DNA of 64,000 bases, from positions 160,001 through 224,000 of the forward strand of contig OZ223270.1 of the NCBI GenBank assembly GCA_965140585.1, in the 5' to 3' direction. Shown piece after piece: positions 1-64,000 of this stretch. The notes below the pieces were generated by a model. That model saw nothing but the letters and a program-made list of their open reading frames with translations, was not told where the DNA came from and searched no databases. How positions within the stretch are numbered: the first letter of the stretch is position 1; the number at the start of each line of letters is the position of its first letter. This DNA is from Spirochaetia bacterium (GTDB lineage Bacteria; Spirochaetota; Spirochaetia; UBA9216). The position numbers and the translations under genes are program-made.

Positions 1-294
1 CACCTGCTTTTTGATGACTGGTTTGTAAAAACCATGAAGGAAATCCTTCCCGGATGGCGGCGAACCGTAGCCCGGGCAGCTTTGTGGGGCATCCCGGTAC
101 CGGGAATATCATCAGCCCTGGCCTACTTTGACGGCTTCAGGACCGAAAAGATGCCTGCCAACCTGATTCAGGCACAGCGGGACTATTTCGGAGGGCACAT
201 GTACGAACGGACTGACAAGCCGAGGGGCGAGTTCTTCCATACCGACTGGACCGGTCACGGCGGAATCGCATCTTCAACCGCATATAATGTATAA
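1..294 (+). CDS. gnd: 6-phosphogluconate dehydrogenase, 3' part (gene starts before the window)
   Basis: C-terminal signature ANLIQAQRDYFGGHMYER..GEFFHTDW; frame is open from base 1; followed by pgl and zwf. Confidence 0.95.
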   Translation, partial: HLLFDDWFVKTMKEILPGWRRTVARAALWGIPVPGISSALAYFDGFRTEKMPANLIQAQRDYFGGHMYERTDKPRGEFFHTDWTGHGGIASSTAYNV

Positions 295-311
295 TCCCGG
301 AGGCTATTGCA

Positions 312-1043
312 ATGATAGAATTAAAAGTTTTTGATACACCCCATTCAATTGCGGAACAGACAGCCGGTATGCTTACCGGGAAAGGACAGGATAAATCTGC
401 CGCACTCTCTTGCGGGTCGACATACACCGAAATCTATGCCTTCTGGGAAGAGATTTTCAAACAGAAAACTGTTGCTGGGGAGAAGCTTTCTCTACCGTCT
501 TTTTTTGCAGCTGATGAGAGGCTTGTAGATTTTGAGGACTCTGCAAGCAACTGGGGAACCATCTGGAAGATCTTCATGTCTGAGTTCGGTACAGAAGCGG
601 ATCTGAAGCGTTTTGCATCCGGAAAAGCCAAATATGAAAAGATAGTCTCAATCTGGTTTAATAAGAATAAGCCGATGTTTGACCTGGTATTCCTGGGAAT
701 CGGCCCGGACGGACATACAGCAAGCCTGTTTCCCGGGTCATGCCCGGAAGCTGAGGATCAGAACTGGAAAGCCCTTGTGCTTGAGACAACGGCGCCCTTT
801 AATCCTCCTGAAAGGCTTACATTGGGACCAGAGGTTATCGCATCCGCCGGAGAACTTGTCATCATCATAACCGGTAACAAAAAATCGGGAGTCGCAGCTG
901 ATATTCTGAACCTCGATCACAGTCTGCCGCCGGTGAAAATCATAAAAAGACGGGGAGAACTGGGAATGAAAACAAGCTTTCTGATAGATGAAGCCTGTGC
1001 TTCAAAGATAGACCACCAGCTTATGGAGAAGTACCTGAAATGA
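312..1043 (+). CDS. pgl: 6-phosphogluconolactonase
   Basis: ADER, LGIGPDGHTASLFP and RLTL motifs; lies between gnd and zwf. Confidence 0.9.
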   Translation: MIELKVFDTPHSIAEQTAGMLTGKGQDKSAALSCGSTYTEIYAFWEEIFKQKTVAGEKLSLPSFFAADERLVDFEDSASNWGTIWKIFMSEFGTEADLKRFASGKAKYEKIVSIWFNKNKPMFDLVFLGIGPDGHTASLFPGSCPEAEDQNWKALVLETTAPFNPPERLTLGPEVIASAGELVIIITGNKKSGVAADILNLDHSLPPVKIIKRRGELGMKTSFLIDEACASKIDHQLMEKYLK

Positions 1044-2398
1044 AGTTTCCTAAAGTAGGCACAAAAAAAACAGTAAACCCGGCTGAAAAATCAGCTATAA
1101 TAATCCTTGGGGCATCCGGAGACCTGGCAAAGCGAAAGCTGATACCCGCGCTCTCGGTTCTCCGGGAACAGAACATGATAAGCGGCGATTCGGTAATAAT
1201 CGGAGAAGGCAGAAGCGCATTTACCGACGAAAGCTTCCGCAAGCGTTTCGAGATTACAGATGAATTTGCAGCCCAGATGTTCTATTATCAGGGGCTGAAA
1301 GGCCTTAGAGAATACACCCTTACAAAGGGAGAGTTTAAGCGAATCATCATATTCCTCTCACTCCCCCCTGAGAGTTACGCAGGAACCATAGAGGAACTCT
1401 ATATCGAGGGATTCCGCAACGAAGTGAGTATAGTCATAGAAAAGCCTTTCGGACGCGATTACGACAGCGCCAGGGCTCTCAATGAAGCTATTCACAGATA
1501 CTACCCGGAGGACCAGATATTCAGAAGTGATCACTACCTTGCCAAGGAAGCAGTCCAGAACATCCTGATTTTCCGCTTTGCAAACTCTATCTTTGAAGCA
1601 TCATGGAACAGCAACTACATCGAATCAATCCAGATTAACGCTTTTGAATCGATTGGAGTGGAGGAACGGGGACAGTACTTTGACACATCCGGTTCAATCC
1701 GTGACATGATTCAGAATCACCTGTTACAGATGCTCTGTCTGATCACTATGGATCCGCCTGTGAGCCTTGACCCCGAAGATATCCGTATCCAGAAATTCAG
1801 CATATTGAAATCAATTGAAATTGAAGAATTCAAACGGGGACAGTATATAGGCTATACCGAAGAGAAGGATGTGAACCCGGATTCAAATACTGAAACATGG
1901 GCCGAGATGAAGCTCAAGATAAACAACCACCGCTGGGCGGGAACCCCGGTTTACATCAGGACAGGAAAGGCCCTGGACAGAAAGGGAACTGAAATCGGAC
2001 TGAGATTCAGAAAACGCCCCCACGCCCTCTACAACCCTCCCGAGGGAACCGAGGCCAACGAGATCATCTTCAAGGTTCAGCCCTCAGAAGGCATCATCCT
2101 GCAGCTGACAGGCAAGAACCCTGGAATGGAACTTCAGCTGAGCCGTACAGACATGGCATTCTGTTATAACGACAGCTTTGACGAAGATATCCCTGAAGCC
2201 TACCAGAAACTGCTGATGGACGCTCTGCGCGGCGATCATACAATCTTTGTAAGTTCACGCGAGACTGAAATGGCCTGGCAGAAAATCGCGGAGGCACTGG
2301 ACAAGGGAAAACTGATGTTCTACCGGAAGGGAGAAGTCCCCGAGTCAATATTCGGAGACATCTGGATTAACTTTGAGAATTACGCAAATATCTGCTGA
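1040..2398 (+). CDS. zwf: Glucose-6-phosphate 1-dehydrogenase
   Basis: GASGDLAKRKL, IEKPFG, DHYLAKE, RDMIQNH and RTGK motifs; ATGA overlap with pgl. Confidence 0.96.
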   Translation: MKFPKVGTKKTVNPAEKSAIIILGASGDLAKRKLIPALSVLREQNMISGDSVIIGEGRSAFTDESFRKRFEITDEFAAQMFYYQGLKGLREYTLTKGEFKRIIIFLSLPPESYAGTIEELYIEGFRNEVSIVIEKPFGRDYDSARALNEAIHRYYPEDQIFRSDHYLAKEAVQNILIFRFANSIFEASWNSNYIESIQINAFESIGVEERGQYFDTSGSIRDMIQNHLLQMLCLITMDPPVSLDPEDIRIQKFSILKSIEIEEFKRGQYIGYTEEKDVNPDSNTETWAEMKLKINNHRWAGTPVYIRTGKALDRKGTEIGLRFRKRPHALYNPPEGTEANEIIFKVQPSEGIILQLTGKNPGMELQLSRTDMAFCYNDSFDEDIPEAYQKLLMDALRGDHTIFVSSRETEMAWQKIAEALDKGKLMFYRKGEVPESIFGDIWINFENYANIC

Positions 2399-3557
2399 CC
2401 AGGTAAAATACCAGGCTTAAAGCTACCGAAACTGCTGATATAACGTAAATTGCCGAATACCCAAGGGAGTTTGATATATAGCCAAGCAGTATCGAGCCTC
2501 CGCCGACCCCCAGATCCAGAGCGATGTAAAAGGTAGCATTTGCAGCGCCCCTTCTTTTCTGCTCAACATCCTTTACTGCTATTGCGTTGAATGTCGGCTG
2601 AAGAGTTCCGTAGCCTACACCGTATAATGCAGCAGCTACAGAAAAGGCCAGCATTGATTTTGCACCGGCAATCATCAGCAGGGCAATTACGGCAAGAACC
2701 ATCCCTGGTATTATTACTACCTGATACCCGAATCGGTCTCCGGCCTTACCGGCAAAAAGCCTTGAAAGGATCACCATTACAGGATATATGACAAAGAAGA
2801 ACTGCATGTTTTCAATTCCAAGGGAATAACCGTAAGAGGCAACAAAGGTTATCAGTGCGCCATAGGAAAGCGATGCCAGAACCATCATGATTGATGCTGG
2901 AATTGCCTTGGTTTCGATAGAGTATACCTTTTTTAGAAGTGCAAGCCCCTTTACCGGTGTATCATCGTGATGAAGGGCTCTCTTATCCTTACTCAGAAAA
3001 AAGGCGAGAATCACCGAAACGCAGCTTATCGGAACAATTATCATAAAAAGAAAATCGTAGCCGAACGCGCCGAGAATTGTCAGACCGATCAGCGGGCCGA
3101 CGGCATTACAAACTGTTACAACTACTGCATAGTAGCCTATTCCCTCAGACATTCTTGATTTGGGGACAAGGTCGGTAACGATTGTAGCAAAAGCGGTTGA
3201 GATTATTGAAAAACCGATGCCCTGTATCAATCTTATTACAAGGTTAAGAGTAACCGAATCTGTGAAATTGAGCATGATAACACCGGCTATCATCGGAATA
3301 AATCCAAGAAGGGTTATCATCTTTCTGCCGTGGTTATCGAGAAAATAGCCGATTACCGGGCGCATTAACATCGCAGAGAAGGAGTAAATACCCGTTGCAA
3401 GCCCGGCAGCTGTATTATTGCCGCCGATGGATTTTATGTAAAGCGGCATGGCTACCAGAAGGATAAAATGTACAATAAAGGATGAGAGGTTAAGCAACAT
3501 TATCAGGTTGTATTGGCGCGTCCAGAGCTTTTCGGACGGGTGGTTAGTCATATTCAT
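2367..3557 (-). CDS. MFS transporter
   Basis: About 12 hydrophobic segments; motif-A-like G..LDNHGRK and GKAGDRFG; 3' end overlaps zwf by 32 nt. Confidence 0.9.
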   Translation of the reverse strand: MNMTNHPSEKLWTRQYNLIMLLNLSSFIVHFILLVAMPLYIKSIGGNNTAAGLATGIYSFSAMLMRPVIGYFLDNHGRKMITLLGFIPMIAGVIMLNFTDSVTLNLVIRLIQGIGFSIISTAFATIVTDLVPKSRMSEGIGYYAVVVTVCNAVGPLIGLTILGAFGYDFLFMIIVPISCVSVILAFFLSKDKRALHHDDTPVKGLALLKKVYSIETKAIPASIMMVLASLSYGALITFVASYGYSLGIENMQFFFVIYPVMVILSRLFAGKAGDRFGYQVVIIPGMVLAVIALLMIAGAKSMLAFSVAAALYGVGYGTLQPTFNAIAVKDVEQKRRGAANATFYIALDLGVGGGSILLGYISNSLGYSAIYVISAVSVALSLVFYLVSRYLRNSQS

Positions 3558-3694
3558 GTAAGCAATTATACAGGCCGGAAATTATATAAACAACGCACTG
3601 TATAAAACATAGCGGTATCATTTTTATACTTTGCGGTAAACTACTAGTAAAAAATCATTATGTTAAAATCATACTTTTCAGCCTGCCGGAAATC

Positions 3695-3722
3695 TTGTTT
3701 ATATATGAATCAGTGATATAAT
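3695..3722 (+). promoter_or_regulatory. Sigma70-type promoter of the small peptide gene
   Basis: TTGTTT(3695)-N16-TATAAT(3717) with extended TG at 3714. Confidence 0.6.
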
Positions 3723-3778
3723 ATATGCTATATAGGTATAAAATCTATTTTGATTCTTATATCTTGGGAGGAAATATT

Positions 3779-3988
3779 ATGAAAAAAACATATACAAAAC
3801 CGGTTGTTCAAAGCGAAAAACTGGAGTTCGGTGTATTCGGACGCTACCACATCGTATCAAACGGGAGACCGGGAAATAACGGTATTGGGAATGCATTTGG
3901 ATTTCCGGGTAATGATCCGAACAAATTCGGCAACAACGGAAAGGACCATGATTTTCACTGGCCTTTTGGAAGACATAAAAATCCATAA
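3779..3988 (+). CDS. 69-aa RiPP-precursor-like peptide (YxxP leader, Gly/Asn/Phe-rich core)
   Basis: GGAGG at 3767-3771, ATG at 3779; MKKTYTKPVVQSEKLEFG...; promoter upstream and terminator downstream. Confidence 0.75.
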   Translation: MKKTYTKPVVQSEKLEFGVFGRYHIVSNGRPGNNGIGNAFGFPGNDPNKFGNNGKDHDFHWPFGRHKNP

Positions 3989-4010
3989 TCAGTTTTATTT
4001 GCATAATCAG

Positions 4011-4040
4011 GGAAGCCGGTACAGACGGCTTCCTTTTTTA
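4011..4040 (+). terminator. Intrinsic terminator after the peptide gene
   Basis: GGAAGCCG-N7-CGGCTTCC followed by T6. Confidence 0.85.
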
Positions 4041-4107
4041 TTTTCAAGCCCTTCTTTTTTCACTCTTTTAATGCAATACTTATTTTATCGGGAACAAGGA
4101 TTAGAAA

Positions 4108-5985
4108 TTGGGAATTCTAAAAAAGCGAATCAGTGATCTTCGTCTCATCACACGTACGGTAAAGCTTGTATGGAACTGCTGCAGGGGCCTGACTGCGACA
4201 TCATTTCTGATCATGTTTCTTCAGGGCGCCCTGCCTATTGTTCCTGTGTACATCATAAAACTGATAGTTGACGCAGTTGCAGCACAGCAGCCTTTTGGTC
4301 GGATTCTGCCCTATGTTATCGCAATCGGCGGAGCTATAATCCTGAATGCCCTTTTAAAATCTGTGGGCGGCTACATAAGCAATAAGCAGTCTCTTATACT
4401 GGTAGACTACATGCAGGAACTGATTCAGGACAAGTCGCTTGAACTGGACCTGTCATTTTATGATAATCCCGATTTTTTTGATAAAATGCACCGTGCCCAG
4501 CAGGAAGCGCCTACCCTGCCGGCCCAGATTATAAATAACCTTATGGGAATCATCTGCTCCGGCATTTCAACCGCAGGGATAGCGGGACTGCTTATAGTTA
4601 CCCTGCCCTGGTATATCGTAATCATCCTTGTTATAACAGCCCTGCCAATGGTAGCTGTCAGGATCATTAATTCCAAAAGATCCTACGCCTGGTATATGAA
4701 GAACACTACCGCAGCCCGGCGCGTAGATTACCTTAACTGGCTGCTTACAGGACAGGGCCATGCAAGAGAACTGCGGCTGCTTGGACTTGGAAAGCTATTG
4801 AAGGAACGGTCTCAAAAAGGCAGGGAATACCTGCGCAGCGGCAGGCTGGAGCTTTCTGCAAAACGGACAAGAGGTGAGTTTATCACAACGGGGATTCAGG
4901 CTGCGGTCACCGCCGGGCTTATCGGCTACTTCGCGTACAACAGCATCTATTCCGACGGCTCACTCGGAGATCTGGTGCTGTTTTTTCAGGCTATACAGAA
5001 GGGACAGCAGGTTTTAGGCGATCTGCTTCAGGGCGGAGCGGTATTGTATGAATCGACACTCTACCTTCAGAATGTCTACGATTTCATGGACCTTGAACCA
5101 GCAATCAGAAAGAATGAAAATAAAAGCTCCGCAGAAACAGGCAGCCCGGAAGATAGCAACAGCGGTATAATTGTGAAAAATGTCAGCTTCTCCTACCCGG
5201 GAATCGACAGAAAGGTGCTGCAGAATATTAACATAGAAGCCGGACCAAAGGAGTTTATCGCGATTGTCGGGGACAACGGTGCGGGAAAATCAACACTGAC
5301 AAAACTGCTTTCCAGATTTTATGACCCCTCAGATGGAGTGATTATGTTAAACGGCAGCGACATGCGTGCACTGAATGATGAATCCATACGTTCCTGCATG
5401 GCCGTCCTTCAGCAGGATTTTACCGACTACCACTACTCTGCTGCAGAGAACATCTGGCTTGGAGATATATCAAAAGAAAAAAATGCAGAGAACATTGCTC
5501 AAGCCGCCCGGAAGGCTGGAATTGATAAAACACTTCAAAGCCTTCCGCAGGGATACGACACAATGCTCGGACGCTACATAGAAGACGGCAGCCAGCTAAG
5601 CGGCGGCCAATGGAAGAAGCTTGCCCTCGCCCGAGCCCTTTTTCGCGAAGCACCCATCGTTATCCTGGATGAACCGACGGCCAACCTCGATCCGATAGCC
5701 GAAACCGAGTTTATCGACAGCTTGCCCGACCTGGCGGAAGGAAGATGCCTGATCATGATCAGCCACAAAATAGCCTCTGTAAGGCAGGCTGACAGGATTT
5801 ATGTCATGCGTGACGGGCGGGTTATTGAAACAGGCAGTCATGACGAGCTTATCAGGCAAAACGGATACTATGCAGGACTCTACCACACCCAGCTGCGCCA
5901 GATGGGGAAATCAGAAAATGACAAAGATATTATTAATGCAGGAATTGAGACCCTGCGTGAGTCGACTAAAGATGATGAATGGTAA
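4108..5985 (+). CDS. ABC exporter (fused TMD+NBD)
   Basis: N-terminal TM helices, Walker A GDNGAGKS, LSGGQW, ILDEPT; TTG start. Confidence 0.92.
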   Translation: MGILKKRISDLRLITRTVKLVWNCCRGLTATSFLIMFLQGALPIVPVYIIKLIVDAVAAQQPFGRILPYVIAIGGAIILNALLKSVGGYISNKQSLILVDYMQELIQDKSLELDLSFYDNPDFFDKMHRAQQEAPTLPAQIINNLMGIICSGISTAGIAGLLIVTLPWYIVIILVITALPMVAVRIINSKRSYAWYMKNTTAARRVDYLNWLLTGQGHARELRLLGLGKLLKERSQKGREYLRSGRLELSAKRTRGEFITTGIQAAVTAGLIGYFAYNSIYSDGSLGDLVLFFQAIQKGQQVLGDLLQGGAVLYESTLYLQNVYDFMDLEPAIRKNENKSSAETGSPEDSNSGIIVKNVSFSYPGIDRKVLQNINIEAGPKEFIAIVGDNGAGKSTLTKLLSRFYDPSDGVIMLNGSDMRALNDESIRSCMAVLQQDFTDYHYSAAENIWLGDISKEKNAENIAQAARKAGIDKTLQSLPQGYDTMLGRYIEDGSQLSGGQWKKLALARALFREAPIVILDEPTANLDPIAETEFIDSLPDLAEGRCLIMISHKIASVRQADRIYVMRDGRVIETGSHDELIRQNGYYAGLYHTQLRQMGKSENDKDIINAGIETLRESTKDDEW

Positions 5986-6001
5986 ATATCACATTAAAAT
6001 T

Positions 6002-6121
6002 TCATGCAGTTTTTAAATCAATTATCTTATCTTCAAGACTGGCGGCGGCATACTCAAGAGCCTGTTTAAGATCTTCACGACTCTCGTATAATGCAAGAAG
6101 TTCAGCAACTCTTTTTATCAA
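6002..6121 (-). pseudogene. DUF433-like antitoxin remnant
   Basis: Reverse strand reads LIKRVAELLALYESREDLKQALEYAAASLEDKIIDLKTA*; its stop overlaps an ATG beginning MKF*CD. Confidence 0.5.
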
Positions 6122-6147
6122 AAAAAACCCGGACGGCGGCCCGGGTT
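6120..6147 (-). terminator. Intrinsic terminator of pyrG
   Basis: AACCCGG-N8-CCGGGTT with an A-run on its left (U-run on the minus strand). Confidence 0.8.
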
Positions 6148-6172
6148 CTGAATTATCAACTTAAACTCAAAA

Positions 6173-7783
6173 CTACTTTGAGCTCTTCTTTTCTATTGCG
6201 CCCTTAATGAATCCGGCGAAAAGCGGATGCGGGTCTGTGGGCTTTGAGGTAAACTCGGGGTGGAACTGTACACCGGTGCTCCAGCAGTGATTCGGCCACT
6301 GTACAGCCTCAACAAGCTGGTTGCCGGGAGTAGTTCCACCGATGATAAGGCCTGATTCTTCAAGGATCTCACGGTATTTGACCGAAACCTCGTAGCGGTG
6401 TCGGTGACGCTCATGGATGAGCGGTGTGCCGTAGCATTCGCGGATAAGACTTCCGTCTTTGAGGTGAGATTCGCTTCGGCCAAGACGCATTGTTCCGCCG
6501 TAGTCCTTAACATCAAGCTGCTCTTCAAGCAGACTGATTACCGGAGCCTCGCATTCCGGCTGGAACTCGGTACTGTTTGCATCGGCAAGGCCGGCTACAA
6601 AGCGGGCGTACTCGATTACCATTATCTGCATTCCAAGACAGATTCCCAGAATCGGAATATTTTTGGTTCTTGCATAGTTGGCCGCAAGAATCATTCCTTC
6701 AATACCGCGCTTTCCGAAGCCTCCGGGAATGAGGATTCCGTCGAGATTATCAAGCTGCTTGAGCTGCTTGGTATCCTTTTCAAGATTCTCGGAATCAACC
6801 CTTACAATTTCAACCTTCACTCCGTTGGCTATTCCACCGTGGCAGAGTGCTTCATTGATGGACTTATAGGCATCGTTGAGTTCAACGTACTTGCCGACCA
6901 TTCCGATTTTGATCGTATCTGCCGGATTATTATAAACTTCCGACACCTTTTCCCACTTGGATTTATCAGGCTCAACATATTCAAGCCCTAGTCTTTTGAG
7001 AACTATACGATCGAATCCCTGATTGGCATAAACCAGAGGGATTTCATAAATTGTTCCGTCTACGTCATATGCAGAGATTACACAGTCCTTATCGACATTG
7101 GTAAAAAGCGAAATTTTACGCTTCATCTCGTCATCAAGCGGCTTTGTTGAACGGCAGAGGAGAACATCAGGCTGAATACCTATCTCACGAAGCTCCTTGG
7201 CCGAATGCTGGGTAGGTTTGGTTTTAAATTCCTCGCCTGCGACCATCGGCACGAGTGTAAGATGAACAAAAACAACGTTCTCGCGTCCGACATCCGAGCT
7301 GAACTGCCTTGCAGCTTCCAGATAGGGAACCGATTCGATATCACCAACGGTTCCTCCTACTTCGACTATTGTAACTTCAGAGTCATTGTCGTTACCCGCA
7401 AGTGAAATTCTGCGTTTGATCTCGTCAGTTATATGGGGAATAACCTGAACAGTGCGTCCCAGGTAGCGTCCCTCACGTTCCTTTCTTATAACTTCCTGAT
7501 AAATCTGGCCGGTGGTTATTGTCTGATTCTTTGTGACCGGTGATGATGTGAACCGGAAATAGTTTCCAAGGTCCAGATCGGTTTCAGCCCCGTCATCTGT
7601 TACGTAAACTTCTCCATGCTGGAAGGGGCTCATAGTTCCGGCATCAACATTCAGATATGGATCAATCTTGACCATGCAGACCCTCAGTCCATGACATTCT
7701 AACAGGGTCCCGATAGAGGCCGCAGCGACCCCTTTACCCAGGCTGGAACAGACTCCGCCCGTTACAAAAACATACTTCTTCAT
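6173..7783 (-). CDS. pyrG: CTP synthase
   Basis: KYVFVTGGVCSSLGKG, KTKPTQ, GICLGMQ and QFHPEF motifs. Confidence 0.98.
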   Translation of the reverse strand: MKKYVFVTGGVCSSLGKGVAAASIGTLLECHGLRVCMVKIDPYLNVDAGTMSPFQHGEVYVTDDGAETDLDLGNYFRFTSSPVTKNQTITTGQIYQEVIRKEREGRYLGRTVQVIPHITDEIKRRISLAGNDNDSEVTIVEVGGTVGDIESVPYLEAARQFSSDVGRENVVFVHLTLVPMVAGEEFKTKPTQHSAKELREIGIQPDVLLCRSTKPLDDEMKRKISLFTNVDKDCVISAYDVDGTIYEIPLVYANQGFDRIVLKRLGLEYVEPDKSKWEKVSEVYNNPADTIKIGMVGKYVELNDAYKSINEALCHGGIANGVKVEIVRVDSENLEKDTKQLKQLDNLDGILIPGGFGKRGIEGMILAANYARTKNIPILGICLGMQIMVIEYARFVAGLADANSTEFQPECEAPVISLLEEQLDVKDYGGTMRLGRSESHLKDGSLIRECYGTPLIHERHRHRYEVSVKYREILEESGLIIGGTTPGNQLVEAVQWPNHCWSTGVQFHPEFTSKPTDPHPLFAGFIKGAIEKKSSK

Positions 7784-7791
7784 GTAGATAT

Positions 7792-7820
7792 ATTATCCAG
7801 TTCGCGGGCCTGTATGTCAA
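7792..7820 (-). promoter_or_regulatory. Sigma70 promoter of pyrG (probably leaderless mRNA)
   Basis: TTGACA-N17-GATAAT, then 8 nt to ATG, no SD. Confidence 0.65.
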
Positions 7821-7888
7821 AGGGAAAACCACTAATTCCTTAACGATTCACTGACAATTTACTACCCCCCGTGATGATTGAAGGATTA

Positions 7889-8182
7889 CTAAGAAGCTTT
7901 TATCTGAGGTATTCTTTCTAATTCGTAAGCGATTTTTTCTCTTTCTTTTCTTAGATCATATTCATCCTGAATCCCTAACCAAAAATCTGCAGAATTTCCA
8001 AAATATTTAGAAAATCTCAAAGCTGTATCTGCTGTTATCTTTCTATTGCCCTTTATTATCTGGGAAACCCTTGTGGCTGGTACATTGGTGTCTTTAGCTA
8101 ATCGATAAGCTGAAATATTCAAGGGAATGAGAAATTCTTCTAACAAAATCTCTCCAGGCGTTATTGTAGGTATTCTTTCCAT
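7889..8182 (-). CDS. higA: HigA family antitoxin (XRE HTH)
   Basis: TPGEILLEEFL..ITADTALRFSKYFG.SADFWLGIQ; alternative start at 8194. Confidence 0.92.
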   Translation of the reverse strand: MERIPTITPGEILLEEFLIPLNISAYRLAKDTNVPATRVSQIIKGNRKITADTALRFSKYFGNSADFWLGIQDEYDLRKEREKIAYELERIPQIKAS

Positions 8183-8195
8183 ATCTTCACCCATG

Positions 8196-8477
8196 CTAAT
8201 GATAATCTGTTATTTCTACATCACTTGCAGAACCGTTACTCCAATGAAAGCATATTCTCCATTGATTATTTATTCTTATGCTATATTGGCCCTTCCTATT
8301 TCCAGTTAATTGTTCTAAATAATTTCCCGGAGGAACTCTTAAATCAATTACATCTTTCGCTCGATGAATCATGATAAGCTTTCTCAAATCTATTCTCTGA
8401 ATATCTTTAGGAAATCGTTTTGAATAAATTTCTTCCCAGATTTTTCTGGTTTCTTTATCTTTAAATGATTCAATCAC
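8196..8477 (-). CDS. higB: HigB family toxin (RelE/ParE superfamily)
   Basis: IESFKDKET..LRVPPGNYLE.L.G.RKGQYSIRINNQWRICF..EITDYH; toxin precedes antitoxin; GTG start at 8477. Confidence 0.92.
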   Translation of the reverse strand: MIESFKDKETRKIWEEIYSKRFPKDIQRIDLRKLIMIHRAKDVIDLRVPPGNYLEQLTGNRKGQYSIRINNQWRICFHWSNGSASDVEITDYH

Positions 8478-8484
8478 TAAAAAA

Positions 8485-8519
8485 ATAATAACGCCTAACA
8501 TTATTAACGCCAAGAGTTA
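8485..8519 (-). promoter_or_regulatory. higBA promoter with two tandem operator-like imperfect palindromes
   Basis: TTGGCG-N17-TATTAT-7nt-GTG; TAACGCCTAACATTA (8489-8503) and TAACGCCAAGAGTTA (8505-8519). Confidence 0.6.
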
Positions 8520-8556
8520 ATATATTTTCGAATGTTAAAAAATCGAAGCCAACTAC

Positions 8557-8684
8557 TAAAAAATCAAAAGTGAGAAACTTTTGATTTTTATACCTTAGAT
8601 GTAAAGGAACAATATTTTTGCAATTTATTGCTAAAATATTGTTCAAGTTAAAAAATCAGAGCGTACCGGCTCTGATTTTTTAAC
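8557..8684. repeat. Three-hairpin dispersed element, copy A
   Basis: Stems 8559-71/8577-89, 8607-18/8633-44 and 8647-62/8669-84; linker ACCTTAGATGTAAAG at 8592-8606. Confidence 0.8.
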
Positions 8685-8707
8685 ACAATCCTAACAAATT
8701 TCTAACA
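8680..8707 (+). promoter_or_regulatory. Pho-box-like direct repeats upstream of pstC
   Basis: TTAACA, CTAACA, CTAACA at 8680, 8691 and 8702 (11-bp period), resembling PhoP/PhoB boxes; directly upstream of the pst-pho operon. Confidence 0.7.
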
Positions 8708-8761
8708 ATTCAAGAACGCTCTGCTAATAGTTTATACCTGCAAACTATTAGGAGATATATT

Positions 8762-9673
8762 TTGAAACAAAACTCTGATAACCAGAGAAAGATGCTTAAA
8801 GATATTGGCCGCAGAGCCGCACAGGAAAGAAGTGTTGAGATGATTCTTCTGGTCTGTGCGCTTGTTTCGGTTGTAAGCGTACTGTTCATATCGTTTTTCA
8901 TCTTTCAGAGAGGTCTTCCGCTTTTCAAGTCTGTCGGCGTCTTTGAGTTTCTGCTCGGAACTGACTGGTCACCTTCAAATGATACAAATCCTTCGTACGG
9001 AATACTTCCTTTTATTGTGGGATCGATATATGTAACCCTCGGCTCACTCGTACTGGCGGTTCCCATAGGCATTTTAACCGCTGTATTTATGGCTGAGATT
9101 GCAGGCACGAAGGTAGCAGACTTCATGAGAAGTGTTGTTCAGCTGCTTGCAGGAATACCCTCAGTCATTTATGGATTCTTCGGCGTTATAGTGATTTCAA
9201 AGTTCATACGTGAAACCTTCGGGGGTACCGGCTACAGCATGCTTTCGGGGTCCATCATCCTTGCAATCATGGTTCTTCCTACAATAATTAACATCACCGA
9301 GGTTTCTATAACTTCCCTTCCCCGAAACATCAAGGAAGGCTCACTTGCTCTCGGCGGTACAAGGTGGCAGACTATAATCAGGGTACAGATTCCGGCCGCT
9401 AAATCCGGAATAATTGCCGGGATTGTACTTGGTATGGGCCGGGCGCTTGGAGAGACAATGGCGGTTCTGATGGTTGCCGGTAATGCACCGATTATGCCGC
9501 AGGGACCTCTGTCCAAGGTGCGGACACTCACAATGAACATTGTAACCGATATGGGATACGCATCCGGAGATCATATGACGGCACTTTTCACAACGAGTAT
9601 CGTACTCTTCCTCTTCATCCTGATACTAAACCTTCTGGTCAACCTCCTGAAGGGCAAGGCGGAGGCCGTATAA
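8762..9673 (+). CDS. pstC: Phosphate ABC transporter permease PstC
   Basis: LAGIPSVIYGFFG and GRALGETMAV motifs; SD GGAG before TTG start. Confidence 0.95.
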   Translation: MKQNSDNQRKMLKDIGRRAAQERSVEMILLVCALVSVVSVLFISFFIFQRGLPLFKSVGVFEFLLGTDWSPSNDTNPSYGILPFIVGSIYVTLGSLVLAVPIGILTAVFMAEIAGTKVADFMRSVVQLLAGIPSVIYGFFGVIVISKFIRETFGGTGYSMLSGSIILAIMVLPTIINITEVSITSLPRNIKEGSLALGGTRWQTIIRVQIPAAKSGIIAGIVLGMGRALGETMAVLMVAGNAPIMPQGPLSKVRTLTMNIVTDMGYASGDHMTALFTTSIVLFLFILILNLLVNLLKGKAEAV

Positions 9674-11322
9674 TGAATGTAACTTTTCAGGCAGAACCGG
9701 TAGATTCCAAAAATATTTTAAATGATATTCTGAAACGCGAGAAAAAAAAGGCTGAAACAAACTATATAAAAACCAACCGGATGAACAACCTTGCAACAGG
9801 GCTGCTCTGGGCAGCGGCTATAGTGACCTTCGGAATACTGGTTTATATTCTAGGATTCATCCTTTACCGCGGTTTCCGTTCAGACAATATCCTTGAACAG
9901 GATCACGTGTACATCAAGACAACTGAAACTCCCCTGCCCTGGCTTGAAGGCGATTCAGTTGTAATAGTCAACAAGGATGTCAGGATAAAGGAGATAAGCT
10001 ACTCCGATTTAAGCGGGCTTATCGGCGGTAAGCCGTCAAACTGGGGAAATATCAACGAACAGGACCTTGACGTTTTTCCCTATCTCCCGGATGGCGCCGA
10101 AGGCAAGACGGGAAAGAATATGACCTTTATGCCCTCAACTGCTGACATCATAAGTGCGGTAGCATCCCAAAAGGGCGGACTGGGAATAATTTCAGCGGAT
10201 AACGCCGAAACATCGGATTTATCTGACGTCAGAATCCTTCCGGTTATTCCCTTCTCAATTGCTGTTAACAGCTCGGTCCTTGAGATTCAGAATAATATAA
10301 AGATAAGGTTTACCGATGAAGACGGACTCAAGGCTCTTTTCAGCGGAAAGATTACAAACTGGCAGGACGCAGGCGGCATAGACCTGGCGGTGACACCAAT
10401 AATCCCTCCGGCCGGCAGTAAGGAATACGATGAATATCTGAGGCTTACAGGCCTTACGGCGAAGTCACTTCCTGCAAATGCAGTAAAAAGCACTTCGGAT
10501 ACCGACTATATTGAAAAACTCAACAGCACAAGCGGAGCGGTTGGTCTTGTGTTCACCGAAACAGCGGATGAGCTCAAACTGGATATTCTGAATTACCAGT
10601 ACCGGAAAACCGGAATGAACCTGCAGTGGTGGTTTCTCTTTGAAGAACCCAAGCGAGCTGGCCGTGTCGGCGGTATTTCATCGATTGTAGTTAACACGAT
10701 TTACATGGTGCTTCTGACAGTCCTGTTTTCAACCCCGATAGGCATAGGGGCAGCTGTTTACCTCACCGAGTATGCAAAGCAGGGAATACTGATAAAAATA
10801 CTGAGACTCGGAACAGAGACTCTGGCCGGTATTCCGTCAATCATCTTCGGTCTTTTCGGCTTCATAGTCTTTGTAGGATACATGCACCTGGGAATAGGGC
10901 TGCTTTCAGGAACGCTGACTCTGACGCTTATGATTCTGCCGACAATCATCAGAACAGCGGAAGAGGCAATAAAGGGTGTTCCGCAGTCGTTCAGGGCCGG
11001 AAGCCTTGCGCTTGGAGCCGGCAAGTGGCAGACAATATACAAGGTTGTAATACCAGCCGCAGCACCGGGAATACTCACCGGCGTAATCCTTGCAATCGGA
11101 CGTGCGGTCGGCGAAACAGCAGCCCTGCTTTTCACTATGGGCTTTGACTACCGGAGGGCAGAAAACCTTTCAACATCAGCCCGTGTCCTCTCAACCCATT
11201 TGTACCAGCTTGTCAAGGAAGGTATTTCCTTTGACCGGGCATTCGCAACAGCAACAATCCTTATAGTGATAATTCTTATTGTTAACGTTCTTTCTACAAG
11301 ACTCATCAGAAGGAAATACTGA
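9673..11322 (+). CDS. pstA: Phosphate ABC permease PstA with a large inserted extracytoplasmic PstS-like region
   Basis: C-terminal LAGIPSIIFGLFG and GRAVGETA; ~240-aa insertion after TM1 containing GKPSNW and GKITNWQDAGG. Confidence 0.9.
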   Translation: MNVTFQAEPVDSKNILNDILKREKKKAETNYIKTNRMNNLATGLLWAAAIVTFGILVYILGFILYRGFRSDNILEQDHVYIKTTETPLPWLEGDSVVIVNKDVRIKEISYSDLSGLIGGKPSNWGNINEQDLDVFPYLPDGAEGKTGKNMTFMPSTADIISAVASQKGGLGIISADNAETSDLSDVRILPVIPFSIAVNSSVLEIQNNIKIRFTDEDGLKALFSGKITNWQDAGGIDLAVTPIIPPAGSKEYDEYLRLTGLTAKSLPANAVKSTSDTDYIEKLNSTSGAVGLVFTETADELKLDILNYQYRKTGMNLQWWFLFEEPKRAGRVGGISSIVVNTIYMVLLTVLFSTPIGIGAAVYLTEYAKQGILIKILRLGTETLAGIPSIIFGLFGFIVFVGYMHLGIGLLSGTLTLTLMILPTIIRTAEEAIKGVPQSFRAGSLALGAGKWQTIYKVVIPAAAPGILTGVILAIGRAVGETAALLFTMGFDYRRAENLSTSARVLSTHLYQLVKEGISFDRAFATATILIVIILIVNVLSTRLIRRKY

Positions 11323-11325
11323 TTT

Positions 11326-12093
11326 ATGGAGAATACAATGACTGATAATAAACTGTCCGTTATGGACCTCGATTTCTTTTACGGAGATTTCAAGGCGCTG
11401 CACGGCATTTCAATGGAGATAGAGCAGAATAAGGTGACAGCCCTGATAGGCCCTTCAGGCTGCGGAAAGTCAACCTTCCTAAAAACCTTGAACCGGATGA
11501 ACGACCTTGTTGTCGGGTCAAAGGTAGACGGAACTATTCTTTATGACGGCGAGGATATCTACGGAAAGTATGATATAATTCAGCTTAGAAAGAAGATTGG
11601 AATGGTGTTTCAGAGCCCCAATCCCTTTGCAATGTCGATATTTGACAACATAGCCTACGGTCCCAGAATCCACGGGATAAAAAACCGTAAGGTTCTTGAT
11701 GAGATAGTTGAGAAAAGCCTTTCACAGGCGGCAATATGGGATGAGGTAAAGGACAGGCTTAACAAGCCGGCACTTGGACTTTCCGGAGGCCAGCAGCAGA
11801 GGCTCTGTATAGCCAGGGTTCTTGCTGTTGAACCTGATGTCATTCTTATGGATGAGCCTACAAGCGCCCTCGATCCGATATCAACATCAAGAATTGAGGA
11901 CCTGGTTGATGAACTTAAACAGGACTATACCATCGTAATAGTCACTCACAACATGCAGCAGGCGGGAAGGATTTCAGACTATACAGCCTTCTTTCTGCAC
12001 GGATACCTTGAAGAAATGGGACCGACAGAGCGTATCTTCTTCAATCCTGAAAGCAAAAAAACAGAAGATTATATATCAGGCCGATTCGGCTGA
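11326..12093 (+). CDS. pstB: Phosphate ABC ATP-binding protein
   Basis: [22 protein letters not shown] and C-terminal [10 protein letters not shown]. Confidence 0.97.
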
Positions 12094-12108
12094 TATCCGG
12101 AGTAAAAA

Positions 12109-12768
12109 ATGAGTAAACCGAGATTACATTTTTCAAATGAAATGACAAACCTTAACGATCAGATCCTTCTGATGGGTACATATGTTGAAGAGGCATTGAA
12201 GAAATCTATAGAGGCTCTGAAAAACCAGGACGAAGTTCTGGCTGATCAGGTAATAAACGAAGACGAAAAAATAAACATTATGGAAACAGCCCTGTTCGAC
12301 AAGGTTTCAATAATCCTTGCAACCGAACAGCCTGTAGCAACCGACCTGAGGCATCTGACCGGCGCCATCAAGATAATTACAGATCTTGAGCGGGCGGGCG
12401 ACTATGCTGTTCACATAGCAAAGGGTGCAAAGCGGCTTTCAAAAGAAAACTACATTGCTCCAATCCAGCAGATTCCTGAAGCGGGGGAAACGGCACGGGG
12501 AATGCTCAGGGATGCGCTTACAGCCTTTGTAAACATGGATGAAGAGCTTGCAAGAGATGTTGCTGCAAGGGATGATGCCCTTGATAAAATCCACAAGAAG
12601 CTTCTGAAAAAGATGCTGAAATATATGAATAAAGAAGATGAAGCCAATATCGAACAGGCTACAAACTTGATCTTTCTGGCAAGATTTCTTGAACGCCTCG
12701 GCGATCATGTAACCAATATCTGCGAATGGGTGGTTTATACAAAAACCGGCCATCATGTTGAATTATAG
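12109..12768 (+). CDS. phoU: Phosphate signalling complex protein PhoU
   Basis: QPVATDLR, DLERAGD and LERLGDHVTNICE motifs. Confidence 0.95.
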   Translation: MSKPRLHFSNEMTNLNDQILLMGTYVEEALKKSIEALKNQDEVLADQVINEDEKINIMETALFDKVSIILATEQPVATDLRHLTGAIKIITDLERAGDYAVHIAKGAKRLSKENYIAPIQQIPEAGETARGMLRDALTAFVNMDEELARDVAARDDALDKIHKKLLKKMLKYMNKEDEANIEQATNLIFLARFLERLGDHVTNICEWVVYTKTGHHVEL

Positions 12769-12780
12769 CAGGAGGTTGAA

Positions 12781-13470
12781 ATGCCCGGTGAAAAAATCCT
12801 TGTAATCGAGGATGAACAGGACATTAGAGAACTGATAGCCTTCAATCTTGAAAACGAAGGCTATAAAATTCTGAAAGCTGCTACCGGTATTGAGGGCCTT
12901 GAAAAGGCAAGAAAGCATGCGCCCGATCTGGTACTGCTTGATATAATGCTGCCTGACGTGGACGGCCTTGAAATATGTAAAAAACTAAAACGCGATGAGA
13001 CAACCTCCGATATTCCTGTAATTATGCTGACCGCAAAATCAGAGGATTCGGATATCATTTCAGGACTGGAGCTTGGAGCTGACGACTATATAACAAAACC
13101 CTTCAGCCCACGGGTCCTGCTTGCCCGTATAAGAACAGTACTCCGGAGGAACACCGACGGGGAAGATGACGGGAACCAGCTGATCCGGGTCCATGAAATA
13201 CAGATAGATATAAAAAAGCACGAAGTCCTCAGCAGCGAAGAAGATGTGAATCTTTCGGCAACCGAGTTTGCAATCCTCAGCCATCTCGCATCCAATCCGG
13301 GATGGGTGTTTTCAAGAAACCAGATAATTGACGCAGTACGCGGACAGAACTATCCGGTTACAGAGCGCTCTGTAGATGTACAGATTCTGGGAATCAGGAA
13401 AAAGCTCGGATCTCAGGGCAGATATATTGAAACCGTCCGCGGAGTCGGTTATCGTCTGAAGAGTGACTGA
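12781..13470 (+). CDS. phoB: PhoB-like OmpR family response regulator
   Basis: REC domain (LLDIMLP, GADDYITKPF) plus winged helix (IETVRGVGY); pst context. Confidence 0.9.
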   Translation: MPGEKILVIEDEQDIRELIAFNLENEGYKILKAATGIEGLEKARKHAPDLVLLDIMLPDVDGLEICKKLKRDETTSDIPVIMLTAKSEDSDIISGLELGADDYITKPFSPRVLLARIRTVLRRNTDGEDDGNQLIRVHEIQIDIKKHEVLSSEEDVNLSATEFAILSHLASNPGWVFSRNQIIDAVRGQNYPVTERSVDVQILGIRKKLGSQGRYIETVRGVGYRLKSD

Positions 13471-13471
13471 T

Positions 13472-13617
13472 CCAAATTTAAAACGCGGTTGGTTTTAAAT
13501 TTGGCTTTGAAGATTTTTGATGTTAAGTAAATATAAATACTTGAGTGAACCTATGCAAAAATCTTCATTTACATCCAAGGTAAGAATAATAAAAGTCGCT
13601 AACTTTTATTATTCTAA
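13472..13617. repeat. Three-hairpin dispersed element, copy B (inverted relative to A and C)
   Basis: Stems 13472-84/13492-504, 13508-19/13556-67 and 13583-96/13602-15; linker TTTACATCCAAGGT at 13568-81. Confidence 0.8.
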
Positions 13618-13641
13618 ATTTTTCTTACAAAAAGGACACGA

Positions 13642-15411
13642 ATGAAAAAGCGCCCTCTATTCCGGCAGAGCTTTCTGGTACTGATGCTGATGATGCTCAT
13701 CGCGATAGTACCTATAGCCGTCTTCAACACCTATAACTTTAAAACCTTTTATTACAGTGAAACCGAAGAATACCTGAAGGAAAGCTGTATCCTGCTAAAA
13801 AATGTTTTTCCGCAGAGCCTTGCATCAACCGACATAGCGGGAATCGAGAAATTCGCGTACACGGCATCCAGCGAAACCGACATGCGTGTTACCATCATAA
13901 ACGAAAACGGACTCGTGCTGGCCGATTCCCAGAACGACCCTGACAGCATGAACAACCACGCAGACCGGCCGGAGGTCTCTGCAGCTCTTTCCGGAAACTA
14001 CGGGTCCTCAACCCGCAACAGCGCAACCATGTCTTTTGAAATGATGTATTCGGCCGTTCCGGTAAGCTTCAGTGATTCGACCAACGGTGCCATCAGGCTT
14101 GCACGTTCACTTGAAGACATCGACTCAAGATTGTCACTCATAAACCGGAGCGTTGTAATACTGAGCATCATTCTTTTTATAGCGGTCGGAGTTCTCAGCT
14201 ACATCCTTGCCGGCTGGGTAAGCCGGATAATCAATGAACTCAAGCAGACCGCGGCAATGTACGCGGCCGGTGATTTTTCAAAAAAGCTGTTTATTGAACG
14301 CCCTCAGGAAATTTCCGAACTCTCGGATGATATCAACTCGATGGGTATGCAGCTGCAGGATCGTATAAACAAGGTTGAAACACAGAAAAACGAGCTTCAG
14401 CTGATTCTCAACAATATGACAGAACCGGTTCTCTTCACCGACAGAAGGCTGCATATACTCAGGATTAATTCGGCCGCGGAAACGCTGTTTCATTTTAACG
14501 AAGAGAACGACAGAGGCAGAAGCATTCTTGAACTTTTCCGGAACTCGGATCTGAATAACTTCGCACAGAGTATGGTTGAGACAGGAACCTCGAAAACAGA
14601 AATTATCACCCTGGATCTTCCCCGACCTGCTCACCTTGAAATTCACGGAACCGTGGTTAAGGATGCCGAAGGGGAAGTAAGCGCCCTTCTGCTTGTAATG
14701 CACGACATCACCCGGATGAAACAGCTGGAACAGATGCGCAAGGATTTTGTAGCCAATGTATCACACGAACTTAAGACTCCGGTCACGATGATTAAGGGAT
14801 ATATTGAAACCCTGCTGGACAGCATGTCCCCGGAGGAAGGTGAAAATAACACCATTAAATTCCTGGGAATCATGGAGAAGCACTCTTCCAGAATCGAGGC
14901 TATTATCGATGACCTGCTTCTGCTCTCGGGTATAGAAAAAAATGACGGAAATGCTCCGCTTTTTGAAGAGATTCCTGCAATAGACCTGCTCACAAGCGCG
15001 GTTACCAGCTGCGAGCCCAGAGCCGAGGATAAAAATATAAAACTTAAAATGAACTGCCCTGAAAACATCATTCTGAGGGTTCACCCCCTGCTTGCTGAAC
15101 AGGCTGTAATAAACCTGATCGACAATGGAATTAAATACAGCGGAACTAATACCGAGATAAAGGTTTCTGTAAAACAGAATGATGAAGGCAAAACCTGTAT
15201 AAGTGTTAAGGACCAGGGCTGCGGAATATCGCAGGAAGATCAGGAACGGATTTTTGAAAGGTTCTACCGCGTAGACAAGGCGCGCAGCAGGGAATCAGGC
15301 GGTACAGGCCTGGGGCTGTCGATAGTCAAGCATATTGCCCTCAGCCACAACGGAAGCATCTCGGTTGAGAGCACTCCGGGAAAGGGCTCAACTTTTACTA
15401 TCTGCCTGTAG
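13642..15411 (+). CDS. phoR: PhoR-like sensor histidine kinase (HAMP, PAS, HisKA, HATPase)
   Basis: FVANVSHELKTP, NLIDNGIKY, FERFYRVDKARSR and GGTGLGL motifs. Confidence 0.92.
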   Translation: MKKRPLFRQSFLVLMLMMLIAIVPIAVFNTYNFKTFYYSETEEYLKESCILLKNVFPQSLASTDIAGIEKFAYTASSETDMRVTIINENGLVLADSQNDPDSMNNHADRPEVSAALSGNYGSSTRNSATMSFEMMYSAVPVSFSDSTNGAIRLARSLEDIDSRLSLINRSVVILSIILFIAVGVLSYILAGWVSRIINELKQTAAMYAAGDFSKKLFIERPQEISELSDDINSMGMQLQDRINKVETQKNELQLILNNMTEPVLFTDRRLHILRINSAAETLFHFNEENDRGRSILELFRNSDLNNFAQSMVETGTSKTEIITLDLPRPAHLEIHGTVVKDAEGEVSALLLVMHDITRMKQLEQMRKDFVANVSHELKTPVTMIKGYIETLLDSMSPEEGENNTIKFLGIMEKHSSRIEAIIDDLLLLSGIEKNDGNAPLFEEIPAIDLLTSAVTSCEPRAEDKNIKLKMNCPENIILRVHPLLAEQAVINLIDNGIKYSGTNTEIKVSVKQNDEGKTCISVKDQGCGISQEDQERIFERFYRVDKARSRESGGTGLGLSIVKHIALSHNGSISVESTPGKGSTFTICL

Positions 15412-15424
15412 ACTCAGAGACGGC

Positions 15425-16228
15425 TCAGAATACCAGAAAGCCGCCGTTTTTAAGAGTCTGCTTGTTATAGGGAAATTCGCTGCCGTCAAGGCTGGTACAG
15501 CTGCGGCCGGCACCCTCTACTACTGCATGGGCGGCGGCGGTGTCCCACTCCATTGTGGGGCTGAAGCGGGGATAGATATCGGCGGTTCCTTCTGCGATCA
15601 TGCAGAACTTGAGACTGCTTCCGGCTGTAATGATTTCAACAGAACTGCAGCCCTTTTCTTTTGCCCAGTCATTTACAAACTTGTCAAATTCTTCACTGCG
15701 ATGGGAACGGCTTCCTGCTGCAACAAGTACATCATCACGCCGGTTAATTGATTCATCCGGCAGCTGAACCGAATTCACGGCTTTTCCGTTTTTAACATCA
15801 GCGCGGAAACTACCGGTCGGCTCAGAACCGTAATAAACAACTCCGGTAACAGGAACATAGACAATACCGGCATAAGGCCGGCTGCTTTTCATAAGGGCTA
15901 TATTGACTGTAAACTCACCGTTCTTTTTTACAAATTCCTTGGTACCGTCCAGTGGATCTATCAGCCAGTAATAATCCCAATACTGTCTTTGCGTGTAAGG
16001 GGCAATATCTCCCTCTTCAGAAATGAGCGGGATGATTCCGCCTTCAACTTTTATCGTTTCAAGCCTGCTGCAGATGTACTCATGAGAAGCCTGATCGGCC
16101 CGGGTAAGCGGGGAATTATCCTCTTTCATTTCAACAGGAAAATCCCTGCTGTAAACATCAAGAATAAGTTCACCTGCATGAGCGCAGATTGAAACAAGGG
16201 TGTCGAAGATATTATTCAAATTTTCCAT
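15425..16228 (-). CDS. cysQ: 3'(2'),5'-bisphosphate nucleotidase CysQ
   Basis: KEDNSPLTRAD, WLIDPLDGTKEF, GSSLKFC and EWDTAA motifs; start taken at M23 of the ORF. Confidence 0.93.
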   Translation of the reverse strand: MENLNNIFDTLVSICAHAGELILDVYSRDFPVEMKEDNSPLTRADQASHEYICSRLETIKVEGGIIPLISEEGDIAPYTQRQYWDYYWLIDPLDGTKEFVKKNGEFTVNIALMKSSRPYAGIVYVPVTGVVYYGSEPTGSFRADVKNGKAVNSVQLPDESINRRDDVLVAAGSRSHRSEEFDKFVNDWAKEKGCSSVEIITAGSSLKFCMIAEGTADIYPRFSPTMEWDTAAAHAVVEGAGRSCTSLDGSEFPYNKQTLKNGGFLVF

Positions 16229-16241
16229 AAATCGGGAAAAA

Positions 16242-16598
16242 TCAGTCTTCAAGCTCCATATAAGTTGCAATCTTCTCAAGTTTTCGCTCAACAAGAACTC
16301 TGACAGCCCCGGGAAGTCCCGCAGCCTTCATTTCATTAATAAAGTAGTTCTCGATATAGGCTCTGAGTTCATTAACATTTTCACTTTCAGCCTTGGCTTT
16401 TTCCACGGCCTTGGAAACATTTTCAAGCCCTAGAACTTCTCTTTTCAGAAGGCTGGTATTCTCTAGAAAAACATATTCGGTTATTTCATGTTCATCAAAC
16501 CGGCGTTTCATATTTTCTTCATTGAATTCAATGTCATATATCAGATCTTCAAGCTCGATTTTTAGTATCTCGAGATATTTCTTCATTTTGTTGTCCAT
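16242..16598 (-). CDS. Hypothetical alpha-helical protein
   Basis: 118-aa ORF with GGAGG upstream, co-oriented with cysQ. Confidence 0.75.
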   Translation of the reverse strand: MDNKMKKYLEILKIELEDLIYDIEFNEENMKRRFDEHEITEYVFLENTSLLKREVLGLENVSKAVEKAKAESENVNELRAYIENYFINEMKAAGLPGAVRVLVERKLEKIATYMELED

Positions 16599-16668
16599 AT
16601 TTAAACCCTCCGTTTAAAGTATATATACACTGTTATCTGATCGCAATAAATGATAATATACAGATTAT

Positions 16669-17907
16669 ATGAATGCGCCGAGATTGTCTGCATTTTTTTT
16701 CAGTTTAGCCTTACTTCTTGCCTACCCTGCTTCAGCATCCGGAGCTGATAATTCCGGAACCCTCATCATCAAAAACAGAGAACTTACCAGGGTTATAGTC
16801 TCCACCGACAACATCACCGACAAGGGGCTTGCTCTTTTACTAAACGGAACAGGCGAACTGAAGGCTGTCTCAGAAAGTCAGTCATATACCGCCTCTTTTT
16901 CCTCGGGCAGCAGGCCGGTAAAAATCTCACTGTACCCCTCTCTGCTGGGATTTTTCCCTGATAACGTTGAGATACAGAGCTCCGGTACAGAGTTTGATCT
17001 GCTCTCATCAGAGGTATTCGATATTGACGGTGAAACACCGCTGGATGCCGATATTGGCCATATAATTTTCTCGGATTTTTCTCCGCGCGGGGGACATGAC
17101 TGGGAAGTGTACCGCTGGAACCTCTACCCGGACATACTGATTTTCGATACCGAGAACTATGAAGCACAGGCAAGACTCTTTAAGAGGCTTGCATTCTTCG
17201 TTGAAAAGCCGGGTTTCGTGGGAACCATTGTATCAAACGAGGGTCTCGAAGGCCGTCACGGCTGGAATGCACATGATTACCGGCCCGAAGATCTGGCCGA
17301 TTTTTTCAACAAGGCTATGGAAACACCGGAGATACTGAACACCGAAGAGATATACCTCCGCGACCTGCTTGTATCCGAAGGTATTTTGATAGATTTGAAT
17401 GGAACATACAGAGCAGGAAAGGGAGCTGTGCTGTCAGTTTCAAGGGAATCACTGCCTGACTGGCGCTACCGTTTTTTAACTCATGAATGTCTGCACGGAA
17501 TTTTCTTTACCGATCCTGATTTCAGGGCGCAGTCAGAGAGGATTTTCTTCAGCATGCAGCCGGATGAAATTACCTTCTGGAAAAAACTTCTGGATTACCG
17601 TGGATACGACGTGAGCAATGACTACCTGCTGGTAAACGAGTTTATGGCTTACATACTGCAGCAACCCTTTGAGGATATCAACGACTATTTTAAAACCTTT
17701 CTCTATGTACGCATGACCGCGGCCAGACCCTATGAAACAGGTTTTGTCGAAACTTTTGAAAGGAACTATCCGGATTCTTTTATCAATTCAACCGAAAACA
17801 TGTCCGCTCTGCTGTACAGCAAATGCGGGAGGACAAGCGGCCACCTATCCAATCTAATCCCGGACAGCATGGGGGATGGTTTCTTCAATTTGTTTCCGGT
17901 ATACTGA
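16669..17907 (+). CDS. Secreted hypothetical protein, putative zinc metallopeptidase
   Basis: Signal peptide ending ASA; THECLHG (HExxH) and downstream NEFMAY. Confidence 0.65.
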   Translation: MNAPRLSAFFFSLALLLAYPASASGADNSGTLIIKNRELTRVIVSTDNITDKGLALLLNGTGELKAVSESQSYTASFSSGSRPVKISLYPSLLGFFPDNVEIQSSGTEFDLLSSEVFDIDGETPLDADIGHIIFSDFSPRGGHDWEVYRWNLYPDILIFDTENYEAQARLFKRLAFFVEKPGFVGTIVSNEGLEGRHGWNAHDYRPEDLADFFNKAMETPEILNTEEIYLRDLLVSEGILIDLNGTYRAGKGAVLSVSRESLPDWRYRFLTHECLHGIFFTDPDFRAQSERIFFSMQPDEITFWKKLLDYRGYDVSNDYLLVNEFMAYILQQPFEDINDYFKTFLYVRMTAARPYETGFVETFERNYPDSFINSTENMSALLYSKCGRTSGHLSNLIPDSMGDGFFNLFPVY

Positions 17908-18003
17908 TACAGCAATAGTGTTAAAAAAAAGTAAAAAGATTGAATTTCGAAATTATCGGGAATATAATTACGACCTAATCTGTCAATCTGGAGATAGCTG
18001 ATA

Positions 18004-18939
18004 ATGTCTGCACCAAAAAAATGGATACCGGCCCGCAAAAGTCATCTGCTCTACTATGATGATATTCCGCTGTATTACCGAACACCAAGCGGAAATATAA
18101 CATTGTACAAGCCGGCAGGAATGTCGTTTACCCACGAAAGCCTGGAAAGAAAATATGCAATCGACGAGTTCTTCATACATCCCGACAACAGACTGGAAAG
18201 TATTGAAGCAGCTCAGCGCGGATTTCAAAAGAAACTTGAAACAACCAAAGACATCACAACAGTAAAGGATTCCCTTGTTGATCTTGTAGAGGAAACACTG
18301 GCAGCCCCAAGGGCCGGAGGTCTTAAACGGGCTCCGAATACGGTTAACCATCTTATCGATGGATTTTCATTACAGCCCAATGTCCTCAAGAATTTCGCAA
18401 GAATGTCCTTCAACGACTACACAACCGCCCTGCATTCAGTCAATGTTATGGCTCTGACAGTGGGATACTGTTACTACATTTCGCTTACAGAAGAGGAAAC
18501 CAAAAAACTCGGCCTGGCAGCCCTGCTTCATGATGTTGGAAAGACCGAGGTTCCGAATTACATCCTCAAGGCCAGCCGAAGACTCACTGATGAGGAATTT
18601 GACAAGATAAAATCTCATACGACTCTCGGCTTTGAGATCCTTCAGCTTTATTCGGATGAGGATTTCTCCGAGATAGCACTTGCCAGCAAGGAGCACCATG
18701 AAAAGCTGGACGGCTCCGGGTATCCTGAAGGAAAAACCGACATATCATATATGGGAAGGGTTCTGGCTATTATCGATTGTTATGAAGCTATTACCAATGA
18801 CGACAGGCCTTACAGGACAGCGCTGAGCCCGCTTAACGCGCTTGAGCTGATAAAGAAGGATGTTGATCAGGGAAAACTTGACAGAGCCATATTCAAGGAT
18901 TTTGCCTACAGCCTTACGAACTTTAAAAATAAGGCTTAA
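18004..18939 (+). CDS. HD-GYP domain phosphodiesterase
   Basis: ALLHDVGK, HHEKLDGSGYP and RPYR motifs. Confidence 0.92.
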   Translation: MSAPKKWIPARKSHLLYYDDIPLYYRTPSGNITLYKPAGMSFTHESLERKYAIDEFFIHPDNRLESIEAAQRGFQKKLETTKDITTVKDSLVDLVEETLAAPRAGGLKRAPNTVNHLIDGFSLQPNVLKNFARMSFNDYTTALHSVNVMALTVGYCYYISLTEEETKKLGLAALLHDVGKTEVPNYILKASRRLTDEEFDKIKSHTTLGFEILQLYSDEDFSEIALASKEHHEKLDGSGYPEGKTDISYMGRVLAIIDCYEAITNDDRPYRTALSPLNALELIKKDVDQGKLDRAIFKDFAYSLTNFKNKA

Positions 18940-18981
18940 AAATAAAAAAAGGGGGGGCAGCCGCAAAAAAGCTGCCCCCTG
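18940..18981. terminator. Terminator between convergent genes
   Basis: GGGGCAGC-loop-GCTGCCCC preceded by an A-run. Confidence 0.7.
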
Positions 18982-18986
18982 ATATT

Positions 18987-19433
18987 CTAAAATGCGCCCA
19001 GCTGGCAGCTGTGTATCTTTATCGACATCAAATCACAGACAGCCGCAGCCTGAGCCTTGGTAGAGCCGGCTTTTTCCGCAGCCGTCCAGAGAGTACGGCA
19101 GCTGATACCGCCGTTCCGCGAGTCCTCCTCAATTATTTCTTTGAGTACATCCACATCATCCTCAGAAGGCAGGGTTTTATCGACCTCATCCTTATCTTTG
19201 CCGAACAGTCCAAGCTGACAGCCTATGATTCTGATCTCAAGAAGATCCATGTTCCTGCCGGTTTCAGCCGGGCTCACACCCAGTTCCGACGCAATCCGGT
19301 GGGCTGTAGTACAGCTTAACCGTCCATTTTCGGCTTCTGCCTTCAGCACTTCAGCAATCCGCTCATTCAAGGCTGATTTGTCCGGATGTTTTCCGGCGTA
19401 ATTTCCTTCGTCCTGATGCATTTCATCCTCCAT
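18987..19433 (-). CDS. Hypothetical protein with a duplicated Cys-containing domain
   Basis: Two repeats of the form xSC..A...A...G.......D...I.I..CQLG.F; start uncertain. Confidence 0.75.
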   Translation of the reverse strand: MEDEMHQDEGNYAGKHPDKSALNERIAEVLKAEAENGRLSCTTAHRIASELGVSPAETGRNMDLLEIRIIGCQLGLFGKDKDEVDKTLPSEDDVDVLKEIIEEDSRNGGISCRTLWTAAEKAGSTKAQAAAVCDLMSIKIHSCQLGAF

Positions 19434-19434
19434 G

Positions 19435-22400
19435 TCAGAGATCCCAGCTGTTTTCAACGAAACTGCCTTCTTCTCCGTTTTTAGTTACTGTAATGAATGT
19501 ATCTATTTCCTGTTTAAGCTCCTGTACGTGTGAAATCACACCTACGGTTCTGTTTTCATGTTTAAGTGATTTAAGGCTGTCAAAGACAAGTTCAAGAGAC
19601 TCCCTGTCCAGAGAACCGAAGCCCTCATCGAGAAAGAAGAACTCAGCCTTTCCCTTCTCCATGTTGTCGGCAAGAGCGAGTGCAAGGGAAAATGCCGCCT
19701 GAAAAGTCTGTCCGCCGGAAAGGGTCTTTACTGATCTTGTTTTTCCGTCATTGAGATAGTCCCGTATGATGAAGTTATTTGATTCATCAAGCTCAATCCG
19801 AAGTGATTCACGTGTCAGTATACGAAAGCGGCTGTTTGCAGAGTTACAGAGTTCCTTGAGGTAGACTGTCGCAACATAATCGACAAACTTGTTTCCCTGA
19901 AGCATAAACTTCAGCAATTTCAGATTTTCAGCCCTGGTATCAAGCTCCTTTTTCTGCTTCAAAAGCTCAGTCTTTTTTTCAAGATCGGCAGCAGCCCTTT
20001 TAAGCTCGGATTCATAACGCCCCGCATCACCTGACAGCCTCTGAACCTCCTGCTTCAGTTGAGTATTACGCATTTTTTCGGCCTGAAAGGCATCCTCATC
20101 AAAGCTTTCTCCCAGGGTAAGTTCTTTAAGATGCGCAATCCTTGCCGAAACCTCTTGAAAGGCTTTCTCAAATTCCTGAACCCGGCTTCGAATTACCTCT
20201 ATTTCAGAAGCGCGGCTTAGAATTGCAGAAACCTCTTCGATTGAATCGGCCTTTTTCTCTTCAAGCATTTCATTTATCTTCTTTCTGAGTTCCGATATTG
20301 CAGCCTCTGTTTCAGAGAGCCTGGCCGACAGTTCTGATTTTTTGGAGTCAAGCCCGGCAGCAAGGGCCGTCAGTGATTCACGTTTTTCAGAAAGCCTCAT
20401 GTAATTATCCGAAATATTTTTTATGTTTTCATCATTTTCTCTCTGCAGCTTCTGAAGCACTTCCGTTCCGGAAGCGGAATGCACTTTTATGAAACCGGAA
20501 TCAATTCTTTCTTCGATACTTTCAATTCGGGCTGCTATTGCTGACCGGCTGTTCCTGAGCTCGGCAAGTTTTCCTGCGGCAGTCTCAGTTGCGAAACGAA
20601 GTTTCTCCATGTCAGCATTAATCCCGGACTGCGCACGTCTGATATCTTCCGTCCGTTTCTGATTATCAAGAAACCTGCGGTATTCCTGCCGGAAACCATC
20701 AGGATCAGAAGAATCGAACCTGTCGGAACTGAATGAAGCTTCAAAATCAAGGATAGCTGCCGATGCAGCAGCTGCTTCCCCGCGGCATTCGGCCGCAGAG
20801 GTCTCTGCAGATCGGAGGGAAGCACTCAGAGCTGTCAACTCAGTTTTAAGCCTTTCAAGAGCCGCTTTTCGCCTGCTCAGGGAATCTGCGGCTCCGGTCA
20901 GGGTATCTCCTCCGGATTGGGAGATTCCGGCGGGTGCCGGATGTTCGGTAGAACCGCAGAGTGGACAGGGTTTACCATCCTGAAGAGATGAACTGAGTCT
21001 TGCCATCTCATTCCGGACAGCCTCTTCTTTCTGCTTCTCCCGCAGAGCAAGATCCTCCCTGGACAGCCTCTCCTCAGCATCGGAGACAGCAGACAGCGCC
21101 TCATCTACTGAATGGATATCCGGAAATTTAAAGCCGGAGTTCTCAGCAGCTTCCCCGGAAATCATATGAAAAAACTCATCTTCATTCTGTTTCTGCCGAT
21201 TTACAACCGCAGCCAGTCTTTCAAGCACAGCTTTCTCAGTATCCTTAAGAGCATCCATCTTTGAATACCACTCAGAAAGACCGCTCATCTGCTCGGCAGT
21301 ACCGGACTGCTGCAGTCCTTCAAGTTCGCTGTTCAAATTATCAAGCTCAGATTTAAATGCAGCAATTTTTTCAGCTGATTCCGCCGGAAATTTCTCAGCT
21401 GTCGATATATTAGAATCAAGCTGTTTAAGTTCAGCCCTGAAGCTCTGAAGCTCCAGGAGACCCTTAACCCATTCCGTTTTCTTTTTATAGTCATCAAGCT
21501 GTTCGTACTGCGCTCCTGCTTTTTCAAAAGCGGTATTCAGCTCAATCCGTTCCGATGTAATTTTCTGTATTTCTTTCTCAGCTTCTGAAAGCTGGGCAGC
21601 AGACCGATTCTCTTGTTTTTCGAGGTATGCAAGACGCTCAAGATCCGATTTAAAATATTCAACATAGATCTGATAAGCGGAAATGAGCTTTTTTTCTTCA
21701 TTGATATCAGAAGCTCTGGAGTCGAGCTCCTTTTTCTGAATCTCGTATCCCGAGAGCTCTGCGAAGCGTTCGGCCAGGCCCTTCATGCGCTCAAAGGCTT
21801 CACTGCTTTTATTAAAATCAACCTGTGCTTTCTCCAGCAGAGCGATGTTCGCTTCAGCCTCTACCTTCAGTTTTTCCAAATCCTCTTTGGAGATACTCTC
21901 AAGGCCGCTGAGGGCACCGTCAATTCCAGCAGCTTCCTTGCTGGTGCGGGAAGCAAGTATAGAAGCTCTGCCGAAAAGGTCAAAGCGACCGAGGCTGAAA
22001 AGATCCTTGAGCATGCTGGTTCGCTCGTTTTTTCCCAGATGAAGAAACTCCTGAAACTGCCCCTGCGGAACAATCACCGCGCGGCGGAAGCTGTTGTAAT
22101 TCATTCCAAGGATGCCCTCAGCTGAAACTTCATTAGTTTTATCGAAAAGAGGAATCCAGCTACCATTATCATCTCGATAAGCCGACCGCTCCGGCGTTTC
22201 AATTTTATCGAAAGTCTTCTTATTTCTTTTAACATCGAAGGTAAACCGGTAACGGCAGCCTTCATGACCGAAAATAAAATCAATACTCATAGTAGACGAT
22301 CTGAGATTCATCATATTATAAGTTCGGTTAGGCTTATCAAGTCTTACAATCTCACCGTACAGGACGAAGGTTATCGCCTCAAGGATAGCCGACTTTCCGC

Positions 22401-22515
22401 TGCCGACACTTCCGAATATACCAAACAGATCAGCTTCGGTGAGCCTTGTAAAATCAATCTCAGTCCTGCTGCGGTAGGAGTAAACACCCTCAAGAATAAG
22501 TTTTTCAGGTCTCAT
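19435..22515 (-). CDS. sbcC: SbcC (Rad50-like) ATPase
   Basis: GSVGSGKS, PQGQF, zinc hook CPLCGS, LSGGQ and FFFLDEGFGSLD. Confidence 0.95.
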   Translation of the reverse strand: MRPEKLILEGVYSYRSRTEIDFTRLTEADLFGIFGSVGSGKSAILEAITFVLYGEIVRLDKPNRTYNMMNLRSSTMSIDFIFGHEGCRYRFTFDVKRNKKTFDKIETPERSAYRDDNGSWIPLFDKTNEVSAEGILGMNYNSFRRAVIVPQGQFQEFLHLGKNERTSMLKDLFSLGRFDLFGRASILASRTSKEAAGIDGALSGLESISKEDLEKLKVEAEANIALLEKAQVDFNKSSEAFERMKGLAERFAELSGYEIQKKELDSRASDINEEKKLISAYQIYVEYFKSDLERLAYLEKQENRSAAQLSEAEKEIQKITSERIELNTAFEKAGAQYEQLDDYKKKTEWVKGLLELQSFRAELKQLDSNISTAEKFPAESAEKIAAFKSELDNLNSELEGLQQSGTAEQMSGLSEWYSKMDALKDTEKAVLERLAAVVNRQKQNEDEFFHMISGEAAENSGFKFPDIHSVDEALSAVSDAEERLSREDLALREKQKEEAVRNEMARLSSSLQDGKPCPLCGSTEHPAPAGISQSGGDTLTGAADSLSRRKAALERLKTELTALSASLRSAETSAAECRGEAAAASAAILDFEASFSSDRFDSSDPDGFRQEYRRFLDNQKRTEDIRRAQSGINADMEKLRFATETAAGKLAELRNSRSAIAARIESIEERIDSGFIKVHSASGTEVLQKLQRENDENIKNISDNYMRLSEKRESLTALAAGLDSKKSELSARLSETEAAISELRKKINEMLEEKKADSIEEVSAILSRASEIEVIRSRVQEFEKAFQEVSARIAHLKELTLGESFDEDAFQAEKMRNTQLKQEVQRLSGDAGRYESELKRAAADLEKKTELLKQKKELDTRAENLKLLKFMLQGNKFVDYVATVYLKELCNSANSRFRILTRESLRIELDESNNFIIRDYLNDGKTRSVKTLSGGQTFQAAFSLALALADNMEKGKAEFFFLDEGFGSLDRESLELVFDSLKSLKHENRTVGVISHVQELKQEIDTFITVTKNGEEGSFVENSWDL

Positions 22516-23772
22516 TCATCATCCTCCCCGAGCGCAGAAAGCTCACCAAAAAGCGTCATCAGTGCTTCATCTGGAGGACTTCCCTTCACTGCCTCAAAAT
22601 AGGATGAAAAAAGTTCCGGTACGGATTTACCAAGATCCGGAAGGCTTTCCGAAGACTGCGTGCCGATGCCTTCATCAATCTCAAGCTCAGGAATCAAAGC
22701 AGTAATACCCGGGTGCAGGCTGTACAGCATCTTCCGCTCATCGGCGCTTATCCATGACTCGCAGCGGACGATAAGCTCAACATAGCAGTCCTGGTTTTCC
22801 TTCAGCCAGGCTTCGGCTTCACTGATTCCGGGAAACCGCTTTCTGAGAATCCGCTTTCCCGATCTAACAGGGATTTTTTCAACCACGGCTTTTGCGCCGG
22901 GCTTAGCATCAATAAGTACAGCATACTTCTGCTGGTTTTCCTCGCTGAGTCCGAAAGCAAGCGGACTGCCTGAGTACACTGCAGGGGCTCCGGACGGCGT
23001 GTTAATCTCAGAGAAGCGATGAAGATGCCCGAGGGCTGTATACTGAATCTGCGGAGGCACCAGAGCGGCGTCAATCATTTCAAGCCCGCCGGGATGAAGG
23101 ATTGAACGCTCTCCCTCAGGTTCGGGATTCTCCGGCAGTTCTTCACTGAAAAGCGGTCCGATCTCCGAGCCTGCACTCATAAACAGGTGTGCTGCAAGAA
23201 TATTTACAGCCTTATCATCACAGGTACTTATCAGCAAGCTCCTTCCAGAGCTGTCCGAGAACCTCTGAAATTTTCTGTTCACGGTCTTCAGCACCGAGAT
23301 ATCTTCGAAGCCTGTTTTCATTCGCATAGGCTGTAGTAATGATCCGTGCCTTTTCACCGCCGGCAGTTTCTACTTCAAGGATTCCTCGATCGGGAAAGCT
23401 GATATGTGTTCCGCATTCGAGTACTGTCTCTTTTTTCTGCATCTCGGGGTAGCCCACAAAGAAAATACCGCATTCAGCGGCGAGGGGGTCCGGAGCCTCG
23501 ATGCGGTCTGGTGAATCATGGTTGCCCGCAATAGCAATTACCGGCCGTCTGCCGTCATCGGAAAGTTTTTTCAGCTCCCGGTAAAGCAGTTCGGCAGCTT
23601 CAACCGGAGGGTTAAAGGTATCAAAAAGATCACCTGCAACAATAACCAGCGATACATCATTCTGTTCCGCAATTTGCTTTATCTCTTCGAGGACCTCTTT
23701 CTGTTCATCTATCCTGCTGTAATCTCCAAGTCTGGCTCCGAGGTGCCAGTCCGACGTATGTAAAATCTTCAA
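22512..23772 (-). pseudogene. sbcD: SbcD nuclease, split by a +1 frameshift near 23223
   Basis: Frame 1 has ILHTSDWH, GDLFD and GNHDS; frame 2 has AAHLF, ALGHLH and YSGSP; junction TAC-C-TGT. Confidence 0.85.
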
Positions 23773-23796
23773 TAGGTGCTCCGGATTTTTTCAATT

Positions 23797-23947
23797 AGGG
23801 AAAATCAAAAATCGGGGATTTTTGATTTTCCGACCTTAATGTAAATGAAGAAAATTTTACAAGCTGAACTAAATCAGGAATTTGAATATTTATGTAAAAT
23901 TTTGCTTCTGAACATCTTTCAAAACTAACCAAGTCTTGAAAGATGTT
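23797..23947. repeat. Three-hairpin dispersed element, copy C
   Basis: Stems 23799-813/23817-31, 23847-61/23893-908 and 23911-26/23932-47; linker ACCTTAATGTAAAT at 23833-46. Confidence 0.8.
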
Positions 23948-24032
23948 ACATTATACCTTTATTTTTTCCTTTCTGTGAATAAATGATTTATAAAGATGTA
24001 TTTATGGATGTCACAAAAATCGAGGTAATCAG

Positions 24033-24770
24033 ATGATAGAAATCAATGAAATCAGTAAAAGCTATTCAAAGGGCACGGTTAAAGCGGTCGACGGCCTGAA
24101 TCTCACAGTTGAACCGGGCCAGATTTTCGGTTTTCTCGGCCCCAACGGAGCAGGAAAATCAACAACAATTAAAATGCTTGCAGGCCTGCTGAACCCTGAC
24201 ATCGGAAAGCTTAAACTCTGCGGGATCGATATCGTGCAAAAACCCATTGAGGCAAAGAAGCTTATCGGATACGTACCGGATGAACCGGTATTCTATGACA
24301 AAATGAGCGGCCTAACCTTTCTCAAGTTCATTGCTGATATTTATGACTGCGATGAAAAACAGAGAGAAGCAGCCCTTGGCACAGCAGCTGAGTTCGGTCT
24401 AGAAGACAAGCTTTCCGAGCTAATCTCATCCTACTCTCACGGGATGAAGCAGAAACTTTCAATAACCGCAGCCCTCATGCATGAACCTGAAGTGTTTATA
24501 CTCGATGAGCCTATTTCAGGACTCGATCCCCAGTCGGCCTTCGTCTTAAAAACAAAAATGAGGGAACTCTGCGATCTGGGCAAAACGGTATTCTTCTCAA
24601 CCCATGTAATGGAAGTAGCCGAAAGAATCTGCGACCGGGTCGGAATAATTAGCCACGGAAAGATCAGGGCACTCGGCCGGATGGATGAGATTAAGACCGG
24701 AGCACAACCCGGCGATACTCTCGAAAAAATATTCCTGGAGCTTACAAATGAAAACAGCAGCACTGATTAA
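24033..24770 (+). CDS. ABC transporter ATP-binding protein
   Basis: GPNGAGKS, YSHGMKQK, ILDEP motifs. Confidence 0.93.
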   Translation: MIEINEISKSYSKGTVKAVDGLNLTVEPGQIFGFLGPNGAGKSTTIKMLAGLLNPDIGKLKLCGIDIVQKPIEAKKLIGYVPDEPVFYDKMSGLTFLKFIADIYDCDEKQREAALGTAAEFGLEDKLSELISSYSHGMKQKLSITAALMHEPEVFILDEPISGLDPQSAFVLKTKMRELCDLGKTVFFSTHVMEVAERICDRVGIISHGKIRALGRMDEIKTGAQPGDTLEKIFLELTNENSSTD

Positions 24771-26415
24771 AGCCAACATCCTCTCATCGGGTATGTTTTC
24801 AAAAGCATACTTCAGTCAGATGAAAGAAAAAGACAGGCTCTGGCTGATACCGATAGCCGGTCTTGGAATGCTCTCAGGCCTCGGAACATTCATGTTCATG
24901 CTGATAAGCAACTACCAGGCTATGCTGACAGCCGGAGTGATTGCCGGCAAACCCGAAACCGTACTTCTTGTTGCGTCGGCTGCAGCCTCATTCATGCTTT
25001 TCTTCGTATCAGTACCCATAGCGCTGTCGGTATTTTTCCAGTCGAAGGAAAACCGGCTGCTTTTAAGCCTGCCGATATCTATCTACGACATCATCATATC
25101 CAAATCAGCCTACATCTACATATTCACCCAGCCGATAAATCTATTTTTCTTCATACCCGCAGTAGTAGTATATCTGCAGTGGGCAGGGTCGGGCTTTATG
25201 CCGATTCTGGCAGCACTGTTCACCGTAATCTTACAGCCGCTTATCCCGATATGCATCGCAGCAGCGGCAGCGGCCCTGCTTTCGAAGCTGTCCGGAAGGG
25301 GTAAACACAAGAGCCTTCTGGAAATTGCGGGGATGCTGACAGGGGTTATCCTTATTGTCGCCATACAGACGCTATGGAGCCGCCAGTTGATGAACGGGGA
25401 CACTGCGGCCATTGCTGCCCTGCTTAACAGATATATCGGAATTCTTGAACAGGCCTTCTTCATTTCAAGGTTCGCAGCAGTTTCAATCGGTAACGGCAGC
25501 ATTATCTATGCACTGCTCCACGCGGCAACCTCAGCTGCTGTCTTCTGCGGTGTATTTCTTCTGATGAACAGGCTGATTCTTAACGCACTGCGAAGTGCGG
25601 GACAGACCGCGTCAGTACGGAAAAAGCGGCGCGCAGACAGCCGTTCGACCCAAAAGCACCACCTCCAGTTTCTGAAGAAGTCATCCCCCGGGGCGGCCTT
25701 AATGCTGCGAGAATGGAGAATACTCAGTTCTAACTCTACCTTTCTTTTTGAAGCGGCTGGAGAACTTCTTGTGCTGCCGATTATCCTGACAGTCTTCAGC
25801 TTTTCAATGCCCGATGAGTACATGAGCCAGATAATGCCGTTTTTCAACGGCTTCCCGGCCGCCCCTCTGCTGGTGTTTGCAGCGCTGGTACTTTTCAGCA
25901 CTATCAACAGCACCGCATCAACAAGCATCTCCCGTGAAGGAAGAAGTTTTACCCTCAGCAAGAGCATTCCGGTAAGCGGCAGAGAGCAGGTGCTGGCAAA
26001 GCTTTACTTTCAGCTGGTGCTGTTCTGCGGAAGCTGGTTTCTGAATATCATCATCATGTTTGCAATTTTCAGGTTCCCGGCCGCTCATCTGATTTATCTG
26101 CTGCCCGGGGGACCGGCATTCATCATGATTGGATTTGCCCTTGGACTGGGAATAGATCTATCACGGCCGGTACTCAATTGGGACAATCCCCAGCAGGCAA
26201 TAAAGCAGAACATGAATGTACTTGCAGGAATGGGGATGAGTCTGCTCCCGGCAATTGCAGGCGCAGCAGTGGGCGCAGGACTGTATTTCGCTGGCCTTCC
26301 GGTAGTGTTAATCGGGGTGGTAATAACCCTGGCGGCCGCAGCAGCAGCTATACTGCTGCTAAAAAGACTGCTTGGCACTGCAGACCGCCGCTATGCTGAG
26401 ATTATTCCCACCTGA
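24748..26415 (+). CDS. ABC-2 type permease (multi-TM)
   Basis: Many TM segments, SISREG motif; overlaps the ATPase gene; start taken at M22. Confidence 0.85.
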   Translation: MKTAALIKANILSSGMFSKAYFSQMKEKDRLWLIPIAGLGMLSGLGTFMFMLISNYQAMLTAGVIAGKPETVLLVASAAASFMLFFVSVPIALSVFFQSKENRLLLSLPISIYDIIISKSAYIYIFTQPINLFFFIPAVVVYLQWAGSGFMPILAALFTVILQPLIPICIAAAAAALLSKLSGRGKHKSLLEIAGMLTGVILIVAIQTLWSRQLMNGDTAAIAALLNRYIGILEQAFFISRFAAVSIGNGSIIYALLHAATSAAVFCGVFLLMNRLILNALRSAGQTASVRKKRRADSRSTQKHHLQFLKKSSPGAALMLREWRILSSNSTFLFEAAGELLVLPIILTVFSFSMPDEYMSQIMPFFNGFPAAPLLVFAALVLFSTINSTASTSISREGRSFTLSKSIPVSGREQVLAKLYFQLVLFCGSWFLNIIIMFAIFRFPAAHLIYLLPGGPAFIMIGFALGLGIDLSRPVLNWDNPQQAIKQNMNVLAGMGMSLLPAIAGAAVGAGLYFAGLPVVLIGVVITLAAAAAAILLLKRLLGTADRRYAEIIPT

Positions 26416-27397
26416 AAAGAAGCGATGCGGCTAAAAGAAAAGCAGCAGTCATTGCACCTAAAACGGCAAACTGCGGAAGGACATCAATAAGGCCGGAACC
26501 GTCAATCATAATTTCCCTGGCCCCGTCAACAAAGTGGGTCAGCGGAAATATTTTTGAAAACTTCTGAAGCAGTTCAGGAGAGCCTTCAAGCGAAAAGAAT
26601 ACACCCGAGAATACCATCATCGGAAAACTGAAAATATTCATCAGCCCGTTGGCCAATTCCTCGCTTTTTATCCTTGCCGCAAATATCAGGCCGAAGGAAA
26701 TCATACAAAGAATGGCAAGGGCGGTTATAAGCAGAAGTAGCAGCCAGGATCCGTTCATTGTAAAATGCAGGAACAGGTTTGTTCCGGTGAATATAACAAC
26801 CGATGAAACAAGAGCAATTACAAAGCGGCTGCCCATCTGGGCTGTAACAAATACAAAGGGGGTTATCGGTGTAGCCTTCATACGCTTAAGCACCCCGTTT
26901 TTACGGTAACGTACAATTACAAAGCCGACTCCGAACATACAGCTGAAAAGCATGTTCATTCCGATAATTCCCGGAACAGCCCAGTCGATGTACCTAACCG
27001 GCTCGCCGGCGGCTTCTCTTTCAGAAAGCCCGGGAAGCATATCAACGGCGAAGTAACGCAAGACCTCGGCGGAGGAGGCTTCCGGGTTCAGGTAGAAAAC
27101 ACCTTCATTAAAATCAACAAGCATATCAAGCTGATGCTGCCTCACCTTCGACACCGCATCTTCCGGGGTGTCGGTTGAGACTATCTTATCCACCGATGAG
27201 AGATCAAAAAAAGCTGAGGCATTTTCAGGCACATCGCCGATAACCGCAGCCTTGAACAGGGCGTCATCGTCGCCTCCGAAGGCAAATGAGAACCCCACTA
27301 TCAGAAGCAGTGGGAAAAGCAGGTTCCAGAAAAGTGTACCCCTGTCCCTCACAAACTCCATCGTTCTGGCATGTACTATCGCATAAAATTTCTTCAT
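26402..27397 (-). CDS. ABC-2 type permease
   Basis: FVRDRGTLFW, VPGIIGM, GVLKR and FPLTH motifs. Confidence 0.9.
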   Translation of the reverse strand: MKKFYAIVHARTMEFVRDRGTLFWNLLFPLLLIVGFSFAFGGDDDALFKAAVIGDVPENASAFFDLSSVDKIVSTDTPEDAVSKVRQHQLDMLVDFNEGVFYLNPEASSAEVLRYFAVDMLPGLSEREAAGEPVRYIDWAVPGIIGMNMLFSCMFGVGFVIVRYRKNGVLKRMKATPITPFVFVTAQMGSRFVIALVSSVVIFTGTNLFLHFTMNGSWLLLLLITALAILCMISFGLIFAARIKSEELANGLMNIFSFPMMVFSGVFFSLEGSPELLQKFSKIFPLTHFVDGAREIMIDGSGLIDVLPQFAVLGAMTAAFLLAASLLFRWE

Positions 27398-27413
27398 TCT
27401 TATTTCTCCGCCT

Positions 27414-28289
27414 TCATGCCCGCAGCATAGTTCCCGTAAGTTTCAGGAAAAGATCTTCCAGATTCGGTTTCTGAATGGTCAACCCTTCAAGGTTGATATC
27501 ACAGTTGAGCAGATGACGCATGGTGTGATCGAGATCCGGCGTTTCAATCTTCAGAATACCGTTTTTAATCTCACCGTTTTCAAACTCAAAACAGGCTTCA
27601 TCCTTAATCGGCACCCTGACAATTGCACCGCTGAAATGCCTGTTAAGCAGGGCATGCGGCGTATCAATTTCGAGCAGTTTTCCGTGATCGATAATGCCTA
27701 TCTGGTCACATAGAATTTCAGCCTCATCCATATAATGGGTTGTAAGCAGGATAGTAGTGTTTTCAGCCTTAATTCTCTCTATCAGATCCCAGAAATTTCT
27801 TCTTGCCTGCGGATCAAGCCCGGTGGTCGGCTCATCAAGAAAGAGAATCTCAGGCCGGGGGATTATTGCCAGCCCCAGCAGCAGGCGCTGGCGCTGGCCT
27901 CCAGAAAGCTTACGGTTGTCCCTGTTAACAAACTCGGACAGCGAACAGATATCGATAATCTCATCAAGCTCACGCGGCTGCGGATATAGTGCCCGGAAAA
28001 GTTCGAGAGTTTCCTTTACCGTAATAAACTCAGGCAGGGCTGTGTTCTGAAACTGGATACCGACCTTCTGCTTGAAGTGGAAATCAATATCCCGGTCACG
28101 GAAAAGTATCCGGCCGGCAGTTGGCTTCAGTATCCCCTCCATCATTTCGATAGTGGTAGTTTTTCCTGCGCCGTTAGGCCCTAAAAGCCCGAAGCATACA
28201 CCTTCGGGAATGGAAAAGCTTATGCCTTCTACGGCCCTGACTTTCCCGTAATCCTTTACGAGGTTTTCAATCCTCATTATTTCAGTCAT
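27414..28289 (-). CDS. ABC transporter ATP-binding protein
   Basis: GPNGAGKT, LSGGQRQR, FLDEPTTGLDP motifs. Confidence 0.93.
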   Translation of the reverse strand: MTEIMRIENLVKDYGKVRAVEGISFSIPEGVCFGLLGPNGAGKTTTIEMMEGILKPTAGRILFRDRDIDFHFKQKVGIQFQNTALPEFITVKETLELFRALYPQPRELDEIIDICSLSEFVNRDNRKLSGGQRQRLLLGLAIIPRPEILFLDEPTTGLDPQARRNFWDLIERIKAENTTILLTTHYMDEAEILCDQIGIIDHGKLLEIDTPHALLNRHFSGAIVRVPIKDEACFEFENGEIKNGILKIETPDLDHTMRHLLNCDINLEGLTIQKPNLEDLFLKLTGTMLRA

Positions 28290-28359
28290 GTATCTAAAAA
28301 TATTGCTTTACCACCTCTCCGGTCAACGAAAAAAGATGAAATATCTGTTAAAATGAAGC

Positions 28360-30702
28360 ATGACCGAAACCGGCTACCTGCTTACAATGCACAGCCTCGA
28401 TATTAACGGCAGATGCGAGCTGCATTATTACGGAACCGGAGACTCCGGACCCTTTCTTGTGATCGTCAGCCCCCATAAACCGGTTTTCTTCATAAGAGAG
28501 GACTGCCCCGAGCAGGAAACAGCAGGGCTTGAAAGAAAAACACTTGATTTAAGCGATTTCGACGGAATCCGGGTCGACGGACTTTACTTCAACAGCCTTG
28601 ACAACTACTTCCATAACCGCAGAAGGCTGCGCGACAGAAACATACGGGTATACGAATCGGATATCAGGGCGGAAGACCGATTTTTGATGGAACGCTACAT
28701 TAAATGCGGTGTTCAAATAGAGGGAAATGTTCAAAAACAGAACAATCTTAATGTTTTTATAAATCCCGCCCTGAGCCCGTCAGACTACCGTCCGGAACTT
28801 CGGGTTATGTCGCTTGATATCGAAACAGGGACCGACGGCAGTATCTATTCAATCGCGGAGCATACAACATACGGCGCCTCCGAGTATAAATTAGTGCTGA
28901 TGCGCGGGGAACCTGCAAATCCGGTTAATACTGCGAATAGAGAATCCGGTAATAATTCCGGAAGCAACCAGGAGCTTAGATATCTGCCGGATGAGCAGTC
29001 TCTGCTTCTCGGCTTTGAAAGACATCTAAAGGAACGTGATCCCGATATCATAGTCGGATGGCATGTCATAGGCTTCGACCTTGATTTTATCAAAAGGCGG
29101 TCGGAGTTCTTCGGCAGGTCCTTTACTGCAGGCCGCGGATTCAGACACAGGGAGCTTCGGATATTCCAGAAAAGAAGCGGAATGTACTCAGCCGAAACAA
29201 ACGGACGAATAATTATCGACGGTCCGCAGAGCCTGCGGACCGCATTCTACAAATTTGAAAACTACAAGCTTGAAACTGTCGCCGGAGAACTGCTGGGCCG
29301 CGGTAAGGACATCACCCCCGACGAGGACAAGGTTGCAGAAATAGAGCGGCGGTTCCGTGAGGATAAACCCGCCCTGGCCCGCTATAATCTTGAGGACTGC
29401 GTACTTGTTACCGAGATATTTCAGAAGACCGCAATCATCGATCAGCTTGTAACCAGAAGCCTCATCACCGGGCTCCCTGCCGACAAGGTTCACATGTCGG
29501 TAGCATCCTTCGATTTTTTCATGCTGCCGCTGGTGCACCGCAAGGGACTGGTCGCCATAGATACAGCCGATGTAATGGCCGGTCAGCATGCGGCCGGAGG
29601 CTTTGTTTTCACATCTGCGCCGGGGCTCTACCCTCATGTAATCGTTCTTGATTTTAAAAGCCTGTACCCCACCATCATCCGGACTTTCTTCATAGATCCG
29701 GTATCGAGGGTAAGATCGGATCTTAACCCGGTCACAACACCGGAAGGCATACGTTTTTCATCCACCGAGAACGTGCTTCCCGATTTTCTTGAAGGACTGA
29801 TGGATAAACGGGCTGATGCAAAACGGAACAACGATCCATACCTGTCCCAGGCAGTCAAGATTCTGATGAACAGCTTCTACGGTGTGATGGGAACCACCGG
29901 CTGCCGCTTCTACCACCCCGACCTGCCTACGGCAATAACCGGAACAGGACAGTGGATATTGAAGACCTGCAGGGCATATCTCACAGACCTCGGATATGAG
30001 GTAATCTACGGCGATACCGACTCTCTTTTTGTCTGCATGAAACCGGAGGAGCAGAACAGGGTTGATGCAGCCGGAGCAGAGCTTGCAGAGCAGGTGAACA
30101 ATCATTTTATCGATCTGATGAAAAGTGATTTCGGAGTTGAGTCGAAGCTGGAAATTGAATTTGAAAAGCACTACACCAAGTTTTTCCTGCCGCCGATGCG
30201 TTATACCAGCGAAGGGGCCCGCAAACGCTATGCCGGAATGCTTGAAGACGGAACGATAGATTTCAAAGGGCTTGAAACCGTCCGCTCCGACTGGACCGAC
30301 CTTGCCAAGAAGTTTCAGCAGGATCTGTTTTTCAGATTCTTTAACGATATAGAACTTGCCGGATGGATAAAGGGCTTTGTGGAGGATCTGAAAACCGGAA
30401 GCTTCGATGATCTGCTCATCTACAAACGTCAGCTCAACCGGAAAACATCTGAATATGTAAAATCCACACCGCCTCACGTTAAAGCCGCACTTAAACTTGA
30501 TCCCGACGGTTCAAAAAATCTCAGAAACGTCAGCTACATAATGACAGCCGAGGGGCCAACGCCTGTGGAAATATACAGCGGCGGAGCCGACTACAGCCAT
30601 TACATAGAAAAACAAATCCGCCCCATTGCCGACGGAGTACTCTTTGCCGCAGGCAGGGACTTTGATTCAATCATCGAAGGACAGCAGCTGGACCTGTTTT
30701 AA
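28360..30702 (+). CDS. polB: DNA polymerase II (family B)
   Basis: SLDIET, LDFKSLYP, KILMNSFYG, YGDTDS and C-terminal clamp motif QLDLF. Confidence 0.95.
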   Translation: MTETGYLLTMHSLDINGRCELHYYGTGDSGPFLVIVSPHKPVFFIREDCPEQETAGLERKTLDLSDFDGIRVDGLYFNSLDNYFHNRRRLRDRNIRVYESDIRAEDRFLMERYIKCGVQIEGNVQKQNNLNVFINPALSPSDYRPELRVMSLDIETGTDGSIYSIAEHTTYGASEYKLVLMRGEPANPVNTANRESGNNSGSNQELRYLPDEQSLLLGFERHLKERDPDIIVGWHVIGFDLDFIKRRSEFFGRSFTAGRGFRHRELRIFQKRSGMYSAETNGRIIIDGPQSLRTAFYKFENYKLETVAGELLGRGKDITPDEDKVAEIERRFREDKPALARYNLEDCVLVTEIFQKTAIIDQLVTRSLITGLPADKVHMSVASFDFFMLPLVHRKGLVAIDTADVMAGQHAAGGFVFTSAPGLYPHVIVLDFKSLYPTIIRTFFIDPVSRVRSDLNPVTTPEGIRFSSTENVLPDFLEGLMDKRADAKRNNDPYLSQAVKILMNSFYGVMGTTGCRFYHPDLPTAITGTGQWILKTCRAYLTDLGYEVIYGDTDSLFVCMKPEEQNRVDAAGAELAEQVNNHFIDLMKSDFGVESKLEIEFEKHYTKFFLPPMRYTSEGARKRYAGMLEDGTIDFKGLETVRSDWTDLAKKFQQDLFFRFFNDIELAGWIKGFVEDLKTGSFDDLLIYKRQLNRKTSEYVKSTPPHVKAALKLDPDGSKNLRNVSYIMTAEGPTPVEIYSGGADYSHYIEKQIRPIADGVLFAAGRDFDSIIEGQQLDLF

Positions 30703-30718
30703 GCAACAGCCAGCCGGT

Positions 30719-31384
30719 TTAAAGGCTGCTGTTTTTCTTTCCGTATTTGTTTTTGGCAAAATCCTGCATGATATCAATCTCTTCATTGCTGAACTTCCGT
30801 ACATCACCGCCGAGCAGTTTTGCAAACAGATAGATCTGGGCATTTTTCTCAAGCACCAGGCTGACTTTCAGCGCCGTTTTCATATCACGTCCCGTCACAA
30901 GGGCTCCATGTCCGGGCAGCAGTACCGCATTGTTCCGGCCCAGAGCCCTTACCGCAGCATCACCCAGTTCAGCGGTGCCCGGTAGTTCATATGGAAGCGC
31001 AACCTGTATCTCGGCACCTGCAATCTGGACGAAGTCCTCGCTCACTGCAGGCAGCGGCTTTTCTGCCGCACCGAACGCACTGGAATACACCGGATGTGTA
31101 TGTATAACAGCGTTTACATCCGGTCTGACCTTCAAAACAGCCGCATGCATGTGCTTCTCCACAGAAGGTTCCGCCTTCCCTTCAACAAGATTAAGATCTG
31201 TATCCATAACTACAACCAGATCAGGAGTAATCACCGAATAATCCACCCCGCTTGGGCTAATATACATCAAGCCAGTCTCCGGATCACGGCAGCTGATATT
31301 GCCCCATGTGCCGACTGTTATACCCTTCTCAAGCATTTCTATGCCGGTATCGACTATCAATTGTTTATATTCATTATTTACCAT
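30719..31384 (-). CDS. Class II aldolase/adducin family protein (FucA-like)
   Basis: GNIS, SPSG, PSVE..MH, HTH and GHG motifs. Confidence 0.9.
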   Translation of the reverse strand: MVNNEYKQLIVDTGIEMLEKGITVGTWGNISCRDPETGLMYISPSGVDYSVITPDLVVVMDTDLNLVEGKAEPSVEKHMHAAVLKVRPDVNAVIHTHPVYSSAFGAAEKPLPAVSEDFVQIAGAEIQVALPYELPGTAELGDAAVRALGRNNAVLLPGHGALVTGRDMKTALKVSLVLEKNAQIYLFAKLLGGDVRKFSNEEIDIMQDFAKNKYGKKNSSL

Positions 31385-31470
31385 ATGCCCGGTATTTTAG
31401 CATAAAGAGAATAAGGCTTCCATTTTTAAATTCTGTAGCCGGCAGTATATAAATGAGTTAAATTATAAAT

Positions 31471-32394
31471 ATGAAAATCAGTGTAATAATTCCCGCAAAG
31501 AATGAAGAAAAGTTTCTTCCCGTACTTCTTGAGAGTATAAAGAATCAGGATTTTGATGATTATGAAGTAATCGTCGCTGACGCCTTTTCTACCGACAGAA
31601 CAAGGGAAATCGCTGCTGAATACGGAGCCAGGGTTGTCGACGGCGGAATGCCGGGGCCGGGACGAAATGCAGGAGCAAGGGCTGCCGGGGGTGAATTCCT
31701 TATATTCCTTGATGCCGATGTAGTTATCCCCGAACATTTCCTGAAGAACCTGTATAACGAAATGCAGGAAAGATATATCGATGTCGCAACCTGCGCAATA
31801 AGACCGATGTCCGACATTCAGCTTGACCGGGTAATCCATAATGTCATCAACCTTACAGTAATGGCAAACCTCAGAATAAACCCGATGGCATTCGGTTTCT
31901 GCATATTTATAACAAAAAGACTTTTTGACAGAATCGGAGGTTTCGATGAAACCATCAAGGTTGCCGAAGACAACGATCTTGTAAAACGCGCATCAGACTA
32001 CCGCCCGCTGCGCTACCTGAACTCAACCCATGTAAAGGTCAGCGTCCGCCGTTACGAGAAGGAAGGCCGACTCCAGTACGCGGCCAAGGGAATCAAACTC
32101 AATGTATACCGGGCATTCCGGGGTGAAATTCGTTATGGAAACGACGTTCTTGAATACGACTTCGGAGGCTACAACGGAGACTACAACCGGGAAAAGGCTC
32201 TCGATAAAATAGAGAAAGCTCTCATCCGTATGGAGACAAAATACCGCAGGCAGCTTTCCAACATGAAAACATGGAGGATTTCCGGAAAGGAACATGAGAG
32301 AAGCTACAAACTTCTTACCCAGCTTCGGAGCACAATGAGGGATTTTTCAAAATCTGATAATAGAGAAGAAGATAAGGATAAAAAGGCCGACTGA
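31471..32394 (+). CDS. Glycosyltransferase family 2
   Basis: ISVIIPAKNEE, FLDAD, GGFDE and AED motifs. Confidence 0.9.
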   Translation: MKISVIIPAKNEEKFLPVLLESIKNQDFDDYEVIVADAFSTDRTREIAAEYGARVVDGGMPGPGRNAGARAAGGEFLIFLDADVVIPEHFLKNLYNEMQERYIDVATCAIRPMSDIQLDRVIHNVINLTVMANLRINPMAFGFCIFITKRLFDRIGGFDETIKVAEDNDLVKRASDYRPLRYLNSTHVKVSVRRYEKEGRLQYAAKGIKLNVYRAFRGEIRYGNDVLEYDFGGYNGDYNREKALDKIEKALIRMETKYRRQLSNMKTWRISGKEHERSYKLLTQLRSTMRDFSKSDNREEDKDKKAD

Positions 32395-32419
32395 AACACT
32401 GGATAAGATCCGGCTGGAG

Positions 32420-33025
32420 TCAGCTGGTTTTCAGAAAGGCCTTCAGGTATTCAGCCGCAGTGGATCCCAGTTTCCGGTGGGCATCCGCCTCAAGATGTAT
32501 TCCGTCAATCGGAGAGCTTTTAATTATTCCGCCTGAATTAATGAATCCGCATTTCATAGCGGAGGCAAGTGTTCCAAGCTGTGTACCAAGTTCCAGAACT
32601 TTACGGGTTTCTGTTTCATAATACCCGTCTGGCACTTCATCATTATTCAGAGGCACCGGAGAAATCAAAATCATTTCCGGTTCCACAAAGCCCGTATCCT
32701 CACTTGTTTTGCCGAGGGTTCTGATAAATGCCGAAAAAGCCCTGACCACATCATTTACCGGGCATTCGGGGTTCAGGCAGATATCGTTGACACCAAGAAA
32801 CAGAATCACCGCATCAAGCGGAAAATTATCAACCAGGGCATCAGAGAAATACTCCTCCTGACCGATGATTGTTCTTCCGTTTACCCCGTCTTCGATTATC
32901 TCAAAGCCCTCACCCAGTTCATTTGCCATAACTCCGGGCCAGCGCTCGCTGAAGGCAAAGCGGAGTCCGGACACAGGATTAACTCCCCAGGTATTTGAAT
33001 CGCCGTAGCACAGGATTCTGTACAT
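32420..33025 (-). CDS. SGNH/GDSL hydrolase
   Basis: YGDSNTWG, GVND and DGIH motifs. Confidence 0.9.
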   Translation of the reverse strand: MYRILCYGDSNTWGVNPVSGLRFAFSERWPGVMANELGEGFEIIEDGVNGRTIIGQEEYFSDALVDNFPLDAVILFLGVNDICLNPECPVNDVVRAFSAFIRTLGKTSEDTGFVEPEMILISPVPLNNDEVPDGYYETETRKVLELGTQLGTLASAMKCGFINSGGIIKSSPIDGIHLEADAHRKLGSTAAEYLKAFLKTS

Positions 33026-33036
33026 AAGCCTTCCTT

Positions 33037-33594
33037 TTATTTTACCAGTGCGGATATCCCCTTGAAGTAGGGGCTTTTTGAGGTTCTGGTTAGTTCAAAA
33101 AGTACTGACTCATATACTGAAACCATCGCGCCCTCAAACTTGTATCGTTCTATTCCTGTATTATAATCCTGTTCCTTTCTGGAGGAAATACAGTCAACAA
33201 CAGCATTAACGTTATAACCTTCTGCACAGAGATCGGTAATTGTCTGAAGAACACAGACATGACCTTCGATTCCGCAGATGAGTACATTTTTCCTGCCTGT
33301 TTCCTTCAATTTTTCCATAAAAGCAGGGTCATCAGCACAGCTGAAAGTTCCTTTTTCAATATACGGGAGCTCTTCGGCAGAGCTGTAGCCGAGCGCCTCA
33401 ACAAGTTCGGGAACTGTTGGTCCAAGGCCCCTGGTGTACTGCTGGGTAACGAGCAGCGGAATCTCAAGATGACGAAGCCCCTTAATGAGGGTGGAAGTAT
33501 TTTTTATAAGCTCTTCCTTCTTCTGCATATGGGGGACAAGCCTGTCCTGAAAATCAATTATTACTCCAACTGTATCTTCTGCAAGTAATCTCAT
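33037..33594 (-). CDS. Isochorismatase-family hydrolase
   Basis: IIDFQ, TQQY..GLG, K..FSC and GIEGHVCVLQT motifs. Confidence 0.9.
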   Translation of the reverse strand: MRLLAEDTVGVIIDFQDRLVPHMQKKEELIKNTSTLIKGLRHLEIPLLVTQQYTRGLGPTVPELVEALGYSSAEELPYIEKGTFSCADDPAFMEKLKETGRKNVLICGIEGHVCVLQTITDLCAEGYNVNAVVDCISSRKEQDYNTGIERYKFEGAMVSVYESVLFELTRTSKSPYFKGISALVK

Positions 33595-34652
33595 AATTCC
33601 TCCCTGTATTTGCGGTAAAGACCCCTGAACTGGTCATAGGACAGTGACAGCAGATCTGCCGCTTTCTTCTGGTTGTTTTTTCCTTCCGACAAGGCCCGCC
33701 GAAGGTACTCAACTTCTATTTCTTTTATATTATCCCGAAATCCTGCAAGAGGGGGAAGAGCCGAAACTGTCTTTTCAACAATCCCGGGACTGCGGGCAGT
33801 CTCGCTGCTTTCAGCCTCAAAGCCTGAATTCCCTCTATCATCAGAGGCGCCGTATTCGATCTCAGGCTTTTCATAGGGATTTTTGAAAGGATCAACATTT
33901 ATTTCGGCAATAAGCCCCGACTCACACTTGTAGACAGCACGCTCAACTACGTTTTTAAGCTCACGGATGTTTCCGGGCCAGGGATATTGATGCATTCTTT
34001 GAATTACTTCTTCCGAGAACTCAGGCATCCGGGCATGACCAAGCTCCGACGCCATTCTTGATGAAAAATGCCTGGCAAGAAGCATAATGTCATCTCTGCG
34101 CTCTCTTAAGGGGGGAAGAAAAAGGACCTCGAAAGACAGTCTGTCCAGGAGGTCCCTTTTGAACTTGTTCTCTTCGCACAAATTCGGCATGTCTTCATTG
34201 GTGGCGGCGACAATACGGACATCAACTTCGATAGTCCGTGAACTGCCGACACGTTCAAAACTGCCGTATTCGACTACTCTGAGTATCTTCTCTTGTACTT
34301 CTAGAGGGATCAGGCCTATCTCATCGAGAAACAGGGTTCCCCCGTCGGCCTCTTCAAAGCGGCCTTTTCGGGTTTTTCCTGCGCCGGTGTACGCTCCTGT
34401 TTCATGTCCAAAAAGTTCTGTTTCAATAAGCGTAGGCGGCAGTGCAGCACAGTTGAGTGTGACGAAAGGAGCCTCCCAGCGTCCGGAAAGGTAATGAAGC
34501 CTTGAGGCTGCTAATTCCTTTCCGGTTCCCCTTTCGCCGATTATCATGACCGATCGATTTATACCGGCGGCCCGACTGAGTTCTGCCTGAAATTCCAGAA
34601 ATACCGGAGATTCTCCCAGAGCTTCGCGTTCAACGAAATCTGAGAATTTCAT
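33591..34652 (-). CDS. pspF: Phage shock protein activator PspF (sigma54 bEBP)
   Basis: GERGTGKELAA, GAYTGA, no receiver domain, C-terminal HTH LSYDQFRG; divergent from pspA. Confidence 0.92.
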   Translation of the reverse strand: MKFSDFVEREALGESPVFLEFQAELSRAAGINRSVMIIGERGTGKELAASRLHYLSGRWEAPFVTLNCAALPPTLIETELFGHETGAYTGAGKTRKGRFEEADGGTLFLDEIGLIPLEVQEKILRVVEYGSFERVGSSRTIEVDVRIVAATNEDMPNLCEENKFKRDLLDRLSFEVLFLPPLRERRDDIMLLARHFSSRMASELGHARMPEFSEEVIQRMHQYPWPGNIRELKNVVERAVYKCESGLIAEINVDPFKNPYEKPEIEYGASDDRGNSGFEAESSETARSPGIVEKTVSALPPLAGFRDNIKEIEVEYLRRALSEGKNNQKKAADLLSLSYDQFRGLYRKYREEL

Positions 34653-34654
34653 GT

Positions 34655-34742
34655 AGGTACAATTTACCATGATATGGTTATTCTGACCAGTATTATTTTA
34701 TGAATTTGGTATATTTTACCATTTTATTGGTTTATTTCGCCA
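34655..34742. promoter_or_regulatory. Four PspF UAS-like palindromes
   Basis: (A/T)GGT-N7-(A/G)CCA at 34655, 34675, 34707 and 34728. Confidence 0.7.
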
Positions 34743-34891
34743 AATTCCTCCCTGGGGGGGTAACAGAACCAGCCCCGGAAGCTGTTTAAATAGGGACGGA
34801 AAGACTGAAAATGAGCTATAAAAAGCCCAAACAAACAGTCATTGGATTAATTTTATTGAATTTTCAGAAGATTCCGGGCTAATTCCAAAAA

Positions 34892-34908
34892 TTGGCACAG
34901 CATCTGCA
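34892..34908 (+). promoter_or_regulatory. Sigma54 -24/-12 promoter of pspA
   Basis: TTGGCACAGCATCTGCA (GG-N10-GC). Confidence 0.85.
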
Positions 34909-34940
34909 TATATATGTACAAACAAACCATGGAGGATAAT

Positions 34941-35621
34941 ATGGGCGTTTTTACAAGATTCAAAGACATAGTTAACTCAAACATCAATTCAATGCTGGAC
35001 AGAGCGGAAGACCCTGAAAAAATGATCAACCTGATGATTAGAGAGATGGAAGATACACTAGTAGAACTCAAATCATCATGCGCAGCTACAATGGCAGACA
35101 AGGCCAAAATGGCCCGGGAAAAAGATGACTTCCAGGAAAAATGCGACCGCTGGAGTTCAAGGGCAAAACTTGCTGTAGAAAAAGGCCGTGATGATCTGGC
35201 CCGTGAAGCGCTTCTTGAGAAGAAATCGTGCGCAAACCAGCTCGAACTGCTTGAAAACGATCTTAAACAGTTTGATACTATTATTGACGAATGCAAGGGA
35301 AACATTACCCAGCTTGAAGAAAAACTGGAGACAGTAAAACAGAAAAGACGTATATTAATACAGCGAAGCATTCATGCCACAGAAAAGAAGAAAGCAAGAG
35401 AGACAATTAGAAACGCTTCAGGCGTTGATGCAACTATGCGTTTCGAAGAACTCGAAGGCCGGATTGAAAGAATGGAAGCTGATGCGGATATGGTTTTCAC
35501 CGGAGCAAAAAGCGGAACCAACGAAAATGAATTCCACAAGCTTGAAAATGAAACCGAAATCGAAGAAGAGCTTTCAAAACTTAAAAAGAGTATAAAGAAG
35601 AATGATGGGGCCAATAATTAG
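34941..35621 (+). CDS. pspA: Phage shock protein A
   Basis: MGVFTRFKDIVNSNIN..LDRAEDPEKM; coiled coil; GGAGG SD. Confidence 0.95.
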   Translation: MGVFTRFKDIVNSNINSMLDRAEDPEKMINLMIREMEDTLVELKSSCAATMADKAKMAREKDDFQEKCDRWSSRAKLAVEKGRDDLAREALLEKKSCANQLELLENDLKQFDTIIDECKGNITQLEEKLETVKQKRRILIQRSIHATEKKKARETIRNASGVDATMRFEELEGRIERMEADADMVFTGAKSGTNENEFHKLENETEIEEELSKLKKSIKKNDGANN

Positions 35622-35847
35622 TTCAGGAATGATAATTTCACTTTTTGCTATCGCAGCACCCTTTGTATTCGTACTTGCGGTGATTGCGATAGTAACAGGT
35701 AAAAAGGAAAAATCCCGCCGCGGAGATAAAATGAGCGACGAGGATGCAAAGATGATGGATGAAATTTACAGGGGCCTTCGGGATTTAAATCGTAGAATCG
35801 ACAACCTGGAAACCCTGTATAACGATAAAAAACGGAAGGAGCGGTAA
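35602..35847 (+). CDS. pspB: PspB-like membrane protein
   Basis: One TM helix followed by RIDNLETL; between pspA and pspC. Confidence 0.75.
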   Translation: MMGPIISSGMIISLFAIAAPFVFVLAVIAIVTGKKEKSRRGDKMSDEDAKMMDEIYRGLRDLNRRIDNLETLYNDKKRKER

Positions 35848-35853
35848 TTGACT

Positions 35854-36231
35854 ATGACCTATACCGGCAGAAAACTATACAGATCCAGACACGGTGAAAT
35901 CCTCGGAGTCTGCAAGGGAATTGCTGAATGGAGAGATCTCCCTGTAAATATGGTAAGACTCCTTTTCATACTGATAGCAATAGCAAGCGCCGTAGTGCCC
36001 TGTCTTATAATATACCTGATAATGGGACTGGTTCTCCCCATGGAGCCCGGATACCGTTCGGGCAGACGAAGCGATGACGATTACAAGGATCGCGGAGGAA
36101 GACGACATTACGGTTTTGAAGATATTAAAAGCGAGTTTGACAACCTGAAACAGCGCGTAAATAAAATGGAAGACGATGCAACCTCAGATAAAGAGACAGA
36201 CTGGGATCGAAGATTTCATGATAAGGATTGA
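35854..36231 (+). CDS. pspC: PspC domain protein
   Basis: KLYRSR..ILGVCKGIAE, TM helix, C-terminal coiled coil. Confidence 0.88.
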   Translation: MTYTGRKLYRSRHGEILGVCKGIAEWRDLPVNMVRLLFILIAIASAVVPCLIIYLIMGLVLPMEPGYRSGRRSDDDYKDRGGRRHYGFEDIKSEFDNLKQRVNKMEDDATSDKETDWDRRFHDKD

Positions 36232-36260
36232 TTCCGGGCTCAGCATCGGAAATAAAGAAC

Positions 36261-36300
36261 AGGGCACCATTGAATAAGATATTCAGCGGTGCCTTTTTTT
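36261..36300 (+). terminator. Terminator after pspC
   Basis: GGCACC...GGTGCC followed by a T-run. Confidence 0.7.
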
Positions 36301-37093
36301 ATTCGGCTTCTTCATATCTGGACAGGTTCATGTTAACCTGCTCAAGCTTTTTTGTAAGGCTGTCGATGGTTTTTTCGATCCGCTTTTTTTCCTTCTGAAG
36401 CCGCACAACGGGGTCATCTGCCGAAGATTTCATTTTTGCGGCCCTTGCAAGATCCCGGCTGCTTCCGCCTATCAGACTAGTCTGAACTTTCTCACGGGTT
36501 TCGGCGTCGGCAACCGATGCAACCAGCATCATATTTTCGTAACCGAGTTCGGAAGGGAGTTCAAAATTATTGGCCTTGATAAGGGTCCTTGCCGTTGTAG
36601 TATCAAGCTGAAGCACCCGCTCAACATAATCTTCAAAACGGTAGCCCTTGGTGCTGCATATTTCCTGTGCACGTACAAAGGCGGAACCAAGCTGTTTTGC
36701 AATATCGCCCTGAGGGCCAATCATCTTCTTTTTAATGGTTTCGGTAAGCAGTGCAAGCTCGTGATCAGCCTCAAACACATTACCGATAAGGCTCATCTCT
36801 TCAGCCTTGTTAAGCAGTTCATGAAAGATCCGCCTGAACTCTACAGTATGGGCTCTGGGTCCGACAGGGACAGGAGATTCCGTGATATGTACATGGTGAG
36901 CAAATTCATGGATAGCCGTGTACAGAAGAAGCACATCGCTTTCCAGATTTTTATTGTGGATAATTATTTCACGCGTATCGGGGTAATAAAGCCCGTTAAC
37001 CTTCTTGCTGCTTTTTCCTGAAAATATCAGTGAAAACTCTTCTATATCATCGCGAAGCTGAAGGAGTATCTCTTTTACCTGTTCCTGATTCAT
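36299..37093 (-). CDS. Hypothetical protein with an SprT-like HExxH motif
   Basis: AIHEFAHH..AH..EF; C-terminal coiled coil. Confidence 0.75.
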   Translation of the reverse strand: MNQEQVKEILLQLRDDIEEFSLIFSGKSSKKVNGLYYPDTREIIIHNKNLESDVLLLYTAIHEFAHHVHITESPVPVGPRAHTVEFRRIFHELLNKAEEMSLIGNVFEADHELALLTETIKKKMIGPQGDIAKQLGSAFVRAQEICSTKGYRFEDYVERVLQLDTTTARTLIKANNFELPSELGYENMMLVASVADAETREKVQTSLIGGSSRDLARAAKMKSSADDPVVRLQKEKKRIEKTIDSLTKKLEQVNMNLSRYEEAE

Positions 37094-37135
37094 AGCAATA
37101 AAAGTATTCTAAATCTGCCGATCAGGCAAGACTAT

Positions 37136-37972
37136 TCACTGCTTAATAAGTGTTATTCCTTTGTCGCTTATCTCAATCAGCCGCTCCTTGTACAGGCCGC
37201 CGATTGTTTTTTTGAATATTTTCTTGCTTATACACAGAGCCTGCTTAATATCATCAGCACTGCTTTTATCGTGCAGCGGAAGAAACCCTCCGGCTGTTTT
37301 AAGCGATTCTAAAATAATGGTCCTGGCATCGTCGCTTGCCGCTTTAAAGCCCTGCGGCTGCAGAGCTGCATCAACAAGACCGTCCTCACGGATCTTTTTA
37401 ATAAAACCGGTACGGGAATCTCCGATGTAAAGTTTTTCAAATATTTCGTTCCGGTACAGGACTCCGGAGTATTTATTGTCAATTATTACCCTTGCACCGA
37501 GTTTTGAAAAACCGAAGACTATCATCTCTACCTGCTGATTCGGCTTGAGTGAGGAAGTATCTGTCTCAAAATATTCATCAAGAATACAGGTCCCGATCAC
37601 TCCGGTTCCCTCAAAATCATGAACAATTCTAACCACAGCCATATCACCGGTTTCAAGGTCCTTGCGCATACTGCGTCTCGGGACAAAAAGATCCTTGCCT
37701 ATTCCCCAGTCAAGAAAGGCTCCGAAATCAGTCTTGCCCACCACTTCAAGTGCTGCAAATTCCCCAAGGACAGCATAGGGCTTTTTTGTTGTGGCCCGAA
37801 GCTCATCTTTTGCAGAATTATACACAAAGACATCAATAAATGATCCTTTCACCGCTGACGGCGGGACTTCATCAGGCGGGAGATAAATATCCTTACCCTT
37901 TCCTTCTGAAAGAAAGCATGCTTTAGGGCTTATTTTAACAATTTCAAGTTTATTCCATGTTCCGGTATTCAC
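37136..37972 (-). CDS. cvfB: CvfB-family S1 RNA-binding protein
   Basis: GAFLDWGIGKDL, IKKIREDG and SKKIFKKTIGGLYK motifs. Confidence 0.88.
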   Translation of the reverse strand: MNTGTWNKLEIVKISPKACFLSEGKGKDIYLPPDEVPPSAVKGSFIDVFVYNSAKDELRATTKKPYAVLGEFAALEVVGKTDFGAFLDWGIGKDLFVPRRSMRKDLETGDMAVVRIVHDFEGTGVIGTCILDEYFETDTSSLKPNQQVEMIVFGFSKLGARVIIDNKYSGVLYRNEIFEKLYIGDSRTGFIKKIREDGLVDAALQPQGFKAASDDARTIILESLKTAGGFLPLHDKSSADDIKQALCISKKIFKKTIGGLYKERLIEISDKGITLIKQ

Positions 37973-38004
37973 GGCTTGAGTATATCCTCCAGTGATAAAG
38001 AATT

Positions 38005-38139
38005 CTACTGCCTTGGAAGGGTAAGTACAAAGGTGGTGCCGCGGCCTTCCTCTGATGTAAAGGCAACCCTGCCCTTTAGAAAATTCTCGGCAAACAGCTT
38101 AATACTGCAGATTCCGATTCCCCGGCCTTCTGCTGACAT
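38005..38139 (-). pseudogene. Histidine kinase HATPase C-terminal remnant
   Basis: Reads SAEGRGIGICSIKLFAENFLKGRVAFTSEEGRGTTFVLTLPRQ* (G2 box and GTTF); upstream part absent. Confidence 0.7.
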
Positions 38140-38228
38140 CATATATTATTGGGTCCATACACTATTTTAGGTAATCACATCATCAACTTTCAATTAAAAA
38201 AACATTTTTAATCTTGATCATATTTATA

Positions 38229-38254
38229 TATTTAGGTATTCTTATACCTAAATA
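38229..38254. promoter_or_regulatory. Perfect palindromic operator upstream of the Rrf2 gene
   Basis: TATTTAGGTAT-TCTT-ATACCTAAATA. Confidence 0.7.
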
Positions 38255-38273
38255 ACAGTTTACAGGAGAATCT

Positions 38274-38711
38274 ATGAATCCGCTTATAAATATATCCGAG
38301 GGAGCATCACTGGCATTTCACAGCCTGGCCCTTATAGCAAGAGAGGCTCCGCAGAGACTGAACACCGGCTACATAGCAAAAAATCTGGGTGCATCCGAAG
38401 CCCATCTGGCAAAGGTTTTCCAGAGGCTTAGCAAGGCCGGGGTAGTATCCTCGGTCAGGGGTCCATCCGGCGGATTCATACTGTCAAAAGATCCCCGGGA
38501 AATCAGCTTTCTTAATATCTACGAGATAATGGAATCAAAAATAGATAATCAGGGCTGCCCGCTTGGAAGGTCGGAGTGCTCATTCAGCAGCTGCATCTTT
38601 ACGGCAAAAATGAGCTCAGTCTCACAGGAAATCTACAACATACTGGAAACTATAAACCTGGCTGAATTCAGCGGAAGCGAACGCGTAAGCAGGGGTACGG
38701 AGAACAAATGA
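38274..38711 (+). CDS. Rrf2 family transcriptional regulator
   Basis: HLAKVFQRL..SVRGPSGGF; three C-terminal Cys (C-x6-C-x4-C). Confidence 0.92.
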   Translation: MNPLINISEGASLAFHSLALIAREAPQRLNTGYIAKNLGASEAHLAKVFQRLSKAGVVSSVRGPSGGFILSKDPREISFLNIYEIMESKIDNQGCPLGRSECSFSSCIFTAKMSSVSQEIYNILETINLAEFSGSERVSRGTENK

Positions 38712-39943
38712 ACTATTTCGAAGAAAACGACAAACTTTACAGCATAGTCGACAGATATCCGGAGACCATTCCGGTTTTTGTGAATAACGGATTTCCACAG
38801 ATGGATGACGAGGCTCAAAGAGAAAAATTCGCAAAAACCATATCACTCAAGCACGCGCTGATGCTGAAGCAGACAGATCTGCAGTCCTTCTCTGCCCTGC
38901 TGAATGAGGCAATCAAACGGAAAGCCGAAAGCGGAATTGACGGAATAAATACCGAAAAGGTAACAGAACCAGATATAAGACTGACAGGACTACTGCCCTG
39001 CCCAGTAAGGATTCCGCTGCTGGAACAGTTCAGCCGTTTTGCCGAAAGTTTCGAAAAAGATGCCGGACTTCAGATTGCCCATGAACTGAAAGCTGCTTCG
39101 ATGGGGCTGGACTGGGTTGAAAAAAATATAAGCGGTTTAAGCAGCCATAAAAACCTGCCCGACATCTTCATATCAGCCGGCTTCGATCTTTTCTTTGACA
39201 GAAATAAAATAGGCAGATACAAGGAGCAGGGAGTTTTCAGGGATTTAAGCGGATATGAAAAATACAACGAACTGTTTAACGGAATTGATCTGAAAGACCC
39301 CCGCGGGCACTATTCCATAATCAGTGCTGTACCGGCAGTATTTCTTGTAAACACAAATGAACTTGGAGATACCCCTGAACCGAAAAGCTGGAAAGACATC
39401 CTCAGCCCCGAATTTGAAAACAGGGTATCGATCCCTATCGGCGACTTCGATCTGTTCAACGCGATACTGATTAACATCCACCGAAATTACGGCGAAGAAG
39501 GCGTATTCAGACTGGGAAAGAGCCTTCTTGAATCAATGCACCCCTCACAGATGGTTAAAAGCAATACCAAAAAGATAAACAGACCTGCTGTAACGATAAT
39601 GCCGTTTTTCTTCACAAAGACCGTAAAAGAGGGAGGGCCGATGAAAGCGGTTTGGCCCGAGGATGGAGCCATATTAAGCCCGATCTTCATGCTTACCAAA
39701 GCCGCATCTGCGGAAAAGATTCAGCCGGTAGTTGATTTCTTTGCCTCAAAGGAAGTGGGGGAAACTCTGGCCCACAACGGGCTTTTCCCCAGTACGAGAG
39801 AGGATGTGGATAACCGGATAGATCATTCAAACACATTTATGTGGCCGGGATGGGACTACATCTATTCAAATGATATCGCAGAGCTGATCAGCCGCTGCGA
39901 AGAAGTATTCAATTCAGCTGTAGAAACAGCCGCAGGAGTATAA
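38708..39943 (+). CDS. Substrate-binding-fold protein with an N-terminal DUF1858-like domain and no signal peptide
   Basis: YPETIPVFVNNGF N-terminus, LPCPVRIP, WPEDGA motifs. Confidence 0.75.
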   Translation: MNYFEENDKLYSIVDRYPETIPVFVNNGFPQMDDEAQREKFAKTISLKHALMLKQTDLQSFSALLNEAIKRKAESGIDGINTEKVTEPDIRLTGLLPCPVRIPLLEQFSRFAESFEKDAGLQIAHELKAASMGLDWVEKNISGLSSHKNLPDIFISAGFDLFFDRNKIGRYKEQGVFRDLSGYEKYNELFNGIDLKDPRGHYSIISAVPAVFLVNTNELGDTPEPKSWKDILSPEFENRVSIPIGDFDLFNAILINIHRNYGEEGVFRLGKSLLESMHPSQMVKSNTKKINRPAVTIMPFFFTKTVKEGGPMKAVWPEDGAILSPIFMLTKAASAEKIQPVVDFFASKEVGETLAHNGLFPSTREDVDNRIDHSNTFMWPGWDYIYSNDIAELISRCEEVFNSAVETAAGV

Positions 39944-40654
39944 ATGAACCTGGTAACATTTTCAGGTCCGCCCTCATCGGGCAAGACCTCGGTAATACTT
40001 AAAACTATCGAATCACTTAAAAACAGAGAACTGAAAGTGGGGGTAGCCAAGTTCGACTGTCTCTATACGGATGACGACGAGCTCTACCGCAAGGCAGGCA
40101 TCCCCGTAAAAAAGGGACTCTCAGGCTCCCTCTGTCCTGACCACTACTTCGTCAGCAATATAGAAGAAATAACACAGTGGGGAGTCGAATCAGGCTTTGA
40201 TATACTTATAAGCGAATCAGCAGGCCTCTGCAACCGCTGTTCTCCCTATGTAAAGGAAGTGAAGGCTGTCTGTGTAATTGATAACCTCAGCGGAATAAAT
40301 ACACCCAAAAAGATCGGCCCCATGCTTAAGTCGGCGGATATCGTAATAATCACAAAGGGCGATATCGTCTCCCAGGCGGAAAGGGAAGTCTTTGCCTCAA
40401 GAGTTAACGCTGTTAACCCTTCGGCTGTAATAATGCACATCAACGGGCTGACAGGCCAGGGAAGCTTTGAGCTCAGTACACTGCTCTATGACCCGGAAAC
40501 AGCGCTCACCAGCCTTCAGGGAAAGGAGCTGAGATTCCCAATGCCCTCGGCAATGTGCTCCTACTGCCTGGGCGAAACCCGAATTGGAGAAAGCTACCAA
40601 ATGGGAAATGTACGTAAAATCAACCTTCAGGAGGATGCCGGCCATGGTGCATAA
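39944..40654 (+). CDS. HypB/UreG-like (G3E) GTPase
   Basis: GPPSSGKT, LCPDH, ESAGLCNRCSP, TKGD and CSYC motifs. Confidence 0.85.
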   Translation: MNLVTFSGPPSSGKTSVILKTIESLKNRELKVGVAKFDCLYTDDDELYRKAGIPVKKGLSGSLCPDHYFVSNIEEITQWGVESGFDILISESAGLCNRCSPYVKEVKAVCVIDNLSGINTPKKIGPMLKSADIVIITKGDIVSQAEREVFASRVNAVNPSAVIMHINGLTGQGSFELSTLLYDPETALTSLQGKELRFPMPSAMCSYCLGETRIGESYQMGNVRKINLQEDAGHGA

Positions 40655-41678
40655 AAAAGATATTGAAACCCTGACGGCGGCAAGGATCCTTGACGCCTAC
40701 CCCTTTGCAGAAACCTATTTTGACGACAACAACATAAGCCTGACCGGCCGGAAAAAGCGGACAATCGGGGAGATATTAAACAGCTTTGATGAAGCCGAAC
40801 GTGAAGACAGGGCAATCGACCCTGAAAGACTGTTGAACGGCCTTGCAGACTTTATAAACCAGATGCTTGAGTTTCTAGGCGAAAACGAAAAGGTCCAGTC
40901 GGTAACTATACTTCCCGGAACCGATAAATCGGGAAAATCCGAAGGATTTGAAGAGCTTGTTATCAAAACAAGTGAAATTGTATCAATTGTAGGCCCAACA
41001 GGTTCCGGAAAAAGCAGACTGCTCGGCGATATTGAATGGGTTGCCCAGGCCGATACACCGACATCAAGGCGCATTCTTATAAACGGAGAGGTCCCTGATA
41101 AAAGCTGGCGCTTTTCAACCTCAAAGAAGCTAGTGGCACAGCTGTCGCAGAACATGAATTTCGTCATGGACTTGAGCGTCCGCGAATTTGTGAGCATGCA
41201 CGCCGAAAGCCGCATGGCCGAAAACAGGGAAGAAATAACTGAAAAAATCATCGCCGAGGCAAACAGACTTGCTGGCGAGCAGTTCGGACCGGAAACCCCG
41301 GTTACAAGCCTCAGCGGCGGCCAGTCACGGGCACTTATGATTGCCGACACGGCAATCCTGAGCAAGTCACCGATCATCCTTATCGATGAGATCGAAAATG
41401 CCGGAATTGACCGCAAAAAGGCCCTCGAACTGCTTTTATCAGAAGAAAAAATCGTCCTGATGGCCACTCATGACCCGATTCTGGCGCTTATAGCCGACCG
41501 GCGGATCGTAATAAAAAACGGCGGGATTTCAAAAATTATTGAAACAACAGAAGAGGAGAAAACAATCCTCGGAGAGCTTGAAGAGCTCGACAGAACCTTC
41601 CTGTCCTACAGGACAAAACTCAGACAGGGAAACAGATTAACAGAAACCAAAGATTCAGAGGAGAAACGATATGCATGA
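40644..41678 (+). CDS. ABC-type ATPase with N-terminal extension
   Basis: GPTGSGKS, LSGGQSRALM, IDEIENAG and ATHD motifs; AGGAGG at 40629. Confidence 0.88.
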   Translation: MVHKKDIETLTAARILDAYPFAETYFDDNNISLTGRKKRTIGEILNSFDEAEREDRAIDPERLLNGLADFINQMLEFLGENEKVQSVTILPGTDKSGKSEGFEELVIKTSEIVSIVGPTGSGKSRLLGDIEWVAQADTPTSRRILINGEVPDKSWRFSTSKKLVAQLSQNMNFVMDLSVREFVSMHAESRMAENREEITEKIIAEANRLAGEQFGPETPVTSLSGGQSRALMIADTAILSKSPIILIDEIENAGIDRKKALELLLSEEKIVLMATHDPILALIADRRIVIKNGGISKIIETTEEEKTILGELEELDRTFLSYRTKLRQGNRLTETKDSEEKRYA

Positions 41679-41913
41679 CGGTTGTTCAGGTTCATTTGAT
41701 AATGCAAAAGCAGTAGTAGACAAGGTACGGATGATGGGATTTTCGGAACAGTTCCTACCGATTCCACTGCAGATTACCTGCGGCTCCTGCGGCAGTGAGT
41801 TCGGGATGGAAACCTTCGAGTTTAACTGCCCGGACTGCGGTTCAGTACACGCAGTTACCCCCTGCCACGCCTTCGACCCGGCTAACGTAATGGCAGCCGG
41901 GGCCGGATATTAG
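41671..41913 (+). CDS. Small Zn-ribbon protein
   Basis: MHDGC N-terminus, CGSC...CPDC, PCH; GGAG SD; overlaps the upstream stop. Confidence 0.8.
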   Translation: MHDGCSGSFDNAKAVVDKVRMMGFSEQFLPIPLQITCGSCGSEFGMETFEFNCPDCGSVHAVTPCHAFDPANVMAAGAGY

Positions 41914-41930
41914 AAAATCGTCCGCTTTTT

Positions 41931-41979
41931 ATAAACTCCAATAGTTCTAAAATGAAATTATTGGAGTTTTATTTTTTTT
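41931..41979 (+). terminator. Terminator after the Rrf2 operon
   Basis: AAACTCCAATA...TATTGGAGTTT followed by a T-run. Confidence 0.65.
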
Positions 41980-42035
41980 ACTGAAGATATAATATTAAAC
42001 AGGCCGATGCTACGATTATGGGAAGGACTGTTGAA

Positions 42036-43331
42036 ATGAAAAGAAATCGTATTTTATTTTTAATCCTGATAATTGTTTCTCTCACCGGGTGTAAATCTCT
42101 TTCAAGTGAGGGAAGACTTTTAACTGACGCAACACGAGCAAAAAGATCCGGAGACTACTACAATGCAGCAATCAATGCGATTGAATCTGTGCGCATAGAT
42201 AACGAGTACAAAAAAGCACTGCTTTTTCTGGATGAAATATATCCCGAAGCTGTCAGCTACTACGAACAGAAAGCGGAGCAGACTAAGACCAGCAGCGAAA
42301 TTTTCAAAAATGATAAAATCGCAACGTACTACGGATATCTGGTTGAAATAAATGAAGCGGCAAGAACACTTCCGCCGCTTTACCATCCGAAAACAAAAAT
42401 GCAGCTGAGCTTCAGCTATACAGACTACAGCGCCGAGCGCGGAGAGTATTCTGAGCTGGCCGCTGAAGACCACTACCAGGAAGGCCTGCGCCTTGCAAAA
42501 CTCAAGACAAGGGAAGATTCGAAACAGGCGGCCAAAGAATTTGAAATGGCTCTTGGATTCGTTCCCGGATTCAGGGATGCAAAAGCCAGAGCAGCCGCAG
42601 CACTCGAGGAAGGCACCCAGGTTGTAGCATTTTTCGAGTTCAGAAATAACGCATGGGACATCCCCATCAACCAGTTCTCAGACCTGGTTCAGGCTACTGC
42701 AATATCAGAGCTGATGAAAGATCGCGAAGTCATGAAATTCACAAAGTTTATCGATAGACAGATGCAGTCAAACCTCCTGAATGAGCAGATAAGCTCGATG
42801 AATGCACTAATGGACGATCAGTCCAGGGTGGAAATTGGAAACCTGCTTAATTCAAATATATTCATAACCGGAACTATCGATGCAGCATCAATTGACAACC
42901 CGCCGCCTTCAAGAAGAACCGAACACAAGGTTCTAACACTCGAGGAAGAAACTACTGAAACATCATCAACTTCAACAACATCAGGCACTTCAGGTTCCTG
43001 GAAATCGGGTTCAACACCACAGCCTCCTAACGTGGCGGAAGCTGAAATTACATATTTCAAAAGAACAATCACATTTAACGCCACGGTAACTTTCAGGGCT
43101 ATCGATGTTGAGACAGGAGAAATCCTAATGGGGAATACGGTCAGCTGGAGTGAAAAGGACGAAGCGGAATGGGCAAGATGGAGAGGCGACGAGAGAGCCC
43201 TCGACTACAATGATCGAAACCTTGCCTCAAAGGACGATACCGACATCCGCTCGGTACAGACTCTTGCAACCGAAGCAGCGAAGGAACTTGGAAAGAAAAT
43301 AGCTTCCGAACTTGCTAAAATGCTGCGCTGA
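42036..43331 (+). CDS. Lipoprotein with helical repeats and a C-terminal CsgG/LpoB-like domain
   Basis: MKRNR-hydrophobic-LTGC lipobox; IDR....LL.EQ..EIGNLL..FITG pattern; Ser/Thr-rich loop. Confidence 0.7.
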   Translation: MKRNRILFLILIIVSLTGCKSLSSEGRLLTDATRAKRSGDYYNAAINAIESVRIDNEYKKALLFLDEIYPEAVSYYEQKAEQTKTSSEIFKNDKIATYYGYLVEINEAARTLPPLYHPKTKMQLSFSYTDYSAERGEYSELAAEDHYQEGLRLAKLKTREDSKQAAKEFEMALGFVPGFRDAKARAAAALEEGTQVVAFFEFRNNAWDIPINQFSDLVQATAISELMKDREVMKFTKFIDRQMQSNLLNEQISSMNALMDDQSRVEIGNLLNSNIFITGTIDAASIDNPPPSRRTEHKVLTLEEETTETSSTSTTSGTSGSWKSGSTPQPPNVAEAEITYFKRTITFNATVTFRAIDVETGEILMGNTVSWSEKDEAEWARWRGDERALDYNDRNLASKDDTDIRSVQTLATEAAKELGKKIASELAKMLR

Positions 43332-43362
43332 GAAGCGTCAACAGATATTAAATTTAAAAGAT

Positions 43363-43410
43363 GCCGTCCGAATCAGGGAAAAGCTCTGTTTCGGACGGCT
43401 TTTTGTTTTT
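43363..43410 (+). terminator. Intrinsic terminator
   Basis: GCCGTCCGAA...TTCGGACGGC followed by T5. Confidence 0.8.
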
Positions 43411-43457
43411 AGACTTGACAACAGGGCTCTGCAGAGTCAAATTTATATTAATAACCT

Positions 43458-44927
43458 ATGAAAAAAAGATTGTTTAAATTAATACCTATTCTGGTTCTTT
43501 TTTCCGCCGTCTGCGCGGAAGCCGCTGATGTTACCGTGATCCCGGTTAACGGAGAAATAGACCGTTCACTTACAGTATTTATCAGACGGAGCATTGAGAA
43601 GGCCGATAACAGCGGCGCCGATACAATCATATTTGAAATTGACACCTTCGGGGGACTTGTTGAATCGGCCCTTCAGATTGCAACACTGATCGGCAATGCA
43701 GAACAGCATACAATTGCCTATATTCCGGCGGCTCCTGAAACTACCGGTGTAAGCTGGTCGGCCGGAGCACTTATCAGCTTTGCCTGCAATGAAATTTATA
43801 TGGCGCCCGGAACATCCATAGGCGCAGCAGCGCCGGTCTATTCGAGTGCCGAAGGGATGAAAGCGGCCGAAGAGAAAACTGTCAGCGCCGTACGCGGGCA
43901 GATGGCCGCACTTGCTGAGAAAAACGGATACCCAAAGGCTGCAGCACTTGCAATGGTTGATGCCGACACTGAGCTTTCAGAGTACTTCATAAATGATATA
44001 CCGTCACTTGCATCCGCAGAAGAACTGCCTCAAATTCAAACTGAGGCAGAGGCAAACGGCAAAGCATTCAGGATAGGCAAAACGGTCTCTAAACCCGGAA
44101 AGCTGCTGACTCTGACTGCAAACGAGATGGCCTTTTACCGGATAAGCTCGGGAACAGCCGAAAGCAGAACAGAGCTGCTTCAGCTTGAAGGCATTGAAGC
44201 GGACAGTGTGGAAACAGCTGAATCAAGCTTACCCGACAGTCTGATAGCACTAATAACAGGAAGCGCCCTCACTACCCTTCTTGTAATAATAGGCCTGGCT
44301 GCTGTCTATATCGAAATTACCAGTCCGGGGTTCGGGATACCCGGAACCGTTGCGATAATTGTCTTTTCGATTCTATTTGCCTCAAACGCAATGCTTGGAA
44401 ATGTGGGCTCTCTTGAAATACTGCTGTTTCTTGCCGGAGTGGCACTGCTTGCAGTCGAAATATTTATAATTCCGGGCTTCGGGGCAGCAGGAATAAGCGG
44501 AATAGTGCTCATTGCAGTTGGACTTGTACTTGCAGGTCAGGATTTTGTCCTGCCGGAGGTTGACTGGCAGTATGACCTGTTTAAACAGAATATCATCAAC
44601 GTAGGAATAGGAACCCTGGGCTCGATAATTCTTGTCGGTGTAATATTCCTGCTGTTTCCAAGGATAGGTGTATTCAACCGGCTTGTGCTGAAAACAGAAG
44701 AAACACCGGCCTCCGGTTTTACAGTTCAGAAAGAGAATACCGACTCGGTTCTCATTGGAAAGACAGGAACAGCAGCAACTAATCTTCGTCCCGCCGGAAA
44801 AGCCGATATTAACGGAGAGCTTATCACAGTTGAATCTTCCGGTGAATATATTGAGAAGGGAACTGTAGTAACCATTACCGGAGTTAACGGAAACCGGATT
44901 ATTGCTTCAAAGGCGGACATGACATGA
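43458..44927 (+). CDS. nfeD: Long NfeD family protein (ClpP-like domain, TM region, OB fold)
   Basis: IDTFGG, SAGALI, MAPGTSIGAA and LRPAGK motifs. Confidence 0.9.
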   Translation: MKKRLFKLIPILVLFSAVCAEAADVTVIPVNGEIDRSLTVFIRRSIEKADNSGADTIIFEIDTFGGLVESALQIATLIGNAEQHTIAYIPAAPETTGVSWSAGALISFACNEIYMAPGTSIGAAAPVYSSAEGMKAAEEKTVSAVRGQMAALAEKNGYPKAAALAMVDADTELSEYFINDIPSLASAEELPQIQTEAEANGKAFRIGKTVSKPGKLLTLTANEMAFYRISSGTAESRTELLQLEGIEADSVETAESSLPDSLIALITGSALTTLLVIIGLAAVYIEITSPGFGIPGTVAIIVFSILFASNAMLGNVGSLEILLFLAGVALLAVEIFIIPGFGAAGISGIVLIAVGLVLAGQDFVLPEVDWQYDLFKQNIINVGIGTLGSIILVGVIFLLFPRIGVFNRLVLKTEETPASGFTVQKENTDSVLIGKTGTAATNLRPAGKADINGELITVESSGEYIEKGTVVTITGVNGNRIIASKADMT

Positions 44928-45400
44928 TTAAAGCGGCAGCGCTGCTTGCGGCAGGAATTATATTTATAATTATTGAGTTTTTCATTCCGGCATTCGGATT
45001 GGTAGGCCTTGTAGGTGCGGGGACAGTTATTGCATCGATTGTAACCGCGTTTATGATAAGCAATACCATGGGTGCTGTTCTTATCATCATAGCTGCAATA
45101 ATGATTCCGCTGCTGATAGCTCTGTTCTTCAAGGTTTTTCCGCACACCTTTTTCGGCAAACGACTGATTCTTGGAAAAACATTTGGAAAGGAAGAAGGCT
45201 TTACAGCCGGAGCTGGAGATATGAGCAGCATTCTGGGGCAGTCAGGAACAGCTTTTACCGACCTCAGGCCGTCCGGGATGATAATTATTGAAAACAAGCG
45301 GATAAACGCCGTTTCCAACGGTGAATACATAGAAAAAGACAGTAAAATTATTGTTAAAAAAGTAGACGGCAACAGGATTGTCGTAAGCAAGGAGGATTAA
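44924..45400 (+). CDS. Short NfeD family protein
   Basis: EFFIPAFG, TM helices, TDLRPSG OB fold. Confidence 0.88.
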   Translation: MIKAAALLAAGIIFIIIEFFIPAFGLVGLVGAGTVIASIVTAFMISNTMGAVLIIIAAIMIPLLIALFFKVFPHTFFGKRLILGKTFGKEEGFTAGAGDMSSILGQSGTAFTDLRPSGMIIIENKRINAVSNGEYIEKDSKIIVKKVDGNRIVVSKED

Positions 45401-46387
45401 ATGGTTTTGGTTTATATCGTAGCAGGGGTTATAGCCCTCATAATTATTGCACTGTTTATCAAATTTTTCGGATTGTGGTTCAGAGCCCTTCTTTCAGGTG
45501 CACATATCTCACTCGGACGCCTGATAGGAATGTGGATACGACAGGTCAAATCAAAGCAGATTGTTGACAGCCGGATTATGCTTACAAAAGCCGGAATTGC
45601 AACAGATTCTGATCTTCTTGAAACACACTACCTGGCAGGCGGTGACGTTATAAGAGTAAGCAAGGCACTTATTGCCGCTAACAAGGCCAATATCGTACTT
45701 GATTTTCAGCAGGCTGCAGCCATCGATCTGGCAGGACGCGATGTACTTGATGCAGTAAAAACCAGCGTAAACCCCAAAGTAATAGACTGCCCCAATCCCG
45801 ACAAGGGGCGGCAGACAATAGATGCTGTGGCCAAGGACGGAATACAGCTGAGGGCAAAGGCCAGAGTTACCGTAAGGGCCAATATTGAAAGGCTTGTGGG
45901 AGGAGCCACCGAGGAAACAATTATAGCCAGAGTCGGTGAAGGTATTGTAACAACAATAGGAAGTGCGGAAACATACAAGGATGTTATTGAGAATCCTGAC
46001 AAGATTTCAAAGACCGTACTTGCAAAGGGTCTGGATGCAGGTACAGCATTCGAGATACTTTCTATTGACATTGCAGATGTGGATGTCGGCGACAATATCG
46101 GAGCAAAACTTCAGGCCGATCAGGCGGAAGCAGACAAACGCCGTTTCCAGGCCGTTGCGGAACAGCGCAGAGCTGCAGCAATTGCAAGAGAGCAGGAAAT
46201 GTCAGCCCTGGTTCAGGAAAACAAGGCACAGGTTGTTCTGGCCGAAGCCGAGATTCCAAAAGCTATTGCTGCTGCATTCAGGGAAGGACATCTGGGCATC
46301 ATGGATTATTATCGGCTCAGAAACATTCAGGCTGATACAGACATGAGGCAGAGCATAAGCGATGACGGAAAGAAGTCTGACAAGTAA
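45401..46387 (+). CDS. floA: Flotillin-like protein FloA (YqfA)
   Basis: [44 protein letters not shown] and DTDMR motifs. Confidence 0.95.
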
Positions 46388-46401
46388 AGCTGGGGAACAT
46401 A

Positions 46402-46956
46402 ATGGCTTTTGAATCAATTCCTTTTTTCTTAATAATTGCAATATTCTTCTCGGTTTTCAGATTTATCAAAAAGGCCGGCAAAAACCAGAATAAATCAGCC
46501 GATCCTTTCAGTGCTGTTAAAAAACAGATGCAGGATGCTGCAAAAAAGAATAACGGAAAGGCTAAGCCTTCAGGAACAGAAAAGGGCTTTTCAGATTTTA
46601 TTAAAAATATTGATGAGGCTTTCACCTTTAAAAGCAGAGAAACCGGGCAGCAGGAAGAGCCTGAACAAACTTATGCCGCCCAAGATCAACCGGAGATTAC
46701 AGAAAAGACTCCCGCATACAGCGGAGAGTCTTCAACGAAGAGTGTTTTCGGACTCGACATTCAGGAAGCAGAAACTTCCAAAGTAAAGCCGGCTGCTCAA
46801 AAGACAGCCGGAATCGCCACAGAAGACTACAGATACTCAGATACATCAGACCCTTCTGTTGAAGAAACAGCCTCCGGCAGGATTAGCAGGCTGCCCGATC
46901 TCAAAAAGGCTGTTATCTGGTCGGAGATTCTGGGGACCCCGAAGGGGCTTCAGTAA
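46402..46956 (+). CDS. YqfB-like protein downstream of floA
   Basis: N-terminal TM helix, low-complexity middle, C-terminal AVIWSEILG.P. Confidence 0.75.
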   Translation: MAFESIPFFLIIAIFFSVFRFIKKAGKNQNKSADPFSAVKKQMQDAAKKNNGKAKPSGTEKGFSDFIKNIDEAFTFKSRETGQQEEPEQTYAAQDQPEITEKTPAYSGESSTKSVFGLDIQEAETSKVKPAAQKTAGIATEDYRYSDTSDPSVEETASGRISRLPDLKKAVIWSEILGTPKGLQ

Positions 46957-47698
46957 CAAACATCATTTCATGGGTCTCCGGAGTGCCATATCCCTCAATA
47001 CCCTCCGGAGAGAGCCCCTTCCCGCCTACTGCAGTTTTTACAATCTTGCGGTTAAAATCATGGGTATCGGGGCTTGCAAGATATTCATCAAGCGGCATCC
47101 ATAAACCCTCTTCAATTTCGGATTCATCAATTGTAATTTCTGTAGAAAGAGGCTCAAGCCTGCACACAAAATAGATATCGGACTTTCCGTATCTATACCC
47201 GTGCCAGTGCCTGAAACAGGCAAGTGAAACAAAACGGGTCTTAATACCGGTCTCTTCCTCAACCTCACGAATCACCGCCTCTTCTATATGTTCACCCTGA
47301 TGAAGGGTTCCGCCGGGAAGCTTGTAATGACGACGATTGTTATGTCTGTATTTTTCCTGGATAACCAGAATCCTGTTTTCCGAATCAATAACAACTCCGC
47401 CTGCTCCGATATAATGTGTAGCAAATGGAGGAATATATGAGCCTTCAACAAGGGTCAGGGTAAGCTGAAGCCTGTCTTCAAGAGCATGATGGAAAATAAA
47501 TCCGGAAGCTACGGCCTGGGGAATCAGTTCTGATTTTTCAATTGGGATTTCCAGCCATACAACACGGAGATTCTGCTCTTTTATTTCGTCTATTGTTTTT
47601 TTAAGTCTCAGTCCGAAATCTCCGGGATCACCGCCGATATCGTCTCCGGCAATAACTGCACCCTCAAAAGGATTTCTCTGATAAGCAAGTTGGTTCAT
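46913..47698 (-). CDS. NUDIX hydrolase
   Basis: LPGG...GE....AVIREVEEETG Nudix box; start taken at M21. Confidence 0.9.
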   Translation of the reverse strand: MNQLAYQRNPFEGAVIAGDDIGGDPGDFGLRLKKTIDEIKEQNLRVVWLEIPIEKSELIPQAVASGFIFHHALEDRLQLTLTLVEGSYIPPFATHYIGAGGVVIDSENRILVIQEKYRHNNRRHYKLPGGTLHQGEHIEEAVIREVEEETGIKTRFVSLACFRHWHGYRYGKSDIYFVCRLEPLSTEITIDESEIEEGLWMPLDEYLASPDTHDFNRKIVKTAVGGKGLSPEGIEGYGTPETHEMMFVTEAPSGSPESPTR

Positions 47699-47814
47699 GC
47701 TTAAAAAGTATTCAATATTCCGGCTTTTCGCAAGTAGACCGATATGTCGAACTGGCATTATAGCCAGAATATGATATTATACTCAGACAAAACAAACACA
47801 GACCGGAGAAAAAT

Positions 47815-49026
47815 ATGTCACAGAAGCAGCATGTAATCTGTTTTAACGGAGGAAGCTCCTCTATCAAAATATCAGTAAAAGAAGTAAACGGCGCAGATGT
47901 CGAGACAATTGTCGATTTCAACTGCCAGGGCCTGGGAATGGACCATGGTTATATCGATGTTAAAACCGCTGACGGTAAAGAAACAATCGACACTCCAATG
48001 AAGGATCACAAGACAGCCCTGACAGCAATTACCAGTCTCATTTCAGAGAGATACCCGGAACTCAACATCGTAGCAGCCGGACACAGGGTTGTTCACGGTG
48101 GACCGGAATTTACCGAAACGGCACTTATTGATGAAAAGGTCATGAAATCGATTGAAGAATATTCATCACTTGCGCCCCTGCACAATCCGGCAAACCTTCA
48201 GATAATCGAGGCAGCGCTTGCCGATTCTGTATTCGGCAAGGTTCCGAATGCTGCAATATTCGATACCCAGTTCCATGCCGAGATGCCCAGGTACGTAAGA
48301 CAGTACGGCGTTCCAAGCCACTGGCTTGATGACTACAAGATACAGCGCTACGGATTCCACGGAGCGTCATATACATACATCAGCGGCAGATTCGCCGAAC
48401 TTAACGGCCTGAGCGCTGAAGAAACAAACTGCGTTATTGCGCATCTTGGAAACGGATGCTCGATTGCAAAGGTAGAAGGCGGAAAGGGAACCGATACAAG
48501 TATGGGAACAACCCCTCTCGAAGGCCTTATCATGGGAACAAGAAGCGGCGACATAGATCCGGGCGCTCTTGAACTTATGGCCAACAACCTCAACACCGAC
48601 ATCAAGGAAATTATCCGCATACTCAACAAGGAATCAGGACTTCTGGGTCTCTACAACAAGAACGGACTCAAGGATATGAACAAGATAAGGATGGAAGCTG
48701 AAAAAGGCGATATTGAAGCAGAGGTTACCATTCAGACTGTTGCATACCGTGTTGCGAAATACTTTTCCGCATACATCGGAACAATGGAAAATCCGAAAGG
48801 AATAGTATTTACCGGAGGAATCGGTGAAAATGAAGGATACTTCAGAAAGAAGGTAATGGGCTTCATGAAACTCTACAACTGGAAGATTGATGAAAACACA
48901 ATCATGACCAGAAACGAAGAAGTTATTGTAGCCGAAAGCGGTCTTATCCCCGGACTCAAGGCCTGGGTAATTCCGACTGACGAAGAAAAGGTCTTCGCAC
49001 TTGAAGCTATGAAATTTGCGAAATAA
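47815..49026 (+). CDS. ackA: Acetate/propionate kinase
   Basis: NGGSSSIK, GHRVVHGG, APLHNP, RYGFHG and FTGGIGEN motifs. Confidence 0.93.
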   Translation: MSQKQHVICFNGGSSSIKISVKEVNGADVETIVDFNCQGLGMDHGYIDVKTADGKETIDTPMKDHKTALTAITSLISERYPELNIVAAGHRVVHGGPEFTETALIDEKVMKSIEEYSSLAPLHNPANLQIIEAALADSVFGKVPNAAIFDTQFHAEMPRYVRQYGVPSHWLDDYKIQRYGFHGASYTYISGRFAELNGLSAEETNCVIAHLGNGCSIAKVEGGKGTDTSMGTTPLEGLIMGTRSGDIDPGALELMANNLNTDIKEIIRILNKESGLLGLYNKNGLKDMNKIRMEAEKGDIEAEVTIQTVAYRVAKYFSAYIGTMENPKGIVFTGGIGENEGYFRKKVMGFMKLYNWKIDENTIMTRNEEVIVAESGLIPGLKAWVIPTDEEKVFALEAMKFAK

Positions 49027-49045
49027 TTCAACTCGATAATGTCTG

Positions 49046-49085
49046 AAAAAAGCCGGGTAGATAAAATTATCAGCCCGGCTTTTTA
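49046..49085. terminator. Bidirectional terminator
   Basis: A-run, AGCCGGG...CCCGGCT stem, T-run. Confidence 0.85.
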
Positions 49086-49101
49086 TTTATTACGACATAT
49101 C

Positions 49102-50550
49102 TTATTCGGTAGTGATTGCGATGTTCTTGGTAACAAGATATTCGCTGACAGCTTCAAGTGATAGCTCTTTTCCAAAGCCGGACTGCTTGAATCCGCCGTG
49201 AGGAGCCTCGGAAGCTACAATAAGATGATTATTAACCCATACAGTTCCGAACTCCAGCTTATGTGAAACCCTCATCGCACGGGCAACATCCTTTGTCCAC
49301 ACTGATGCAGCCAACCCGTATACAACATCATTTCCAAGCCTGACAGCCTCGGCTTCATCCTTGAAAGTATTAATTGTGAGAACAGGACCGAAAACTTCCT
49401 CCTGGATAATCTCTGAATCCTGCTTTGCATCTGCAATAACTGTCGGTGCATAGAAGTATCCGCTTCCGAGTTCCGGCATTTTCCGGCCGCCAATAACTAC
49501 ACGGGCACCTGCAGATTTTGCACGCTCTACAAAGCCTGAAACACGCTCAAGCTGCTTTGAGCTTATAAGCGGGCCGACTTCTGTTTCAGGATTAAGCGGA
49601 TCACCGATTTTCACAGCCTCTGCTGCGGCAGTGACAGCCTCCAGCAGCTGCTTATACCGGCTTTCATGAACGTAGATTCTGGTTGCCGCGGTACAATCCT
49701 GACCGGAGTTAAAGGTTCCGCCGAGAACTGCGGTTTCGGCAACCCTTGCGATATCGGCATCTTCAAAAACAACAACAGGAGCTTTTCCGCCCAGCTCCAT
49801 ATGAGTCCGCTTCATCGTTCCGGATGCAAGCTCCATAATTCTCCGTCCGGTTCCGGTTGATCCGGTAAGGCTGACAAGGCGTACTGAAGGGTGTGTTGCC
49901 AGGACTTCCGCCTTTGCGCCGCGCCCGGTTACTATATTAAGAACACCATCGGGAAGGCCTGCCTCCTTTGCAATCTCTCCGAGACGAAGAGTGGACAGGG
50001 GTGTATTTGAAGCAGGCTTCATTATTATGGTGCATCCTGCCGCGAGGGCCGGGCCGATTTTCCAGGCGGCCATCTGAAATGGGTAGTTCCAGGGAGTTAT
50101 CTGGCCGACAACTCCGACAGGCTCATGCCTGAATACATGCGTCATCCCCTTAAGATACTGTCCGGCGGCGATACCGTGCGTATCTCTGGCAAGGGTTGCA
50201 TAATACCTGAAGTTGTCGATTGAATCATGAATATCAACTGCCTTGCATTGATATTCCAGCGGTTTGCCGGTATTTTCTGTTTCGAGTCCGGCAATTTCAT
50301 CGGAGTATTTTTCGATAAGATCTGCCATTTTCCAGATTATTCCGGAACGTTCGGCCGGTGTGCTCTCGCTCCAGGGCCCTTCATAGAAGGCTCTTTCCGC
50401 GGCGGCAACAGCTGATTCAAAATCGGAGGTTACAGCATCGGGGACGCTCTGAAATTTTTGACCAGTGGCAGGGTTGACAACATCAATCCTGTCCTTTCCT
50501 CTGGAGGGCACCCAGCCTCCATTAATCCACAGTTCATAACTGTCTTTCAT
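49102..50550 (-). CDS. NAD-dependent aldehyde dehydrogenase (aminobutyraldehyde dehydrogenase-like)
   Basis: ITPWNYP, ELGGKAP, FNSGQDCTA and EEVFGPV motifs. Confidence 0.9.
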   Translation of the reverse strand: MKDSYELWINGGWVPSRGKDRIDVVNPATGQKFQSVPDAVTSDFESAVAAAERAFYEGPWSESTPAERSGIIWKMADLIEKYSDEIAGLETENTGKPLEYQCKAVDIHDSIDNFRYYATLARDTHGIAAGQYLKGMTHVFRHEPVGVVGQITPWNYPFQMAAWKIGPALAAGCTIIMKPASNTPLSTLRLGEIAKEAGLPDGVLNIVTGRGAKAEVLATHPSVRLVSLTGSTGTGRRIMELASGTMKRTHMELGGKAPVVVFEDADIARVAETAVLGGTFNSGQDCTAATRIYVHESRYKQLLEAVTAAAEAVKIGDPLNPETEVGPLISSKQLERVSGFVERAKSAGARVVIGGRKMPELGSGYFYAPTVIADAKQDSEIIQEEVFGPVLTINTFKDEAEAVRLGNDVVYGLAASVWTKDVARAMRVSHKLEFGTVWVNNHLIVASEAPHGGFKQSGFGKELSLEAVSEYLVTKNIAITTE

Positions 50551-50554
50551 TTTT

Positions 50555-50656
50555 ATCTCCTTTCCAGTCGGGAGGCATTGCTGTTTCCGGCAACACCCTG
50601 TCGGTCAGGACTCCATGTGAGATGAGACTTCATTTAGGAGCGCAGGACTCGAAGAT
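50555..50656 (-). ncRNA. Moco/Tuco riboswitch (MOCO RNA motif)
   Basis: AUCUUCGAGUC..CCUAAA..AUGG..GAC..AGGGUGUUGCCGGAAACAGCAAUGCCUCCCGACUGGAAAGGAGAU; P1 pairs over the SD; matches the motif's AGGG-P4(GAAA)-GCCUCCCG..UGGAAAGG 3' half. Confidence 0.8.
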
Positions 50657-50753
50657 TTGCTATAAATTTATTGGATTTGCATGCATCCGGTCAACACAGA
50701 AATCGGAGAGATAGCGAGAAATCATATTTTTATCAGGAAAACAGGATATTATG

Positions 50754-51474
50754 CTAGGGTGTATATTTATAAAGCTGCCCAGGAGTTACACCGAAACCTG
50801 CCCATTCCCTTACAAAATATGCCGCTCCATCACAGACAATGAACTGACTGTTTCGATAATCCATTCCGTAACCCTCGGGAAAAGAAGCTTTTACTGACCA
50901 TTCTGTGTTCCCGGGAGTCCAGGCATAAAGCTTCTGATTTTCATCCAGAACATATCCGGTTCCATCAATAGAAAAAACCTCGACCGCACCACCCGGCATC
51001 ATCAGGGAGATTAGGAATTGAAACCCATCCGTTTGTTGCAGGATCATACTCGGCGAACTCATGCCAGGATTCAGTTTCTATATCATCGTCCCAGGCTTCA
51101 CCTTTTACTGCAGGATAGTGCCCCCCTCCAGTGTATATCTTATCGCCTATAGCAAAAAAAGCCGGGTCTCTGTAATTTGACAATGCATCTACAGTCATGG
51201 TTTCTTCCAGGGTTTTGTATATCCACATATCTATAAGCGGATCACTTTCATTCTCACCAAGACCGTAATAAATCTCATCTCCATTAACAAAAAGTACAGC
51301 ACTTGAACGTTTAGAGCCGGGGAATGTTGTTTTCTGTTCCCAGAAATCATGATCCAGAGGGTTATCACGATCCACAGAAACGATCACATCGTTTACTGCA
51401 GAAGGATCGAAAAAGTCACAGGAAACAAAAACCATTGCAAGAATTCCGGCAGCAAAGAATATTTTATTTTTCAT
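50754..51474 (-). pseudogene. Kelch-repeat lipoprotein, frameshifted at the A6 run 50972-50977
   Basis: FVSC lipobox; Kelch motifs FPG..R, IGDKIYTGGG, YDPATNGW; the protein continues in another frame (FSIDGTGY..W..KASFP). Confidence 0.7.
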
Positions 51475-52160
51475 CAAGAGCCTCCTGCAGACGTACAATT
51501 TCATTCTCCATACGCGATTCACGCGACGCGAGCCCCCAGGTTATTCCTGTAACAACAGCGGCAGGTATCGCAACATGTAGTGAAATATCCCTTACCGTCC
51601 TCATTAAACGGATATTATCTTCAGCCTCGGTAATCTGCGCTCCAAGGCTTTCAACTTCAGCATCATCAGTTGAAGCGGAATACTCCTGATCAAGAGTTTC
51701 CAGCGCATCGGCTGCAACGTCAAGCTCGCCGCGGTAAAACCATCCGGAGCCGTAACATACAGCTCTCCGGAACTGAAAAGAGAAATTCCGGTATCAGGAT
51801 TGTAATCAAGCCCGGCAAGCCTGTAGGCAACCTCAAAAACCTTATCCTGCATTTCATTTAGGGATTCAAAGGTTATGGCCTCGGCACTGATAGTCCTGCT
51901 GGAACCAACGTCAATCAGTCTTATCGCCAGATTGTAGATAGTCCCAATTGAAGACAGTTCTCCTAAAACAATATTTTCAGCGGCCAGAAGCTTTCCAACT
52001 TCAATTGCGCATGAATCATCAGTACAGCCGGACAATGAAAAAGCCTGAGCCTCAAGAATAGCTTTCATATCGTTATAACTCAGGACAGTAAAAAGATCCG
52101 TCTTAAACAGAGCCGTCTCCACAATACTGCGGCAGGCTGTTGCATCAGCTTTGAAGATAT
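51464..52160 (-). pseudogene. Degraded CsgG-like domain protein with a C-terminal TM tail
   Basis: ILEAQAFSLSGCTDDSCAIEVGKLL..IRLIDV domain lacking its N-terminus; C-terminal part in another frame, ending LQEALDEK* over the next ATG. Confidence 0.6.
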
Positions 52161-52266
52161 AACCAGTTTATTGGAGCTCCCCGCACTTGTCCAGAATTTA
52201 TTTTCTTGATGATTAAAAAGACGGTCTGTCAGGAACCGTGGTAGAATATACCATCAGGAGGCTGAT

Positions 52267-53454
52267 ATGAGCAGGAAGATCTTTGATTATTACAGAGAGG
52301 AGGCCGGGGCTCTGAAGGCCGGAGGCCTGTACAAACAGGAACGCACTATCTGTTCTCCCCAGCAGGCTGAGATTACCCTTGAAGACGGCCGGAAGGTAAT
52401 CAATTTCTGCGCCAATAACTACCTGGGACTTTCAGACAGCCCGGAACTGATAGCAGCGGCCAAAGAGGGGCTTGAACAATACGGTTACGGACTGTCATCG
52501 GTAAGGTTTATCTGCGGCACACAGTCTATTCATCTGGAACTTGAAAAACAGTTAAGCAGCTTTCTCGGAACCCAAAGCACAATACTCTACTCATCCTGCT
52601 TCGATGCTAACGGCGGACTCTTTGAAACAATTCTCGGGGAAGAGGATGTAATCATCTCGGACGCTTTAAACCATGCCAGCATCATTGACGGAGTCAGGCT
52701 TTCAAAGGCGCGGAGAATGCGCTATGCCAATAACAATATGGCAGAGCTTGAAAACTGCCTTAAAGAAGCCGCCGCCTGCCGCTTCCGACTCATAGCCACC
52801 GACGGGGTATTTTCAATGGACGGTATAATTGCCGATCTTGCCGGAATCTGCGAACTTGCTGACCGCTATGATGCCATAGTCATGGTCGATGATTCTCATG
52901 CTGTAGGATTTATCGGTGAGAACGGTACCGGAACGCCTGAATACTGCGGCGTCCGGGACCGCATTGATATAGTAACCGGAACACTTGGAAAGGCTCTGGG
53001 CGGTGCTTCCGGCGGTTATACTTCAGGGCGCAAAGAAATTATTGACTGGCTGCGTCAGCGCTCGCGCCCATATCTTTTCTCAAATTCACTGGCACCGGTT
53101 ATGGCATATACAGCACTAAAAACCCTGGAGATTCTGAGCGGAAGCGGTGAACTCCGTACCGCCCTTAATGACAATACGAAAATATTCCGTGAAGGCCTGA
53201 AATCAGCCGGATTTACAATAGTGGAAGGTGTACACCCGATTGTTCCGTTGATGCTTTACGATGCCCCGCTTGCCGTCAAAATGGCGAACCTTCTGCTTGA
53301 ACGCGGGATCTATGCAGTGGGTTTCAGCTACCCGGTAGTACCTGAAGGCCAGGCAAGGATTCGTTTTCAGATGTCGGCGGCACACAACACAGACCAGGTA
53401 CAGAAGGCGGTAGAAACCATTACTGCCGCCGGAAAAGAACTGGGAGTCATTTAG
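52267..53454 (+). CDS. kbl: Glycine C-acetyltransferase
   Basis: [22 protein letters not shown] and [12 protein letters not shown] motifs. Confidence 0.96.
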
Positions 53455-53456
53455 CC

Positions 53457-54482
53457 ATGAAAGCGCTGGCAAAGACAAAATCAGAACCAGGTCTGTGGAT
53501 GATAGATTCACCTGTTCCGGAATACGGGCCTAACGATCTGCTGATACAGATAAAGAGTACCGCTATCTGCGGTACTGATGTCCATATCTACAACTGGGAT
53601 GAGTGGTCTGCAAAGACAATTCCTGTACCGATGATTACCGGCCATGAGTTTGTCGGAGTCGTTGAAAAGATCGGTAGCGAAGTCGACGGATTTCATATCG
53701 GCGACAGGGTTACCGGAGAGGGGCATATTACCTGCGGCCACTGTCGAAACTGCCGGGCAGGTAAACGTCATCTCTGCCGAAATACAAGTGGTATCGGGGT
53801 TAACCGGACCGGCTGCTTTGCAGAGTATCTGGTTCTACCGGCATACAACTCATTTAAGCTTGATGATTACATCCCCGACCGGATCGCAGCCATCTTTGAT
53901 CCCCTTGGAAACGCGGTTCATACCGCGCTCGCATATGATTTAGTCGGAGAAGATGTTCTAATCACCGGAGCAGGCCCGATCGGAATAATGGCTGCTGCCG
54001 TTGCACGGCACGCCGGAGCCCGCTATATTATCATCACAGACGTTAACGACTACCGCCTGCAGCTTGCCCGGGATTTCGGCGTCACAAAAACTGTTAATAC
54101 CACCAGGGAAAACCTTCCGGATGTAATGAGTGAACTTCACATGCTTGAAGGCTTTGATGTCGGGCTTGAGATGTCCGGAAACACGGCAGCACAACGCCAG
54201 ATGTTTTCTCTTATGAATAACGGGGGGCGCGTGGCAATGCTCGGACTGCCTTCCGGCCAAAGTGAAATAGACTGGAGTGAAATAATATTCAAGGGACTCA
54301 CCCTAAAGGGCATCTACGGCCGCGAGATGTTTGAGACCTGGTACAAGATGGCGGCGATGGTCAGAACCGGCCTTGAGATTGCCCCGATAATCACTCACGA
54401 ACTGCCGGTAGATAATTTTCTGGAAGGATTCGAGATCATGCGCACAGGCCGGGCCGGCAAGGTTCTGCTTCACTGGGACTGA
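53457..54482 (+). CDS. tdh: L-threonine 3-dehydrogenase
   Basis: [16 protein letters not shown] and [11 protein letters not shown] motifs. Confidence 0.96.
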
Positions 54483-54488
54483 ATTAAC

Positions 54489-54522
54489 AAAAAAAAACTG
54501 CCGACTTTTACATCTGGCAGCC
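54489..54522 (-). terminator. Terminator between convergent tdh and GNAT genes
   Basis: A-run followed by CTGCC...GGCAG. Confidence 0.55.
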
Positions 54523-54533
54523 TGTCTGAAACT

Positions 54534-54992
54534 CTATCCTTCCAGCTTTCTGAATACAACCATCTCGGATTTAAAGAATCCGTTTTTAAGATAAAAACTC
54601 TGCGATTCCGCATTTGTGTCATCTGTAAGGAGGGTCAGCCTCCCTATATCAAATTCAAGAAGATTGCGCTCCACCGCCCTGATCAGCTCAGAGGCGATTC
54701 TTTTCCTTCGGTAGTCCGGATGAATTACAAGGTCTTCAAGAATTGCAACTCTCTTTCCAAGGGCTGTTGATACTGTAAAAAGGATATTAACCATTCCAAC
54801 AATCTGGTTCTGGTGTACCGCTTTCAGAATAAATCCTGTATCCGGATCTTCAATTATCATTCCAAGGCCCCGCATCTGGGCATCCTTGTCAGGTGTGAAC
54901 TCAGCTTCCATACTGAAGAGTATATTTAAAAGGCTGCTCAATTCTTCAACGTCGTTCAGATCTGCTCTGTTTATTTCTACGTCCCTAATCAT
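54534..54992 (-). CDS. GNAT family N-acetyltransferase
   Basis: LEDLVIHPDYRRK.IAS and FYLKNGF motifs. Confidence 0.9.
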   Translation of the reverse strand: MIRDVEINRADLNDVEELSSLLNILFSMEAEFTPDKDAQMRGLGMIIEDPDTGFILKAVHQNQIVGMVNILFTVSTALGKRVAILEDLVIHPDYRRKRIASELIRAVERNLLEFDIGRLTLLTDDTNAESQSFYLKNGFFKSEMVVFRKLEG

Positions 54993-55010
54993 TATTAATT
55001 CATAACAAAA

Positions 55011-55939
55011 TCAGCTAAGGCTGTAAACCTTAGCCGCATTTTCTGCATACATTTTTTTAAGTTCTTCAGGATTAAATTCTCCACAGTCTTTTAAATAGTC
55101 GATAAGAGAGGAATAACTGTTCCCAACAGCTACAGAAGGCAGATCACTTCCCCATATCAGCCTGTCAGCTCCACAATGTCTCTTGCTGCTGTTATGTATT
55201 TCACCGCTGACGGGAAGGGGTAATCTTCCGGCATTATACTTGCCGGGATTGAAGCGGCGGTAAAATATATGTTTGGTACTGATTTCAGTTTCTCAAGCTC
55301 AGAAGCAAGATCTGCATAATGCTCACGTCCGGGAAAAAACAAGTGCTCAATCACAAATGTAATGCCCTGATATTTTTCCGCTATATTTTTCAGCTGATCA
55401 GTCTGCATACTCGGCTCACCAAAGGTGCCCATATCAAGACTGATTACAAGCCTTTTAGAATCAGCAGCTATCCAGACCTTATCCATTTTTTCAGAATCAA
55501 GTTCAAAATCAGGATGGTATCCCATAAAACCGAAGCCCCGGCTCATTTCAAACTTAAAACCTTTAAAACCATTCCATGAAAGGATTTTTTCCAGGACTTC
55601 TTCAGATTCATAGATGTAGGGATCAAAAGTTCCCATTGCAGACAACCTGTCAGGAAATTTTTCAACAGCCTCTCTGGTATAATCGTTACAGAACCCGTAG
55701 TAAGACCCCTGCATAAGGACAGCTTTAGAAACATGGTGAGAATCAAGCAATTCAATAAGCCTTTCAGGAGTAAAAGATCTATCCCCGTAACCATCAGGAA
55801 GAATTCGAACTTCAGTACCATCAATCCATCTGGCCATGCCGCCGCCGATTCCGCGGAGTTCACCCTTTCTGCCATAGCCGGCAATATTTTCTATCACATG
55901 TACATGCGCATCAATTACTCTGTAGTTTCCTCTCATCAT
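55011..55939 (-). pseudogene. Amidohydrolase_2 family protein with a 1-nt deletion near 55172
   Basis: IDAHVH and IEH motifs; the conserved GADRLIWGSDLP..ENAAKVY C-terminus lies in another frame, ending at 55011. Confidence 0.8.
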
Positions 55940-57561
55940 CAATCCTCCAAAGCTCTTGAGATCAGACGGCTAAATATTGTCCTTCTAACAGCGCCAGCAC
56001 CAGAATTCATTTCATTAAACAGCTTCTGAACAAGCTCTCCAATTCCCGCCTCATACAGGTCAATACCGAATATAGTCTCATTTGACAAAATCGGGCGGAG
56101 ATCCGGAAATCCATCATCTGTCCCGGAACCATGAAGTATTGCAAGCAGATAATCCTTCTGAGGATCAACGCTTATCTCCAGAGGCTCTCCCTGATCATCA
56201 GTACCCATAAGGTATCTCAGCCATGCTGCAATAGCAAGCGGAATCCCGATCAGTACCTCTGCTGCACGGCCCTCCCGGTGATAGGCCTTGATTGTTTCAC
56301 CGAAGCGGATACCGACTTTTAGCGATGTATCAGAGGCGATTCTTGCCGGGCTGTCGGGGATATATGGGTTTCTGAGGCGTCTGAAATAGACCTCATCAAG
56401 AAAATCTTTTGCACTGATAATTCCAGGATCGATTACAACCGGCAGACCTTCATCGTAACCGATACGCTTGATCAGCCTGTCAATTTCTGCATCCTTTACA
56501 GCTTCTGAGACCAGGGTATAGTTAAACAGACAGCCAGTCACAGCAATTGCCGTATGCAGAGGGTTTAGACAGGTTGTAACTTTCATGGTCTCTATGCGAT
56601 TAACAGTTTCCCTGTCGGTAAACCACATACCCTCTGTGTCGCCCAGTTCAATTCTACCGTTTGGAAATAAATCCTCAATAAACAGATATTTCGTTTCCTC
56701 AGAATTAACAAAGGGGGCTATATAAGTATTTCTTGATGTTATAACCGGGGACATTCCACTTATTCCTGAAAGCTCCAGATCATCTTTAATATCATCTGAA
56801 GGCCTTGGAGTGATGCGGTCGATCATTGACCAGGGGAATGACACAAGCTCCGGACTTTTCAGGTATTCAATAAATTCCTGATTTACAAAGTCGCGGATTT
56901 TCCACTCTTCGGCAACCTGGAGTACAGTATTCATAAGCTTCTCACCGTTATGAGAGCAGTTATCCATGCTGACAAGAGCGACAGGCAGAGCCCCGCTTTT
57001 AAAGCGGTGAAACATAAGAGATGTGAGAATGCACATAAGATGCGAGGGCTTTTCAGGACCATCGTCAAGATCCTTTAAAACCAGAGGCATCAGCAGCCCG
57101 TCTGTCCCGTTAATTGTATAGCCCTTTTCTGTAACAGTAAAACTAACCATTTTAAGTGAGGGTGCCCCGAATACCGATTTCAGTCTACCGGTATCAGCTC
57201 CCGGGGCCATATCGCCTATCAAGGCTTCGGCCACTGATGCGAAAATTTCCTTCTTAAGTGTCCCGTCAGCAGATGCGGAAACATTAAGCGTCAGATTGTC
57301 AAAAGGCTTATAGATCTTATCAATTATCTCGTAGTCAAATGTTTCGACAGCAATAATACCTGTATCCGCCTTACCTGTCTCCAGTAAGTGCTGATGATTG
57401 GCGGCGATAAAGCCGCGGAATATATTTCCCGCGCCGAAGTGAACCCATTCAGGATTAAGGGAAGTTCTTTCTTTCATTGCCTGAATATCGAAGGCAGGTG
57501 TTTTGACACCGGCGGAGCCCCATTCGGAATTATTGAGAGTTTCAAGCTTAAGTTCAGGCAT
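55939..57561 (-). CDS. Mannitol dehydrogenase family protein (probable fructuronate reductase)
   Basis: VHFGAGNIFR, FTVTEKGY, SMDN, MIDRITP and MKVTTCLN motifs; next to uxuA. Confidence 0.88.
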   Translation of the reverse strand: MPELKLETLNNSEWGSAGVKTPAFDIQAMKERTSLNPEWVHFGAGNIFRGFIAANHQHLLETGKADTGIIAVETFDYEIIDKIYKPFDNLTLNVSASADGTLKKEIFASVAEALIGDMAPGADTGRLKSVFGAPSLKMVSFTVTEKGYTINGTDGLLMPLVLKDLDDGPEKPSHLMCILTSLMFHRFKSGALPVALVSMDNCSHNGEKLMNTVLQVAEEWKIRDFVNQEFIEYLKSPELVSFPWSMIDRITPRPSDDIKDDLELSGISGMSPVITSRNTYIAPFVNSEETKYLFIEDLFPNGRIELGDTEGMWFTDRETVNRIETMKVTTCLNPLHTAIAVTGCLFNYTLVSEAVKDAEIDRLIKRIGYDEGLPVVIDPGIISAKDFLDEVYFRRLRNPYIPDSPARIASDTSLKVGIRFGETIKAYHREGRAAEVLIGIPLAIAAWLRYLMGTDDQGEPLEISVDPQKDYLLAILHGSGTDDGFPDLRPILSNETIFGIDLYEAGIGELVQKLFNEMNSGAGAVRRTIFSRLISRALED

Positions 57562-57563
57562 TT

Positions 57564-58634
57564 CTATTCTCCGCAGTTTCCGTAGGCATCAATCAACCCG
57601 TTAAGATACATAACCCCTAGAGCCCTGTCATAAAGACCGTATCCGGGCCGGCATTCCGACTCCTCACCCCAGATATGCCGTCCATGATCAGGACGGATAT
57701 AGGCACCAGGTGAAACCTCAATCAGTGCTTTTACTATCTCCGCAACATCAAGATTTCCATCGCTGGTCTTATGAGATGATTCAATGAAGTTTCCGCCATC
57801 CAAATATTTAAGATTTCTGACGTGGGCAAAATGAATACGGTCACCGAACCTGCGTATCATTGCAGGAAGATTATTATCCGGATTGGCACCCAGAGATCCG
57901 GTACAGAAGGTCAGGCCGTTATAGGGACTGTCTACCAGCTTCAGAAAGCGATCTATATGATCGGCACTTCGGATAATTCGCGGAAGACCGTACATAGGCC
58001 ACGGTGGATCATCGGGATGGATAGCCATTTTAACATCGTTCTTTTCGCAGGCAGGCATTATTCTTTCAAGAAAGTACTTACAGTTTTCAGTGAGCTTTGC
58101 TTCATCTACATCTTTATAAGCTTCAAACAGTTCACTGATTCCGGCAAGCCTTTCCGGCTCCCAGCCGGGCATTGTAAATTTGTTGCCGTTCTTGAGAATT
58201 TCACCAATCAGCTGCTGCGGATCAACCTCAGCCTTCAGCTTTTCATAAAAGAGTGCGTTCGAACCATCGGAAAGTTCTTTGTAAAGATCCGTTCTTATCC
58301 AGTCAAAAACCGGCATGAAGTTGTAGCAGATTACCTTCACTCCAGCCTTTGAAAGTTTTTCTATAGTATCAATATAGATATCGATATAGCGGTCTTTCTC
58401 CGGAGAGCCTGTTTTAATAGAGTCATGAATGTTTACACTCTCAACTATTTCAGCATTGAACCCGGCGGATTTTATAAAATCCGCCTCGGCACTTATCCGC
58501 TCAGTTTCCCAATGTTCTCCGGCAACCTTGTCGTGAAGGGACCATACTATCCCCTCAACCCCGGGTATTTGTTTTATCTGATCAAGGGTGATGCTGTCAT
58601 TTCCCTGCCCGAACCATCTCCAGGTCATTTTCAT
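57564..58634 (-). CDS. uxuA: Mannonate dehydratase
   Basis: MTWRWFG, CYNFMP..DW.RT, HPDDPP, RPDHG and PGYGLYDR motifs. Confidence 0.96.
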   Translation of the reverse strand: MKMTWRWFGQGNDSITLDQIKQIPGVEGIVWSLHDKVAGEHWETERISAEADFIKSAGFNAEIVESVNIHDSIKTGSPEKDRYIDIYIDTIEKLSKAGVKVICYNFMPVFDWIRTDLYKELSDGSNALFYEKLKAEVDPQQLIGEILKNGNKFTMPGWEPERLAGISELFEAYKDVDEAKLTENCKYFLERIMPACEKNDVKMAIHPDDPPWPMYGLPRIIRSADHIDRFLKLVDSPYNGLTFCTGSLGANPDNNLPAMIRRFGDRIHFAHVRNLKYLDGGNFIESSHKTSDGNLDVAEIVKALIEVSPGAYIRPDHGRHIWGEESECRPGYGLYDRALGVMYLNGLIDAYGNCGE

Positions 58635-59668
58635 TATTTATCTTCCTCTAAATCAAAGCTTAGAATTATTTTTCCGATTTCTTTCTGGTTATTTTCAATA
58701 AGATCAAAGGCTTCCTGCACCTTGTCATAGTCAAAAACATGGGTTATCAGCTTTGTAATTTTTGTTTTTCCCTCATTAAAAACTTTTACGCATTTTTCAA
58801 ACTGGTAGGTCTGAAGTCTTGAGCCGACTACGGTGAGTTCTTTCTTGGTTATGTTCAGCATGGACATCTTTGCATAGGTGTCGGTGAAGCCCAGACAGAC
58901 TATTCTGCCTGCTGTTGAAGCAAGCGTCACAGCCTGCTCAAGTGTAGCAGGAGTTCCGGCGGCATCAATCACGACGTTGCACATCATACCCTCAGAAATT
59001 TTTTGAACCTCTTCCGCAAGATCGGCCTTTTCAGGATTAACTGTGTAATCGGCACCGAACTCTTTTGCAAAATCAAGACGCTTGTCACTGAGATCGGAAA
59101 TTATAACTTTTGCTCCGAGAAGTTTTGCGTTTTCGAGGACTGCAAGACCCGTGGGCCCGGCTCCGATAATCAGAACAAGATCATCCTTCTCCACACCGCC
59201 ACGGAAACATACCTGGGCTCCTATAGTGAAGGGTTCAATCATGACAGCATCTTTCCAGTCCAGACTGTCTGAAAATTTATGAACCTTGTCTTCAAAGGCA
59301 GTGAAATATTCCTGAAAACCGCCGTCCTTGTTTACCCCCCTGACATTCATACTTTCGCATACGTTGGGGCGGCCCTTTCTGCAGGCATAACAATGTCCAC
59401 AGGGTTCAATAGGTTCAAGAACCACGCGATCGCCAGGCTTTACTTTTGCAACACCCTCACCGGTTTTATAAACTTCTCCTACTGCTTCATGTCCGATAAC
59501 ACGGGGATAAAGCGCGAAGGGAGATGTTCCATGGTAAATGTGGATGTCGGAATAGCAGATACCTGCTGCCTTTGTTTTTACAAGAACTTCGCCGGGACCG
59601 GGTTCACCGGGTTCGGGAAGATCCGCAACTATAATTTCCCCAGGTTCAACAACCTGCAATGCTTTCAT
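58634..59668 (-). CDS. Zn-dependent sugar-acid dehydrogenase (L-gulonate/L-galactonate 5-dehydrogenase-like)
   Basis: GIC.SD.H, GHE, CGHCYACRKGRPNVC, GAGP and KELTVVGSR motifs. Confidence 0.85.
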   Translation of the reverse strand: MKALQVVEPGEIIVADLPEPGEPGPGEVLVKTKAAGICYSDIHIYHGTSPFALYPRVIGHEAVGEVYKTGEGVAKVKPGDRVVLEPIEPCGHCYACRKGRPNVCESMNVRGVNKDGGFQEYFTAFEDKVHKFSDSLDWKDAVMIEPFTIGAQVCFRGGVEKDDLVLIIGAGPTGLAVLENAKLLGAKVIISDLSDKRLDFAKEFGADYTVNPEKADLAEEVQKISEGMMCNVVIDAAGTPATLEQAVTLASTAGRIVCLGFTDTYAKMSMLNITKKELTVVGSRLQTYQFEKCVKVFNEGKTKITKLITHVFDYDKVQEAFDLIENNQKEIGKIILSFDLEEDK

Positions 59669-59700
59669 TTGTTACTCCTCAAGGGAGCAATGATTTTTCC

Positions 59701-60330
59701 TTAAACGTTTATTCCGTTTACCTTTGACGCAATTTTTCTGGCAGATGTAATATGCCGAATCATCGACATCTCAGCTCCTTCAGCATCCCCGTCCAGCATC
59801 TTTTCGATAATCTCAAGATGTTCCATATTGCTTATATGGAGACGATCAGGAATCTTTGCGCCTAGAACTACTATCCTCATATTATGAGAAAGCACATTAT
59901 CCATCAGCCTTATCAGGTAACTGTTGCCGGTCCTTTCAGCAAAGTACTTGTGCAGCAGATAGTCGTTACGCGTAATAAGGTTAAAATCATCACTTCCGTT
60001 TTTAAAAACTCTGTAAAACTCATTCAGAGTGTCAGTATCAACTTCTGGAGTAGCCAACCGGGCAATCATCGGTTCAACAGTTTCTCTCACAGTATAGATA
60101 TGTGATATCTCCTGTATGGAAATGTTAGAGACAATGACTCCTCTTCTCGGCATTACAACCAGAAGTCCCTCCTGCTCAAGAGCATTCACAGCTTCACGAA
60201 CAGGAGTCCTGCTTACTCCGATTTCCTTCATGAGTTCGTTCTGATCTACGACCGCACCCGGCATTAATTCACATGTGATGATTTTATCTTTAAGTGTCTG
60301 ATATGCTTTCTCTTTAAAGTTAAGCTCCAC
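59701..60330 (-). CDS. GntR/FCD family transcriptional regulator
   Basis: GVSRTPVREA HTH and FCD domain. Confidence 0.9.
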   Translation of the reverse strand: MELNFKEKAYQTLKDKIITCELMPGAVVDQNELMKEIGVSRTPVREAVNALEQEGLLVVMPRRGVIVSNISIQEISHIYTVRETVEPMIARLATPEVDTDTLNEFYRVFKNGSDDFNLITRNDYLLHKYFAERTGNSYLIRLMDNVLSHNMRIVVLGAKIPDRLHISNMEHLEIIEKMLDGDAEGAEMSMIRHITSARKIASKVNGINV

Positions 60331-60404
60331 GTTAAATCCTTATCCTTTATAATGGCTTTTTATCACGATGCGATTATAACACATACTCCGGGCACAGCAT
60401 TAAA

Positions 60405-61355
60405 CTAAATTTTTGCCACCTTTTTTCCTTTTGGAACCGAGGCTACAAGTATTACCATCAGGAGGGTTCCCTGAATGATATTCTGAAATGATGCGGGCAG
60501 CCTTGTAATATTCAAAAGAGTAACAACAAGGGTCAGCATCATAGCACCGCTCACGGCTCCCGCCACACTGGACTTTCCTCCGGAAGCACTTGTTCCTCCT
60601 ATTACAGAGGCGGCGACTGAGGTCATAAGATAAGACAGCCCCATATCCTGGGAGGCTCCTCCAAAATATCCTCCTAATAGAGTTCCAGCCACACCGGCAA
60701 GTACGCTGCTGATTACAAACGCGCCTATAACGGTTCTAACTACATTTACACCTGCAAGGGCGGCCGCTGTGCGGTTCTGGCCGACAGCATGAAGCCGTTT
60801 TCCGTATTTTGTACGATACATCAGCACACCCATTCCAAAGGCAATTACAGCAACAACCAGAATTACCGGTGAAATTCCGAAAATCTTAAGCTTCTGGGTA
60901 AAGAAGGCAATTTGGGGTGCCGGCATTCCTGTGGTCATTGAGGAAATGATGAGAACTGCTGAATAAACGATATATCCCACTGCAAGAGTTGTAATCATCG
61001 CAGGCACTTTCAGGTATAGATTTATCAGACCGATAATCACTCCTATAACTGCACAGACAAGGAGAGTGACAAAGAGTCCCGGTATAACTCCCGCCCTTGT
61101 TATCATCATTGATGAAATATACGCAGCCAGAGCAACAGTATACTGCGAACAGAGATCAATTGCCCCGTTTCCGCTGGTGAGAACCGTAGCCTGACCAAGA
61201 CTCAGGAGGACAAGAAAACTTGCAAGTGTAGCATTAACCAGCAGCATGTTAAGAGAGAAGCTGTTTGTGATAATGCTTATCATAATCCAAAGAACGGCAG
61301 AGCCGATTACTGACCATATCCAGACGTTACTGCTTAACCATTTTTTGATATTCAT
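60405..61355 (-). CDS. Sugar ABC transporter permease (RbsC-like)
   Basis: G.IDL, AVGQN..AA.LAG and VIGGTS motifs. Confidence 0.9.
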   Translation of the reverse strand: MNIKKWLSSNVWIWSVIGSAVLWIMISIITNSFSLNMLLVNATLASFLVLLSLGQATVLTSGNGAIDLCSQYTVALAAYISSMMITRAGVIPGLFVTLLVCAVIGVIIGLINLYLKVPAMITTLAVGYIVYSAVLIISSMTTGMPAPQIAFFTQKLKIFGISPVILVVAVIAFGMGVLMYRTKYGKRLHAVGQNRTAAALAGVNVVRTVIGAFVISSVLAGVAGTLLGGYFGGASQDMGLSYLMTSVAASVIGGTSASGGKSSVAGAVSGAMMLTLVVTLLNITRLPASFQNIIQGTLLMVILVASVPKGKKVAKI

Positions 61356-63832
61356 TTTTTCACCTCCATCCTGCTGCTTACCAGCTTCAGTGCGAGGGCC
61401 ACAATTAGAATTAATCCGGTTACCGCACTCTGAAGGTTTGAATCAATACCCAGAAAAGTAAGAAGAAAAGAAATACTTGAGATTCCAAGTGCTGCGGCTA
61501 CTACTCCTACCGGGGATCCGATACCGCCGACAAACTCACATCCACCGAGAATAATCGTGGCAATACTAAGCATGTTATAGGACCTTGTGGAATTACAGTC
61601 GCCACTGTTTGAAATTACTGTCAGCATTAGTGCGCCGAGAACCAGCATAAAACCTGAAAGTGCATAGGTTACAACCATAGCCCGTAATTGCGACCATCCG
61701 GCTCTTTCTACAGCCACAGGATTATTTCCGATACCGTTAATAACCATTCCATATTTAGATCGTTTAACTATCCAGTAAGACAGCAGCGCTGCAGCTATCG
61801 CGATAATCACAGGCATTGGTATAAGCGGAAACTCAAAATTGTAAAAAGCCTTTAACCACTCCGGAGCTGAACCGCCCGGAATCGGTGAGATAATGAGTGC
61901 TATTCCAAGCCATACAAACGAAGCCCCAAGAGTAATAACTATAGCCGGAATTTTAGTATAGTAGATTATTAGTGCAAGCCCCGCATAGGCAGCGATGAAC
62001 AGAATAGACATCAAGATCCCCAGCCCCGGTGTATTTACTATCAGAAAAGCCACAATGACATTCATTAATCCCAGCGACATGCCGTTTCCAAGATCTATAC
62101 CGCCTGCAATAACCATAAACATCTGGCCGAGGGCTACAAAAATCAAAGGAACTGCAGAAGAATACAGAATCTGTACGCCCATGTATGAGAGAATCCTAGG
62201 ATTAAGGAAGGAGTTGATAATAAAAATCGAAAAGAGCGTTACAAAGGCAAGAAAAGCCCTGTTACGAATAACCTTCTTGAATATATTTTCCTGCTTCTCT
62301 GCCGAAGATGCCATCTTATCAACATCAAGACCCTTTGATTTTTCCTGGAACGATGTTTTGATGATATTCTGCACACTTATATCATCTCCAATAAGTTCTC
62401 GTGCAATTTTACCGTCATGCATGACATAAACCCTGTCACACTGTTCCATTTCAAGGTCTTCAGTACTATGAAGGATAATCGCCTTCCCCTGAGATCTGGC
62501 TTCTTCAAGAAGCTTGTATATTTCCTGCTTAGTTTCAATATCAACACCGCAGGTCGGATCGTTCAGCAGAATCAGATCCGAGTCTGCTGCAAGGCCTCTT
62601 GCAAGGAGGGCTTTCTGCTGGTTTCCTCCGGAGAGGTTGGTTATCTCGTCACTAATTCCCTGAGCCCGGAATTTCAGCTTTTTATACCAGTGCTCTGCAA
62701 GATCCCGGAATCGCTGCTTTCTTATTATACCCTTCTCTGTCACCTGCTCCAGACTGGAAATAACAGTATTGTCTGCTATGTTCCATAAAGGAAAAATGCC
62801 TTCATTCTGCCGGTCACCACTGACATAAGAAACCGCTGTGTCAAGCCTGATTGATTTTGTATTGCCGGGAAGTAGTTTCTTTCCGGCAGCTTTAAAAATT
62901 TCGGCAATCAGTTCTTTCTGCCCTGCCCCTTCAAGACCGGAAATTCCTATAATCTCACCCTTTCTCACATGTAAATTAACATTATTAAGGGTATTTGTAG
63001 AAAGGTTCTGAATGTCCAGAATTACAGGAAGCTCAGTAACCTCCCGGCCTGCCCTTGTTTTTCTTTCAACCTTTCCTCCGAGAATCTCAACCAGATCATG
63101 CATGGAAGTACCGGCACTGCAGCCTTCCCAGCTGGAAGAACCGCTTTTCATTACAACTATCCGGTCACAGATTCTTTCGATTTCATCCAGTTTATGTGAT
63201 ATATAAATTACAGCTATATTTCTGTTTAATAGTTTTCTTATTGATTCGTGAAGCTGTTCGATTCTGTCTCCGGTCAACGAAGATGTCGGTTCATCGAGAA
63301 TCAGAACCTTCAGGCCCTTGTACGATACAGCCTTTGCTATCTCTATCATCTGCCGCTGAGCAAGAGAAAGCTCGCTGACAACAGTGTTAACGTCAATATT
63401 ATGATTTGGAAAAACTTCCTCCAGATATCCGGAAATCTGGACCATTGCCTTCTTCCGCCAGCCCGGCTTTCCGAACGGTTTATGATCCATATGGTTTATC
63501 ATGAAGTTTTCATATACCTTCAGATTGGTCAGAAGTGAAAGCTCCTGATATGCACAGGTAATACCCATATCCTTGGACCTGTTTGTATCAAACCCTGTTT
63601 CCGGCTCTTTACTGTCATTAAAAAAAATTCCGCCTTCGGTAGGTTCATGAGCGCCGGTAATAACCTTCATTAAAGTTGATTTTCCTGCACCGTTTGGACC
63701 TACAAGACCAAGGACTTCACCTGGAACAATTTCAAGGTTCATATCTACAAGAGCCTTTGTTACACCGAAATATTTATGGATATGCTCCAATCTCAGATAG
63801 GCAGTTTTCACCTTATCTGCTTCTATAGTCAT
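61352..63832 (-). CDS. Fused sugar ABC ATP-binding protein (two NBDs) and permease
   Basis: GPNGAGKS, LDEPT and LSGGNQQK, followed in frame by an RbsC-like TM domain. Confidence 0.88.
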   Translation of the reverse strand: MTIEADKVKTAYLRLEHIHKYFGVTKALVDMNLEIVPGEVLGLVGPNGAGKSTLMKVITGAHEPTEGGIFFNDSKEPETGFDTNRSKDMGITCAYQELSLLTNLKVYENFMINHMDHKPFGKPGWRKKAMVQISGYLEEVFPNHNIDVNTVVSELSLAQRQMIEIAKAVSYKGLKVLILDEPTSSLTGDRIEQLHESIRKLLNRNIAVIYISHKLDEIERICDRIVVMKSGSSSWEGCSAGTSMHDLVEILGGKVERKTRAGREVTELPVILDIQNLSTNTLNNVNLHVRKGEIIGISGLEGAGQKELIAEIFKAAGKKLLPGNTKSIRLDTAVSYVSGDRQNEGIFPLWNIADNTVISSLEQVTEKGIIRKQRFRDLAEHWYKKLKFRAQGISDEITNLSGGNQQKALLARGLAADSDLILLNDPTCGVDIETKQEIYKLLEEARSQGKAIILHSTEDLEMEQCDRVYVMHDGKIARELIGDDISVQNIIKTSFQEKSKGLDVDKMASSAEKQENIFKKVIRNRAFLAFVTLFSIFIINSFLNPRILSYMGVQILYSSAVPLIFVALGQMFMVIAGGIDLGNGMSLGLMNVIVAFLIVNTPGLGILMSILFIAAYAGLALIIYYTKIPAIVITLGASFVWLGIALIISPIPGGSAPEWLKAFYNFEFPLIPMPVIIAIAAALLSYWIVKRSKYGMVINGIGNNPVAVERAGWSQLRAMVVTYALSGFMLVLGALMLTVISNSGDCNSTRSYNMLSIATIILGGCEFVGGIGSPVGVVAAALGISSISFLLTFLGIDSNLQSAVTGLILIVALALKLVSSRMEVKK

Positions 63833-63905
63833 CAGTTTTCCTTCAAAGAATGATGAGCCTCTCTGACAGCCCTGAATCCGGACATTAGAGAGGCATTCTG
63901 TTTGT

Positions 63906-64000
63906 TTATTTATAGTAAGTATCTACAATCCAGTCGTGATCGTATTCTTTAGCGGCAACTTCATCCGGAGCCAGGTTTGCAAAATCGTCAACCATATCCT
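63906..64000 (-). CDS. 3' end of an upstream gene, probably the sugar-binding protein
   Basis: Reads DMVDDFANLAPDEVAAKEYDHDWIVDTYYK*, followed by hairpin GCCTCTCT...AGAGAGGC; identity inferred from context only. Confidence 0.55.
   Translation of the reverse strand, partial: DMVDDFANLAPDEVAAKEYDHDWIVDTYYK

Follow-up and report, generated by a model that had tools for sequence, protein, structure and literature searches.

The 64,000-nucleotide stretch of DNA analysed here, called the window, comes from a Spirochaetia bacterium. Between two genes on the minus strand it carries a short plus-strand unit consisting of a small open reading frame (ORF) and an ABC transporter gene:

2367-3557, minus strand: MFS transporter gene (flanking)
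3695-3722, plus strand: promoter of the putative precursor gene, with -35 TTGTTT at 3695-3700, a 16-nt spacer, TG at 3714-3715 and -10 TATAAT at 3717-3722
3767-3771, plus strand: ribosome binding site GGAGG of the same gene, 7 nt before the ATG, read from the sequence
3779-3988, plus strand: putative precursor peptide gene (lppA-like), 69 aa plus stop, based on the ORF list, the peptide family and dN/dS
3779-3844, plus strand: putative leader of the 69-aa peptide, residues 1-21/22, with YxxP at residues 5-8 and GVFG at residues 18-21
4009-4045, plus strand: intrinsic terminator between the peptide and transporter genes, with a 10-bp stem, a 7-nt loop and a T-run
4108-5985, plus strand: putative ABC exporter gene (lppD-like, MsbA-like), 625 aa, fused transmembrane (TMD) and nucleotide-binding (NBD) domains, TTG start after AAGGA
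6173-7783, minus strand: CTP synthase gene (flanking)

The promoter is of the extended -10 type, and its TGnTATAAT element is kept in the genome of a sister organism. A consensus promoter scan omits it because the -35 element matches at only 3 of 6 positions. The terminator (4009-4035 plus T-run) has a folding energy of -18.7 kcal/mol (z = -5.5), equalled by none of 200 shuffled sequences, and the sister genome has an identical stem. Translating 3779-3985 from the ATG at 3779 reproduced the 69-aa peptide, in which we counted by eye five FG dipeptides, two GNNG, two PGN, an aromatic HDFHWPF tail and no Cys. The first-pass annotation had described exactly this composition, within a self-contained unit of extended -10 promoter, GGAGG, terminator and TMD+NBD exporter, and both descriptions held when checked against the sequence. 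The putative core (residues 22/23-69) is rich in Gly, Asn and Phe, has a cationic aromatic tail, contains Ser27 as its sole Ser and includes an invariant Tyr23, while no Thr occurs beyond residue 6. The whole unit, from promoter through ORF and terminator to the ABC gene, is syntenic in the sister genome, where the copy of the ORF is 91% identical. The codon differences comprise 17 synonymous and 6 non-synonymous changes, and since the resulting dN/dS against the syntenic copy is 0.07, the ORF is a real gene under purifying selection. Pfam and NCBIfam scans of the peptide gave no family at E ≤ 1, a word-index protein search recovered a single relative besides the peptide, and the ESM Atlas gave uninformative matches to unnamed clusters with a top score of 0.85.

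The ABC transporter matched the Pfam domains ABC_tran (102.6 bits) and ABC_membrane (27 bits). Its top NCBIfam match was MsbA (TIGR02203) with 254 bits, under the cut-off of 602 for that family, and the closest solved structures were of the ABCB1/MsbA type. Compared with the sister copy, the amino acid identity was 94.6% and dN/dS 0.065. Across 400 other Spirochaetota genomes the best match was at most 34% identical, and the five best homologues outside the genus (≤34% identity) had no peptide of the family described below within 1.5 kb. A small secreted peptide gene adjoining a dedicated ABC exporter is also typical of the double-glycine bacteriocins; however, the last leader residues here are F-G (of GVFG), which puts Phe at -2 and leaves no GG, GA or GS. 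Moreover, the transporter has ABC_membrane and ABC_tran as its only domains, since its 625 aa begin straight at the TMD without an N-terminal peptidase (C39) domain, and this assignment was rejected.

The region from the terminator to the start of the ABC gene contained no promoter-like site in a scan, and transcription reading through the terminator behind the peptide gene is the probable source of the transporter mRNA. A short ORF, a strong terminator and an ABC gene on the same strand could also be a regulatory arrangement, in which ribosome-dependent attenuation at the terminator controls an ABC efflux gene and the peptide itself is functionless. We consider this very unlikely, given the purifying selection on the peptide and the position of the terminator, which starts 20 nt past the stop codon and does not overlap the ORF. 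In addition, homologous peptides in six other genomes lie beside ABC-2 exporters and maturases, without an ABC gene of this type downstream.

A profile search of 1.84 billion proteins gave 11 matches at E ≤ 0.001. Nine were peptides of 42-69 aa with the same leader and divergent cores; two longer proteins, P0008 (471 aa) and P0010 (1904 aa), aligned only to the G/N-rich core positions and were left out. An alignment of 16 sequences shows Y5, P8, G18, V19, F20, G21 and Y23 to be invariant. Conservation within the family is confined to the N-terminal 23 residues, which include the RRE-binding YxxP motif, and the cores are hypervariable. The 69-aa peptide bears Y5, P8 and V10 of a YxxPxV motif, and the second half of the family leader reads SEKLExGVFGxY or SEKxExGVFGxY. 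Homologues are named in metagenome-assembled genomes of Krumholzibacteria and Latescibacteria. A metagenome scan with a two-sequence alignment yielded no loci, and a scan with a six-sequence alignment yielded seven. Locus L037 has the full cluster together with the peptide, whereas at L033 and L035 the peptide lies beside a fused ABC gene with no maturase within 10 kb. L031, with a YTKP leader, was kept out of the family table because it lacks GVFG. [quoted passage not shown]

As that annotation had noted, there is no maturase gene near the peptide and exporter genes in the window. It had also suggested that maturases might be encoded elsewhere, and at the genome level a set of candidate enzymes is indeed present on another contig, so that its description of the peptide as an orphan without maturases does not stand:

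G000:C2:361542-364301: tailoring operon of four overlapping ORFs, encoding an NTP_transf_5 transferase, an S26 peptidase, an HprK-like kinase and a PqqD-family RRE

The discrete RRE gene is the only PqqD match over the Pfam cut-off in the genome (PF05402, 48.7 bits). Its best NCBIfam match was lasso_PqqD_Bac (35.8 bits, cut-off 80), and in profile comparisons it matched the lasso B1 proteins TbiB1 (8.6e-15) and PbaB1 (1.7e-12) better than LppB (9x8z_B, 7.2e-9). The transferase (LppN-like) matched PF14907 with 89.5 bits, and its DxD motif is invariant. The peptidase (LppS-like) is of the soluble archaeal/ER type of S26 (TIGR02228, 32.3 bits, below the cut-off of 51.85), its profile matched SEC11A at 5e-9, and Ser24 (SGSM), Arg67 and Asp83 (GD) are invariant, with His66 present in 6 of 7 sequences. 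The kinase (LppK-like) had only weak NCBIfam matches (ScmC, 37.9 against a cut-off of 125; HprK_rel_A, 19.6 against 200), and the precomputed label of its family, PF27840, was not mentioned in the literature searched. However, its AlphaFold2 model (pLDDT 95.9) has a PEPCK/HprK fold, Foldseek finds PEPCK and HprK/P folds, and the P-loop GxxGK(S)T is invariant in 44 sequences. None of the components reaches a curated NCBIfam cut-off. Judged by their motifs and the kinase model, the enzymes of the operon look active. All four proteins are 81-88% identical to those of the sister genome.

The four operon genes and the peptide gene are each single-copy, so the genome has one precursor and one enzyme set, and elsewhere the leader family co-occurs and co-locates with this enzyme set. 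Kinase homologues were found in 7 of 401 Spirochaetota genomes, counting the present one (G000), and each of the six others has a match to the leader HMM (E 6e-14 to 3e-9) no more than 1.5 kb from that gene, with the peptide gene convergent to the operon. The first-pass annotation had suggested a search for homologous leaders, and such leaders do exist. The genomes matched by the peptide profile, again 7 of 401, were exactly those with the kinase; since this profile was built partly from peptides of those very genomes, and is to that extent circular, the information of the search is that no extra genome was matched. The genome studied here has the peptide and exporter genes on contig C7 but the enzymes on C2, and in the sister genome, where both lie on one contig, they are 808 kb apart. 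The two genomes with this split arrangement share one genus and therefore count as one observation. The precursor-enzyme link in this genome is drawn from the co-occurrence and from both being single-copy. The exporters of the six other spirochaete clusters are of the ABC-2 type and not MsbA-like, so the evidence for pairing the ABC transporter with the peptide consists of the synteny within the genus and the analogous arrangement at L033 and L035.

The peptide might instead be exported directly and unmodified, like a class II bacteriocin or a signal peptide, and the operon on C2 might serve another substrate. The window would fit this as a maturase-free, self-contained cassette with promoter, terminator and exporter, and so would the cationic aromatic tail, which resembles that of many antimicrobial peptides, and the maturase-free loci L033 and L035. 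However, the part of the family that is conserved is the N-terminal region with YxxP, the peptide family and the kinase/RRE cluster occur in the same genomes and are adjacent in all of the six others, and there is no other small ORF of the YxxP type within 20 kb of the C2 operon. The lack of a double-glycine motif and of a C39 domain argues in the same direction, and we consider an unmodified peptide improbable. The first-pass annotation had listed both an unmodified exported peptide and a reduced cluster as alternatives, and both are disfavoured because of the strict co-occurrence of the peptide family with the kinase/RRE cluster.

The same enzyme set and leader logic have been described for the Linear Polyphosphorylated Peptides (LPPs), which are encoded by lpp clusters in Bacillota (Popov et al., Nat Commun, May 2026; PMC13381572), and the designation "undescribed RiPP class" in the first-pass annotation fails as written. 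[quoted passage not shown] The LPP leader consensus is YxxPxVLxHQxIxFET|xxS, with cleavage after T-1 and Ser3 as the phospho-acceptor. The spirochaete peptides share with the LPPs the YxxPxV N-terminus, the hypervariable C-terminus and the lack of a macrolactam cyclase. Both systems have a discrete PqqD-family RRE, located here on C2 rather than in the window, and Y60, D70 and F74, through which LppB touches the Tyr and Pro of its leader, align with the invariant Y67, D77 and F81 of the spirochaete RRE. The peptidase is an archaeal-type SpI homologue with a Ser/His/Asp set, likened to LppS by description, and the NTP transferase (PF14907 here) is likewise likened to LppN by description. The kinase is HprK-like by fold and P-loop, and the exporter at 4108-5985 is MsbA-like. 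Since this gene set matches the LPP set, we interpret the window as an lppA+lppD-like cassette split from lppN/S/K/B-like genes. The 69-aa ORF is, with good confidence, the precursor (LppA-like) of an RRE-dependent linear LPP-type RiPP, with the adjacent ABC transporter as its MsbA-like exporter and the separate C2 operon supplying the tailoring genes.

There are also differences. LPPs are stated to be restricted to Bacillota (PMC13381572), and the string "spirochaet" does not occur in the text and three supplements of that paper, whereas the present system belongs to Spirochaetota. The second half of the leader reads SEKLExGVFGxY instead of LxHQxIxFET|xxS and has no FET, the conserved Ser3 is absent and an invariant Tyr stands in its place, and the spirochaete RRE is not nearer to LppB than to lasso B1 proteins. 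A Ser close to the junction is not conserved either: in 21 tabulated peptides, counting the Tyr as 1, the first Ser/Thr is found 2 to 25 residues from it. The core genes do not form one cluster here, the enzymes being encoded apart from precursor and exporter, and the spirochaete relatives have ABC-2 exporters and, in 4 of 6 clusters, an extra radical-SAM/SPASM gene; the NTP transferase is likewise present in 4 of these 6 clusters. Compared with published LPPs, the system is thus distinct in its phylum, in the later half of its leader, in having a split locus and in the radical-SAM sub-branch of the relatives. The literature searched contained no description of the spirochaete clade and no LPP paper beyond PMC13381572, and this clade with its GVFGxY leader appears to be unreported so far.

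By analogy with the LPPs, a course of processing can be proposed for the 69-aa peptide. The RRE would bind the leader via Y5-x-x-P8-x-V10, and the kinase would then phosphorylate a hydroxyl close to the junction of leader and core, for which Ser27 and the family-invariant Tyr23 are the only candidate acceptors in this peptide. The RRE would next present the junction to the S26-type peptidase, which is predicted to remove the leader by cleavage behind Gly21 of GVFG or one residue further on. The NTP transferase may decorate the phosphate, and a G/N/F-rich peptide of ~47 aa with a cationic aromatic tail would finally be exported by the ABC transporter.

The same recruitment machinery might also carry out a chemistry that differs from that of the published LPPs. 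It is conceivable, though we would not expect it, that Tyr23 and not a Ser is modified by the kinase and/or the nucleotidyltransferase, giving O-phospho- or O-nucleotidyl-Tyr, and that lasso-type parts were brought together independently in this clade. Among the 16 aligned sequences no hydroxyl residue other than Tyr23 is invariant, a Tyr is present after GVFG in all 21 tabulated peptides, and the offset of Tyr23 from the leader Tyr, +18, is that of the phosphorylated Ser3 in the LPP consensus (PMC13381572). In several members (P0009, P0011 and L027) a Ser/Thr near the junction is missing, and the RRE, as described above, is nearer to lasso B1 proteins than to LppB. On the other hand, the S3Y and S3T variants were not phosphorylated by LppK (PMC13381572), and the Tyr could equally serve peptidase recognition. 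Moreover, 15 of the 21 peptides have a Ser/Thr within 5 residues of the Tyr.

A YxxPxV leader and an RRE with TbiB1, PbaB1 and lasso_PqqD_Bac as matches could also belong to a lasso peptide system, with the B2 protease and C cyclase encoded elsewhere. The first-pass annotation had argued against a lasso peptide from the missing Thr at -2, and in line with this none of the plausible cleavage sites has a Thr at -2. A genome search for the maturases it had named recovered the PqqD/RRE and an S26-type peptidase, but neither lasso B2 nor lasso C over the cut-off. For B2 (Transglut_core3, PF13471) the best match had 14.1 bits. There were two Asn_synthase matches: a weak one, and one that scores above the cut-off of the asparagine synthase equivalog (434 against 267) but below that of the lasso cyclase model (197 against 525). 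Among the ORFs of the six related clusters, neither a cyclase nor a B2 was named by Pfam scans or by blastp, the latter with a reference set that contained neither. A lasso precursor is therefore the least probable of the explanations considered, and an extremely unlikely one.

More specific parallels exist with the phosphorylated and phosphoglycosylated lasso peptides paeninodin and pseudomycoidin (reviewed in PMC8498205). These systems likewise have an HPr-kinase homologue, which phosphorylates the linear precursor, and a nucleotidyltransferase acting on the phosphate, as well as a discrete PqqD-type RRE, a [Y/W]xxP leader and an ABC exporter. Unlike them, the present system has no B2 protease and no lasso cyclase, and its leader peptidase is of the serine S26 type. 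The acceptor here cannot be a C-terminal Ser, because the 69-aa peptide ends in Pro. The SynChlorMet cassette (ScmC/ScmD/ScmE) and the HPr-rel-A systems (HprK_rel_A, PqqD_rel_X) also combine an HprK-like protein with a PqqD protein and sometimes a radical-SAM/SPASM enzyme. The kinase, the RRE and the radical-SAM protein of the relatives had weak matches to the models of these systems. However, the radical-SAM protein scored 116-124 against ScmE, with a cut-off of 400, and all scores being far under the curated cut-offs, the spirochaete systems are not members of these families.

Under the preferred reading as an LPP-type precursor, the logic of an RRE, an S26-type leader peptidase, an HprK-like kinase and an NTP transferase extends beyond Bacillota into Spirochaetota, with cores that differ from those of the LPPs, and the two leader types, FET|xxS and GVFG|xY, offer a ready-made comparison for site recognition by peptidase and kinase. 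The locus also illustrates that cluster-based RiPP mining misses split systems, in which, as here, the enzymes are 808 kb away in the sister genome or on another contig in this one. A further option is that the Spirochaetota YxxP...GVFGxY peptides form a separate RiPP lineage, built from lasso-type parts independently of the Bacillota LPPs, in which the invariant Tyr next to the cleavage site is modified, a radical-SAM sub-branch cross-links C-terminal Cys-Cys motifs and the precursor is always its own transcription unit; being its own unit, the precursor gene would be free to leave the enzymes and, in this genus, to join another exporter. We regard such a lineage as possible but doubtful.

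For the peptide of the window, modification by a radical-SAM enzyme was rejected, as it is free of Cys and no orthologue of the radical-SAM gene of the relatives is present. The best match to the radical-SAM protein of the related clusters was 29% identical in this genome, whose four SPASM genes all lie away from the precursor and operon loci. Among the relatives, a Cys is present in the last 4 residues of the peptide in 6 of 6 clusters with a radical-SAM gene and in 0 of 4 without one, and those that combine a radical-SAM/SPASM enzyme with C-terminal CC(S/G) motifs may point to an unexplored hybrid chemistry.

The first-pass annotation had described a self-contained unit of a promoter, GGAGG, a 69-aa ORF, a terminator and an ABC gene, with no maturase nearby. 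The sequence at 3400-6200 and the ORF listing agree with this description, the peptide sequence quoted was identical, letter for letter, to the ORF translation, and the precursor-exporter pair is flanked by an MFS transporter and CTP synthase, so that it has no maturase beside it. The features of this part of the window are as follows.

2367-3557, minus strand: MFS transporter (Pfam/NCBIfam scan)
3695-3700 (TTGTTT), 16-nt spacer, 3714-3715 (TG), 3717-3722 (TATAAT), plus strand: extended -10 promoter (read from the sequence)
3767-3771, plus strand: ribosome-binding site GGAGG (read from the sequence)
3779 (ATG) to 3986-3988 (stop), plus strand: precursor ORF, 69 aa (ORF listing and translation)
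4009-4045, plus strand: stem-loop with T-run, terminator (scan and folding)
4108-5985, plus strand: ABC exporter, 625 aa, TTG start after AAGGA (ABC_membrane 27 bits, ABC_tran 102.6 bits)
6173-7783, minus strand: CTP synthase, pyrG (Pfam/NCBIfam scan)

The promoter was missed by a simple consensus scan because its -35 element matches at just 3 of 6 positions. The terminator fold amounts to -18.7 kcal/mol, which was equalled by none of 200 shuffled sequences. As in the window, the gene order at the peptide locus of the sister genome from the same genus (L009) is G6PD, MFS, peptide, ABC and pyrG, and both the TGnTATAAT promoter and the terminator stem are kept there. The two peptides are 91% identical, and their codons show 17 synonymous and 6 non-synonymous differences, giving a dN/dS of 0.07, similar to that of the neighboring ABC (0.065) and MFS (0.046) genes. 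The 69-aa ORF is a genuine gene. An attenuator ORF was considered and rejected, since purifying selection acts on the peptide and its homologues are found in other contexts.

Pfam and NCBIfam models gave no match to the peptide at E ≤ 1. A profile of three peptide sequences was searched against 1.84 billion representative proteins and gave 11 matches at E ≤ 0.001, of which nine, the query among them, are peptides 42-69 aa long, and two are long proteins that were left out, as only their G/N-rich part aligned. In a 16-sequence alignment, which includes six further peptides from spirochaete genomes, Y5, P8, G18, V19, F20, G21 and Y23 are invariant, and the sequences are variable throughout beyond approximately residue 24. 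This combination of a conserved N-terminal and a hypervariable C-terminal part is the pattern of a RiPP. All family members with organism names come from "Spirochaetales bacterium" MAGs. Two known classes were rejected. A lasso peptide does not fit because Thr is missing at -2, all B2 matches in the genome fall under the cut-off, and the sole strong Asn-synthase protein passes the asparagine synthase equivalog model (434 versus a cut-off of 267) and fails the lasso cyclase model (197 versus 525). A double-glycine bacteriocin does not fit for want of a GG motif and a C39 domain. In a metagenome locus, L031, a peptide with an MKKEYTKPVI leader and a Cys-rich core, lacking the GVFG motif (124-315), is directly followed by a distant HprK-like protein of 323 aa (373-1341), which hints that pairs of YxKP-leader peptides and HprK-like proteins are a broader theme. 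On another metagenome contig (L032:1409-2362, minus strand), a bacterial toxin 23 (Ntox23) domain protein adjoins a family peptide and a partial radical-SAM gene.

The first-pass annotation had also proposed that maturases might be encoded elsewhere, and this part of it stood: a set including a PqqD-family leader-binding protein (RRE) and an S26-type peptidase was found on contig C2 of the same genome (4.85 Mb, 10 contigs, 98.5% complete), so that at the genome level the label of an orphan without maturases did not hold. The sole PqqD-family match above the Pfam cut-off in this genome lies at C2:364095-364295, and its gene is the last of a tight operon, in which the ORFs overlap or nearly abut, encoding the following proteins.

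NTP_transf_5 protein, 389 aa (89.5 bits)
S26-like protein, 151 aa (matches archaeal-type signal peptidase I and SipW models)
HprK-like kinase, 280 aa (weak matches to ScmC and HprK-related kinase A)
PqqD protein (RRE), last gene, 93 aa (top NCBIfam match: lasso PqqD chaperone)

Every NCBIfam match of these operon proteins falls under the curated cut-off, and no component of the system reaches the cut-off of a curated NCBIfam model. The peptide and all four operon proteins are present in one copy each. The sister genome carries all four proteins as well, at 81-88% identity; its kinase and peptide genes share a contig, on which they are 808 kb apart. The kinase model has a PEPCK/HprK fold (pLDDT 95.9), and the P-loop GxxGK(S)T is invariant across 44 homologues. 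The peptidase profile matches human SEC11A/C (5e-9), and the alignment pairs the SGSM Ser, HR and GD motifs; Ser24, Arg67 and Asp83 are invariant, and 6 of 7 sequences have the His. DxD is retained in the NTP transferase. Judged by these motifs and the kinase model, the enzymes look functional. Just upstream of the operon (L017:7278-7490, plus strand), there is a 70-aa ORF without a YxxP leader, whose product has a signal of the lipoprotein type (...LSAC) and a highly Asp- and Thr-rich tail. The kinase family (P0012-P0094) carries the precomputed Pfam label PF27840, which was found neither in the local Pfam copy nor in the literature searched, so a newer Pfam release may already name this family.

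Of the 401 Spirochaetota genomes sampled, 7 carry a kinase homologue (E ≤ 1e-5), the window's own counted. For the six others, 14-20 kb of DNA around the kinase was examined, and the composition of these six clusters (L025-L030) is given below.

Cluster composition in six related spirochaete loci
Kinase: 6/6 (by selection)
PqqD: 6/6
S26-like: 5/6 (none found in L026; L027 and L029 encode S26-kinase fusions of 478 and 426 aa, respectively)
NTP_transf_5: 4/6
ABC-2 ATPase and permease: 6/6
Radical-SAM/SPASM protein: 4/6

A leader-only HMM detected one peptide in each of the six loci (E 6e-14 to 3e-9), in all cases with its gene at most 1.5 kb from the kinase gene and as a separate unit convergent towards the maturase operon, an arrangement that may ease relocation. 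Over 20 kb around the C2 operon the same HMM found no peptide (best E = 6), and no other small ORF near the operon with an N-terminal [YW]xxPx[LVIFA] resembled the family. The peptide-family profile matched these very genomes, again 7 of 401, and none besides; since the profile contained the peptides of six of these, the informative part is that no extra genomes matched. Of the metagenome loci, L037 holds a complete cluster with a peptide, and L032 and L034 hold partial clusters. The closest peptide and the closest kinase from outside the genus (P0003 and P0014) are each encoded on a 7,238-nt JGI contig, and another peptide and kinase (P0005 and P0030) each on a 4,204-nt Logan contig; equal length and source suggest that both pairs are co-located. 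Natural S26-PqqD fusions of ~267 aa are present among environmental sequences of a large protein collection (P0152-P0183), which argues that the S26-like peptidase and the RRE would act jointly. In clusters with a radical-SAM gene, metagenome loci included, the peptide has a Cys within its last four residues in 6 of 6 cases (CCS, CCGG, CCD, FFC), compared to none of the 4 clusters without this gene, a count in which two entries, the window and its sister genome, are related to each other. The window peptide has no Cys, and an orthologue of the relatives' radical-SAM protein was not found in its genome (best match 29% identical). That the peptide is simply exported unmodified is improbable, as this is hard to square with the strict co-occurrence of peptide and enzymes.

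We consider it likely that the window cassette supplies the precursor and the exporter of a split RiPP system resembling the Linear Polyphosphorylated Peptides (LPPs) described in Bacillota (Popov et al., Nat Commun 2026, PMC13381572). According to the text of that paper, an LPP cluster has genes for LppS, an SpI-like peptidase of the archaeal type, for the discrete RRE LppB, for LppK and LppN, which are an HprK-like kinase and an uncharacterised NTP transferase, and for the MsbA-like transporter LppD, and none for a lasso cyclase; the precursor motif is YxxPxVLxHQxIxFETxxS. LppK polyphosphorylates core Ser3, LppS cuts after T-1 only when the leader is presented by LppB, and LppN showed no activity in the host used (PMC13381572). 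In view of the shared enzyme set, the window cassette corresponds to lppA and lppD, and the C2 operon to lppN, lppS, lppK and lppB. The RRE profile matches the crystal-structure chains of TbiB1 (8.6e-15), PbaB1 (1.7e-12) and LppB (7.2e-9), and Y60, D70 and F74 of LppB, which hold the leader Tyr and Pro (PMC13381572), align with Y67, D77 and F81, which are invariant among the spirochaete RREs. HPr-kinase homologues and nucleotidyltransferases are also associated with lasso peptides, as described for paeninodin and pseudomycoidin (PMC8498205). The spirochaete system differs from the LPPs in its phylum, in the second half of the leader, which carries an invariant Tyr, in the split locus in the window's genus, and in the radical-SAM sub-branch among its relatives. 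LPPs are stated to be restricted to Bacillota (PMC13381572), "spirochaet" does not occur in the text of that paper or in three of its supplements, and our literature searches found no description of the spirochaete clade.

By analogy, the RRE would bind Y5xxP8xV10 of the leader, the kinase would phosphorylate close to the leader/core junction, the S26-type peptidase, aided by the RRE, would remove the leader, and the ABC protein would export the product. Small residues at -3 and -1 are the usual rule for signal peptidases. Two cleavage sites are compatible: a cut after G21 places Val at -3 and Gly at -1, and a cut after residue 22 places F20 at -3, like F-3 of LppA. Past the junction, Tyr23 and Ser27 are the only hydroxyl residues of the window peptide. 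Ser27 is kept in the closest relatives (YHIVS, YHVVS, YHVST), yet family-wide Ser is conserved at no position, whereas Tyr23 is invariant, so Ser27 is only weakly favored as the acceptor.

The top NCBIfam match of the exporter is MsbA (254 bits, cut-off 602), its closest solved structures are ABCB1/ABCB4 and MsbA, and Pfam/NCBIfam scans found no peptidase domain in it. The LPPs, too, have an MsbA-like exporter, whereas the six other spirochaete clusters have ABC-2 exporters. The adjacency of the window's exporter to the peptide is retained in the genus. No orthologue was found among 400 other Spirochaetota genomes, where identity to the best match does not exceed 34%, and none of the five best distant matches adjoins a family peptide. 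In an analogous arrangement in two metagenome loci (L033 and L035), a family peptide is immediately preceded by a fused TMD-NBD ABC gene other than this one, and the flanks examined contain no maturase. The strong terminator, after which a consensus scan listed no promoter-like site up to the start of the ABC gene, suggests that the exporter is expressed by read-through, in which case precursor mRNA would be far above exporter mRNA.

Further along the window, between pyrG and the pst operon, a HigB-like toxin (8196-8513, minus strand) and an HTH antitoxin (7889-8194, minus strand) lie in a low-GC stretch (0.31-0.34 at 8001-9000), which is probably a small mobile insertion. The PstA-like permease at 9673-11322 (plus strand, 549 aa) contains a PBP_like_2 (phosphate-binding-protein-like) segment at approximately residues 193-301, before BPD_transp_1, that looks like a periplasmic domain, either fused or inserted.

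Follow-up and report, generated by a model that had tools for sequence, protein, structure and literature searches.

A dispersed three-hairpin intergenic repeat with an invariant unpaired linker in a Spirochaetia bacterium

Palindromic repeats described in bacteria

BIMEs are mosaics of palindromic units with conserved non-palindromic motifs between them, MITEs of the Correia/nemis type can carry promoters, and Y1 HUH transposases read the ends of their elements as a hairpin with an adjacent single-stranded recognition/cleavage sequence. To our knowledge, almost no repeat families have been described in free-living spirochaetes. The REPs, as portrayed in the sections of PMC3733652 that deal with them, are single 20-40 bp palindromes with GTAG or CGTC at one end; the same sections assign REPs and BIMEs of enterobacteria and pseudomonads roles in DNA structure and mRNA stabilisation. 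In the Bacillus cereus group, the bcr1 repeat (~155 bp, dispersed, intergenic) forms independent stem-loops with compensatory changes, is flanked by 5-bp direct repeats and is transcribed (as summarised in part of PMC3184786). This part of PMC3184786 also describes stem-loops in Borrelia that derive from IS200/IS605 ends and lie apart from a transposase gene, one type being kept with compensatory changes.

The element reported here resembles most these palindromic repeats of other bacteria. It was studied in a 64-kb stretch of Spirochaetia DNA (the window, meaning the whole sequence analysed).

Architecture, pairing and statistics of the family

Three non-coding copies are present in the window, at 8559-8684 (+), 13472-13615 (-) and 23799-23947 (+) (copies 1, 2 and 3); all lie where the original prediction had placed them and have the layout that it described. 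The unit of 125-150 bp consists of three AT-rich palindromes, each 31-62 nt long, and one invariant unpaired stretch (Table 1). A perfect hairpin of 13-15 bp (HP1) is followed by the invariant block (the linker), a hairpin with a GAA/TTC foot and a variable interior (HP2), a spacer of 2-3 nt and a further hairpin of 12-16 bp (HP3). The G-A-A/T-T-C foot of HP2 does not vary between copies; beyond HP1, the linker and this foot, an alignment is scarcely possible. The HP2 interiors of copies 2 and 3 are not palindromic and fold into variable, branched structures.

Table 1. Hairpins and linkers of the three copies. Pairs are perfect Watson-Crick pairs counted from the foot of the hairpin.
Feature	Position	Strand	Pairs	Remarks
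Copy 1 HP1	8559..8589	+	13	5' arm A-rich; loop GAGAA
Copy 1 linker	8590..8606	+		unpaired; AT + ACCTTAGATGTAAA + G
Copy 1 HP2	8607..8644	+	12	GAAC...GTTC foot; T/T mismatch, then 4-pair tip
Copy 1 HP3	8647..8684	+	16	G+C core; A6/T6 foot
Copy 2 HP1	13583..13615	-	14	ends 27 nt 5' of phoR-like start codon
Copy 2 linker	13567..13582	-		unpaired; ACCTTGGATGTAAA on - strand at 13568-13581
Copy 2 HP2	13509..13566	-	11	GAAG...CTTC foot; 36-nt variable interior with small sub-hairpin
Copy 2 HP3	13472..13504	-	13	starts 2 nt past phoB-like stop codon (13468-13470)
Copy 3 HP1	23799..23831	+	15	loop GGG; ends 26 nt from sbcD TTG start (23772)
Copy 3 linker	23832..23846	+		unpaired; G + ACCTTAATGTAAA + T; one base fewer than the other two linkers
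Copy 3 HP2	23847..23908	+	4	GAAG...CTTC foot; one A/G mismatch, then ~11 further pairs (predicted fold); branched variable interior
Copy 3 HP3	23911..23947	+	12	15 pairs with one G-U on the other strand

The invariant block reads ACCTT, R, G or a gap, ATGTAAA and K. This 14-mer is matched exactly by ACCTTAGATGTAAA (copy 1) and ACCTTGGATGTAAA (copy 2), and ACCTTAATGTAAA of copy 3 has one base fewer; the predicted conservation of the linker is borne out, and the block is invariant. For the gapped pattern ACCTT-N(0-3)-ATGTAAA, the window has three occurrences against 0.03 expected, and none of 100 shuffled sequences reached three. The count for the ungapped 14-mer with up to two mismatches (three matches in the window against 0.84 expected, one of them an intragenic two-mismatch site at 22229) is weaker evidence than that for the gapped linker. 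A search of literature full texts for the 14-mers of copies 1 and 2 in several spellings returned no paper, nor did one for Spirochaeta together with miniature inverted repeats.

In both orientations all copies fold far better than expected, with z-scores of -5.8 to -10.6 and no equally good fold among 200 shuffles. A census of all hairpins in the 64 kb with at least 12 pairs, at most one mismatch and a loop of 3-12 nt found ten, seven of them within the three copies; the others are one hairpin 36 nt from copy 1 and two ordinary gene-end hairpins. A covariance model run with its filters off scores the copies at 84.5-90.4 bits and everything else in the window at 14.4 bits or less, so that no further copy is found there, and the best score among 100 listed unrelated loci, each with a chance exact 18-nt linker match, is 34.7 bits. 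When the window was scanned for the linker (up to four mismatches) with an adjoining hairpin, just the three copies, overlapping hits and two intragenic sites with 8 pairs and 4 mismatches were returned. The copy number seen is accordingly three in 64 kb of a single window.

HP1 can be aligned column by column across the copies, compensated changes included: in six of its 15 pairs both partners have changed, and 43 of 45 cells still pair. Slid alignments gave 0-1 such double changes, and six or more were reached in 4 of 500 shuffles. An A-T to T-A flip, which has no wobble intermediate, accounts for two of the six compensated pairs. Furthermore, one pair of the HP2 foot is C-G in copy 1 and G-C in the other two copies. 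The stems have therefore diverged in sequence with pairing kept, as had been proposed. The conclusion drawn from this, selection on structure, is not the sole reading; perfect palindromes can also stay perfect by templated correction between their arms in DNA (quasipalindrome mutagenesis).

The pairing is symmetric between the strands and almost purely Watson-Crick. Of 149 pairs in one orientation 2 are G-U, as are 3 of 148 in the opposite one, and the minimum free energies of the two strands (-51.3/-47.7, -40.7/-42.1 and -46.8/-51.0 kcal/mol for copies 1 to 3) reveal no consistent strand preference. In these respects the pairing looks like that of DNA palindromes. The sole strand-specific hint found is a possible alternative helix in the ACCTT orientation, in which TGTAAA of the linker could pair with TTTGCA/TTTACA in the 5' arm of HP2 in all three copies (with a U-G pair in copies 1 and 2).

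Genomic setting and comparison with known families

The copies occupy three types of site. Divergent promoters flank copy 1, copy 2 follows directly on a stop codon within an operon, and copy 3 separates a gene start from a promoter-like site. In mutually inverted orientation, copies 1 and 2 bracket Pho boxes and the genes pstC-pstA-pstB-phoU-phoB; the original statement that the flanking genes share no function hence fails for these two, both of which flank the pst/pho block. Three [T/C]TAACA repeats with 11-bp phasing (at 8680, 8691 and 8702) fit a Pho-box promoter of pstC, and the final five bases of copy 1 HP3 overlap the first of them. Copy 1 thus lies between the Pho-box repeats of pstC and a promoter-like site 5' of higB (8513-8485) and is probably part of no mRNA. 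The phoB-phoR spacer measures 171 nt and would be ~25 nt without copy 2, which looks like insertion into a tolerated site. Copy 2, being inside the pst-phoU-phoB-phoR string, has to be transcribed if phoR shares a transcript with the genes before it. The HP1 side points toward a gene start in every copy; however, copies 1 and 3 lie between divergent genes, where orientation is uninformative, so only copy 2 counts, with one chance in two. A cis riboswitch had been called unlikely, and we agree.

No described family accounts for the element. Rfam 15 at gathering thresholds matches none of the copies (the sole match in the window is a Moco riboswitch at 50541-50666), and relaxed searches with the three copies, known ribozyme classes included, gave best scores of 15-23 bits, the highest being 22.5 bits, against gathering scores of 40-230; the novelty claimed in this regard withstood both searches. 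Among the 61 ORFs of the window there is no Y1/HUH, IS91, reverse transcriptase, RAYT or other transposase domain or gene. The copies with 6 nt on each side contain no GTAG, CGTC or GACG and one CTAC (at 8553, 6 nt from copy 1). No target-site duplication was detected, only shared 4-nt words at inconsistent offsets; in copy 3, the 7-nt word ATTTTTT occurs 14 and 13 nt from the two ends. On these points the window offers no evidence for the proposed single-stranded DNA/HUH mechanism. Terminal inverted repeats were scored by reverse-complementing the final 35 nt and comparing them with the first 35 nt, with 500 shuffles as background. Copy 1 scores 10 (shuffles 5.9 +/- 1.2; 4 of 500 as high), copy 3 scores 9 (22 of 500 as high) and copy 2 scores 5 (485 of 500 as high), and the covariance model applied to the HP3 side in reverse yields only 17-24.7 bits. 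The copies thus lack the hallmarks of both REPs and MITEs, namely the GTAG/CGTC tag, a target duplication and a consistent terminal inverted repeat.

The long AT-rich hairpins are the element's own and distinct from the usual terminators of this genome. None of the nine appears in the list of terminator-like structures for 8000-25000, and a clear terminator in that region (18979-18953) is G+C-rich. Only copy 1 HP3 has a G+C core and T6, and its T-run belongs to the extended stem.

With REPs and BIMEs the element shares the occurrence of short extragenic palindromes dispersed between genes, within operons and in convergent or divergent gaps, as these repeats are characterised in the relevant sections of PMC3733652. 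It lacks their tag (apart from the one CTAC) and a RAYT gene in the window; its stems are AT-rich and copy-specific, and what is conserved is an unpaired block of 14-18 nt. As regards a BIME-type mosaic, a unit contains three palindromes and a single conserved spacer of this length, and its palindromes lack the sequence conservation of BIME units. Like bcr1, the element is intergenic, dispersed, of similar size and marked by compensatory changes, but it has no flanking direct repeats and comprises three stem-loops and a conserved linker, where bcr1 has two stem-loops. The likeness to the IS200/IS605-derived stem-loops of Borrelia, which is one of description, consists in a spirochaete host and in stem-loops without an adjacent transposase gene; neither an IS200/IS605 transposase nor a remnant of one is present in the window. 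Comparison of the copies with plasmid sequences by blastn gave short matches alone (E = 0.4 or weaker), one of these weak matches being to a Borreliella plasmid (47 nt, 81% identity). Correia/nemis MITEs, as described in PMC3184786, are likewise intergenic repeats of 100-150 bp that can form RNA hairpins. In contrast to MITEs, which have terminal inverted repeats, target-site duplications and near-identical copies, the element shows a terminal-repeat-like score above shuffles only in copies 1 and 3, no duplication and diverged copies.

Possible nature of the element and its significance

The element is a real, homologous family that matches no described family. We tentatively favour its interpretation as a palindromic mosaic of the REP/BIME or bcr1 kind that functions chiefly at the DNA level and whose linker is recognised by a protein; this falls short of an even chance. 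The element would then be a dispersed, non-autonomous, non-coding intergenic repeat whose palindromes form hairpins in single-stranded DNA or are extruded as cruciforms. Arm complementarity would be kept by templated correction, by selection for extrusion or by both. A protein whose gene lies in another part of the genome may recognise the invariant linker together with the HP2 foot; candidates are an enzyme that spreads the element by strand cleavage or strand transfer and a nucleoid or structure-specific DNA-binding protein. In transcribed copies (copies 2 and 3, TTTACAT orientation) the hairpins could secondarily serve as REP-like mRNA punctuation, shielding the 3' end of phoB and placing 5' hairpins ahead of phoR and sbcD. 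Compensatory stem changes in repeats have precedents in bcr1 and the Borrelia IS200/IS605-end stem-loops, judging from the passages on both in PMC3184786. Against the DNA mosaic speak the small number of copies (three, all in one 64-kb window), the lack of a candidate enzyme gene in the window, the missing REP and MITE hallmarks, a divergence between copies far above that usual for an active mobile family, and the HP2 interiors of copies 2 and 3, which look more like variable regions of RNA type.

A long invariant single strand between variable helices is also a classic signature of functional RNA, and a structured RNA family is the next possibility, clearly less probable than the DNA mosaic. 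It could be a multi-copy small RNA with the linker as seed or protein site, or a cis mRNA module of hairpin, cleavable single strand and hairpin that would uncouple the stability of neighbouring cistrons. The compensated changes around the invariant unpaired block, the branched and variable HP2 interiors, the alternative linker-HP2 helix in all copies and the position of copy 2 within the pst-phoU-phoB-phoR string are consistent with this. Furthermore, the highest-scoring promoter-like site in the 17 kb scanned (TTCACA-18-TATAAT, 11/12, minus strand, 23979-23950) is upstream of copy 3, the whole of which would then be an sbcD leader or a ~145-nt transcript. However, G-U pairs are nearly absent and folding energies do not consistently favour a strand, neither orientation has a conserved promoter upstream, the nine hairpins include no terminator-like one, copy 1 sits between two divergent promoter regions and Rfam gave no match. 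The strand hints also conflict, as the promoter context points to the TTTACAT orientation and the alternative helix to the ACCTT orientation. The strand-symmetric pairing with its near absence of G-U also speaks against the linker being the catalytic or recognition core of a new mobile structured RNA or self-cleaving ribozyme, which we consider very improbable. Conserved unpaired nucleotides between variable helices give the element the general shape for it, and that alone; a ribozyme would have to represent a new class, since no known family matched. The hairpins stand side by side with no junction or pseudoknot to bring the linker into a structured core, no conserved complementarity between loops and linker is visible by eye, and the ORFs of the window include no reverse transcriptase or other mobility gene nearby. 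The ribozyme idea of the original prediction thus gains no support.

A portable insulated promoter in the TTTACAT orientation, driving higB, phoR and sbcD, appears unlikely. HP3 and HP2 would block incoming transcription, TTTACA of the linker would be the -35 and AAAAGT/AAAAAT in the 5' arm of HP1 a weak -10. Indeed, this orientation aims at a gene start in every copy, HP1 ends 26-27 nt before the start codons of phoR and sbcD and 46-82 nt before possible higB starts, every copy preserves the spacing TTTACA-N16/17-AAAA(G/A)T (the copy 3 site scoring 9/12 in the promoter scan), and a promoter of its own for phoR would account for the unusually long phoB-phoR spacer. Yet the orientation is informative for copy 2 only, the -10 candidates of copies 1 and 2 stay below the scan threshold (8/12 by our own count), promoter-like sites are no commoner in the region than in shuffles (22 vs 24.5), and separate, better promoter-like sites are available to higB (8513-8485) and sbcD (23979-23950). 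Sigma-70 recognition would also leave the invariant spacer TCYAAGGT and a perfect covarying palindrome at the -10 unexplained. That three independent clusters of terminator hairpins share a motif by coincidence is effectively refuted by the linker count, the HP1 covariation and the covariance scores. The hairpins do have the A-tract/T-tract symmetry of bidirectional terminators, and copy 1 HP3 a G+C core followed by T6, but the linker (three against 0.03 expected) always stands between the same two hairpin types at the same spacing, HP1 aligns in every column with compensated changes, and two of the three sites lie between divergent gene starts, where terminators are unexpected. An undescribed mobilisation or processing system has about the same small chance as the promoter. 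In that case the element would be the substrate of a dedicated enzyme that cuts or binds the linker held single-stranded between obligatory, sequence-free hairpins; such an enzyme could be a new HUH-type or other single-stranded DNA nuclease/transferase, or an RNA endonuclease.

Should the element turn out to be a further selfish repeat of REP type, its interest would be purely local. Copy 2 separates phoB from phoR and copy 1 borders on the Pho boxes of pst, so that the element may influence how the phosphate regulon is expressed in this organism. If it is the substrate of a processing system of its own, it would represent a class of structure-defined repeat particular to spirochaetes, distinct from REP/RAYT and from MITEs based on terminal inverted repeats. 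The conserved part is the unpaired spacer and the helices are free to change, so that structure and sequence are separated unusually cleanly. The element would therefore be a convenient model for studying how perfect palindromes are maintained in bacterial DNA and which protein reads a hairpin-flanked single strand.

Architecture and pairing of the repeat

All three intergenic copies of the three-hairpin element located in the original prediction are present (see the table). Read from hairpin 1 (HP1) to hairpin 3 (HP3), i.e., in the ACCTT orientation, the element starts with an HP1 of 13, 14 and 15 perfect pairs (copies 1, 2 and 3), with an A-rich 5' arm and a T-rich 3' arm. Then follow the unpaired linker, consisting of one or two bases and ACCTT-(A/G)-(G or nothing)-ATGTAAA-(G/T), and hairpin 2 (HP2), the foot of which opens with GAA(C/G) and closes with (G/C)TTC. 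HP2 is a simple 38-nt hairpin in copy 1; in copies 2 and 3 it is 58 and 62 nt long, and its interior is non-palindromic and partly branched. It is followed by 2 or 3 spacer bases and then by HP3 (16, 13 and 12 perfect pairs in copies 1, 2 and 3), whose loops in copies 2 and 3 have AACC in common.

Covariation was counted for HP1 and the HP2 foot only, and the alignment is unambiguous only in HP1; MAFFT gave no usable register, whether run on the whole element or on HP2 or HP3 separately. Eight of the 15 HP1 pairs are invariant and six are changed on both sides with pairing kept, 43 of the 45 cells being paired. When the 3' partners were slid by 1-3 columns, 44-64% of the cells paired and 0-1 double changes were left; six doubly changed pairs appeared in 4 of 500 shuffles. 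At its fourth pair, the HP2 foot has C-G in copy 1, against G-C in the other two copies. Past this pair, the 5' arms have ATTTTTGCA or ATTTTACA in common at shifted positions, and the 3' arms shift to match. For HP3, copies 2 and 3 can be aligned at different offsets, which give 5-7 identical pairs among 10-12; as this register is unreliable, no covariation is claimed here, and the HP3 sequences are effectively unrelated between copies, as originally described. Coming from three sequences, the covariation evidence is suggestive rather than statistically strong.

In structured RNAs, G-U pairs usually make up a noticeable fraction of the pairing on the transcribed strand. With the copies folded as RNA, G-U pairs account for 2 of 149 pairs in one orientation and 3 of 148 in the other, and neither orientation is consistently favoured in stability. 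Furthermore, among the six compensated pairs of HP1, two are flips between A-T and T-A, for which no wobble intermediate is possible. Such strand-symmetric, near-pure Watson-Crick pairing is the look of DNA palindromes. The sole strand-specific hint, contrary to this symmetry, is that in the ACCTT orientation each of the three copies can pair TGTAAA of the linker with TTTGCA/TTTACA of the HP2 5' arm, located 8-11 nt downstream; in copies 1 and 2 this alternative pairing contains a U-G, which is a C-A mismatch on the opposite strand. As the copies are homologous, this is a single observation. The 6-bp inverted repeat could represent an alternative helix competing with HP2, or two back-to-back -35-like boxes.

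Occurrence in the window and elsewhere

The three-hairpin feature is real and well defined. Its gapped linker pattern occurs three times in the window (0.03 expected; none of 100 shuffles reached three), and the copies fold with z = -5.8 to -10.6 on either strand, none of 200 shuffles being equally good. A census of long hairpins (12 or more pairs, no more than one mismatch, loop of 3-12) in the 64 kb returned ten, of which seven belong to the element copies and one more is located 36 nt from copy 1; the remaining two are ordinary hairpins located after genes. Pure coincidence as the origin of the three copies is very unlikely. All conclusions concern three copies in one window.

The covariance-model scan envisaged in the original prediction made the three copies stand out, and a separate search of the window revealed no additional copy, even at four linker mismatches. 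The model covers HP1, the linker and the HP2 5' arm, and was run with filters off. The copies score 84.5-90.4 bits; all other matches of at least 17 bits fall within the elements (HP1 reversed, and the HP3 side reversed at 17-24.7 bits), and the top score outside them is 14.4 bits. As a control, 100 of at least 119 unrelated loci with an exact chance match to the 18-nt linker gave at most 34.7 bits.

These loci came from a linker pattern scan of genome contigs, in which each of the at least 119 hits was an isolated chance match in an unrelated organism. No HP1-like hairpin was found among the matches listed (best upstream hairpin 8 pairs, versus 13-15 in true copies), and in the best 40 of the at least 119 loci the flanks resemble coding sequence. 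A 20-bp perfect hairpin (positions 116-161) at one such locus, from an unrelated Sphingobacteriaceae assembly, has 13 nt of its arm (GAAAATCAAAAAT) in common with HP1 of copy 3 and scores 31.4 bits; as no linker adjoins it, it is probably a low-complexity coincidence. In the plasmid collection, blastn with copy 1 yielded nothing beyond short AT-rich matches (best E-value 0.4), and the 161 records from tblastn with SbcC, all below 60% identity, included no related spirochaete replicon. No other repeat family related to the element was found in the window.

Genomic setting of the copies

The host is a spirochaete. Its CTP synthase (PyrG) shares 84-87% identity with proteins encoded in 5.1-5.4 Mb genomes, the named relatives being Spirochaeta sp., Spirochaetales and Spirochaetia. 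The G+C content of the window is 40-50%.

Positions of the copies and of other features in the window
Feature	Position	Strand	Remark
Copy 1	8559-8684	+	
Copy 2	13472-13615	-	
Copy 3	23799-23947	+	
TGTAAA-TTTGCA/TTTACA inverted repeat, copy 1	8600-8622		
Same, copy 2	13551-13573		
Same, copy 3	23840-23861		
HigB-like toxin and HTH_3 antitoxin pair	7889-8513	-	adjoins copy 1
Promoter-like site, higB side	8513-8485		
TTAACA, CTAACA, CTAACA	8680, 8691, 8702 (8680-8707)		direct repeats, 11-bp spacing
Fourth long hairpin	8720-8755		13 pairs, loop 8
pstC start	8762	+	TTG
Clear terminator	18979-18953		G+C-rich
sbcD	22512-23772	-	TTG start at 23772, GGAG before it
ORF similar to SbcD residues 1-90	23772-23218	-	
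ORF similar to SbcD residues 200-324	23357-22512	-	
TTCACA-18-TATAAT	23979-23950	-	promoter-like
Family B DNA polymerase gene	28360-30702		
Sigma-54 activator and pspA-pspB-pspC	33591-36231		divergent
Ordinary long hairpins	41933, 43363		after genes
Aldehyde dehydrogenase family gene	49102-50550		
Moco riboswitch	50541-50666	-	64.8 bits, gathering score 36

Copy 1 lies between the minus-strand toxin-antitoxin pair and plus-strand pstC. The direct repeats after its HP3, the first of which overlaps the final five bases of HP3, read (T/C)TAACA, are just upstream of pstC and fit a PhoB/PhoP-type Pho box; they look like putative Pho boxes of the pstCAB-phoU-phoBR cluster. With these repeats on one side and the promoter-like site of higB on the other, copy 1 is probably outside both flanking mRNAs. 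The true higB start is probably GTG 8477 or ATG 8503, not TTG 8513. The long hairpin past copy 1 is outside the repeat family; its 3' arm includes the pstC ribosome-binding site AGGAGA, and it may control translation.

Copy 2 is inverted and takes up the greater part of the 171 nt that separate the genes of a phoB-like response regulator and a phoR-like kinase, its HP3 starting 2 nt past the phoB stop and its HP1 ending 27 nt ahead of the phoR start. Between copies 1 and 2, whose HP3 sides point inward, are the putative Pho boxes and pstC-pstA-pstB-phoU-phoB. Copy 3 is located between the sbcD start and an ABC-transporter ATPase gene. Just beyond its HP3 is the top promoter-like site of the scanned 17 kb, directed through the element to sbcD. 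Each copy has its HP1 side toward a gene start, which is informative for copy 2 only, since the other two sites are between divergent genes.

The sbcD gene beside copy 3 is broken up into two ORFs that overlap in different frames (residue numbers in the table are those of solved SbcD structures), owing to a frameshift or, alternatively, a sequencing error. SbcD nuclease cuts DNA hairpins. The polymerase gene and the psp region are unremarkable and unrelated to the repeat. The molybdenum-cofactor (Moco) riboswitch, the sole Rfam match in the window, is directly upstream of the aldehyde dehydrogenase family gene and overlaps its start.

Nature of the element

The element matches no family in Rfam 15, either at gathering thresholds or at relaxed E-values, as the cmscan check suggested with the original prediction revealed, and is absent from the literature covered by full-text search. 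None of its nine hairpins appears in the terminator scan list, and they are not canonical terminators. A peptide across the conserved block was excluded (ATG is directly followed by TAA). Informal by-eye checks against consensus sequences led us to drop an IHF site, a CsrA site (GGA in copy 2 only), sigma-54 -24/-12 spacing, sigma-28 and ECF boxes, integron attC core sites and a dif/Xer site (ATGTAAA alone is XerD-arm-like, the XerC arm being absent).

The most likely reading, a tentative one, is a palindromic mosaic of the REP/BIME or bcr1 type that acts mainly at the DNA level. This reading is favoured by the strand symmetry and near absence of wobble pairs, by copy 1 lying outside any obvious transcript, by the insertion-like geometry of copy 2 in a normally short operon spacer, and by the precedents of bcr1 and the Borrelia stem-loops. 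Dispersed repeats with compensatory stem changes include bcr1 and the stem-loops derived from IS200/IS605 ends in Borrelia (PMC3184786). According to PMC3733652, a GTAG or CGTC tag defines the REP superfamilies, whereas our element is without such a tag. Target-site duplications are absent as well, and the terminal inverted repeat is not consistent. RAYT, HUH, IS or RT genes flanked by copies, a prospect raised originally, did not appear in the window: the Pfam scan of 61 of its ORFs revealed no transposase, HUH enzyme, reverse transcriptase or integrase.

The main rival, a structured RNA (a small RNA family, or an intercistronic processing/stability module), is possible at somewhat lower probability; the TGTAAA pairing is the strand-specific hint on its side, and the strand-symmetric pairing is on the other. 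A new ribozyme, part of the original proposal, appears very improbable. A portable insulated promoter, with TTTACA as -35 and AAAAGT/AAAAAT in HP1 as -10, is possible at low probability, but leaves the invariant spacer bases and the palindromic -10 region unexplained. Under the favoured DNA-level mosaic, the linker and the HP2 foot would be recognized by a protein whose gene lies elsewhere, and arm complementarity would be maintained by templated correction within hairpins or by selection for extrusion. The element is best classed with a known kind, the dispersed intergenic palindromic repeats, and its unusual trait is that the conserved part is the unpaired spacer.

Follow-up and report, generated by a model that had tools for sequence, protein, structure and literature searches.

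The targets known for riboswitches of the Moco/Tuco class (RF01055; the Moco RNA motif, which is said to go back to Weinberg in 2007) are cofactor supply genes and cofactor-using enzymes. In a Spirochaetia MAG (coded G000), a 64,000-nucleotide stretch of DNA (here called the window) contains a copy of this motif directly upstream of a gene for an aldehyde dehydrogenase (ALDH), a target that, in contrast to those known for the class, has no part in transport or cofactor synthesis and does not use the cofactor. What, then, is the riboswitch doing there? The absence of a link to Mo/W transport, cofactor synthesis or cofactor use does not bar membership of RF01055, because that association is a property of the regulon and not of the RNA. 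Searches of the full text of open-licence papers and preprints found no case in which an RF01055 riboswitch is paired with an ALDH or any other isozyme that does without the cofactor, and the word ‘dehydrogenase’ has no occurrence in the searched passages of the main text of Regulski et al. 2008 (PMC2408646). The features of the locus are:

50689..50694, minus strand: −35 box TTGACC of a predicted sigma-70-type promoter (promoter scan)
50665..50670, minus strand: −10 box TAAATT (promoter scan; identical in the sister species G002)
50541..50666, minus strand: Moco/Tuco-class riboswitch aptamer (RF01055), P3-less (covariance-model match)
50651..50656, minus strand: P1 5' strand, AUCUUC (covariance-model alignment and unconstrained fold)
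50555..50560, minus strand: P1 3' strand, GGAGAU, which is the Shine-Dalgarno sequence (SD) and the expression platform (alignment and sequence)
49102..50550, minus strand: NAD(P)-dependent aldehyde dehydrogenase, 482 aa, aminobutyraldehyde-DH (PatD/YdcW-like) subfamily (profile matches)
49046..49084, no strand assigned: hairpin AGCCGGG...CCCGGCU, with an A run and a T run on its flanks (read from sequence)

The aptamer was the sole match above gathering score in a cmscan of the whole window (64.8 bits against a gathering score of 36, E 2.6e-13, model positions 1-135 of 135), and the same match has an E value of 4.8e-15 in the whole-genome scan. At its 5' end it overlaps the −10 box by ~8 nt, and the final 10 nt extend into the coding sequence. 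The elements listed in the original prediction, including a P1 with the SD inside it, are all present in the RF01055 alignment, with a CCUAA...AUGG receptor in P2, a P4 of GGGUGUUGCC-GGAAAC-AGCAAUGCC with a GAAA loop, a further aligned element CCUCCCGAC-UGGAAAGG, and the model positions of P3 deleted. Unconstrained RNAfold of the leader returns the same P1/P2/P4/P5 layout. The folding energy is unremarkable, with a z-score of -0.52 and an equal or better fold in 54 of 200 shuffled sequences, so that the evidence for the aptamer is the covariance-model match and not thermodynamic stability. The class layout given in passages of Regulski et al. 2008 (PMC2408646), with P1, P2, P4 and P5 and a GAAA tetraloop on P4 whose receptor lies in P2, agrees with that of the window copy. 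The copy is confirmed as a genuine Moco/Tuco-class riboswitch of the P3-less form. In the same passages, the assignment of P3-less copies to tungsten is a published correlation and not a tested property, and Moco/Tuco binding by the RNA class is without direct demonstration.

The predicted promoter, which had been proposed on the strength of its TTGACC box, has an 18-nt spacer and matches 9 of 12 consensus positions; by itself the promoter scan is not significant (4 sites, against 2.6 +/- 1.8 in shuffles). The similarity between the host and G002, a sister species of the same genus, begins exactly at the −35 box, upstream of which the DNA of the two species is unrelated, and promoter and riboswitch are identical at 146 of 160 positions. 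From the promoter spacing, transcription would start near 50658, two bases upstream of P1. At the other end, the stem of the hairpin (49051-49057 / 49074-49080) lies between the ALDH gene and the convergent ackA; the terminator scan missed it, its 16-nt loop being outside the scan range of 3-8 nt. This hairpin is probably a bidirectional terminator, in which case the ALDH gene would be monocistronic.

The sole downstream gene had been read as an ALDH-superfamily enzyme, and its product matches the Pfam family Aldedh (PF00171) with 571.9 bits over profile positions 1-461 and contains the ELGGK and GQDC motifs, which we take to hold the catalytic Glu and Cys. It passes the subfamily model NF010000 (NCBIfam; 639.3 bits, cut-off 615), and its nearest solved structures, matched over the full length, are 6c43 (E 1.3e-137) and 1wnb (E 5.6e-137). 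The enzyme thus resembles E. coli PatD/YdcW and Salmonella gamma-aminobutyraldehyde dehydrogenase (1wnb, 6c43), but unlike them it misses the equivalog TIGR03374 (517.4 bits, cut-off 909.3), so its substrate cannot be assigned. Among the top matches listed, gammaproteobacterial relatives share 43-48% identity with it, and one Vibrio locus 56%; we know of no riboswitch on the PatD/YdcW-type genes of gammaproteobacteria.

We consider it probable that the leader is a translational OFF switch, by which a cofactor-free ALDH is made under shortage of the W/Mo cofactor. When the cofactor is plentiful, the aptamer would fold and P1 (AUCUUC/GGAGAU) would close; ALDH translation would then be blocked, because the P1 3' strand is the SD, with its GGAG 6 nt upstream of the ATG. 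When the cofactor is scarce, P1 would open and the ALDH would be made, as part of a cofactor-starvation regulon that includes tungstate uptake and cofactor synthesis. The pterin cofactor sensed would probably be the tungsten form, and the likely role of the ALDH would be to oxidise aldehydes otherwise handled by W/Mo-dependent aldehyde oxidoreductases (AOR family). We infer the OFF direction from the geometry of the platform and from the E. coli moaA leader, in which, according to the passages on it in Regulski et al. 2008 (PMC2408646), the SD likewise lies inside P1 and expression is repressed. The opposite direction, an ON switch through which the cofactor activates the ALDH, has no specific point in its favour and is scarcely credible, since with the SD in the P1 3' strand closure of P1 can only hide it, and the few bases from P1 to the ATG contain no second SD.

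This geometry was compared across the 132 RF01055 riboswitches of our survey, 51 from the 11 genomes of the host family (an order-level search returned the same 11 genomes) and 81 from a 151-genome Spirochaetia sample. Four of these riboswitches lie upstream of an ALDH gene; in all four leaders the SD is inside P1, and the start codon follows P1 after 9-11 nt. With a start codon within 18 nt of the P1 3' strand as the test, the leaders divide as follows:

ALDH leaders: 4 of 4
SBP_bac_8 transporter leaders: 27 of 31
tupA-like leaders: 13 of 25 determinable
AOR leaders: 1 of 35
MOP/XDH leaders: 0 of 2

A separate SD lies at least 12 nt past P1 in 34 of the 35 AOR leaders, and both MOP/XDH leaders have a spacer of more than 100 nt. 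The tupA leader of the host itself has the layout of the ALDH leader (GGAGAUAGUAAUG versus GGAGAUAAAAAUG).

The gene content of the host is consistent with such a regulon. Six RF01055 matches were found genome-wide, including the ALDH copy, and the other five are all on transport, cofactor-synthesis or AOR genes:

one copy upstream of tupABC-moeA-moeA/PBP-moaA-moaC-MOSC-mog
one copy upstream of ferredoxin and AOR
three copies upstream of three ABC uptake systems

A search for AOR, tup/wtp and moa genes, suggested along with the motif, recovered eight AOR-family genes, of which one has a riboswitch to itself, and the tupABC-moeA-moaA-moaC operon; against the TupA equivalog (cut-off 400) the tupA-like gene reaches 240.9 bits, and the WtpA-like domain reaches 101.3 bits (cut-off 242.75), both below cut-off. 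The AOR family and the MOP-type oxidoreductases resemble the ALDH in oxidising aldehydes to acids and in having the same riboswitch class in these genomes, but they are of unrelated folds that need the pterin cofactor, and in all but one of their leaders the SD is separate from P1 or follows a spacer of more than 100 nt.

Cobalamin riboswitches are OFF switches on B12-independent isozymes such as metE, and the logic proposed for the ALDH is of the same type: a cofactor-sensing OFF switch on a cofactor-free enzyme, in a genome that also has a cofactor-dependent version. It differs in the cofactor and the RNA class, in that the ALDH pairing is rare and confined to few lineages, and in that the electron acceptors of ALDH and AOR/MOP are different, which makes the isofunctional relation looser. 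Two further observations count against a backup role: the host encodes three more full-length ALDHs, none of them behind a riboswitch, which may make a backup superfluous, and the substrates of an enzyme of the aminoaldehyde-DH subfamily need not overlap those of AOR. The same observations would suit a related reading, in which the cofactor does repress the ALDH but the ALDH is no substitute for AOR and serves another need under W/Mo shortage, for example a shift in redox carrier (NADH for reduced ferredoxin), aminoaldehyde detoxification, or a different carbon or nitrogen source. The NF010000 assignment, with gamma-aminobutyraldehyde dehydrogenases as the closest solved relatives, agrees with this, as does the position of the G002 gene, which is divergent to kbl-tdh (threonine breakdown). 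We regard it as unlikely, chiefly on account of what was found when the pairing was followed into other genomes.

A survey of other motif-ALDH pairings had been suggested at the outset, and it showed that the pairing is rare, with the 4 of 132 cases spread over three genera and two families: the host and G002, a species of another genus (G010) and one of another family (G049). The G010 and G049 ALDHs are not orthologues of the window ALDH, to which they are 32% and 38.5% identical, respectively, and are 28.5% identical to each other, so that the three types share 28-39% identity and fall in different subfamilies; no orthologue of either was found in the host. All three ALDH types occur alongside cofactor-dependent counterparts, a riboswitch-linked AOR in G010, and an AOR and an adjacent MOP-type oxidoreductase in G049. 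The order in G049 is the ALDH gene, directly followed by a second riboswitch, a gene for a molybdopterin-dependent aldehyde oxidoreductase (passing its NCBIfam equivalog with 1112.1 bits against 1100) and an Fe-S/NAD-binding partner. That the switch is carried by three ALDH subfamilies favours a general activity over one substrate, the partner gene in G049 is itself an aldehyde oxidoreductase, and the three loci have no common gene context, all of which speaks for a backup of aldehyde oxidation rather than for a separate need. The metal-free backup under an OFF switch put forward in the original prediction accordingly gains in weight from the eight AOR genes, the recurrence, the G049 neighbour and the SD-in-P1 geometry, while the backup role itself is something that we infer. 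P3 is also absent from the G010 and G049 ALDH aptamers; the P3-less copy upstream of a molybdopterin enzyme in G049 counts against the tungsten reading.

The limited distribution also raises the question of whether a riboswitch copy landed upstream of the ALDH gene recently and by accident, without a selected function. For the window ALDH the pairing is confined to one genus. No RF01055 match was found upstream of its orthologues in the sister genera G009 (74% identity; 249 nt of upstream DNA available) and G001 (66% identity; about 170 nt available), nor anywhere in the G009 genome, which is 81% complete. Likewise, among the best 80 of 485 ALDH-relative loci, these being the closest relatives in species-representative genomes and searched over +/-2.5 kb where the contig allowed, only one carries the riboswitch (L021), and this is the G002 genome. 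The riboswitch is therefore not a trait of the clade of the window ALDH. On the far side of the promoter, the host and G002 also differ by a rearrangement. Against an accident, both species retain an intact promoter, aptamer, SD and start codon, and the changes preserve structure, since the aptamer substitutions in P2 keep or improve pairing (G-U to G-C; C-U to C-G). The same arrangement is moreover found on two other ALDHs, one of them in another family, with the same functional geometry in 4 of 4 leaders, and we judge an accident to be improbable. The window, G010 and G049 ALDH loci share no neighbours, and there is thus no sign of gene replacement in place.

Another reading is that the ALDH-linked aptamers have drifted to a new ligand, such as a metabolite related to aldehydes or polyamines, and have lost the ability to sense the pterin cofactor. 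In its favour, the target gene has no connection with Mo/W metabolism, the P5 loop is 2 nt shorter than usual in the host and G002, and two of the ALDH aptamers (g1 and g5) are mutual nearest neighbours (core identity 0.91, against at most 0.79 to the rest), which makes a specialised lineage conceivable. However, at columns conserved in at least 90% of the other 128 aptamers, the only differences are a C-to-U change in P1 by which pairing to G is not lost (3 of the 4 ALDH aptamers), a U-to-C change beside the shortened P5 loop (2 of 4), and one further flagged column beside an alignment gap in the G010 aptamer. The scores of the ALDH aptamers (60.6-69.5 bits) are typical of the class, and the ALDH aptamer of G049 has no close relationship to the other ALDH aptamers. 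With the conserved positions kept and the ALDH types belonging to different subfamilies, this part of the original prediction is not supported, and a new ligand is very improbable. When metagenomes were scanned for the P4 helix that distinguishes the ALDH-linked aptamers, there were four matches; tblastn found no ALDH downstream of any of them, and in three of the four a P3-like insert was apparent by eye in the leader sequences. The P4 sequence alone does not show common descent, because it recurs in unrelated copies.

The division of leaders by geometry suggests, more tentatively, an extension of the OFF-switch reading to a reciprocal swap in Spirochaetia. Leaders with the SD in P1 would be OFF switches for ALDH, uptake and synthesis genes, and AOR and MOP leaders might be ON with cofactor, the GGAG in their P1 serving as a decoy for a true SD further downstream; the G049 locus, where the adjacent ALDH and MOP genes each have a copy to themselves, would represent such a swap at its simplest. 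Constrained folding of 27 AOR leaders gave a mean SD-unpaired probability of 0.38 when P1 was enforced and of 0.18 when it was forbidden, although several of the P1 assignments, made by regular expression, are poor. With P1 enforced, the SD was more accessible in 14 leaders and less accessible in 2, and in 10 the difference stayed within 0.1; one borderline leader fell in no class, and the AOR leader of the host itself showed no effect. ON logic of the AOR leaders is thus a trend only.

If the OFF-switch reading of the ALDH leaders is correct, the sparing logic known from metE would extend to the molybdenum and tungsten cofactors. The ligand of P3-less RNAs is hard to study directly because of the instability of the cofactor, and the ALDH pairing would give indirect support for what these RNAs sense. 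If the reciprocal swap also holds, the ALDH targets would supply the first argument from physiology that what P3-less copies report is cofactor usable for aldehyde oxidation. The split in geometry between ALDH and transporter leaders on one side and AOR leaders on the other provides natural constructs for testing whether there are ON switches in the RF01055 class, and for anaerobes under tungstate limitation the prediction is that ALDH would go up and AOR down.

A scan of the whole window against Rfam (cmscan) gave the Moco/Tuco RNA motif RF01055 as its sole match above threshold, in the leader of the gene for an NAD(P)-dependent aldehyde dehydrogenase (ALDH).

Features of the riboswitch-ALDH locus (window positions)
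Immediately 5' of the riboswitch: predicted promoter, TTGACC, 18-nt spacer, TAAATT (promoter scan)
50666-50541, minus strand: RF01055 aptamer, 64.8 bits against a gathering score of 36, E 2.6e-13, full model length
50656-50651, minus strand: P1 5' strand, AUCUUC
50560-50555, minus strand: P1 3' strand, GGAGAU
49102-50550, minus strand: full-length ALDH ORF, Pfam PF00171, 571.9 bits

The original prediction had recognized this motif and its TTGACC promoter from the sequence alone; the motif is borne out, and the promoter is also predicted by the scan. In the covariance-model alignment AUCUUC pairs with GGAGAU, P2 contains CCUAA...AUGG, a GAAA loop closes the P4 helix, the CCUCCCGAC-UGGAAAGG segment is present, and the model positions of P3 are deleted, all as described. 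An unconstrained fold of the leader reproduces the aligned helices with an ordinary energy (z = -0.52), and the case for a riboswitch thus rests on the covariance model. The ATG at 50550 follows the GGAG of the P1 3' strand after 6 nt. Between the ALDH and ackA, which converge, stands a hairpin bordered by A and T runs.

The host genome (G000, Spirochaetia; 4.85 Mb, 98.5% complete) contains six RF01055 matches, including the ALDH copy. One (locus L019, G000:C6:700013-700190) controls tupABC-moeA-moeA/PBP-moaA-moaC-MOSC-mog and is the only copy bearing P3; the P3-less remainder precede a ferredoxin and tungsten aldehyde:ferredoxin oxidoreductase (AOR) pair (L020, G000:C9:227357-227520), a SBP_bac_8/Oxidored_molyb-domain/permease system (L016:248-5131, G000:C9:526647-531530), two FecCD-type ABC systems (L018:261-3995 on G000:C3 and L017 on G000:C1), and the ALDH. 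One FecCD-type system is accompanied by a DUF364/DUF4213 'heavy-metal chelation' protein, and the other has a 440-aa protein whose C-terminal part is weakly WtpA-like (101 bits, below cut-off).

The ALDH had been proposed to be a metal-free backup for a tungsten or molybdenum enzyme, and the genome does have eight AOR-family genes, tupABC and one moaA. Against a backup role, the riboswitch is found on the window ALDH only, among four full-length ALDHs in the genome. The subfamily of the enzyme, which hints at aminoaldehydes, also counts against it: the score exceeds the cut-off of the aminobutyraldehyde dehydrogenase subfamily model (639.3 against 615 bits) and falls below that of the equivalog model (517.4 against 909.3 bits), and among solved structures 6c43 and 1wnb come closest. 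Elsewhere in the genome, ~2.3 kb separate another full-length ALDH (C1:631133-632512, minus strand) from a 621-aa AOR gene (C1:626923; region G000:C1:626923-632512), both without a riboswitch.

The arrangement recurs in G002, a member of the same genus, with a 96% identical ALDH and a 69.5-bit riboswitch. Similarity starts exactly at the -35 box, promoter and aptamer are identical at 146/160 positions, and the aptamer substitutions are located in P2, where pairing is kept or improved. The G002 promoter abuts a divergent kbl-tdh operon, while G000 has ~1.5 kb extra there (50695-52221), inserted exactly 5' of the -35 box and containing, on the minus strand, three ORFs of 102, 185 and 172 aa that match neither Pfam nor NCBIfam. 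The motif was not seen in the 249 nt upstream of the ALDH orthologue in G009 (74% identity) or in ~170 nt upstream of that in G001 (66%), both from sister genera, which again speaks against a backup role. Among the best 80 of 485 related loci in species-representative genomes, RF01055 was present at G002 alone, so this ALDH clade is not characterised by the switch.

Riboswitch targets were surveyed more broadly by sorting 132 leaders by first downstream gene (Pfam), comprising all 51 matches in 11 genomes of the family and all 81 above gathering score outside it among 151 sampled genomes of the class, two matches below that score being left out. Each leader was classed as having its Shine-Dalgarno (SD) within P1 if the P1 3' strand lay ≤18 nt from the first plausible in-frame start codon.

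First downstream gene, leaders of 132, and leaders with SD in P1
AOR with or without ferredoxin: 35; 1/35
SBP_bac_8 transporters: 31; 27/31
tupA-like: 27; 13/25 determinable
purB-guaB: 4; 0/4
ALDH: 4; 4/4
Molybdopterin aldehyde oxidoreductase (MOP)/XDH type: 2; 0/2
Other: 29

Further ALDH pairings, which the original prediction had suggested surveying, occur in G010 (another genus of the family; 469 aa, 32% identical to the window ALDH, riboswitch 61.5 bits) and in G049, from another family (490 aa; identity 38.5% to the window ALDH and 28.5% to that of G010; riboswitch score 60.6 bits). No orthologue of either was found in G000, and the three loci have no neighbour genes in common. Directly 3' of the G049 ALDH is a second riboswitch (64.2 bits), followed by a 916-aa gene matching the NCBIfam molybdopterin-dependent aldehyde oxidoreductase equivalog (1112.1 against 1100 bits, a 632-aa fragment being scored) and by its Fe-S/NAD-binding partner. 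A strict equation of P3-less aptamers with tungsten does not fit here, since this G049 copy before a MOP-type enzyme also lacks P3.

Other targets are of separate interest. The SBP_bac_8 ABC system, second only to AOR, is uncharacterised and matches no NCBIfam model; it has a weak Oxidored_molyb-domain protein in several genomes and a long fused permease in G000, and it is a possible uptake system for Mo/W or pterin that has so far gone unrecognised. The purB (adenylosuccinate lyase)-guaB (IMP dehydrogenase, 542 bits against a cut-off of 481.5) targets come from a sister genus, four genomes of which carry them (L135 in G010, e.g. L135:35-1792; L141 in G005; L145 in G006; L150 in G008), the aptamer being followed by a terminator-like hairpin GCCCGC...GCGGG with a U run and the genes starting 163-175 nt past the Rfam match; supply of GTP, the pterin cofactor precursor, is a plausible reason for this control. 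Tandem aptamers 4 nt apart precede a ferredoxin-AOR pair at L217 (G031:C195:8-160 and 165-307), a methyltransferase lies 109 nt past a 50.9-bit match at L247 (G049:C184:20338-20457), and a weak 38.5-bit match at L176 (G005:C6:128859-128980) precedes genes for a 302-aa protein that matches no family and for a metallo-beta-lactamase-fold protein.

The alternative that the aptamer has a new ligand is disfavoured, because the four ALDH-linked aptamers keep nearly all columns conserved at ≥90% in the other 128. Their differences at these columns are of three kinds: a C-to-U in the P1 5' strand with G pairing kept (3/4), a U-to-C beside a P5 loop 2 nt shorter (2/4), and one column in G010 adjoining an alignment gap. 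The G000/G002 and G010 aptamers are mutually nearest (0.91 core identity against ≤0.79 to any other), which suggests that a single riboswitch lineage came to be linked with two unrelated ALDHs. Common descent is likely rather than proven, because their P4 helix recurs in four unrelated metagenomic copies; by sequence comparison, the G049 aptamer is independent.

By the location of the SD, the ALDHs group with uptake genes, for which repression by the cofactor is expected, and not with cofactor-using enzymes. In 34/35 AOR leaders (e.g. L020) a separate strong GGAGG SD lies 12-30 nt after the P1 GGAG, which suggests a decoy arrangement, and these leaders are possibly ON switches. Constrained folding of 27 AOR leaders gave a trend in this direction, with enforced P1 raising SD accessibility in 14 and lowering it in 2; in the AOR leader of G000 itself enforcing P1 had no effect.

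The best-supported reading of the ALDH leader is a translational OFF switch, in which bound cofactor would close P1 and hide the SD, preventing ALDH synthesis, and cofactor shortage would open P1. The E. coli moaA leader, shown by Regulski et al. (PMC2408646) to repress, has the same geometry. A backup role, which we infer, is consistent with the SD placement in all ALDH leaders, the AOR complement of G000 and the G049 ALDH beside a MOP-type enzyme; the rarity of the pairing argues against it. In the full-text literature searched, no paper connected riboswitches of this class with an ALDH or a cofactor-independent isozyme, and the word 'dehydrogenase' is absent from the main text of Regulski et al. 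2008 (PMC2408646). RNA class and regulatory logic are each known already; their combination is not, as far as that literature reaches. The logic would be that of B12 riboswitches on metE, where the cell resorts to a cofactor-free enzyme only when its cofactor-dependent counterparts go without cofactor.
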